From Desulfocapsa sulfexigens DSM 10523 (GTDB lineage Bacteria; Desulfobacterota; Desulfobulbia; Desulfobulbales; Desulfocapsaceae), in contig NC_020304.1 of assembly GCF_000341395.1 (NCBI RefSeq), positions 3,930,001-3,962,000 on the forward strand: a DNA stretch of 32,000 bases, read 5' to 3'. Below, piece after piece: positions 1 to 32,000 of this stretch. Within the stretch, counting starts at the first letter, position 1. The number at the start of each line of letters is the position of its first letter. The position numbers were made by a program, and so were the translations under genes. The notes beneath the pieces are model-generated. The model ran no database searches. It was given only the letters and a program-made list of their open reading frames with translations, and had not been told where the DNA came from.

Positions 1-366
1 TTACATAGTATTGCTGGCAGTGAGGTTGAAGAAACTGAATTAAATACCGATAACTTACATATAGATCTTGCGAGTGATACTGAATCCGAGTCGTCAACAA
101 ATTCAGAGGACGAAAGCAGCAGTCTTGATCGATTTGCAGCAACATCAGCCAATGCATCGGAAGATAACGATAACTCTCCTCTTGACAACTTCTCTGCCTG
201 CAGTCAGTCCGAAGAAACATCAGAATTCTCATCGGTTGAAGAAATTGACACCATAGACGACAATGCCACAGACCAGGTAGACGATGCCGGGTTAAATGAT
301 GTTAATGCTATCCAGGAAGACCTTTCCCAAGAAGCGGAACAGGTTGACGCGAATGGTGCATGTTGA
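1..366 (+). CDS. 3' end of a gene truncated by the window edge. It encodes a strongly acidic, Ser/Asp/Glu-rich low-complexity C-terminal tail. Hypothetical protein.
   Basis: Frame 1 is open from base 1 to the TGA at 364-366 (121 codons). My translation reads LHSIAGSEVEETELNTDNLHIDLASDTESESSTNSEDESSSLDRF...EAEQVDANGAC*. No family motif was recognised. Coding status rests only on the long open frame and the consistent composition. Confidence 0.45.
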   Translation, partial: LHSIAGSEVEETELNTDNLHIDLASDTESESSTNSEDESSSLDRFAATSANASEDNDNSPLDNFSACSQSEETSEFSSVEEIDTIDDNATDQVDDAGLNDVNAIQEDLSQEAEQVDANGAC

Positions 367-557
367 ACAAACAAAACCGGATAACCTGACAGTTTGTCGG
401 ATATCTTTTTCAGGGCCAGAGGTGAATTGTTTAAAGTTAAGCAGTGACAAAGCTACTTTAATAACATAGGATTATGGAGTAGCATCTGTTTATGTCATGT
501 ACAGAATAGTTTTTAATCCTGTATGTTAGTATTTACTCTTAACTTGTATTCATTTGC

Positions 558-2153
558 ATGATTGTGACATTTTGTGCCATCTTAGGATTGTCACCAAAAA
601 TTCGTTCAAACATCAGTACGCTGGTGTTGTGTTTAAGTACACTGTGGCTGACAGGATTATTACTTCCAACTCCTGCCCATACAACATCCATCCGTCTTCA
701 TGAGATCAAGACGACAGATTCTTTTACCACCAGCAGCCTTTCACTACCGAGAACTATAACTACAAAAGAAACAGAAGACCAGGCAACAACTGAATTTTTC
801 AGCCCCGGTTCAACACGTTCCGAGCCCGATATTCTCAAGGTATATAAAGCACTGTTCAAGCAAACCTGGGAACAATCACCTGATATTCAGGTTGCCAGGA
901 AAATGAAACAACAGAAAGCAGCAGAGCAATACACCGCCTGGGCCAACAGAATTTCCCCACAACTCGATTTTGAAATTGCTCAGAAACGTTTCCTGAACAA
1001 AGACCTAGCCGACGACACCATACAGACCAGCCTTGAAGAAGAAGTCCCATACACTGACGGAAAGGATATAACAGACTGGAATTTTGATCTGGATATTCCT
1101 CTCTACCGCCGTCCCCTTTCACTGGCTATTGATGTATCACGGATAGAATACGAGCTCGCAGCCAATAATCTTGAAATTAAAACCCGTGAACTTGATGCCC
1201 GGCTCCATGAATTGCTTGGGAACTACATGGTTGCCTCCTACAACCTGCATAATCTCGAAAACTCCATTTTTATTTCCGGTGAACATGTTAACAAAATTCA
1301 GCGTGGTTACGATTTACGGGACCAGACCAAACTGGCCCTACTGAGAGCTCAGGCGAACCTGAAGGAACTTGAAGCCAGAAGAGACCTCAACGGACAGAGA
1401 CGTGACACCACATTTCGGGAGCTTCTCGATTTCACTGCTATCCCCGAGAATGACCCCACTTGGCACTGGCTAAAAGAACTTCTTAACAGTGAACAACGTA
1501 CAGCAGGCTGTATTAACAGCTTTTCAGCATTACAGACAGGCACTGAAAAGATGCAGCCATTTCTGACTGAAGCATTAACGGAGGCGGAGCTACGTGATTT
1601 TTTTGTAAACAACAGCCTGCTCTATAAAAAGATTCTCCTCGAACGTAATCTCGGCAAAATCAAAGCAAAAAAATATACGCAACAGGAATGGCCGGCACTC
1701 TTCGTACGAGGAGAGTTTGACAGAAAAGCAGACACGCAGTTTAACGACTACAACGGTGAGGGCTCCATTGGCCTGGTTCTAAGCGTACCACTCTTCAGTG
1801 GCGGAACAATATTCAGTAATATCAAAACAGAAACTATGGCTTCCGATATTACTTCCATAGAAGAACATTCAACTATTTTAAGAACCTTCAATTCCATTGC
1901 CAATAAGAAAAAAACAATTTCCAGCTTACGCGATATATATGAAAAACAGCAAATCCACCTGCAGCAGCAGCAGGAGATTGTACGACTATCCCTCAAGTCC
2001 TACCAGATCAAGCAGACTTCCATGCAGGATCTCCTCACCAGTAAAAACCGCCTGATTGACGCAAAAAACCTTCTTATGCAAACCACCACTGATCTGGGTG
2101 TTCTACTTCGACAATTTGCCTGGGAACTGGGTACACCCTTCCCTGCTCCATAG
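558..2153 (+). CDS. TolC-family outer-membrane efflux/secretion channel protein
   Basis: 531-aa ORF with an ATG start and a hydrophobic N-terminus (LVLCLSTLWLTGLLLP). It has two coiled-coil-rich halves with OEP/TolC-type motifs (ALLRAQANLKELEARRD; LVLSVPLFSGGTIFSN; DLLTSKNRLIDAKNLLMQTTTDL). Confidence 0.75.
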   Translation: MIVTFCAILGLSPKIRSNISTLVLCLSTLWLTGLLLPTPAHTTSIRLHEIKTTDSFTTSSLSLPRTITTKETEDQATTEFFSPGSTRSEPDILKVYKALFKQTWEQSPDIQVARKMKQQKAAEQYTAWANRISPQLDFEIAQKRFLNKDLADDTIQTSLEEEVPYTDGKDITDWNFDLDIPLYRRPLSLAIDVSRIEYELAANNLEIKTRELDARLHELLGNYMVASYNLHNLENSIFISGEHVNKIQRGYDLRDQTKLALLRAQANLKELEARRDLNGQRRDTTFRELLDFTAIPENDPTWHWLKELLNSEQRTAGCINSFSALQTGTEKMQPFLTEALTEAELRDFFVNNSLLYKKILLERNLGKIKAKKYTQQEWPALFVRGEFDRKADTQFNDYNGEGSIGLVLSVPLFSGGTIFSNIKTETMASDITSIEEHSTILRTFNSIANKKKTISSLRDIYEKQQIHLQQQQEIVRLSLKSYQIKQTSMQDLLTSKNRLIDAKNLLMQTTTDLGVLLRQFAWELGTPFPAP

Positions 2154-2261
2154 AAAAAAACAAATATCGTTATTCTACTACTTCACGCCACCAATTCTTA
2201 AGTCTATACATTCATACAGAAGCGACCTTTAAACTACCCCAAAAGGGCCTGATGAAGCAGA

Positions 2262-2826
2262 GTTTCAATCCACGCCCCCGCATGGAGGGCGACTGGTCGC
2301 TGAGATCAGGATCATCAGAAGTGGCTGTGTTTCAATCCACGCCCCCGCATGGAGGGCGACTGATTAAGGGGTACTTATCAACCAAAAAAAGCATGTTTCA
2401 ATCCACGCCCCCGCATGGAGGGCGACCTATGGATCAATTTCTGTTGGTGTCGAATCCCGTGTTTCAATCCACGCCCCCGCATGGAGGGCGACGCAACTTG
2501 TCTCCTTACGGAAACCTCTAAATCTTGTTTCAATCCACGCCCCCGCATGGAGGGCGACGCAGTAAGCTGCGCTCATCCGGGTGGATTAAAAAAGTTTCAA
2601 TCCACGCCCCCGCATGGAGGGCGACTTTTAAATCACCTCCTGTTCACCCATGTGGCAGGTGTTTCAATCCACGCCCCCGCATGGAGGGCGACGACATCAC
2701 AAGATTCTCCGCTGTCAAGGATCTTACGTTTCAATCCACGCCCCCGCATGGAGGGCGACCACCCCTGACGGAACTCCGATGATATCCCCTGATGGTTTCA
2801 ATCCACGCCCCCGCATGGAGGGCGAC
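2262..2826 (-). CRISPR. Type I-C CRISPR array with 9 repeats and 8 spacers
   Basis: There are nine identical 32-bp repeats, GTTTCAATCCACGCCCCCGCATGGAGGGCGAC as read on the + strand. They start at 2262, 2329, 2395, 2461, 2527, 2594, 2661, 2728 and 2795, and are separated by unique 34-35 bp spacers. The reverse complement GTCGCCCTCCATGCGGGGGCGTGGATTGAAAC ends in ATTGAAAC, as is typical of I-C repeats. The array is therefore transcribed on the minus strand, co-directional with the cas genes. Confidence 0.97.
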
Positions 2827-3010
2827 TGTCAGCCTGCAATACTTCACAGTTACTGATGACAATGTGGCTTTGCTGCGAACTACAACAATTTACAGATCTC
2901 AACAATAAAACCACAAAACACAGTGGCCAATATTCACTAACATTTCAACTAGTAAACATAACCTGCGAACCATTCAGGGTTTTACTGTGCCATTAAGGTT
3001 CGCGACATCG
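2827..3010 (-). promoter_or_regulatory. Putative CRISPR leader, between the cas2 stop and the first (leader-proximal) repeat
   Basis: 184-bp non-coding stretch between cas2 (ends at 3011) and the repeat at 2795-2826. It is on the upstream side of the array given the repeat orientation. It is A/T-rich in its centre (CAACAATAAAACCACAAAACAC) and contains a duplicated CTGCGAAC octamer. No promoter hexamers were confidently identified. Confidence 0.6.
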
Positions 3011-3301
3011 TCAAACTAATAAAATCCCCTCCATATCAATGGCCTTCTTAGCCCCAACATGCTCGACCTTATTGTGCCAATTTGAACCTAAGAAATAAAA
3101 TCTCAGGCTATCAGCCTTTGGGTCAAATTCATCAAGCAATCTTTGTCGCAGCACTGCCCATTGGGCTGGGTCAACTATACATTCAAATACTGAGTATTGT
3201 ACACGCTGCCCGTAATCCTTACACGTCTTGGCTACTCTACGCAATCTCTTTGATCCACCTGAATCACTTGTCTTCACATCATAACTCACCAAAACAAACA
3301 T
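3011..3301 (-). CDS. cas2: CRISPR-associated endoribonuclease Cas2
   Basis: 96 aa. The N-terminus MFVLVSYDV...KRLRRVAKTCKDYGQRVQYSVFEC is the classic Cas2 ferredoxin-fold signature. It is the last gene before the leader and array. Confidence 0.93.
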   Translation of the reverse strand: MFVLVSYDVKTSDSGGSKRLRRVAKTCKDYGQRVQYSVFECIVDPAQWAVLRQRLLDEFDPKADSLRFYFLGSNWHNKVEHVGAKKAIDMEGILLV

Positions 3302-3310
3302 ACGTTTACC

Positions 3311-4339
3311 TCATCTCCAAATCATTGGTGGGTAGCCATCCAGATCACCCCTGAAAAACCGAGCTAGCAACAAGGCCTGGGTATGGAAAAGCAGACCCAC
3401 TGGCATTTTTTCATCCACAAAAGCATGCACCAATACTTCCTGCTTTTTCTTCTGATAAGCTGTTAAAACGATCTTCCTCGTTTCATCATCCATCCGCACC
3501 CCACCGCCATTACTCACTTTAAAGCCTTTTGCCTTTACCTGACCAAGATTTATAAGAGAAAGGACAATCCTATCCACCCAGGGTCGAAACTCTTCCATCA
3601 TGTCAAGAGCCAGCCCAAAGCGCCCTGGACGATCACGATGCAAAAAGCCCACTGCAGGATCAAGGCCTACACACTCCAACGCAGACCGAACATCGTTCAT
3701 CAATATCATGTAGAGAAAAGAAAGTAGACAATTCACAAGATCTAAAGGCGGGCGACGCGACCTCTTCGTGAAATAAAATTCATCCTTCTGCTTTACTATC
3801 ATATGATCCAATACCTGGAAGTAGACATGACCACTATCTCCCTCTACTCCACGAACCATATCTAAATCCAAATCCGCTTTCAAACGTCCCAGTGAATTAT
3901 TCAACCGCCGAATCGCCTCCTGAATAGCCTCACAATCAATCCGTTCACCATGATCTCGAAGGATACGTTTTAAATTATGTCTACAATTTGCTATTTTGGC
4001 AGTCACAAAAGAGGTAGCGATCCTGGCTGAGAAATCCAGATCATCTGCACTTCGATACTGTTGACGACGAAGCAACACATTACCGGATACTGCGCCCTGC
4101 ACCCTGGCCAAGAATTTTCCATACTCAGTCAAAAAACTAAAAGTAATCCCACGCTCGCCACAAAATCCCATTAGAAATGGGCTGGCACCGACATTCCCAA
4201 AGCAGACAATCGACTCCAAAGTATGAATAGGTAGACGAAGACGAATCTCCTTCTCTACTTTCACAACAACAGTTTCACCCTCTTTGGCAAGGTATGCCCC
4301 CTGAGTAGTCACAAAAAGAGTATTCAAGTGCTTTTTCAT
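3311..4339 (-). CDS. cas1: CRISPR-associated endonuclease Cas1, type I-C
   Basis: 342 aa. The sequence LFVTTQGAYLAKEGETVVV...VRGVEGDSGHVYF...ALDMMEEFRP is Cas1-like. Its ATG overlaps the cas4 stop (ATGA at 4336-4339). Confidence 0.95.
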   Translation of the reverse strand: MKKHLNTLFVTTQGAYLAKEGETVVVKVEKEIRLRLPIHTLESIVCFGNVGASPFLMGFCGERGITFSFLTEYGKFLARVQGAVSGNVLLRRQQYRSADDLDFSARIATSFVTAKIANCRHNLKRILRDHGERIDCEAIQEAIRRLNNSLGRLKADLDLDMVRGVEGDSGHVYFQVLDHMIVKQKDEFYFTKRSRRPPLDLVNCLLSFLYMILMNDVRSALECVGLDPAVGFLHRDRPGRFGLALDMMEEFRPWVDRIVLSLINLGQVKAKGFKVSNGGGVRMDDETRKIVLTAYQKKKQEVLVHAFVDEKMPVGLLFHTQALLLARFFRGDLDGYPPMIWR

Positions 4340-4983
4340 TTCAGCATCTTCTCCAGATAGTGGGCCACTTTTTTTCTCTTCGAAAGCACTTTGGGCAGGC
4401 AGAGGGATTCAAAAGAACAACTCTTACATTTATTGCTATATTCAGGTTTTGGGGTTTGTTTTGATGCCAACAATAGATGAAGCCTTTCACTGGTATCCCG
4501 AGTCTTTTGCCGAAGCCTGTTATCAAAGACGACCTCCAAACGACGGTGTGTTGTCCCATAAAACATAGCTCCTTTTTCAATCTCTATCCCCAGCATTTCC
4601 TCTAAGCAAATTGCCTGGGCACAAAGTTGAACCCTATCAGAATCATCCTTTTTTGCTTTCCCCCGTTTATATTCCACTGGAAATGGCTGCCACCCCTTAT
4701 CTATCTTATAAAACTCCACGACATCTGCCCGTCCGGCTATGCCTAATTCCAAAGAATGTAAAGGAAGATCATACTCAATTCTTTTATCTTTACGCGATTC
4801 CCGACCTGCTTTATGCACCCGCTCATGCATGATTCGCCCTTCAGCCGTCAACCTGTTTTCCTCCCAAAGTTGTTCAATATGAATAAGAGCACATTGCCTT
4901 GGACAAAACAGCAGATGCTGAAGAGCTGAAAGCATGTGTAAGTTATCTTCAGTAAACATTTGTGTCATACCATACCACACCAC
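4336..4983 (-). CDS. cas4: CRISPR-associated exonuclease Cas4 (RecB-like nuclease with a 4-Cys cluster)
   Basis: 215 aa from the GTG at 4983; an ATG at 4968 is an alternative start. It has an N-terminal Cys (LLFCPRQCAL) and a C-terminal CKSCSFESLC, giving the Cas4 Fe-S cysteine pattern. A RecB-type core is present (DVVEF...EYKRGK). It sits immediately upstream of cas1. Confidence 0.9.
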   Translation of the reverse strand: MVWYGMTQMFTEDNLHMLSALQHLLFCPRQCALIHIEQLWEENRLTAEGRIMHERVHKAGRESRKDKRIEYDLPLHSLELGIAGRADVVEFYKIDKGWQPFPVEYKRGKAKKDDSDRVQLCAQAICLEEMLGIEIEKGAMFYGTTHRRLEVVFDNRLRQKTRDTSERLHLLLASKQTPKPEYSNKCKSCSFESLCLPKVLSKRKKVAHYLEKMLK

Positions 4984-4998
4984 TGGCCATTCTCATTT

Positions 4999-5988
4999 CT
5001 ACCCTTTCTCGTTTGTGAGTAAATTAATAACAAGACGAATTAGTAAATCTTTTTGAGCTGGGTCGCTTGATGCTATGAGCAGAGTTAATGCCACCAAAGC
5101 CTTATCATCAAAATCCAACACATCACGATTCAACCTGAGAAACAGCAAAAAAAGAAAAGAACCTATACGCTTATTGCCATCAACAAAGGGATGATCCTTA
5201 ATAATGAAATATAGTAAATTAGCTGCTTTCTCTTGCACACTGGGATAGAGATCCTGTCCACCAAACGTCTGCTGAATAGCACCTAAAACCCCAGCCAAAC
5301 CTTCGCCCCGCTCCTGACCAAAGATGCCTGTTGCTTCACTTCTACTCAACAATTCCTGCTTTAAAGAACTGATGGCCGGACGTGCTTGATCAATCTCTAA
5401 CGCTTCAGATAATAGATCCATACTCTTCGGAATTGCCAGAGAAGCCTCGTCATACTGCCAGAGAAGTTGCCATGTTTTGGCATAAGCAGTAACAATAGAA
5501 AGCACTCCTCGCCCTTCGTCATTCACCAGTTTATGGTCTTCCAAAGTATTGGCTAGAAGTCCCAGCATTTGCCTGGCATCATCAAGACCTTTCTCTGCCA
5601 ATCGCTTCTGATTTAAAGTACATCCCTGTACCAGATGTTCTTTCAGGATCGAAGTTGCCCAGATCCTGAACTGTGTACCTCGCTTTGAATTAACTCGATA
5701 GCCAACAGAAATTATGGCATCAAGATTAAACCATTCAATAATTCGTGAGACCTCACGAGTCCCTTCTTGTTGAACTGTTGCATTTTCTGCAACAGTTGCC
5801 TCTCTAACAAGTTCACCACTCTGAAAAATATTACGTAAATGCCTTGAAATCACTGATTTGTCACGTTCAAACAAATCTGAAATCTGGTTCAGTGTTAACC
5901 AGACCGATTCGTCTTTAAGACGTACATCGACTCCAACCTTTCCATCATAAAACTGATAAAGTATCAATTCACCTTGCTCAAAGGTCAT
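4999..5988 (-). CDS. RhuM-family N-terminal domain fused to a Fic/Doc (death-on-curing type) domain, embedded in the cas operon
   Basis: 329 aa from the ATG at 5988, which is preceded by AGGAG (5996-6000) with a 7-nt spacer. The ORF track extends to a TTG at 6018. The N-terminal half, WLTLNQISDLFERDKSVISRHLRNIFQSGEL...NLDAIISVGYRVNSKRGTQFRIWATSILKEHLVQG, is the RhuM-family signature. The C-terminal half carries HPFVDGNKRIG (5167-5193), the Doc variant of the Fic active-site motif. Confidence 0.85.
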   Translation of the reverse strand: MTFEQGELILYQFYDGKVGVDVRLKDESVWLTLNQISDLFERDKSVISRHLRNIFQSGELVREATVAENATVQQEGTREVSRIIEWFNLDAIISVGYRVNSKRGTQFRIWATSILKEHLVQGCTLNQKRLAEKGLDDARQMLGLLANTLEDHKLVNDEGRGVLSIVTAYAKTWQLLWQYDEASLAIPKSMDLLSEALEIDQARPAISSLKQELLSRSEATGIFGQERGEGLAGVLGAIQQTFGGQDLYPSVQEKAANLLYFIIKDHPFVDGNKRIGSFLFLLFLRLNRDVLDFDDKALVALTLLIASSDPAQKDLLIRLVINLLTNEKG

Positions 5989-6069
5989 ACACCTACTCCT
6001 GACATTGTTTTCTTCCAAGGTAATCGTTGCCAGGAAAGACAGACAACGGCTGTTACAACCAACTCACTC

Positions 6070-6936
6070 TCAAACCTCCAATACTGTCACCCCACTTGGC
6101 AAATCACCAGTCACTTCAATATTTGTATAGTCGGAAAAAGCCCTTGCTGGGTTCGCAGGATCTTTTAATCTAGGATTAGCAACCATCTCAAAAAGCTGTT
6201 GAGCGGAGGCGTTCCCAAGGGCAGAATCATGTTTGAAAACTATCAACTTTCTTGTTCCCATTAAACCACGGGCCGCAGAATGATCATGGTCAAACATATC
6301 ACGCAAGGCTTGCCATAACAATTCAAGATCTTCTTCAGAAAATCCAGTTTGACTTGCTAAGTGAGGAGAGATGAAACCATGGGCCCGGTAAAGGCCATAG
6401 GGCACTGTATATTTGCGCCCCATGGTCCTATTATCACCATGTTGTGCCTCAGCCTCTGCCTCTGTAGTCACTGCCATTCTGGTAATCGAATGTTCAGTGG
6501 CAATAATTGGATCAACTGAACGGGAGAAAGTGAGCTGCACAGGTCCTCGAACTTGGCCAGCATTTTTCCCCGTACTCATTACCGCCCCAAAGGTTCTGAT
6601 ATCGTAATAATTTGTACACATCCACTGCCTGGCTGACTCAACTTTTTCAGCAGATTTTTCTTGTTTTTTAACCTCATCAGTTTCATAAGGTTCATCAATA
6701 AGATTGTTAAGAACAGCCTTTTCCTTAATGAAAATATCAAATGGCCTTTTTGCTTCCTTAACCAACTGTACATAGTTTCTAATTTTCCTTTTCAGACACA
6801 CATCAGTAACAAGACCAAAACCCGTTTCAGCATCCATCCGCGGTAAATTTCCAGCATCAGGATCACCATTTGGGTTGCCATCCTGGACATCAAAGAACAA
6901 TACAAAGTCGTAACGATTTTTTATAATTTCAGACAT
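6070..6936 (-). CDS. cas7: Type I-C Cascade backbone subunit Cas7c (Csd2)
   Basis: 288 aa. The N-terminus [28 protein letters not shown] is the Cas7/Csd2 signature. AGGAGAG lies upstream of the ATG at 6936. The gene follows cas8c. Confidence 0.93.
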
Positions 6937-6947
6937 AACTCTCTCCT

Positions 6948-7301
6948 TTATTCTTTATCTTCTTTCTTGGTGAACAGATCTTGACGTTGGTGATAATATC
7001 CCACTGCAAAACGAGCCTGAGCATCAAGGGGCAAGTGGGCTGGAATTTCTACAATACCACTAAATATTTCCCCCAATATGGTCTCAAAATAGACCCCTGC
7101 TCCACCTTTTAATTTGGCAAGATGGTGGTTCTTTAATTTCAGCAATTGTGGGAACACAGAAACAGGCGAACTGGAAGCTGCCCCATAAAACCGCTCGCGA
7201 ATGGTTTCTTTACCCTGTGCCCTCTTCTGAATATTCTCCAACACAGCAAAGAGACGACCCAACCGATAGGCTGGATTCATATTATTTTTATCAAGTGACA
7301 C
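6948..7301 (-). CDS. Candidate internally translated small subunit Cas11c, in frame within the 3' end of cas8c
   Basis: An in-frame GTG at 7299-7301 is preceded by GAGGAG (7308-7313) with a 6-nt spacer, all inside cas8c. It would give a 117-aa product, [22 protein letters not shown]...KEDKE. Internal Cas11 translation from cas8 genes is established for type I-C. The exact start here is an inference. Confidence 0.35.
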
Positions 7302-8912
7302 GGATATCTCCTCATTCTCTATTTTATGATAATAACGATTTCTACGATTGACATACGCCTTCAGAATGGCCGCCCTTATTCGATTAACATGACGCTCGGC
7401 TCGAATTCGTCTCATACATTGCTGAAACAGGGTTACGGGATATGGTTTCCCCTCAAAAATTGCCTGCATAACTGCCCCGGCTAGATTAGGAGGGACATTG
7501 CTAATCTTAAAGTCAAAGGCAGTATGGGATAATAATTTATGGAGTGAGAAGAACTCCTGATCTTTGCCAGAACGAACAATCTCAAGATCATCAAAGTGAT
7601 TCTTAATCTTTTCAGCAAACTTGAGAACCGTACCTTGTGACCAAAATCGTACCGAAATACGGGCAGCATTTGGAGATAGCCCCAACACATAAAAAGGGAT
7701 ATCACTCTCTGCAGCAAGGCTCCCTGTATAGATACTTTCATAAAGGGCTCGCACTGCCTTGATCCCTGCATCAGGATCATCACTATCCTTTGGAGGGTCA
7801 GTAAAAAACAGACTAAAATCATTCTCTATTTGAGTTGCCTTACCTGCCCAAAAGACGGTGGTTGCATCACCAACAAAAATACGATTATTACTAGTTAAAA
7901 GAGTTGATAGAGCTGTGGAATACGCTGCCTGGGCATATTTCCCGACAGGAGCATTAAACCCTTGCTCTTTGCCATAGGAATCATAACCAGAGTTTTTTTG
8001 AAAACTAACCAAACCTGCTGTACTTTTTCCTCCAGCAATAGCAGTTGCAGCATGAAGACGCTGAATAGGCTGTTTTTTCCCGGTGACCAGACAATACGCT
8101 TCACGAGTCTCCGTTTCATCAGGAACTAAGGCCACAGATTTTTGATAGGTTATAACCGCCTCCCGTTCAGCAATGCCCCCGGCATCACCATCAAGGCGAA
8201 AGGTAAGATTGCAGCCATTAATTTCTCGACAACTTGGCCAGGCATCAAAACCCGTAACTTTTTGATATTCAGCTGTTGCATAAAAAGACACAACCGCTGC
8301 AACTCCCTCATCCGCCAACAATTCAGGTGGAAGTGTGTTTATTGTTTTTTTAAAAGTACCAAGCTGTTTATCAGCCATTTCCTTATCTTTCTTATAAGAT
8401 GAAATAACTGTTGAAATCACCTTGGTCTCTTGCAAGTTTTCAGGAAGTCCTAAGAGAATTTTCCGAAATGAGCCAAAGCTCTGTATCGTTTTCTCAGCAT
8501 CGATTTCATATTTTTCACAAAACTGCAAAGCCTTAGCAATACCAGGTTCCAGTCTCTCTTTCTCAGACAGCAAATCAAATTGTTTCCGCACCTGCTTGAT
8601 CGTTTTAGCGGCATCTTTTTTACTTTCTCCTTTGAGGTGCCCCAAAACATAACCAAAATGATCCCACAATAAACATGCTGTTGCCCAAGCGTTCTGTCCA
8701 CTTCTACCCTGAACTTTAGGAAGCAAAAATTTTCTTCCCACCAGCTTTTTGCCATTCATCTGTCTGGTATCCTGCAGGTCTACAACCTTACCGTGCCGAT
8801 CAAGAACAATGACAAAGGGAATTTCTTTCCATGCAAAACCAATGGGCGCAATTTTTGAATTTGGTTCCGCCGCCCTGCGTTCATAATATTCACATAGTGC
8901 CTGCAAGATCAT
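6948..8912 (-). CDS. cas8c: Type I-C large subunit Cas8c (Csd1)
   Basis: 654 aa. It has the N-terminus [13 protein letters not shown] and the C-terminal motif [14 protein letters not shown], both characteristic of Csd1. It lies between cas5c and cas7c, and its ATG overlaps the cas5 stop (ATGA at 8909-8912). Confidence 0.9.
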
Positions 8913-9649
8913 TTGCGCACCTCTTCACTCTGCCAAGCTGGCACATCAATCCGCCCATTCACCATTTCAGGGCGATAAAAAGCAGGGATCGGATTTTCTG
9001 GATTGGTAAAATCCAAATCATAGAGCATAAAACCCAGATCACGATTATCTTGAATGGGCCTGGCCTTCTCCTGGTCTGGACGGTCAACAAGACGGAAAAA
9101 GGCAGAGAACTCACGGCAGCCTAGATATGGCTGGGTAAAGCATTGCCCCTTCCTGGCACGGCGTTCAAACATGGCTAAGTATTTACCGGGATTTTCATCT
9201 TTACCATTCTGCCAGGCATCCAGGCTTTCCTGAATTTGATCCTTTTCGCCATCATCCCAAAGTTGAACGGGGACCTGGCAGGCAATTTTCTTACGTTTAT
9301 CAACAGGTATATACTCAAGCCAGGCATGAATTCGGTAATGAACATCACGCAAAAATAAGCCTGCCCGTTGTTGCCTGTTCGATTCAATAAAGATTTCTTT
9401 TTTACTTCGAGATGCCAACGCCCCAACTTCATTACGGCGCACAGAGATCCAGTTTATAGGGTTTAACACCTCTATTTTTCGAATATGCCAGCGAATTGCT
9501 GGTTTCCAAAAGATTGCCTCAAAAATTGCCCGTGCCGAAGAAGGAGTGATGACATCATAACTGACCCGCTCAACCTTCATCTCTGGCCTAGTGAAGCAAG
9601 CGTAATCCCCCCACACTTCTAAGCAGAATGTTTTTTCATTTTTTCCCAT
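8909..9649 (-). CDS. cas5: Type I-C Cas5c (Cas5d) pre-crRNA endoribonuclease / Cascade subunit
   Basis: The sequence FCLEVWGDYACFTRPEMKVERVSYDVITPSSARAIFEAIFWKP is the Cas5d signature. I prefer the ATG at 9649 (246 aa) because GGAGG lies 8 nt upstream and that start does not overlap cas3. The ORF track's longest form starts at 9688. Confidence 0.9.
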   Translation of the reverse strand: MGKNEKTFCLEVWGDYACFTRPEMKVERVSYDVITPSSARAIFEAIFWKPAIRWHIRKIEVLNPINWISVRRNEVGALASRSKKEIFIESNRQQRAGLFLRDVHYRIHAWLEYIPVDKRKKIACQVPVQLWDDGEKDQIQESLDAWQNGKDENPGKYLAMFERRARKGQCFTQPYLGCREFSAFFRLVDRPDQEKARPIQDNRDLGFMLYDLDFTNPENPIPAFYRPEMVNGRIDVPAWQSEEVRK

Positions 9650-9665
9650 AGGCATTGCCTCCATC

Positions 9666-11939
9666 TTATATAATAATTGCCCCATCATTGGGCTTCATAT
9701 CCAACCCTACAAAGCCCAAGGTTTCATCATAGGCATAATCAACCGCCTGACACCAAATCCCCTGCACCTCTTCCACAACACTATCCTTAATTCCTGCGAA
9801 CTGTCGTTCAGGAATGCTAACCGTGAAGCGTTGCATCTTACGGAACAGCTTACGACTTGGGCCGTATTTTTTTAACTGGCCGATAAGCTGCTGACCACTC
9901 GTCTTGTCGCCAGAATACCAAACCACCACCGCCACCTGATTCTGGTCATCAATAAGTTTAAATTTTTGGGCAGCTGTTCGAAATTGAAATTCTCCGCGAC
10001 CAGCATCCTTAACAAGTAATGACTGCATGTCCTTTTGATCAAAACTGGCAACACCATTGCCATAAAACAATTTAAAATATCGCTGAAAAGTATCGGGCCT
10101 AAGATTTTCACAACCCTCGGGATCACGACGCATAATTTCTGAGCCAGCATCTGCTCCTTTTCGCAAGAATCCTGGAGGAGCAAGCTTAGGTGCTTGAAAA
10201 ACAACCACCTTGCCTTTTATCTTTTCACCATTCTCCTGCAATTCTCCTTCGCGATTACATCGTCCAGCAGCCTGGGCAATGGAATCAAACCCAGCCATGG
10301 CCCGATAAACCACCGGAAAATCAATATCAACACCAGCCTCAACCAGCTGTGTACTTATAACTCGAATAGGTTTTTTATTTTTTAGAGCTGATTTGATCTC
10401 AGCAATTATTTTGCTACGATGCTCACCACATAGATTTGCCGATAGTAGAATAGACTTTTCAGGCATAAGAGCATGAAGATCACGACAATCTTTCCGAGTA
10501 TTAACCACACAAAGAATCTGTGGATAAGTAGCCAGTTCATCGGCTAAACTCTCCCACTGTTCATATTTCCCCGCCTGCTGGACCACAACTCGTTGGAACT
10601 GCTGCCCGAGCCTTTCGGGGTCGTTAATAATTTCTCGAACCTTACTTCGATCTATGCCAGTAAATCTTGCGCTACCCGTACCAATCTCACCCGTTAAGGC
10701 TGGTTGAGTAGCAGTACACAGGACAATGGAGACATTAAAAGAATCAACCAGCCCCTTCATGGTAGTCAAAATTGGCTGAAGATACTCAGGGGGTAACATC
10801 TGGGCTTCGTCACAGATAATGACAGAATTGACGATATTATGCAGTTTTCTACATTTTGTACTTTTAGCAGCAAAGAGGGATTCAAACAGCTGAACATTTG
10901 TCGTTACAATTATAGGCGCGTCCCAATTTTCACTGGCCAACCTTGCCGCAACTGTTTCCTGATCAGGATCAAGACTGGAATGGTGTTCAAGGACATTTAC
11001 TTCACCAAAGATATTTTTGTACTCTTGGGCTGTCTGTTCAATAATTGAGGTATAAGGGATAACAATGATAATACGAGTTTTACCATGCCTAATGGCATGT
11101 TTTAATGCAAAAGCCATCCCTGAAAGGGTTTTTCCTCCGCCAGTTGGCACTGTCAGGCTAAAAAAACCGGGATCAAGTTCTGCCGCATTTTGACAATCCG
11201 CTAAAATTTCCTGCCTTAGAATATTCACCTTTGTCGATTCCGCTCCAGAAACGAGAGAATCCATATATGCATCAAATTTTGTCTTTAACTCGATAATAAA
11301 CTTCTGGGTGCTACGACAAGCATTCTTGTCTTTATCCATAAAGCCTTCAGTATCGAGGTAATCGGCATCAACCAGGCAAGAAAAAAGCATTCGTACCCAT
11401 AGATGAAAGATATCCAAACGTATCCCATCTTTACACGGCAGACTTTGAGGAGAAAGTAAACTATCAGTCCCCTCCTGTAGCCAACTCGCAGATAAAGAAG
11501 GAAGTTTATCCACCTCATCCTTTGTAAGACGGGTACTCAAACAGCCTCCCCCACCTATTTCATTCTGCCAATCCGGTAAGCCAGCATGATGGCCAGCAAT
11601 GAGATACGCAAAAACCCTTCCAGGCCCCTGCAAGTTTTCATTAGCCCAAACAGCACCATGACTTGAATGGTTTGGGCCATGACCAGGAACATTCCTAACA
11701 TAACCGTCACATTCAAATCCTGTTACTTTACGAATATACTCCTGAAACTCTGATGACCCTTTACCAAGATCATGGAGTAATCCTGCCGCCCGCCCCCAAT
11801 CAGAATTAAAGAATGATTTTGAAAAATTACCGGCATACAACGAAACTCCTTGCAAATGCTCTTTAAGGTAATGAGGAGATAATTTCTGTAATTCTTCATC
11901 AAACATGGCGTGGGCAATTTTCATTTCTGAGACACTCAC
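9666..11939 (-). CDS. cas3: Cas3 HD nuclease / SF2 helicase, type I
   Basis: 757 aa. It has an N-terminal HD domain (LLHDLGKGS ... HHAGL), helicase Walker A (VPTGGGKT), a DEAH-like box (ICDEAQ) and a C-terminal helicase lobe (AAGRCNREG). It is the first gene of the operon. The start is uncertain: GTG at 11939 or ATG at 11924. Confidence 0.93.
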   Translation of the reverse strand: MSVSEMKIAHAMFDEELQKLSPHYLKEHLQGVSLYAGNFSKSFFNSDWGRAAGLLHDLGKGSSEFQEYIRKVTGFECDGYVRNVPGHGPNHSSHGAVWANENLQGPGRVFAYLIAGHHAGLPDWQNEIGGGGCLSTRLTKDEVDKLPSLSASWLQEGTDSLLSPQSLPCKDGIRLDIFHLWVRMLFSCLVDADYLDTEGFMDKDKNACRSTQKFIIELKTKFDAYMDSLVSGAESTKVNILRQEILADCQNAAELDPGFFSLTVPTGGGKTLSGMAFALKHAIRHGKTRIIIVIPYTSIIEQTAQEYKNIFGEVNVLEHHSSLDPDQETVAARLASENWDAPIIVTTNVQLFESLFAAKSTKCRKLHNIVNSVIICDEAQMLPPEYLQPILTTMKGLVDSFNVSIVLCTATQPALTGEIGTGSARFTGIDRSKVREIINDPERLGQQFQRVVVQQAGKYEQWESLADELATYPQILCVVNTRKDCRDLHALMPEKSILLSANLCGEHRSKIIAEIKSALKNKKPIRVISTQLVEAGVDIDFPVVYRAMAGFDSIAQAAGRCNREGELQENGEKIKGKVVVFQAPKLAPPGFLRKGADAGSEIMRRDPEGCENLRPDTFQRYFKLFYGNGVASFDQKDMQSLLVKDAGRGEFQFRTAAQKFKLIDDQNQVAVVVWYSGDKTSGQQLIGQLKKYGPSRKLFRKMQRFTVSIPERQFAGIKDSVVEEVQGIWCQAVDYAYDETLGFVGLDMKPNDGAIII

Positions 11940-12010
11940 CTGTGCATTTTACCATTTGCTAAGAGTCTATTCCCTTGTGTCCTATTCATTCATCACCATA
12001 AAACCTTTGG

Positions 12011-12029
12011 GTGCTCACAGAGTGAGCAC
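12011..12029. promoter_or_regulatory. Perfect palindrome GTGCTCAC-N3-GTGAGCAC upstream of cas3. Candidate operator, or a hairpin.
   Basis: The 8-bp arms at 12011-12018 and 12022-12029 are exact reverse complements. A related third half-site follows immediately (GTGAACAG on the minus strand, 12029-12036). The palindrome lies about 72-90 bp upstream of the cas3 start. Confidence 0.3.
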
Positions 12030-12528
12030 TGTTCACTTTTTATTAAAAAAGAATATCTACCTTGCTGTCATTCGTACGCATAAGAATTTTCATCTTATGT
12101 TCAATTCATATAACAATGATTTTAATGTTTTCAACAATTTATTACCAATTTGTTTTCGACAATATCGGTCAACAACTATAATTTAAACCAGGGTTGTCAA
12201 ATCATTATCCTCGTAGAAATTGAAATCATTAACTAGTTGCAACCACAGGAGACTCGCCATGTAAAAATGACGAGATCGCACAAATGTCATTTTTTTTGCT
12301 CAGTTAATAAAAAACGTGGGAACATAGGTTTTAGTCCCTGCCTAAATACTTCCACTCGAACTCTCTATGTTCGCAACCTGCATAGAATAAAACCTCCCGT
12401 GTCAGCATATTTCAAAGTCATAGGTCCAAGGAAATTGCGCGAAAGAAAATCACTTCTTGACAATACAATAACAATAGACAATACCTTAAGATAACAATTC
12501 CCATAAACTCAACCAGGAGATTGAAGCT

Positions 12529-12936
12529 ATGACAGACAGAAGAAATTTTCTTAAAGGTGGAATAATTGCTGCCTCAGCTTTAGTAGTAGGATCGGTAAAT
12601 TTTGCAAGTGCTGCATCTGCGCCCTATACAAATATTGTTTATACGGCTGAAAACCCTGGAAAATGGGACAAAAAGGTGGGAAGTCACCTGCCATCAATTA
12701 CCGTGGAAGGGAGCAAAGTAACCCTTTTCACCAAACATGGCATGGCCGCGAAACATTATATCGTGAGGCATACGCTTGTTCTTGAGGATGGTACGGTTGT
12801 GGGTGGAAAAGTGTTCAGCGGCACTGATCCTGAAGCAAAATCAAGCTTTGAGCTGCCCGCAGGTTACAAAGGAAAAATCTTCGCTACCAGTTTCTGTAAC
12901 CTTCATGATTTCTGGGTTAATGAGGCAACAGTCTAG
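12529..12936 (+). CDS. Tat-signal superoxide-reductase-like (desulfoferrodoxin/neelaredoxin Fe-centre domain) protein
   Basis: 135 aa. AGGAGA lies 8 nt upstream of the ATG. A twin-arginine signal is present (MTDRRNFLKGGIIAASALVVG...ASA). SOR-type ligand spacing is seen: SHLP, KHGMAAKHYI and SFCNLHDFWVNE, the last comparable to the CN(I/L)HGLW of known SORs. Confidence 0.8.
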   Translation: MTDRRNFLKGGIIAASALVVGSVNFASAASAPYTNIVYTAENPGKWDKKVGSHLPSITVEGSKVTLFTKHGMAAKHYIVRHTLVLEDGTVVGGKVFSGTDPEAKSSFELPAGYKGKIFATSFCNLHDFWVNEATV

Positions 12937-13054
12937 CCCGAATTTCTCACGAACAAACACTCTATCGCAATGATAGTAACCTATGTATGTACAGTCAAAT
13001 AGGTATTCTTTTGCTTTTCGTTTATTTCGACAGAGTGTTCACCAAAGGTCAGCC

Positions 13055-13082
13055 GAGGAGGCACCGACTCCTTCTGTTTTTT
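13055..13082 (+). terminator. Weak candidate intrinsic terminator downstream of the SOR-like gene
   Basis: GAGGAG (13055-13060) pairs with CTCCTT (13068-13073), a 6-bp stem including one G-U, with a 7-nt loop. It is followed by CTGTTTTTT. Confidence 0.3.
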
Positions 13083-13217
13083 GATAGTGAATATAGCCAA
13101 CTATTATTCACCACAAAAACATTGAATTTGACACCGCCTGAACTGATGAGAAATACGGGTTAGAGTAAACCAGGAGAGTTTACCGATATAAAATACTTTT
13201 CTATTGTTATCCTCTGC

Positions 13218-13268
13218 GCCCCCTGTCATAATGATTCCTTAGTATTATGACAGGGGGCATTTTTATTT
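13218..13268 (+). terminator. Strong rho-independent terminator, specific to the + strand
   Basis: A perfect 15-bp stem is formed by GCCCCCTGTCATAAT (13218-13232) and ATTATGACAGGGGGC (13244-13258), with an 11-nt loop. It is followed by ATTTTTATTT. The reverse strand has no T-tract after the stem. Confidence 0.7.
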
Positions 13269-13319
13269 ACACAGTTCTCTGTTTCACCTGTCACCACTCT
13301 TGCGTCAAAGACATTCGAC

Positions 13320-14636
13320 ATGACTTCTTCAACATACCATATTGAAAAACTCCTCCATGGTGGCCTTGGTCTAGGGCGCAACGAGGATAAGCAGAAAATG
13401 CTGATCGAGGGTGTTATTTCCGGTGAAACAGTCGCTGCAAAAATCCAGTCACTGAAAAAAAACCGCAACACAGCTGTAGCTACATCAATTATCGAGCCGT
13501 CTTCTGAACGTATCAAAGCGCCCTGTCAATATTACAAACAATGCGGAGGATGTGACTTCCAGCACATGAATTATCCGCGGCAGTTGCAGGAAAAGCAGGC
13601 GATTCTAAAAGACTTACTCCAGCAGAGCGGAAACACCATACTTCAAGAAGCTGCCACCCAAATACTGAACGCACCTCTGCCCTCGCCATCCCAGACCCAC
13701 TACCGACAACGTATTCGTCTTCAGGTGGACAACAAGCAGACATTAGGATTCCACAAACGTCGCAGTCATGATTGTGTAGCCATAGAGAGTTGCTTACTGG
13801 CAACACCGAAAATAAATGATTGTCTACAGAAACTCTTGCCGCAGTATGCTTTTAACAAACTTCTCAACCAGACAGAAACTGTCGAAATACTGTTTGATCC
13901 AGACAGTTCAACTGTCACCCTCCTTATTCAGTTCAAACGCAAACCGCGCCCTGCCGATAAGCAGCATGCACAGGATCTGATTAACACAATTTCTGAACTC
14001 ACAAATATTTTCTTTATCGGTGATGGGTTTTCTGTAACAGGCAATGCTTCTCTTTCATTCACCCTGCCGCCACTCGTCCCTCACACCACAAAAACAGTGC
14101 AACTGTCTCTCGAAACGGGCGGATTTTGTCAGGTGAACGTGGAACAAAACACCAATCTGGTAAAAACGGTTCTCGATTTCTGCGCTGTCACAAAGAAAGA
14201 TACCATTCTTGATCTATTCTGTGGAATGGGCAATTTTTCCATACCTCTTGCGGAACGGTCACAGTCAGTTCTGGGAATAGAGGGGCAGGGCTCTGCTATT
14301 CGCAGTGCCATTAGAAACAGCAGCAATGCAGGACAGGACAACACCATCTTCAAGAAGCAGCCAATTCATGCTGCATGCTCGGAACTGGCAAAGGCTGGCA
14401 GCCTCTTCGATTGTATCATTTTGGATCCTCCACGACAGGGCGCTCCCGGCCTTGCCAGGGTGCTGAGCGCCCTCTGCAGGAAACGTCTGGTCTACATTTC
14501 CTGCGACCCGGTAACTCTCTGTCGTGATCTGGAAGACCTCTTACAATACGGATTTGTTATCAAGAAATTACAGCCCATCGATATGTTTCCGCAAACTCAT
14601 CATATCGAAACCGTGGCCCTCCTGGAAACAGCCTGA
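13320..14636 (+). CDS. rlmD: 23S rRNA (uracil-C5)-methyltransferase, RlmD/RumA family (TRAM + Fe-S + SAM MTase)
   Basis: 438 aa. It has an N-terminal TRAM-like region, the Cys cluster CQYYKQCGGCDFQH, SAM-MTase motifs (LDLFCGMGNFS, ILDPPRQG) and the catalytic region YISCDP. Confidence 0.85.
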   Translation: MTSSTYHIEKLLHGGLGLGRNEDKQKMLIEGVISGETVAAKIQSLKKNRNTAVATSIIEPSSERIKAPCQYYKQCGGCDFQHMNYPRQLQEKQAILKDLLQQSGNTILQEAATQILNAPLPSPSQTHYRQRIRLQVDNKQTLGFHKRRSHDCVAIESCLLATPKINDCLQKLLPQYAFNKLLNQTETVEILFDPDSSTVTLLIQFKRKPRPADKQHAQDLINTISELTNIFFIGDGFSVTGNASLSFTLPPLVPHTTKTVQLSLETGGFCQVNVEQNTNLVKTVLDFCAVTKKDTILDLFCGMGNFSIPLAERSQSVLGIEGQGSAIRSAIRNSSNAGQDNTIFKKQPIHAACSELAKAGSLFDCIILDPPRQGAPGLARVLSALCRKRLVYISCDPVTLCRDLEDLLQYGFVIKKLQPIDMFPQTHHIETVALLETA

Positions 14637-14772
14637 AATCACACCATTTCAAGCGATCTGCTCCGCGCTCTGCCCCTGAAAACCATTGACAGAATCACGC
14701 TTTGGCAGTAAACGAGTGAATGAAATCATTCCTTTTTTCATCCATCACCATCGATAAACATACAGAAAAATC

Positions 14773-16296
14773 ATGAGCAAAGAAAATACGCAAATCCTAA
14801 ATCAACGTCGAGAAAAAGCAGATGCCCTGTCCGATCTTGGTGTTAACCTCTATAGCAACGGGTTCAAGCCGGACAACCGGATAAAGGAACTCATTCCAAA
14901 AGGGGAACATCTGGCTGCTGAGACCCTGGATGAAACCAACTATACCTATTCTATTGCCGGCCGCATTATGTCCATGCGCAAATTTGGCAAAGCGGCTTTT
15001 TTCCACCTTGTTGACAGTTCAGGACGTATTCAGGTCTACATCAAGAAAGATGCTCTTGGTGATGAAATTTTTTCCTCTTTCAAAAAATGGGATATTGGCG
15101 ATATTGTCGGAATAGAAGGCAAACTTTTCAAGACCAAAACCGGGGAACTTTCTGTCCTGGCTGACAAACTGGTGATGATTTCCAAGTCCTTGCGTCCCCT
15201 ACCTGAAAAGTTCCATGGTCTCACCGATGTGGAAACACGATACAGGCAACGCTACGTCGATCTGATTGTTACTCCTCAAAGTCGCGAAACATTCAAGAAA
15301 CGTGTGGAGATCGTCCGCCTGATTCGTGAGTTTCTCTCCAATCGTGGCTTTATGGAAGTTGAAACTCCCATGATGCATTCTGTACCAGGTGGTGCTACTG
15401 CCAAACCGTTCAAGACCCATCACAATGCTCTTGACATGGAGCTTTTTCTCCGCATTGCCCCGGAACTCTATTTAAAACGACTTCTCGTTGGTGGCTTTGA
15501 ACGCGTCTTTGAGATTAATAGAAATTTCAGAAATGAAGGACTTTCCACCCGGCATAACCCTGAATTCACCATGCTCGAATTTTATCAGGCCTATGCCACC
15601 TATCACGATCTGATGGAACTCACCGAAGAGATGATTTCCTGGCTTTGTGATGAAGTCAATGACACCATGGAAATTGAATATCAGGGAACCAGAGTCAACC
15701 TTGCCCCTCCCTGGAAACGTATGACCATGGATGAAGCCCTCACCGAAGTAGCTGGAATTGATGCAGCCGATCTTGCCGATGACGAAAAGGTGCTCAGTCT
15801 TGCCAGAGAAAAAGGCATCCAGCTCGAAGAACAGGCTGGACCGGGAAAAGCAAAAACCGAACTTTTTGAACTCCTTGTTGAAGAAAAACTTATTGATCCG
15901 ACATTTATCACTGCCTATCCGACCGAAGTATCGCCACTCGCAAGAAGAAATGAAGAAAACCCCGACGTCACTGACCGCTTTGAGCTCTTTGTCACCGGCC
16001 GGGAACTGGCCAATGCCTTCAGCGAGTTGAATGATCCGATAGATCAGCGGCAGCGCTTTCAGAAACAGATCGATGAGAAAGGGAATGATGACGAAATCCA
16101 TTCGGTTCTCGATGAAGACTTTGTCCGCGCCCTTGAGTATGGTATGCCATCGGCCGCTGGAGAAGGTATCGGCATTGACCGACTGGTGATGCTCCTCACT
16201 GATTCCCCATCAATTCGTGACGTTATCCTCTTCCCACATTTAAAACCAGAAGTTCCAAAAGAGCAAAAAAAGAAAAAGAAGAAAAAAAGTGTTTGA
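14773..16296 (+). CDS. lysS: Lysine--tRNA ligase, class II
   Basis: 507 aa. It has an OB-fold N-domain, class II motifs (FMEVETPMMH; RNEGLSTRHNPEFTMLEFY; GEGIGIDRLVMLLT) and an unusual C-terminal KKKKKKK tail. Confidence 0.95.
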   Translation: MSKENTQILNQRREKADALSDLGVNLYSNGFKPDNRIKELIPKGEHLAAETLDETNYTYSIAGRIMSMRKFGKAAFFHLVDSSGRIQVYIKKDALGDEIFSSFKKWDIGDIVGIEGKLFKTKTGELSVLADKLVMISKSLRPLPEKFHGLTDVETRYRQRYVDLIVTPQSRETFKKRVEIVRLIREFLSNRGFMEVETPMMHSVPGGATAKPFKTHHNALDMELFLRIAPELYLKRLLVGGFERVFEINRNFRNEGLSTRHNPEFTMLEFYQAYATYHDLMELTEEMISWLCDEVNDTMEIEYQGTRVNLAPPWKRMTMDEALTEVAGIDAADLADDEKVLSLAREKGIQLEEQAGPGKAKTELFELLVEEKLIDPTFITAYPTEVSPLARRNEENPDVTDRFELFVTGRELANAFSELNDPIDQRQRFQKQIDEKGNDDEIHSVLDEDFVRALEYGMPSAAGEGIGIDRLVMLLTDSPSIRDVILFPHLKPEVPKEQKKKKKKKSV

Positions 16297-17515
16297 GTGG
16301 TTCATAAGCCTTCGCTACCTGCGGGCACAGCACAAACAAAAATTCATATCACTCATTTCATTTATCTCCGTTGCCGGCATTACCATGGGTGTTATGGCAC
16401 TTATCGTGGTGCTGGCAGTATATTCCGGTTTCACAAATGGTCTGCGTGACCAGATCCTTGGGATTAACTCTCACCTCATTGTCCAGCGCCTCGGTGGAAT
16501 AATCCCGGACTATACTCTGGTACGCGACAGGATTGTGACCATAAACGATGTCACCGGAGCCACCCCTTATCTCTACGCACAAACACTGCTGTCAGGTACA
16601 CGAGGTGGAACCGGTGTGGTGCTTCGCGGAATCGACCCGGCTACTGCAAGAGGTGTGATCGCACTTCCTGAACAAATGGTTGAAGGAAGCATCGATGGTC
16701 TTATTCAGGATACAAATGCCAGACTCCCGGGAATAATACTGGGTATTGCCATGGCCGCTGACCTTCACGTGACTGTTGGTGGCAAAGTGCGTCTGATCTC
16801 TCCCGCCGGCCCTCTCACCCCCATGGGGATCATCCCTAAGATCAAAACCTGTCAGATAGTAGGTATCTTTGAATCTGGGATGTATGAATATGACTCAACA
16901 ATTGCCTATATGCATATTCCGGCAGTTCAGGATTTCCTGGAAAGTGGTGATGTGGTCCACGGGATTGAAGTCACCGTAAAGGAAAAAGAGTTAAACCGGG
17001 CAGACCGTGTCGGAAAGCAGATTGTCGAACTTCTGGGAAGCACATTTGTGGCCAAAGACTGGATGTCCATGAACCGCAACCTCTTTGCCGCCTTTAAGCT
17101 TGAGAAAATCGGAATGTTTATCTGTGTTGCCCTTATCATACTTGTTGCAGCATTGAATATTGTTTCGGCACTCATCATGGTTGTTATGGAGAAAGACAAG
17201 GATATTGCCATACTTAAATCCATGGGAGCAACATCTGGGACCATAATGAAAATTTTCTTCTATCAGGGCCTTGTTATCGGAGTTCTTGGTACTTTTCTTG
17301 GTGTTCTTGGTGGACTTGGACTCTGTGAAATTTTGTCCCGCTACCAATTTATTGAACTTCCCTCCAATGTGTACCCCATGAACACCCTGCCCATTAAAGT
17401 TTTACCCATGGATGTTACAATCATCGCTGTTTCCGCACTCGTCATAACACTGTCCGCCACCATTTATCCCTCCTGGAAAGCGTCAAGGGTGAAGCCTGCC
17501 GAGGTACTTTCATAA
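16289..17515 (+). CDS. Lipoprotein-releasing ABC transporter permease, LolC/LolE family
   Basis: 408 aa. The GTG start at 16289 overlaps the lysS stop by 8 nt. The N-terminus MFEWFISLRYLRA is typical of LolC/E. A FtsX-type C-terminal 3-TM bundle is present, ending in SWKASRVKPAEVL. Confidence 0.9.
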   Translation: MFEWFISLRYLRAQHKQKFISLISFISVAGITMGVMALIVVLAVYSGFTNGLRDQILGINSHLIVQRLGGIIPDYTLVRDRIVTINDVTGATPYLYAQTLLSGTRGGTGVVLRGIDPATARGVIALPEQMVEGSIDGLIQDTNARLPGIILGIAMAADLHVTVGGKVRLISPAGPLTPMGIIPKIKTCQIVGIFESGMYEYDSTIAYMHIPAVQDFLESGDVVHGIEVTVKEKELNRADRVGKQIVELLGSTFVAKDWMSMNRNLFAAFKLEKIGMFICVALIILVAALNIVSALIMVVMEKDKDIAILKSMGATSGTIMKIFFYQGLVIGVLGTFLGVLGGLGLCEILSRYQFIELPSNVYPMNTLPIKVLPMDVTIIAVSALVITLSATIYPSWKASRVKPAEVLS

Positions 17516-18234
17516 TGATTAATCAGGAGTCACTTTTTTCTGCAACAAACATTTGTAAAAGTTTCCACAGCGGAACTGAAAAGATTGAAATACTAAAAGA
17601 CCTTGGGTTCAGCATCAATCAAGGTGAGATGATAGCCATAGTTGGGGCCTCGGGATCGGGAAAAACAACTCTGCTACAGATCCTAGGAACCCTTGACAGT
17701 CCCGATAGTGGTGAGATTTTATTCAACGGCAGAAACCTGACGACTATGAGTGATAATGCTCTTTCACGTTTCCGTAACAAATCCGTGGGATTTATTTTTC
17801 AATTTCACCATCTCCTTCCAGAATTCACAGCCCTTGAAAATGTTATGATGCCTGGACTTATTGCGGGAAAGTCAAAGCTTGAGATGAAAGGACCCGCAAT
17901 GAAACTCCTGAAGCAGGTCGAACTCGACCATAGGACCGGACACAAAGTCAACGAACTTTCGGGCGGCGAACAACAACGCACTGCTCTTGCCCGGGCACTC
18001 ATCATGAAACCTGCTTTACTTCTTGCGGATGAACCAACGGGAAATCTTGATGGGCGTTCAGGGAATATTGTCTTTGATCTTATCAAATCCCTGTGCAGAG
18101 ATATGCAGCTCGCCACGATAATGGTTACACATAATAGAGAACTTGCTCAAAAAATGGACTCTACTTTTACTCTCGAAAACAAAATTCTTGCTCGACAGTC
18201 CACAGTCTCCAGTCACGATATAACCACTGAATAA
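17515..18234 (+). CDS. lolD: Lipoprotein-releasing system ATP-binding protein LolD
   Basis: 239 aa. It has Walker A (GASGSGKTT), the ABC signature (LSGGEQQR) and Walker B (LLLADEPT). Its ATG overlaps the permease stop (TAATG). Confidence 0.9.
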   Translation: MINQESLFSATNICKSFHSGTEKIEILKDLGFSINQGEMIAIVGASGSGKTTLLQILGTLDSPDSGEILFNGRNLTTMSDNALSRFRNKSVGFIFQFHHLLPEFTALENVMMPGLIAGKSKLEMKGPAMKLLKQVELDHRTGHKVNELSGGEQQRTALARALIMKPALLLADEPTGNLDGRSGNIVFDLIKSLCRDMQLATIMVTHNRELAQKMDSTFTLENKILARQSTVSSHDITTE

Positions 18235-18295
18235 TTTAACCCCTCTTACCATTTATTTCGACAACGACATCACATGTCTCTGTTTCAGGGGGAAA

Positions 18296-20770
18296 TTACT
18301 CACTTTTCTCCAAAAACCTCCGATGAGCCAGCATCATTTGTATCTGGCTGTACGAAAAATCATCTCCAAGCTGTGATTTTATAGCTTTCAGGGTATCATC
18401 TTCAGCTGCTGCTATCCCTGCTGCAATACGCTTCTGCAAATCAGGCGAAAGCAAAGTATCAACGGACAGTTTCCCAGTTTGAACAAAAAAACAGAGATGT
18501 TTCTCTATTGTACTGGGGGCAAGCCCCCGCTCCCCTGCAATATCCTTAACACTTTTTCCAGCAGTAAACATTTCCAGGCTGATATCTCTGGTAGATTCTT
18601 TTCGAGATTCCATCGTTTTTGGCTTATTTGCTTCAGGCTCTGGCAATGACACTGTCTCAATATTTTCTTTTTCTCGATAGGTACGAACAAGGGTTACAAT
18701 GTCATCGCCGTAATTTTCGACGGTCTTTTTTCCAACACCTGGAATTGCCAGTAATTCTTTCAGACTCTGGGGCAGACAGACCACAATCTGAATTAACACC
18801 CGCTGATACAGAACCTGAAATCTGGCCACATCAAGTTCCGTCGCCTTTGCGGTACGCCAATCGCGGAGAATGTCAAAGAGTTCAGGATGTTCAATGTCAG
18901 ATTCGGTGTAGGTTGCAGCCTGCTGCTTTTTCACCGTCAAGGGTTGGAAATCTATTTCTGCGACAGACACTGCCCGCAGATATCCCGATGGTGAAAAACC
19001 GTTTTCACAGGATTTCATTCCTGCAGATTTTACCACTATCTCTTTTCTGCAGTTATTAAGAACATTACTAATTTTTTTCCGCAGTTCTTTGTTATCCGTT
19101 TCAAAATGCAGGCTTTGCACGGAGCCATCAAATATGGCAGAAAACTTCTCCTGAAACCAGTAAGATGCCTTTTTAATCCGATCCAGAATGTGTTTGTCGG
19201 TCTCCGGCAGGTTATTGTCTTTGAAAATAGTCCAGAGCTGATTCCTGAAATTTTCACTCACTGAAAAAATGGATTCCCGAGCCTGCTGTTCAATAAGCGT
19301 CAAGTCACCTGTACCCGAAAGCTGGATCACTCTTGCATTGCGCTTCAGCAAGTGGACAAGATAGCCAAGATGTTTTGCCAGCAGGGTAAAATCAAAACAT
19401 TCGTAGAGAAGTTTTTGCTGATAGCTGATTTTTGCCTCGTGAAGGATTCTCTCAGATGGCGGATTGCTGCGACACAGTTTGTCAAACTGCAATACCACAC
19501 GATCCGTAGCCACCCCACTTGTACTGATAGGTGAACTGAGGACCAACCCTTCCAGCGTTTTACAGCGACTGAGCGCTACATACACCTGCCCATGGGCAAA
19601 GGCTCCCTGAGCATCAATAATTGCCCGCTCAAAGGTAAGCCCCTGACTCTTATGAATAGTGATGGCCCAGGCAAGTTTCAAGGGATACTGATCGAACCTT
19701 CCGACAACTTCCTCTTCTATCTCCTTATTCGCCTCATTTATTGTATATTTGATATTTTCCCAGCTGACCGGCTCCACTTCAACCTCTTCAGCATCTCCCG
19801 GACACAGCACAAATATTGTCTTCCCGATAATGGCAGTAATCTTTCCAATTTTTCCATTATAGTACTCTTTTTCAGGAGACGGGTCATTACGGACAAACAT
19901 GACCTGGGCCCCTTTTTTCAGGGTCAGTTGTGGCAGTGTTGGGTAAATATGTTCAGGGAAATCTCCAGAGATAGCCGCAGTAAACGAATATTTCTTTCCA
20001 CCAAGCTCCCGTAATCGTGTCTGGTTAATTGATTCCGCACTGGCATTATGGGTGGTAAGGGTAATATATCCCTGATCTTCCGAAGGGATAAAATCACTTA
20101 TAAAGCGCTCATTCAAAGCATTAATAGTAGGCGGATCGAGTCTGTTTTCCCGCACACTATTCAGGATGCTGATAAAGTTTTCATCGGATTGTCTGTAGAT
20201 ATGTTTGAGCTCGATAGTGAGCAACTCCGTCTGCGACAGGGCCTTACTGGAAAAGAAATAGACCGATTCATAATATTTCTGCAGAAGATTCCACTCATGC
20301 TGTTTTGCGACGGGTGACAACTGATGCAGATCACCAATCATCAGCAGTTGCACCCCTCCAAATGGCTGTTCACTGTGACGATGACGGCGCAAGGCGGCAT
20401 CCACTGCATCGAGCAAATCAGCCCGTACCATACTGATTTCATCGATCACCAGCAGATCTAGACTCTGTATGATCTTCTTTTTTTCCTTGGAAAAACGAAA
20501 CTGACGCTGACTGTTTCGTTCGTATGAATCACTACCGGGGATATAGGGACCAAAGGGGAGCTGAAAAAATGAGTGCAGGGTTACTCCGCCGGCATTCATT
20601 GCCGCCACGCCGGTGGGAGCTGTAATGATCATCCGCTTGGGGGTCTGTTCCTGAAGGCCATGAAGAAAGGTAGTTTTACCGGTTCCCGCCTTTCCCGTCA
20701 GAAAAAGAGTACTGCCGGTATACTGAACGAAATCACTTGCCAGCTGCAGTTGGTGGTTGATGGGAGACAT
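18296..20770 (-). CDS. PIF1/RecD-like SF1B DNA helicase with C-terminal HhH/HRDC-like and HTH regions
   Basis: 824 aa. It has Walker A (TGKAGTGKTT), Walker B (LVIDEISM), PIF1-type motifs (LLMIGDLHQLSPV; ITIHKSQGLTF; YVALSRC), a C-terminal IPGVGKKT hairpin and an HTH-like tail (VKDIAGERGLAPSTIEKHL). Confidence 0.85.
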   Translation of the reverse strand: MSPINHQLQLASDFVQYTGSTLFLTGKAGTGKTTFLHGLQEQTPKRMIITAPTGVAAMNAGGVTLHSFFQLPFGPYIPGSDSYERNSQRQFRFSKEKKKIIQSLDLLVIDEISMVRADLLDAVDAALRRHRHSEQPFGGVQLLMIGDLHQLSPVAKQHEWNLLQKYYESVYFFSSKALSQTELLTIELKHIYRQSDENFISILNSVRENRLDPPTINALNERFISDFIPSEDQGYITLTTHNASAESINQTRLRELGGKKYSFTAAISGDFPEHIYPTLPQLTLKKGAQVMFVRNDPSPEKEYYNGKIGKITAIIGKTIFVLCPGDAEEVEVEPVSWENIKYTINEANKEIEEEVVGRFDQYPLKLAWAITIHKSQGLTFERAIIDAQGAFAHGQVYVALSRCKTLEGLVLSSPISTSGVATDRVVLQFDKLCRSNPPSERILHEAKISYQQKLLYECFDFTLLAKHLGYLVHLLKRNARVIQLSGTGDLTLIEQQARESIFSVSENFRNQLWTIFKDNNLPETDKHILDRIKKASYWFQEKFSAIFDGSVQSLHFETDNKELRKKISNVLNNCRKEIVVKSAGMKSCENGFSPSGYLRAVSVAEIDFQPLTVKKQQAATYTESDIEHPELFDILRDWRTAKATELDVARFQVLYQRVLIQIVVCLPQSLKELLAIPGVGKKTVENYGDDIVTLVRTYREKENIETVSLPEPEANKPKTMESRKESTRDISLEMFTAGKSVKDIAGERGLAPSTIEKHLCFFVQTGKLSVDTLLSPDLQKRIAAGIAAAEDDTLKAIKSQLGDDFSYSQIQMMLAHRRFLEKSE

Positions 20771-20795
20771 GGAAAGGCTGGTGATATAATTACTG

Positions 20796-21715
20796 CTACC
20801 CGATTTTGAGATAATTTCTCAGTACATCGGCAAACAATGGGGCCAGGGAATAGACTTCAAGCAGATCATCACTTACCCTTCCGGGATAGCTGTCGGAACC
20901 AATCACCTTGGTGATGGCGCTGTCTAGAAAACGCTTACGGGCATCGCCTGCCATCACAAGATGAGTGGCAAGCACTGCAATACCAGTTGCTCCCGCATCT
21001 CTACAACGTTCTGCCGTCTGGATAATGGAACCACCGGTACGAATCATATCATCACAGATAACCGCAGTCTTCCCCTTAACAACACTTGAAACCTGACTGA
21101 CGATGGTCTTGTCGGTATCGTAACGATCCTTGTCGGCTGCAGTGTGCGAACATTTAAGGAGGCTGGCAAGTTTCGCCACCTGTTTTGAAAAGCCATAATC
21201 AGGAGAGACCAGAACAAACTCCCCAAGATCCATCTTCTTCAGATGTTCAACCACAAGCTCGCCGGTCCAGATATGTTTCGTTGAGACCTCACCTCCATGG
21301 GCATGCAGTACAGCCTCGGAGTGGAGATCAACAAAGGCGACGAAATCGGGACGAGCCCGGAATATCTGTCTAGCCCTGGTGACCCCCTTGGGAATCTCAA
21401 ACGTACCGCGTTTAGCCCGTTCCATGGTGGAGTAACCAAGGTAGGGAATAACCACATTAACGCTTGCCGCATTGTAGTAACGTCCACCCTGAATAAGATC
21501 CATCAGCTCCTGATGCGATTCTTCAGTATGGGTGCTGGCAACAATAATCAGAGCTTTTCCGGCAATGTCCTTCGGAAAGGCATGATAATTTTCACCGTCG
21601 GCAAAAAGCCTGCGCTCCATGGCGGTGAACTCAAGACCAAGCTCGGCAGCAACTTTCTTCCCGACGTCGGTGGAGGCCAGATTGGCCACCACCACATACC
21701 CCGAACGGCTCTTCA

Positions 21716-21716
<1 letters not shown>
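20796..21716 (-). CDS. Ribose-phosphate pyrophosphokinase (Prs) family protein, divergent paralogue
   Basis: 306 aa from the ATG at 21716, whose A is shared with the leuB TGA. The PRPP loop (ICDDMIRTGGS) and DLHS are present, but the region aligned to the canonical GYARQDR reads GYSTMER. Confidence 0.8.
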
Positions 21717-22834
<1,118 letters not shown>

Positions 22835-22918
22835 TCAATAGAAAAACTCCAATTTATAGTCGCCTATTTCTAGCAAATTCATTGCTATTTTACCAGTGTA
22901 AAAAAAATACATGACCAT

Positions 22919-22948
22919 TTGACTATTCTCCCCATGTTTTGATAAACT
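22919..22948 (+). promoter_or_regulatory. Candidate sigma70-type promoter for the binding-protein / kinase operon
   Basis: TTGACT (22919-22924), an 18-nt spacer, then TAAACT (22943-22948). It lies 40-120 nt upstream of the possible starts of the first PhnD-like gene. This is a hexamer match only. Confidence 0.3.
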
Positions 22949-22990
22949 ATACTAAGTATTCTTCGAAACAGAGCAGATCCACCATTCTCT

Positions 22991-23914
22991 TTGATCGAGG
23001 ACAATTCCGACAGACAAAGATTTCTTCTTTTGATCAAAAGGGACACCCCTCAACGTGGAGAATTAAGGTTGCGAATTTTACTCATCTTTTTCCTCCTGCT
23101 CTCTTCCCTCTCTCCAGCAATAGCCGATGAATCTTCACTAACATTTGGCATTTTCCCAAGACGAAATGCTCAGGTGACATATGAACTTTTCAGCCCCTTA
23201 ACAGATTATCTCAGCTCGGAACTTGGACGGCCAGTCACCCTGGACATCAGCAATAATTTTGAGGTGTTCTGGCAGAAACTGACAGCGGGAAAGTTTGATC
23301 TTATTCACTGCAATCAGTACCACTATCTGGCTGCCAGGAAAAATTTCAATTTCGAGCTCATTGGCACCAATGCAGAGTTTGGAAAAACAACAATTGCCGG
23401 TTCTATTATTGTCCGAAAGGACTCGGGATTTAATTCATTAAAAGACCTCAAGGGAAAAACTATTCTCTTTGGCGGCGGTCCAAGTGCCATGCAGGGCTAC
23501 ATCGTCGCCACATACCTGTTACGTCAGGCAGGCCTTGCTTCAGGAGATTACAAAGAAAAATACGCCATTAATCCAACAAATGCCATCCTGGCCACATACT
23601 ACCAACAGGTCGATGCCGCCGGTTCCGCTGATAACAATCTCCAAATGGACAGAGTCAAAAATCTTATTGATGTTTCACAGCTCAGGTTTCTTGCTCTTAG
23701 CCAACAATTGCCGCAACTCCCATGGGCTGTATCGAGATTTCTGTCTCCAGAACTCCGAATGCAGATTCACGAAATACTGATAACGATGGATCAAACCGAT
23801 AAAGGCCGTGCCGCATTGCATGCCGCTTCGCTCGATAAAATCATTCCGGCTCACGATAGGGATTTCGATCCTTTTAGAGAAATCACCCGGACAATCCGAG
23901 GCGAACAATTTTGA
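22991..23914 (+). CDS. PhnD-like (phosphonate-ABC-type) periplasmic substrate-binding domain protein
   Basis: The sequence LTFGIFPRRNAQVTYELFSPLTDYLSSELGRPVTL...FDLIHCNQYHY is PhnD-family-like. The longest ORF starts at a TTG at 22991. An in-frame TTG at 23069, with GGAG 8 nt upstream, would give MRILLIFFLLLSSLSPAIA, a cleaner signal peptide. Confidence 0.8.
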   Translation: MIEDNSDRQRFLLLIKRDTPQRGELRLRILLIFFLLLSSLSPAIADESSLTFGIFPRRNAQVTYELFSPLTDYLSSELGRPVTLDISNNFEVFWQKLTAGKFDLIHCNQYHYLAARKNFNFELIGTNAEFGKTTIAGSIIVRKDSGFNSLKDLKGKTILFGGGPSAMQGYIVATYLLRQAGLASGDYKEKYAINPTNAILATYYQQVDAAGSADNNLQMDRVKNLIDVSQLRFLALSQQLPQLPWAVSRFLSPELRMQIHEILITMDQTDKGRAALHAASLDKIIPAHDRDFDPFREITRTIRGEQF

Positions 23915-26265
23915 AGGAGCACAACCAAGGCAACAAAAATGACCGTTTAGGTATTCGCCATTCCCTTGGAGCCCGATTTTCTCTCCACATCTTCCTTACC
24001 CTGATTATTGTTAATTTTTTCAGCGTGTTATACATATACAAAACAGAACAAAAGAACAACATTCATGATCTCCGAAATCAGGCTGAGGTTATAGGCAGCT
24101 TCATCGCCTCCTCTGTCCCCCAGCATATCCTGAACTATGACTTCATATCACTCGACACGACACTGCACGAAGCAATGCAGTTAAAAGGTCTCCACTACAC
24201 AGCAATTATAGCAGAAAATGAAGTTTATATTGCAGCCAGAGTTTCCCCTTTATGGAGCAAGGACACGCAGGCGACTGAATCCCTTTTCCCAAGCTTTGAA
24301 AAACAACTCAGTACGATTCAACTCCTGCGACGAACAAGCCTGGACCATATTGACATTTCAACACCTATTATCTTTGGTGACGCTTATCTAGGGCGGGTTA
24401 TTGTTGGATTATCCCTTGATATCAGTAAAAAAAAGACAGAAGATTTCCTGGCAATTCTTCTCATAGTCAACGCAATAGTCGCCTTTTTTGTTGCCGCTGG
24501 AGTATATCTGTTCTTCTGGAAAACCACATTACAGCCAATCTATCATTTGATAGATGGAGCAAAGCGGGTGGCCCATGGAAACTACAATGAACCTGTTGCC
24601 CTCGCCGGATCGGATGAAATCGGCCTGCTGACCAATTCATTTAACACCATGATGTCGGCACGAAAACTTGCAGAAGAGGACATACGAAAAAGTCGTAAGG
24701 ACTGGGAACGACTTTTTAATGCAGTCGATGATGTGGTCACCATTCAGGATAGCAACATGCGCATTCTGCAGGCAAATGATGCAGCGGGCAGATTACTGGA
24801 CAAAGACCCAAACGAGCTCATCGGGATGTACTGTTATAACATCTTCCGTGAAGAGGTGAATGGAATCTGTCATGGATGCCCCACAATTCAATGTCTGGAG
24901 GATCATCAACACCATCATGCAGACATTAAATACCCAGAACTGAAGAAAATTTTCCATGTCTCGGCTTTTCCGATTCATGACGAAGAGCTGGGATGGATTG
25001 GCATTGCCCATATTGCCCGTGACATAACAGATCAAAAAAAGCTTGAGGCCCAATACCGACAAGCCCAGAAAATGGAAGCCATTGGCACTCTTGCCGGTGG
25101 TATCGCCCACGACTTCAACAATATCCTCACTCCGATCTTTGGCTATGCACAACTCATCAAATTAGATGCCCCATCAGGTAGCCAACTGGAAAAAAACATC
25201 GATCGCGTTCTCCATTCCTCCGAGCTGGCCCAGAAACTGGTGAGACAGATCCTCACATTTAGCCGGGAGCGTCAACATGAAATGGACGCTGTACAGCTGC
25301 AACCAATCATAAAAGAATCCATGAAACTGTTGCGAGCCTCCATCCCGACAACCATCGAATTCAAAATAGCTCTGGATGAAAAGTGTGGCAATGTTCTGGT
25401 CGACCCCACCCAGATTCATCAAATCATAATGAATATCTGCACTAACGCCTATCATGCTATGGAGTCTACAGGGGGAACTCTTGGAGTTACCTTAAGGCAG
25501 GTATACCTTGATAAGATGACTGCCCCCCTCAAAGGAAATCTCTCACCGGGCGACTATGTAATGCTTCAAATAAGTGACACAGGGTGTGGCATGGACGAGG
25601 CGACCCGAGACAGAATTTTCGAACCATTCTTTACCACAAAAACAGAGGGCAAAGGGACTGGCATGGGGTTATCCGTGGTTCATGGAATTATCAAGGAATA
25701 CGCGGGCGCCATCCTTGTCTATAGCGAACCTGACGAAGGAACCACTTTCACCATATATTTCCCGGTAATCGATCAAACTGCTCCTCCTGTAATCCAATCG
25801 CCCAAAAAAGATACCGCCAATACCCTCCCCGCTGGTAAAGAACACATTCTGGTAGTCGACGACGAAGAGCTTATTGTTGACCTGGAACGAGGGTTATTAG
25901 AGGGACTGGGATACCGGGTTACTTCCTTTACTAAAAGTGAACAGGCCCTGCAAGCACTCCAGGATACTCCCAAAGCCTTTGACCTGGTGATTACAGACAT
26001 GACCATGCCCAAAATCACAGGAATACAACTTGCTGAAGAGTTGGTGGCTATCCGCCCAGACTTACCAGTTGTACTCTGCACGGGACATAGCCGCATCACA
26101 ATAGAAGAAATTCAAAATTGTTCTGCGATAACAAGCTATCTACCCAAACCGATCGACCTGTTTCGGCTAACCGAAGTCATCCGCGAGGTTCTTGATAGAA
26201 AAAAACAGGGGGCTTCCACCCGGCTATCATTTGCCAAAAAGCACTCTACCACAGTGAAAAAATGA
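23911..26265 (+). CDS. Hybrid sensor histidine kinase (2 TM periplasmic sensor-HAMP-PAS-HisKA-HATPase-REC)
   Basis: 784 aa. The TTG start overlaps the upstream stop (TTGA). It has TM helices ([19 protein letters not shown]; [24 protein letters not shown]), a HAMP domain, a PAS domain ([16 protein letters not shown]), an H-box ([11 protein letters not shown]), a G-box (GTGMGLSVV) and a receiver (ILVVDDEE...LVITDMTMP...LPKP). Confidence 0.9.
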
Positions 26266-27158
26266 TTAACGTTCTATTCAAAACAACCCTCTTCTGCTTC
26301 TTCACCCTTCTTTTCCTTACCAGTTCTGTGAGATACTCCAGTGCCGAAATCAAAGTAGGGGTACTCGCAAAACGGGGACCCAGCAGGGCGATGGCACAAT
26401 GGGCACAGACAGGAAACTACTTGACGGACGTACTCGGCGAACAGGTTGTTATTATACCGATAAAATTCACATTAATCGAATCAATGGTCAAAACTGGTCG
26501 CATAGACTTTCTCTTTGCCAACTCAGCCTTTTTCGTTGAAATGGAGAAGAAATATCAGGCACGGGCCATAACAACCGTAATCAATTCCCTGGACAACAAG
26601 CCCCTGGATAAATTTGGTGGAGTTATTTTTACCAGAAAAGGGAGTGGTATCAAAAAACTTGAGGATATCCGGGGAAAACGATTCATGACGGTTAAATTTT
26701 CTTCCTTTGGAGGGGGACAGATGGCCTGGAGACTCCTGCTTAAAAACAACATTGATCCCCAGAAGGAAACCGCAGCCTTCCTGGAAGCCGGAACCCATGA
26801 TCTTGTTGTACGAGCTGTAGAGAGTGGAAGAGTTGATGTTGGAACAGTGCGAACTGACACTCTGGAACGGATGCAGAGTGAAGGTAAAATTCAGATAAAT
26901 GAATTCCATATCATTCATCCAATAGCAGATGATTTCCCTTTTGTACGCAGCACTCGGCTTTACCCTGAATGGCCTATGGCGGCAATGGCACACACAACCA
27001 CGGAACTCTCGGACAGAGTTGCGGCGGCCCTGCAGAAAATTCAGCCGGATTCGCCAGCGGCACGAGCTGCCAGTATCATGGGCTGGACAGCTCCATCGGA
27101 CTACAGCAGCGTACGGGACTGCCTAGAAACAATCAAATACAGTATTTTTGTTCCCTGA
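26262..27158 (+). CDS. Second PhnD-like periplasmic substrate-binding protein
   Basis: 298 aa. The ATG overlaps the kinase stop (ATGA). It has a signal peptide (LFCFFTLLFLTSSVRYSSA), and IKVGVLAKRGPSRAMAQWAQTGNYL...IDFLFANSAFF is PhnD-like. Confidence 0.85.
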   Translation: MINVLFKTTLFCFFTLLFLTSSVRYSSAEIKVGVLAKRGPSRAMAQWAQTGNYLTDVLGEQVVIIPIKFTLIESMVKTGRIDFLFANSAFFVEMEKKYQARAITTVINSLDNKPLDKFGGVIFTRKGSGIKKLEDIRGKRFMTVKFSSFGGGQMAWRLLLKNNIDPQKETAAFLEAGTHDLVVRAVESGRVDVGTVRTDTLERMQSEGKIQINEFHIIHPIADDFPFVRSTRLYPEWPMAAMAHTTTELSDRVAAALQKIQPDSPAARAASIMGWTAPSDYSSVRDCLETIKYSIFVP

Positions 27159-27176
27159 ATCCAGATATTCCACGTA

Positions 27177-27881
27177 TCAAGTTCTGTCTTGAGAGTTCCC
27201 TTCAGTCGCAACGGGGACAAAAACCAGAAGATTTCGGCTTGCTTCGGAGTAGGGAAGAATATATTCAACCTGGGAATACAGTAAAAATCTGACGGGAAAG
27301 GCTGTCTCCTTCCAGACAGCCAGCTCTTCCTGCCATTTTGGCCCTTTCATGCAGATAACCTTCACTCCGGGTTGGATAAAGCGGCTACTCATATCCAGAA
27401 ACATCTTTACTTCGGTTACAGCGCGACTGGTAATATACGTGTAGCCACCATCCGATGGTAATACGGATTCATTTTCAACCCGACAATTCAGAATAGAAAG
27501 CTCTGTTAGTTGCAGAGTTCTTGCTATATGAGAAAGGAAGGCAACTCGTTTTTGACGAGGCTCAACAAGGGTAAGCTGCAAATCGGGCCTGGCAGCCTTA
27601 CAGACAAGTCCTGGAAAACCAGCCCCGGTACCAATATCAAGCAAATGCGCACTGTCCCCTTCAAGCAGAGGCAGAAGAGTGAGGGAATCGAGGAAATGTT
27701 TTTCAAGAATTTCCCTGTCCGTTGCCTTTTTGGCAATAAGATTAATTTTTCTACTCCAGTGCTTCAACTCTTTGAAATAGACAAAGAGCCTGCTCAAAGC
27801 ATCCGCGTCAAGCTCCGGGAGACCAATGGCATAACATCCTTCACGCAAACCTTCGCTGAAATCAAAATCCTCTTTCACCAT
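27177..27881 (-). CDS. rsmG: 16S rRNA (guanine527-N7)-methyltransferase RsmG (GidB)
   Basis: 234 aa. The sequence NLIAKKATDREILEKHFLDSL...LLDIGTGAGFPGL...TLVEPRQKRVAFL is the RsmG signature. The ATG directly abuts the hisD stop. Confidence 0.9.
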   Translation of the reverse strand: MVKEDFDFSEGLREGCYAIGLPELDADALSRLFVYFKELKHWSRKINLIAKKATDREILEKHFLDSLTLLPLLEGDSAHLLDIGTGAGFPGLVCKAARPDLQLTLVEPRQKRVAFLSHIARTLQLTELSILNCRVENESVLPSDGGYTYITSRAVTEVKMFLDMSSRFIQPGVKVICMKGPKWQEELAVWKETAFPVRFLLYSQVEYILPYSEASRNLLVFVPVATEGNSQDRT

Positions 27882-29192
27882 TTATCTGTCTTTGAGACGC
27901 TCGGTGACAGAGGCCGCATGAGCAGTCAAACCTTCCAGGTTGGCAAGGAGTCGAATATGATCTCCGTCTTCCCTAAGGGCCTCCTCCGAATAGCTGATAA
28001 TGGAGCTCTTCTTGAGAAAGGTCTCGACACCGAGTGCTGAAGAAAATTTCGCCGTTCCCATGGTAGGCAGTACATGATTAGGGCCGGCAATATAATCTCC
28101 TGCTGCCTCGGGGGTGTGGTGCCCTAAAAAGATTGCCCCTGCGTGACGAATCCGTGGCAGAATCTTCCAGGGATCATCAACCATCAGCTCCAGGTGCTCA
28201 ATGGCGATATCATTGGCAATGGCGATAGCCTCTTCCAGGTCTTCTGCAATAAGAATCACGCCGCGATCTGTAATTGATCTGGTGGCAATTTCTGCACGGC
28301 TGAGTCCTCCAAGCTGACGATCAAGCTCAGTAAGAACTTCCACTGCCAGTTGCTCTTCAGTGGTGACTACTATGGCAAGAGCCATGGGGTCATGCTCCGC
28401 CTGAGCCAGCATGTCGGCTGCAATATGGGCAGCTTTGGCACTTGCATCAGCCACAATCAGAACTTCAGATGGCCCGGCAATCATATCAATACGCAGCATC
28501 CCTGAAACCTGAGATTTGGCCTCAGTCACAAACTGGTTGCCTGGTCCGACAATAACATCAACCGCAGGGATCGTCTGGGTACCATGAGCTAGAGCTGCAA
28601 TGCCCCATGCCGATCCTGCCTTGAATATATCTACAATGCCTATCTCCTGTGCCGCCACCAGCAGGTGAGGACTTATTTTACCCTCTTTATTTGGTGGGGT
28701 AAGCATTATCCGCTGGTTTACTCCGGCAATTCCAGCAGGGATACCATTCATAAGAACGGAAGAGACTAGAGGTGTCGAGCCCCCCTGACCACCGGGAACA
28801 TAGAGTCCTGCAGCATCAACAGGGCGCACCATACGTCCGACAATGGTTCCGTTTTCACGGGTCTGCATCCAGGAATCTTCCATTTCCCTTTCATGAAAAA
28901 TCTGAATTCGTTCAATGGCTTTCGTCAGAGTTGCAAGAAACGCATCGTCAACAAGATCGTAGGCCTCCTTCAGTTCTGCAGTTGAGACCTGTAATTTCTC
29001 CAACGTGAGATCCGGGGCATCAAATTTCCGTGTATATTCGAGAACCGCCTCGTCACCTCGGCTCTTCACCTGTGAAATGATGTCGGCAACAAGATCACGG
29101 CAGCTGTTATCTGCCGGCTGAAACCTGGACAGGAGAGACTGAAGACACTTCTCACCCTCGGGACTTTTGGTTGTTAATGGTTTTATCAACAT
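27882..29192 (-). CDS. hisD: Histidinol dehydrogenase
   Basis: 436 aa. Motifs YVPGGQGGSTPLVSSVLM, AGPSEVLIVAD, LAQAEHD and GDYIAGPNHVLPT are HisD-like. Confidence 0.95.
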   Translation of the reverse strand: MLIKPLTTKSPEGEKCLQSLLSRFQPADNSCRDLVADIISQVKSRGDEAVLEYTRKFDAPDLTLEKLQVSTAELKEAYDLVDDAFLATLTKAIERIQIFHEREMEDSWMQTRENGTIVGRMVRPVDAAGLYVPGGQGGSTPLVSSVLMNGIPAGIAGVNQRIMLTPPNKEGKISPHLLVAAQEIGIVDIFKAGSAWGIAALAHGTQTIPAVDVIVGPGNQFVTEAKSQVSGMLRIDMIAGPSEVLIVADASAKAAHIAADMLAQAEHDPMALAIVVTTEEQLAVEVLTELDRQLGGLSRAEIATRSITDRGVILIAEDLEEAIAIANDIAIEHLELMVDDPWKILPRIRHAGAIFLGHHTPEAAGDYIAGPNHVLPTMGTAKFSSALGVETFLKKSSIISYSEEALREDGDHIRLLANLEGLTAHAASVTERLKDR

Positions 29193-29210
29193 AATAGTTT
29201 CGTATACTTT

Positions 29211-29894
29211 TTATTTTTTTCCCCAATGGATTCCAATGGTCCCCATCATAAACTTCTTATAATCCACACCTCTAAACCCAGCCGTCCTGAAAATATCGGC
29301 AAGCTCCTCTGCCTTATGAAAACCCATTGTCGATCCGGTGAGATAACTGTAAGCAGCCTCATCACTGGCAATAAAACGTCCAAGTAAGGGAATACCGAAA
29401 CGAAAATAAAAGCGAATAAAAGGGTAGAGAATATTTTTCTCAGGTGGAGTGGTATCAAGGCAGACGACCCTTCCACCAGGTTTCAATACCCGGTATATTT
29501 CTTTTAACACAACAAGGCTGTCATCCACGTTTCTCAACAGATATCCAAAGGTCACAGATTCAAAGCTATTATCCCCATAGGGGAGATTGTTTGCATCACT
29601 GGCCTGCCAGTCAATGGCCTGACCGGAAAATCTTTTTTTGGCCTCACGCAACATATTGAGTGAAAAATCGGCACCAACATACTGCCCGCCAGGGTATTGT
29701 CTTTCCATAAGAGCCACAATATCCCCGGTTCCGGTGGCAAGATCAAGGGCCATTCCCGATCCGGGATCACCTGCTTTTTTCACCACAAAACGACGCCATC
29801 GCTGATCCTGCCCCATGGTCATAACCCGATTCATCAGATCATAATTTGGTGCAATATCATCAAACATCTTCTGTACACCAGGACCTTTACCCAC
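29211..29894 (-). CDS. ubiE: Demethylmenaquinone / ubiquinone biosynthesis C-methyltransferase (UbiE/MenG)
   Basis: 227 aa from the GTG at 29894; an ATG at 29867 is an alternative start. Motifs MFDDIAPNYDLMNRVMTMGQDQRWRR, LDLATGTGD and LKPGGRVVCLD are UbiE-like. Confidence 0.9.
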   Translation of the reverse strand: MGKGPGVQKMFDDIAPNYDLMNRVMTMGQDQRWRRFVVKKAGDPGSGMALDLATGTGDIVALMERQYPGGQYVGADFSLNMLREAKKRFSGQAIDWQASDANNLPYGDNSFESVTFGYLLRNVDDSLVVLKEIYRVLKPGGRVVCLDTTPPEKNILYPFIRFYFRFGIPLLGRFIASDEAAYSYLTGSTMGFHKAEELADIFRTAGFRGVDYKKFMMGTIGIHWGKK

Positions 29895-29927
29895 GTCGTC
29901 TTCCTGTTATCATTAGTGATAGTTGTA

Positions 29928-31289
29928 TTAGCATGGCGCAAACCCGGGCGTTCTCGGGAAAGGAATAGCCTCACGGATATTACTCATCCCGGTTACAAAC
30001 TGAACAAGCCTCTCAAATCCAAGCCCAAATCCTGCATGAGGTACCGTACCATAACGCCTGAGATCAAGATACCAGTCATATTCCTTTATGTCGATACCAG
30101 CCTCGACCATTCGTCGGGTGAGAACATCAAGCCGTTCTTCGCGCTGGGATCCACCGACAAGTTCACCGATTCCAGGGACCAGAATGTCCATAGCAGCCAC
30201 GGTTTTTCCATCATCACTAAGCCGCATATAAAATGGCTTGATACCTGCCGGATAGTCGGTCACAATAACCGGACACTTATACACTTTTTCAGTAAGATAG
30301 CGCTCATGTTCCGACTGCAGATCAATGCCCCATTGCACTGGAAAATCGAAAATGTCTTTCAAGCTGCTGAGTTTTTCAACAGCCGCGCTGTAAGTGATAT
30401 GGACAAAATCCTTCTCCACCACATCCTGTAACTTCTGCAGCAGTCCCTTTTCAATAAATGAATTGAACAGGGCCAGATCCTCGGAACAGTTTTCCAATAC
30501 GTCTCGCAACACATATTTGAGCAGATCCGTTGCCAGTTTCATATTACAGGCAAGATCACAGAAAGCCATCTCCGGCTCCAGCATCCAGAATTCCGCGAGG
30601 TGGCGACTGGTATTGGAATTTTCTGCTCTGAAAGTGGGCCCAAATGTATACACCTGGCCAAGAGCCAGAGCATACACCTCAGCCTGCAGCTGACCACTCA
30701 CGGTGAGTCCTGCCTGAGAACCAAAAAATGGCTTATTATTCTTGTCTTTTTCACCCGTGGCATGAACCTGAAACATCTCACCCGCACCTTCACAATCACT
30801 TGTGGTGATCACAGGTGTGTGAACCTGAACAAACTCCCGTTCCTGAAAAAAGGTATTTATGGCAAAGGAGAGTCGGGAACGTACCCGGGTCACCGCACCA
30901 AGGGCGTTGGTTCGAGGCCTCAGGTGACTGATGGTTCTTAAGAATTCCAGTGAATGGCGCTTCTTCTGCAAAGGATAGGTATCCGGATCCGCCCAGCCCA
31001 GCACCTCAACGGACTCGGCATTCAGCTCCACATCCTGCCCCTTCGCTGGAGATTTCTGCAACAGCCCCGTTACAATAACGCTACAACCGGCACTGAGCCT
31101 AATTATCTCCCGATCATAATTCTCAAGTGTTTTATCTGCTATGACCTGGATGTTTGCCAGACTTGAGCCATCATTCACTTCAAGAAAGGAAAAGGAACCG
31201 GTATCACGCCGGGTCCGTATCCACCCCCGTACTGTTACCAGCTCATCGGTTATTCCTGCTCTAAGGATTGTTTTAATTCGTCTATCCAT
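29928..31289 (-). CDS. asnS: Asparagine--tRNA ligase
   Basis: 453 aa from the ATG at 31289 (MDRRIKTIL...VRGWIRTRRD). The longer ORF-track form (31346) would overlap the upstream gene by 65 nt. Class IIb motifs are present (FRAENSNTSRHLAEFWMLEPE; GFGLGFERLVQFVTGMSNIREAIPFPR). Confidence 0.93.
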   Translation of the reverse strand: MDRRIKTILRAGITDELVTVRGWIRTRRDTGSFSFLEVNDGSSLANIQVIADKTLENYDREIIRLSAGCSVIVTGLLQKSPAKGQDVELNAESVEVLGWADPDTYPLQKKRHSLEFLRTISHLRPRTNALGAVTRVRSRLSFAINTFFQEREFVQVHTPVITTSDCEGAGEMFQVHATGEKDKNNKPFFGSQAGLTVSGQLQAEVYALALGQVYTFGPTFRAENSNTSRHLAEFWMLEPEMAFCDLACNMKLATDLLKYVLRDVLENCSEDLALFNSFIEKGLLQKLQDVVEKDFVHITYSAAVEKLSSLKDIFDFPVQWGIDLQSEHERYLTEKVYKCPVIVTDYPAGIKPFYMRLSDDGKTVAAMDILVPGIGELVGGSQREERLDVLTRRMVEAGIDIKEYDWYLDLRRYGTVPHAGFGLGFERLVQFVTGMSNIREAIPFPRTPGFAPC

Positions 31290-32000
31290 TCTTTTGATTT
31301 CCAATATAATGAAACAGCGCAAGTTCCCCAGATCCTGAGAGCTCATCTGGGGCAGTATTACTTATCTCGGCAAGATGGGCACCCACAACCGAGCACTTCA
31401 CAGTAAGAAGAAAAAATATTTCGGCTTCTGCCTCGGAAAGGGTTTCAAAATTCCCCTGCCCCTTCGATATAATCAGATCAGCAGCTTTAAAGGCCTGCAG
31501 CAGTTCTGGGGAACAGCTTTCCAGGGGGGTTCCGGGACAACTCGTCCCGTTTTCAACAACACGGGCAATTTTGTCCATCCCGCAGGATTTCGCATCAGCA
31601 AGCAGGGCATCATTTATAATAGGGCCGCTCTTCACAACCACGGTCACATCAAGTCCCATGGCAGCAAGCTCACTGACCACCAGAGAATCATACACGATTT
31701 CACCAGAGTTATCAGCCAGATAAAGCACCCTAGAACCCCTTGCCAGCCCCCGTGCCCTGTTGAGGAATTGCTCACAATGATCGATGGCAAAGGGTGCTTT
31801 CAGGCAACGTGCCATGACCGCATCCACATCAAAACTGTGCATGGCACCATAATCGATAATATTACCACCGATTGCAAACCGCAAAGCGGTGGCCAGTGGG
31901 TCCGTGGCTGCACCAATCTGTCTTTCACACTCGGGTAAAAGAGCAAGTGCCTGCCGGTTAGATTGCTTTTTTATCTCAAGATAGGGATCGGCACAACCGG
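31282..32000 (-). CDS. DUF89/ARMT1-like (damage-control phosphatase family) protein, 5' end beyond the window
   Basis: The frame stays open upstream of the listed TTG (31884) to base 32000; my translation reads ...ADPYLEIKKQSNRQALALLPECERQIGAATDPLATALRFAIGGNIIDYG. Downstream, LYLADNSGEIVYD...IISKGQGNFETL matches the DUF89 pattern. The stop overlaps the asnS start by 8 nt. Confidence 0.8.
   Translation of the reverse strand, partial: GCADPYLEIKKQSNRQALALLPECERQIGAATDPLATALRFAIGGNIIDYGAMHSFDVDAVMARCLKAPFAIDHCEQFLNRARGLARGSRVLYLADNSGEIVYDSLVVSELAAMGLDVTVVVKSGPIINDALLADAKSCGMDKIARVVENGTSCPGTPLESCSPELLQAFKAADLIISKGQGNFETLSEAEAEIFFLLTVKCSVVGAHLAEISNTAPDELSGSGELALFHYIGNQKNG

What the first reader, a model, noticed from the sequence alone, without database searches (positions are those of the whole stretch)
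4999..6018. RhuM / Doc-type Fic fusion gene between the interference and adaptation modules of a type I-C cas operon
The canonical I-C order is cas3-cas5-cas8c-cas7-cas4-cas1-cas2. Here an extra same-strand gene sits between cas7c and cas4.

Its N-terminal half carries the RhuM-family signature (LDAIISVGYRVNSKRGTQFRIWATSILKEHL). Its C-terminal half carries HPFVDGNKR (5167-5193), the Doc-type variant of the Fic motif. Doc is established as a kinase that inactivates EF-Tu and arrests translation.

The gene has its own AGGAG Shine-Dalgarno. It is bounded by the only sizeable gaps inside an otherwise overlapping operon: 81 nt on the cas7 side and 15-30 nt on the cas4 side. That pattern looks like an acquired insert now co-transcribed with the cas genes.

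From memory, RhuM/Fic genes are recurrent passengers inside type I restriction-modification operons, so the family has a defence-island habit. I am not aware of it being described as a component of type I-C.

Possible roles are:
- a CRISPR-coupled abortive-infection effector
- an addiction module protecting the locus, by analogy with the CreTA toxin-antitoxin pairs that safeguard type I-B
- a translation-level regulator linking interference to adaptation
Basis: partly seen in the sequence, partly recalled or inferred. Interest (0 to 1): 0.8.

Follow-up and report, generated by a model that had tools for sequence, protein, structure and literature searches.

The report
Doc-like toxin gene inside CRISPR operons
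A gene for a predicted DNA-binding, Doc-type (translation-blocking) kinase sits between the interference and spacer-acquisition genes of this CRISPR operon, and close relatives occupy that same junction in three different type I CRISPR subtypes, so it looks like a conserved but so far undescribed CRISPR accessory gene of unknown role.

Summary
The window (Desulfocapsa sulfexigens DSM 10523) carries a complete minus-strand type I-C system, with a 329-aa gene (4999-5988) between cas7 and cas4.

**The protein.** It has a RhuM-type N-terminal domain with a Bro-N/KilA-N-like fold, a helical linker and a Doc-type Fic domain. The motif H266-PFVDGNKR-R274 is invariant across the family, and the closest solved fold is phage P1 Doc. 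It belongs to the widespread "RhuM/Fic/DOC" family, which PADLOC lists as the untested defence candidate PDC-S23. Known homes are type I R-M operons and defence islands.

**What is new.**
- The window copy belongs to one well-supported clade (95% bootstrap), mostly from Desulfobulbales.
- In that clade, 18 of 22 sampled lineages lie inside type I CRISPR-Cas loci: 14 I-C, 3 I-E and 1 I-G.
- In 17 of the 18 the gene sits at the effector/adaptation junction, directly 5' of cas4 or cas1. In one it sits between cas4 and cas1.
- It often overlaps cas1, and dN/dS is about 0.1.
- An I-E locus at the same chromosomal site as the window's I-C locus shares only this gene.

**Function.** It is not a one-off neutral insert. 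I infer a phage-triggered translation-arresting kinase co-expressed with the adaptation genes. No feature of a CreTA-like addiction module was found.

The parts
4999..5988 (-). RhuM-N/Doc-type Fic gene (329 aa plus stop codon); NCBI names it 'Fic/DOC family protein'; PADLOC candidate PDC-S23
   Evidence: Translation. Pfam RhuM and Fic hits. PDC-S23 match at E 4e-123. 100% identical to P0001 of Desulfocapsa sulfexigens DSM 10523. dN/dS 0.09-0.11.
5626..5988 (-). N-terminal domain (about residues 1-121): RhuM-N module, beta-hairpins plus helix-turn-helix, Bro-N/KilA-N/antirepressor-like fold; predicted nucleic-acid binding
   Evidence: Pfam RhuM matches residues 64-133. Weak HTH_5/HTH_38 hits at residues 31-54. 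AF2 secondary structure with pLDDT 78-90 for residues 30-70. BFVD Foldseek hits to Bro-N, KilA-N and Ant-like proteins, 17 with E <= 1e-3. PDC-S05 (RhuM) models cover residues 1-135.
5395..5625 (-). Helical linker/middle region (about residues 122-198); no family match and low model confidence
   Evidence: No Pfam hit. AF2 helices 126-151 and 157-180 with pLDDT 45-76.
5014..5394 (-). Doc-type Fic domain (about residues 199-325)
   Evidence: Pfam Fic covers residues 207-284. PHROG Doc-like toxin covers 210-316. PDB sequence hits to Doc proteins 9vzc and 3k33. AF2 pLDDT above 90 for most of this region. Foldseek best fit is P1 Doc (3k33_A, 3dd7_A): TM-score on target 0.70-0.74, rmsd 3.0-3.2 A.
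5167..5193 (-). Catalytic motif H266-P-F-V-D-G-N-K-R274 (Doc variant: Lys replaces the second Gly, and there is no trailing xxR)
   Evidence: Sequence. D270, G271, N272, K273 and R274 are invariant and H266 is invariant or nearly so in three alignments spanning 42-85% identity.
5996..6000 (-). Shine-Dalgarno AGGAG, 7 nt before ATG 5988
5989..6069 (-). 81-nt cas7/RhuM-Fic spacer. In relatives this is the variable side of the insert, holding a Bro-N/Ant-like gene or its remnants.
   Evidence: Bro-N gene present in L001, L002, L004-L009 and L170-172; frameshifted in L013; remnants in L178. Only a weak hairpin at 6047-6061.
6070..11939 (-). Type I-C interference module: cas3 9666-11939, cas5 8909-9688, cas8c 6948-8912, cas7 6070-6936
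   Evidence: Pfam hits.
3011..4983 (-). Adaptation module: cas4 4336-4983, cas1 3311-4339, cas2 3011-3301. cas4 starts 15-30 nt after the RhuM/Fic stop codon.
   Evidence: Pfam hits.
2262..2826 (-). CRISPR array: 9 identical 32-nt type I-C repeats (GTCGCCCTCCATGCGGGGGCGTGGATTGAAAC on the minus strand) and 8 spacers

Best explanation
The gene encodes a single-chain, three-part protein. It has an N-terminal Bro-N/KilA-N-like (RhuM-N) nucleic-acid-binding domain, a helical linker, and a C-terminal Doc-type Fic domain predicted to be a protein kinase rather than an AMP-transferase.

It belongs to the very widespread RhuM/Fic/DOC family (PADLOC defence candidate PDC-S23). Members typically nest inside type I R-M operons and defence islands.

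The window copy belongs to a clade, mostly from Desulfobulbales, that has become a stable accessory gene of type I CRISPR-Cas loci (I-C, I-E, I-G). It is placed at the junction between the interference and adaptation modules, immediately 5' of cas4 or cas1, and is probably expressed with them.

Most likely mechanism (inferred): the protein is held inactive until infection. The N-terminal domain senses foreign DNA or a phage protein. The Doc domain then phosphorylates a translation factor (EF-Tu by analogy with P1 Doc), causing growth arrest or abortive infection. This would back up or buy time for the CRISPR response.

Shown here: the domain identities, motif conservation, purifying selection, and recurrent junction-specific embedding across three subtypes. 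Inferred: kinase activity, the target, the trigger, co-transcription, and any coupling to spacer acquisition.
For: **Identity**
- Pfam RhuM and Fic hits pass their cut-offs.
- PDC-S23 matches full length, and the PHROG Doc-like toxin family matches.
- The closest solved fold is P1 Doc. The N-terminal domain resembles Bro-N, KilA-N and Ant-like proteins.
- The Doc-type motif is invariant over relatives of 42-85% identity.

**Functional constraint**
- dN/dS is 0.09-0.11. For comparison, cas4 is 0.11-0.16 and cas1 is 0.04-0.07.

**Recurrence at the junction**
- I-C, cas7|X|cas4: window, L001-L009, L010, L012, L013, L014, L021, L026, L087, L175, L180, L185.
- I-C, cas4|X|cas1: L092.
- I-G, GSU0054|X|cas4-cas1 fusion: L016.
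- I-E, cas6e|(Bro-N)X|cas1: L170-172, L176-177, L178-179.

**One clade, with subtype switches**
- The clade has 95.5% bootstrap support. I-E copies are nested as sister to the window's group with 100% support.

**Same chromosomal site**
- L176 (I-E) shares the window's flanks (Dfx 80%, OEP-like 76% identity). Of the operon, only this gene is shared, at 72% identity.

**Linkage to the adaptation side**
- Window against L001: X 85%, cas4 75%, cas1 87%, cas2 91%, but cas3/5/8/7 only 41-61%.
- The stop codon overlaps the cas1 or cas4-cas1 start in L016, L092, L170, L176 and L178.

**Defence habit of the wider family**
- 30 of 160 sampled relatives lie in type I R-M operons. Other neighbours include SIR2, AbiEii, HEPN and McrBC genes. 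PMC3710099 and bioRxiv 10.1101/2024.01.29.577857 describe the same habit.
Against: - No biochemical or phenotypic data exist for any member of this family. PDC-S23 is an untested candidate.
- The protein falls just below the NCBIfam DOC_P1 cut-off (36.2 against 38.65 bits).
- No Phd-like antitoxin is adjacent, so how a Doc-type toxin is kept silent is unknown.
- Three clade members stand alone outside cas loci (L173, L181, L183). The protein therefore does not need Cas partners.
- The co-divergence signal with cas4, cas1 and cas2 (Mantel r 0.65-0.71) rests mainly on the window/L001/L003 trio. Without L001 and L003, r drops to 0.1-0.3 and is not significant.
- Sampling covers 22 lineages. Trees are neighbour-joining. 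Many neighbour gene calls are my own ORF calls.
Confidence: 0.5

Rival explanations
1. Hitch-hiking passenger. The gene is an autonomous defence or selfish toxin gene with no functional link to CRISPR. The effector/adaptation boundary is simply the one place in a tightly coupled operon where an insert is tolerated. Once there, the gene spreads because CRISPR modules are exchanged by recombination that uses it as a homology arm.
For: - The same family nests at module boundaries of type I R-M operons, between hsdS and hsdR or between hsdM and hsdS, and in unrelated defence islands.
- Standalone copies are nested inside the CRISPR clade.
- Other unrelated inserts occur at the same junction: a HEAT-repeat gene in L092, a 220-aa ORF in L013, and Bro-N genes.
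- 'Guilt-by-embedding' is a general phenomenon (bioRxiv 10.1101/2024.01.29.577857).
Against: - The gene is kept at this junction through replacement of both flanking modules and across three subtypes with unrelated Cas1 lineages.
- It has start/stop overlap with cas1 in several loci.
- It is retained beside cas4-cas1-cas2 when the effector genes are lost (L003).
- Purifying selection is as strong as on cas4.
Confidence: 0.3
2. Adaptation-linked factor. The protein works with Cas4/Cas1/Cas2. One option is that it arrests translation or growth so that spacers can be acquired before the phage wins. Another is that it phosphorylates a Cas or host factor needed for spacer capture. A third is that it binds DNA through its N-terminal domain as a regulator of the adaptation genes.
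For: - It is always immediately 5' of the first adaptation gene (gap from -4 to +38 nt), or inside the adaptation module (L092), whereas the upstream side is variable.
- A recent recombination breakpoint lies upstream of it: the window and L001 share X plus the adaptation genes at 75-91% identity, but effector genes at only 41-61%.
- L003 and L170 keep X with cas1/cas2 although the effector module is truncated.
Against: - Close family members function, if at all, in R-M operons and alone, without any adaptation genes.
- Deep co-divergence with cas1 and cas4 is not significant.
- L010 and L026 share cas4/cas1/cas2 at 79-85% identity, but X at only 60%.
- No direct evidence of any kind.
Confidence: 0.15
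3. Addiction or locus-guarding module. The Doc-type toxin makes loss of the cas operon lethal, by analogy with CreTA in type I-B.
For: - P1 Doc is the classic post-segregational killer (established knowledge).
- This gene is the one constant element while everything around it is swapped.
Against: - No antitoxin gene is adjacent, and there is no PhdYeFM neighbour.
- There is no Rfam hit and no degenerate CRISPR-repeat (creA-like) element anywhere in 2900-12600.
- L003 lost cas3, cas5 and cas8, and L011 lost nearly all cas genes, while the toxin gene stayed intact. A guard should prevent exactly that.
- A single fused polypeptide cannot give differential toxin/antitoxin stability without processing.
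Confidence: 0.05

Closest known systems
Phage P1 Doc (Phd/Doc toxin-antitoxin; Fic/DOC superfamily, PF02661, TIGR01550)
   Same: The C-terminal ~130 residues have the Doc fold (Foldseek 3k33_A and 3dd7_A: TM-score on target 0.70-0.74, rmsd about 3 A). They carry the Doc-specific motif HxFxD(G/A)NKR, with Lys in place of the second Gly. That substitution is what makes Doc a kinase of EF-Tu rather than an AMPylator (established knowledge).
   Different: Only about 23% identical. Just under the TIGR01550 cut-off. Fused to about 200 extra N-terminal residues. No Phd antitoxin gene. Lives in a cas operon, not a prophage or plasmid maintenance module. Target and activity untested.
RhuM/Fic/DOC fusion family embedded in type I R-M operons (Anantharaman et al. 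2013, PMC3710099; PADLOC candidate PDC-S23 from 'guilt-by-embedding', bioRxiv 10.1101/2024.01.29.577857)
   Same: Same family and the same full-length architecture (PDC-S23 at E 4e-123). Relatives of 42-60% identity sit between hsdS and hsdR or between hsdM and hsdS. The same idea applies: a toxin-like gene nested at a module boundary of a multi-gene defence operon.
   Different: The host operon is a type I CRISPR-Cas system rather than R-M, BREX or DISARM. The CRISPR-embedded copies form their own clade. I found no paper that mentions this family in I-C, I-E or I-G loci.
RhuM (Salmonella SPI-3; Pfam PF13310)
   Same: Shares the N-terminal module (profile positions 1-70; 83.9 bits).
   Different: Lacks the remaining ~180 positions of the RhuM profile, which are replaced by the linker and Doc domain. 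RhuM's own function is unknown.
RhuM-domain ORFs between cas1 and cas9 in Bacteroides fragilis type II-C loci (PMC5704556)
   Same: A RhuM-family gene nested inside a CRISPR-Cas operon next to cas1. It was noted there as normally clustering with type I R-M systems.
   Different: Class 2 system in a different phylum. Those ORFs are described as RhuM/DNA-binding proteins without a Fic/Doc domain. No conservation analysis was reported.
CreTA (Cascade-repressed toxin-antitoxin RNA pair guarding type I-B loci)
   Same: A toxic element located inside a type I cas operon.
   Different: CreTA is an RNA pair whose antitoxin mimics a CRISPR repeat. Here the element is a protein, no repeat-like sequence or RNA family hit is present, and cas gene loss is tolerated (L003, L011).

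Membership tests
Fic/DOC superfamily (PF02661) | Profile match above the curated cut-off | tested here: met
   50.4 bits against a cut-off of 24, residues 207-284.
Fic/DOC superfamily (PF02661) | Core motif HxFx(D/E)GN(G/K)R | tested here: met
   H266-PFVDGNKR-R274. Invariant across the family.
Doc subfamily (kinase-type Fic) | Lys replaces the second Gly of the motif (..NKR), and the trailing xxR of AMPylating Fic proteins is absent | tested here: met
   GNKRIGS. K273 is invariant and there is no Arg at +3.
Doc subfamily (kinase-type Fic) | Curated NCBIfam model TIGR01550 (DOC_P1) cut-off | tested here: not met
   36.2 bits against 38.65, residues 252-310. A near miss.
Doc subfamily (kinase-type Fic) | Doc three-dimensional fold | tested here: met
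   AF2 pLDDT above 90 for most of residues 200-325. Foldseek 3k33_A and 3dd7_A: probability 1.00, TM-score on target 0.70-0.74, rmsd 3.0-3.2 A.
Doc subfamily (kinase-type Fic) | Cognate Phd-type antitoxin encoded immediately upstream | tested here: not met
   Upstream is cas7 followed by an 81-nt gap. In relatives the upstream gene, when present, is a Bro-N/Ant-like protein, not PhdYeFM.
Doc subfamily (kinase-type Fic) | Phosphorylates EF-Tu and arrests translation | not testable with these tools
   Needs biochemistry.
RhuM family (PF13310) | Profile match above the cut-off | tested here: met
   83.9 bits against 33.7.
RhuM family (PF13310) | Full-length RhuM architecture (252 profile positions) | tested here: not met
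   Only profile positions 1-70 are matched.
PADLOC PDC-S23 (single-gene phage-defence candidate) | Full-length match to the PDC-S23 models | tested here: met
   E 4.2e-123, residues 6-325 against profile positions 4-328 of 331.
PADLOC PDC-S23 (single-gene phage-defence candidate) | Demonstrated anti-phage activity | not testable with these tools
   The source preprint lists the PDCs as predicted candidates, not as systems with confirmed activity.
Class I-III Fic proteins with an inhibitory helix | (S/T)xxxE(G/N) motif on an alpha-helix that blocks ATP binding | tested here: inconclusive
   T71-VQQ-E75-G76 fits the pattern. However, it lies at a predicted beta-hairpin turn of the N-terminal domain, and the Glu is Asp in many relatives.
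Type I-C CRISPR-Cas core gene set | Part of the canonical cas3-cas5-cas8c-cas7-cas4-cas1-cas2 set | tested here: not met
   It is an eighth gene. It also occurs in I-E and I-G loci and alone.
CRISPR-associated accessory gene (operational definition) | Recurrent, position-conserved presence in cas operons across divergent lineages and subtypes, under selection | tested here: met
   18 of 22 sampled clade lineages. Three subtypes. Same junction in 17 of the 18; L092 sits inside the adaptation module. dN/dS about 0.1. Restricted to one clade, mostly from Desulfobulbales.
CreTA-like cas-guarding module | CRISPR-repeat-like antitoxin RNA next to the toxin, and intolerance of Cascade loss | tested here: not met
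   No repeat-like sequence with at least 19 of 32 matches near the gene. The single match in the whole region, at 10259 inside cas3, is at chance level. No Rfam hit. L003 lacks cas3, cas5 and cas8 but keeps the gene.

The most novel reading that the evidence does not exclude
The clade is a true CRISPR accessory protein dedicated to the adaptation module of type I systems. It would be a Doc-type kinase co-translated with Cas4/Cas1. On sensing invading DNA it would impose translational arrest or dormancy, or would phosphorylate a Cas or host factor, so as to promote or gate spacer acquisition. That would be the first Fic/Doc enzyme wired into CRISPR immunity, and a concrete case of the long-proposed coupling between adaptive immunity and dormancy or suicide.
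Probability: 0.2. Interest if true: 0.8.

Novelty: new variant of a known kind. Interest (0 to 1): 0.6.

Why it matters
How CRISPR immunity is coordinated with growth arrest or abortive infection is an old open question. So is what accessory genes do at the interference/adaptation boundary.

This is a compact, single-gene candidate that is easy to test. It has a recognisable catalytic motif (H266) and has been kept at one precise position through exchanges of whole CRISPR modules and subtypes.

If it acts with the adaptation genes, it adds a new enzymatic activity (Doc-type phosphorylation) to CRISPR biology. If it acts alone, it extends the 'guilt-by-embedding' logic from R-M, BREX and DISARM to CRISPR-Cas operons, and it supports PDC-S23 as a real defence gene.

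The loci also show the gene as the only shared element between I-C and I-E operons at one chromosomal site. That bears on how CRISPR modules are shuffled.

Tried and rejected
1. **First AlphaFold model.** Built from 109 close homologues, it was poor (pLDDT 60) and its PDB fold search was meaningless. It was replaced by a model from a more diverse alignment.
3. **Classifying neighbours.** BLAST alone missed many R-M genes. I switched to local HMMs plus Pfam scans of pooled neighbours. One Cas_Cmr3 neighbour seen in the pooled scan was never traced to its locus.
4. **CreTA-like elements.** The Rfam scan and a relaxed search for degenerate CRISPR repeats around the gene found nothing.
5. **Promoters and terminators.** The scan gave counts at or near chance for promoters and only a weak hairpin in the cas7/X gap. 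It cannot decide whether there is an internal promoter.
6. **Composition.** The profile shows no GC anomaly for the gene, so there is no sign of recent acquisition.
7. **Literature.** Searches for RhuM/Fic with CRISPR, PDC-S23, CRISPRicity and Fic/DOC with cas1 found no description of this association. The held library is incomplete, so absence is not proof.
8. **Deep co-divergence.** The Mantel test of co-divergence with the adaptation genes is not significant once the two closest loci are removed. I therefore dropped the claim of long-term strict linkage.
9. **Inhibitory motif.** T71xxxE75G76 is rejected as a Fic inhibitory motif because it lies in a predicted beta-hairpin and the Glu is not conserved.
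Full report
**1. The observation**

The window is from Desulfocapsa sulfexigens DSM 10523; the protein is 100% identical to P0001, which NCBI names 'Fic/DOC family protein'. On the minus strand lies a complete type I-C system:
- cas3 9666-11939
- cas5 8909-9688
- cas8c 6948-8912
- cas7 6070-6936
- an extra gene 4999-5988
- cas4 4336-4983
- cas1 3311-4339
- cas2 3011-3301

A CRISPR array of nine identical 32-nt repeats follows at 2262-2826. The extra gene starts at ATG 5988, 7 nt after an AGGAG at 5996-6000, and encodes 329 aa. It is separated from cas7 by 81 nt and from cas4 by 15 nt (GTG 4983) or 30 nt (ATG 4968). All other cas junctions overlap or are at most 11 nt. HPFVDGNKR is residues 266-274, nt 5167-5193.

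**2. What the protein is**

Family matches:
- Pfam finds Virulence_RhuM (E 1.4e-23) and Fic (E 4.2e-13), both above their curated cut-offs.
- The RhuM match covers only profile positions 1-70 of 252. The protein therefore has the N-terminal RhuM module but not the rest of RhuM.
- PADLOC's candidate PDC-S23 matches end to end (E 4e-123). The N-terminal 135 residues also match the many PDC-S05 (RhuM) models.
- The PHROG 'Doc-like toxin' family matches residues 210-316 (E 6.5e-18).
- NCBIfam DOC_P1 is a near miss (36.2 against 38.65 bits).
- PDB sequence hits are Doc proteins (9vzc at E 3e-5, 3k33).

Structure:
- An AlphaFold model from a diverse 133-sequence alignment has mean pLDDT 75.8, and above 90 for most of the Fic part.
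- Its best-fitting solved structures are P1 Doc chains 3k33_A and 3dd7_A (TM-score on target 0.70-0.74, rmsd 3.0-3.2 A, probability 1.00).
- Against predicted viral structures, the N-terminal domain resembles Bro-N, KilA-N, 'repressor domain' and Ant-like antirepressor proteins, with 17 hits at E <= 1e-3. This agrees with its beta-hairpin/helix-turn-helix/beta-hairpin secondary structure and with weak HTH hits at residues 31-54.
- Residues about 122-198 form low-confidence helices with no family match.

Conservation:
- In three alignments spanning 42-85% identity, the motif residues D270, G271, N272, K273 and R274 are invariant, and H266 is invariant or nearly so.
- Lys273 in place of the second glycine, and the absence of the trailing xxR, mark the Doc variant. 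In P1 Doc this variant turns the Fic fold into a kinase of EF-Tu (established knowledge of Phd/Doc; not tested here).

**3. The wider family**

More than 8,000 database clusters match at E <= 1e-10. A scan of one genome per species found at least 594 relatives in nearly all bacterial phyla. Full-length copies are on 16 plasmids, but on only one of 50,697 phage records.

Of 160 non-redundant loci sampled from genomes and metagenomes, 30 lie beside HsdM/HsdS/HsdR genes. The usual position is directly upstream of hsdR or between hsdM and hsdS. The rest sit by assorted defence genes, mobile elements or housekeeping genes, including SIR2, AbiEii, HEPN, McrBC, MmeI, Tn3 and integrases.

[quoted passage not shown] It also fits how PADLOC's PDC candidates were derived, from genes embedded in BREX, DISARM and type I R-M systems (bioRxiv 10.1101/2024.01.29.577857). 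No experimental test of this family was found.

**4. What is new: a CRISPR-embedded clade**

The closest homologues (84-85% identity) lie at the same position in syntenic I-C loci, L001-L009. More distant ones do so too:
- **I-C, cas7|X|cas4:** L010, L012, L013, L014, L021, L026, L087 (56-68% identity), and L175, L180, L185.
- **I-C, inside the adaptation module:** in L092 the gene sits between cas4 and cas1, overlapping cas1 by 4 nt.
- **I-G:** in L016 it sits in a WYL-HIRAN-cas3-...-GSU0053-GSU0054 | X | cas4-cas1 fusion-cas2-array locus, overlapping the cas4-cas1 gene by 4 nt.
- **I-E:** in L170-172, L176-177 and L178-179 (72-77% identity) it sits between cas6e and cas1, and its stop overlaps the cas1 start.

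A bootstrapped neighbour-joining tree gives these supports:
- 95.5% for one clade holding all of these copies
- 96.5% for monophyly of the I-E copies
- 100% for the I-E copies being sister to the window's I-C group

The gene's history therefore crosses subtype boundaries. In a larger tree, 118 of the 119 closest database proteins that could be placed (at least 300 aa) fall in this clade.

Tally of 22 sampled lineages:
- 14 in I-C
- 3 in I-E
- 1 in I-G
- 1 decayed locus (L011: X, a cas4 remnant, then housekeeping genes)
- 3 standalone, nested within the clade (L173 in Electrothrix, L181, L183)

Outside the clade, no sampled relative lies beside the I-C-type cas genes or a CRISPR array that my screens could detect. 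One unlocated Cmr3 neighbour appeared in the pooled Pfam scan.

**5. Which side of the junction does it belong to?**

The downstream junction is tight, from -4 to +38 nt to cas4 or cas1. The exception is L013, where a 220-aa ORF intervenes.

The upstream side is variable. It ranges from 15 to about 160 nt, or holds a Bro-N/Ant-like gene. That gene is intact in L001, L002, L004-L009 and L170-172, frameshifted in L013, and reduced to remnants in L178.

Window against L001:
- flanking Dfx gene 84%
- X 85%
- cas4 75%, cas1 87%, cas2 91%
- cas3/cas5/cas8c/cas7 only 41-61%

A divergent effector module was therefore swapped in, with a breakpoint between cas7 and X.

Further loci:
- L003 has lost cas3, cas5 and cas8 but keeps X-cas4-cas1-cas2.
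- My local cas4 HMM flags a 102-aa ORF (318-626) just upstream of X in L012, where it partly overlaps the end of cas7, in addition to the full cas4 downstream. Pfam gives no hit for this ORF, so its identity as a cas4 fragment is tentative.
- L176 is a complete I-E system at the same chromosomal site as the window's I-C system (Dfx 80%, OEP-like protein 76%). It shares only X (72%) with it.

A Mantel test gives r 0.65-0.71 (p <= 0.002) between X and cas4/cas1/cas2 identities, and r <= 0 with the effector genes. Without L001 and L003 the correlation falls to 0.1-0.3 and loses significance. Counter-examples also exist: L010 and L026 share cas4/cas1/cas2 at 79-85% but X at 60%. Linkage to the adaptation side is therefore shown for recent history and by position, not for deep time.

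**6. Is it functional?**

dN/dS is 0.09-0.11, comparable to cas4 (0.11-0.16) and cas1 (0.04-0.07). The catalytic motif is intact in all members. GC content matches the neighbouring cas genes. Arrays in these loci have 4-72 repeats, so the systems look alive. The 'one-off neutral insertion' alternative is refuted.

**7. Mechanism**

Best-supported reading: a self-contained sensor-toxin.
- The Bro-N/KilA-N-like domain binds nucleic acid or a phage protein.
- The linker and N-terminal part keep the Doc domain off.
- On infection the Doc domain phosphorylates a translation factor and arrests the cell.
- Nesting in a defence operon gives co-regulation and co-transfer.

The domain identities and the genomic pattern are shown. 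Activity, target, trigger and auto-inhibition are inferred.

A specific partnership with the adaptation machinery is the more novel possibility. It is suggested by the position next to cas4/cas1 in three subtypes, and weakened by the family's life in R-M operons and alone.

The addiction (CreTA-like) idea lacks an antidote gene, a repeat-like RNA element or any Rfam hit. It is also contradicted by loci that lost cas genes but kept the toxin gene.

**8. Comparison and novelty**

The protein is a member of the known RhuM/Fic/DOC (PDC-S23) family, and its C-terminal domain is Doc-like. It is not a canonical Phd/Doc pair, not full-length RhuM, and not a core I-C gene.

The nearest published observation of a RhuM-type gene inside a CRISPR locus is in Bacteroides fragilis II-C, between cas1 and cas9 (PMC5704556). 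That report has no Fic domain and no conservation analysis. I found no report of this family as a conserved resident of type I-C, I-E or I-G operons, within the limits of the held library.

I rate it a new variant of a known kind: defence-operon embedding of a known candidate toxin, here specialised to the CRISPR interference/adaptation junction.

**9. Limits**
- 22 lineages were sampled.
- The trees are neighbour-joining.
- Some neighbour genes come from my own ORF calls.
- The taxonomy of the metagenome-assembled genomes is as deposited.
- There are no transcript or protein data.
- The structural model could not be inspected in 3D.

The rest of the window is housekeeping, so the locus is not part of a large defence island.

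Noticed in passing
L176 1038-10199 (also L177), compared with window 558-12936: A complete type I-E system occupies the same chromosomal site as the window's I-C system: between a desulfoferrodoxin-like gene (80% identity) and an OEP-like outer-membrane gene (76% identity). The two operons share only the RhuM/Fic gene. This is a natural example of whole-subtype replacement at one hotspot.
   Followed up: partly
L003 8349-12087: A I-C locus that has lost cas3, cas5 and cas8c. It has a short, divergent cas7 (234 aa, about 30-35% identical to the window's). It retains intact RhuM/Fic-cas4-cas1-cas2, with VapC/PIN toxin-antitoxin pairs on both sides.
   Followed up: partly
L170 1-10208 (also L171, L172): Type I-F csy1-4 genes and a 37-repeat I-F array are followed directly by a truncated I-E block (cas5e, cas6e), a Bro-N gene, RhuM/Fic and I-E cas1-cas2. 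This may be a hybrid arrangement in which an I-E adaptation module sits next to an I-F effector.
   Followed up: no
L001 9214-10011; L170 7156-7992; L013 9045-9936; L178 7142-7596: A Bro-N/Ant-like gene (255-278 aa; full-length match to phrog_15286, E 6e-81) often precedes and overlaps RhuM/Fic. It is frameshifted or reduced to remnants in some loci and absent from the window. It may be a dispensable partner or modulator.
   Followed up: partly
L092 6121-6996: A 291-aa HEAT-repeat protein is encoded between cas7 and cas4 of a I-C operon. In this same locus RhuM/Fic sits between cas4 and cas1.
   Followed up: no
L013 10953-11615: A 220-aa ORF with no Pfam or PHROG match lies between RhuM/Fic and cas4, overlapping the RhuM/Fic stop.
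   Followed up: partly
L012 318-626: My local cas4 HMM flags a 102-aa ORF upstream of RhuM/Fic as cas4-like, while a full cas4 lies downstream. Pfam gives no hit, and the ORF partly overlaps the end of cas7, so the call is tentative. If real, it would be a scar of recombination that brought in a RhuM/Fic-cas4-cas1-cas2 block.
   Followed up: partly
window 5761-5778 (residues T71-G76): T-V-Q-Q-E-G fits the Fic inhibitory motif (S/T)xxxE(G/N). However, it lies at a predicted beta-hairpin turn of the N-terminal domain, and the Glu is Asp in many relatives. Probably coincidental.
   Followed up: partly
L016 336-1813; L175 314-1733; L180 1353-2327: WYL-WCX regulator genes precede cas3 in several of these loci, joined by a HIRAN-domain gene in L016 and an ORF6N-domain gene in L175. 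The window has no such regulator upstream of cas3.
   Followed up: no
window 18296-20770 (minus strand): An 824-aa PIF1-like helicase with HRDC and HTH_40 domains. The rest of the window is housekeeping: two class II aminoacyl-tRNA synthetases at 14773-16296 and 29928-31346, a MacB/FtsX-type ABC transporter, a hybrid histidine kinase and histidinol dehydrogenase.
   Followed up: no
pooled upstream neighbours of non-clade relatives (alignment A2): One relative outside the CRISPR clade has a Cas_Cmr3 (type III-B) gene as its upstream neighbour. The locus was not identified.
   Followed up: no
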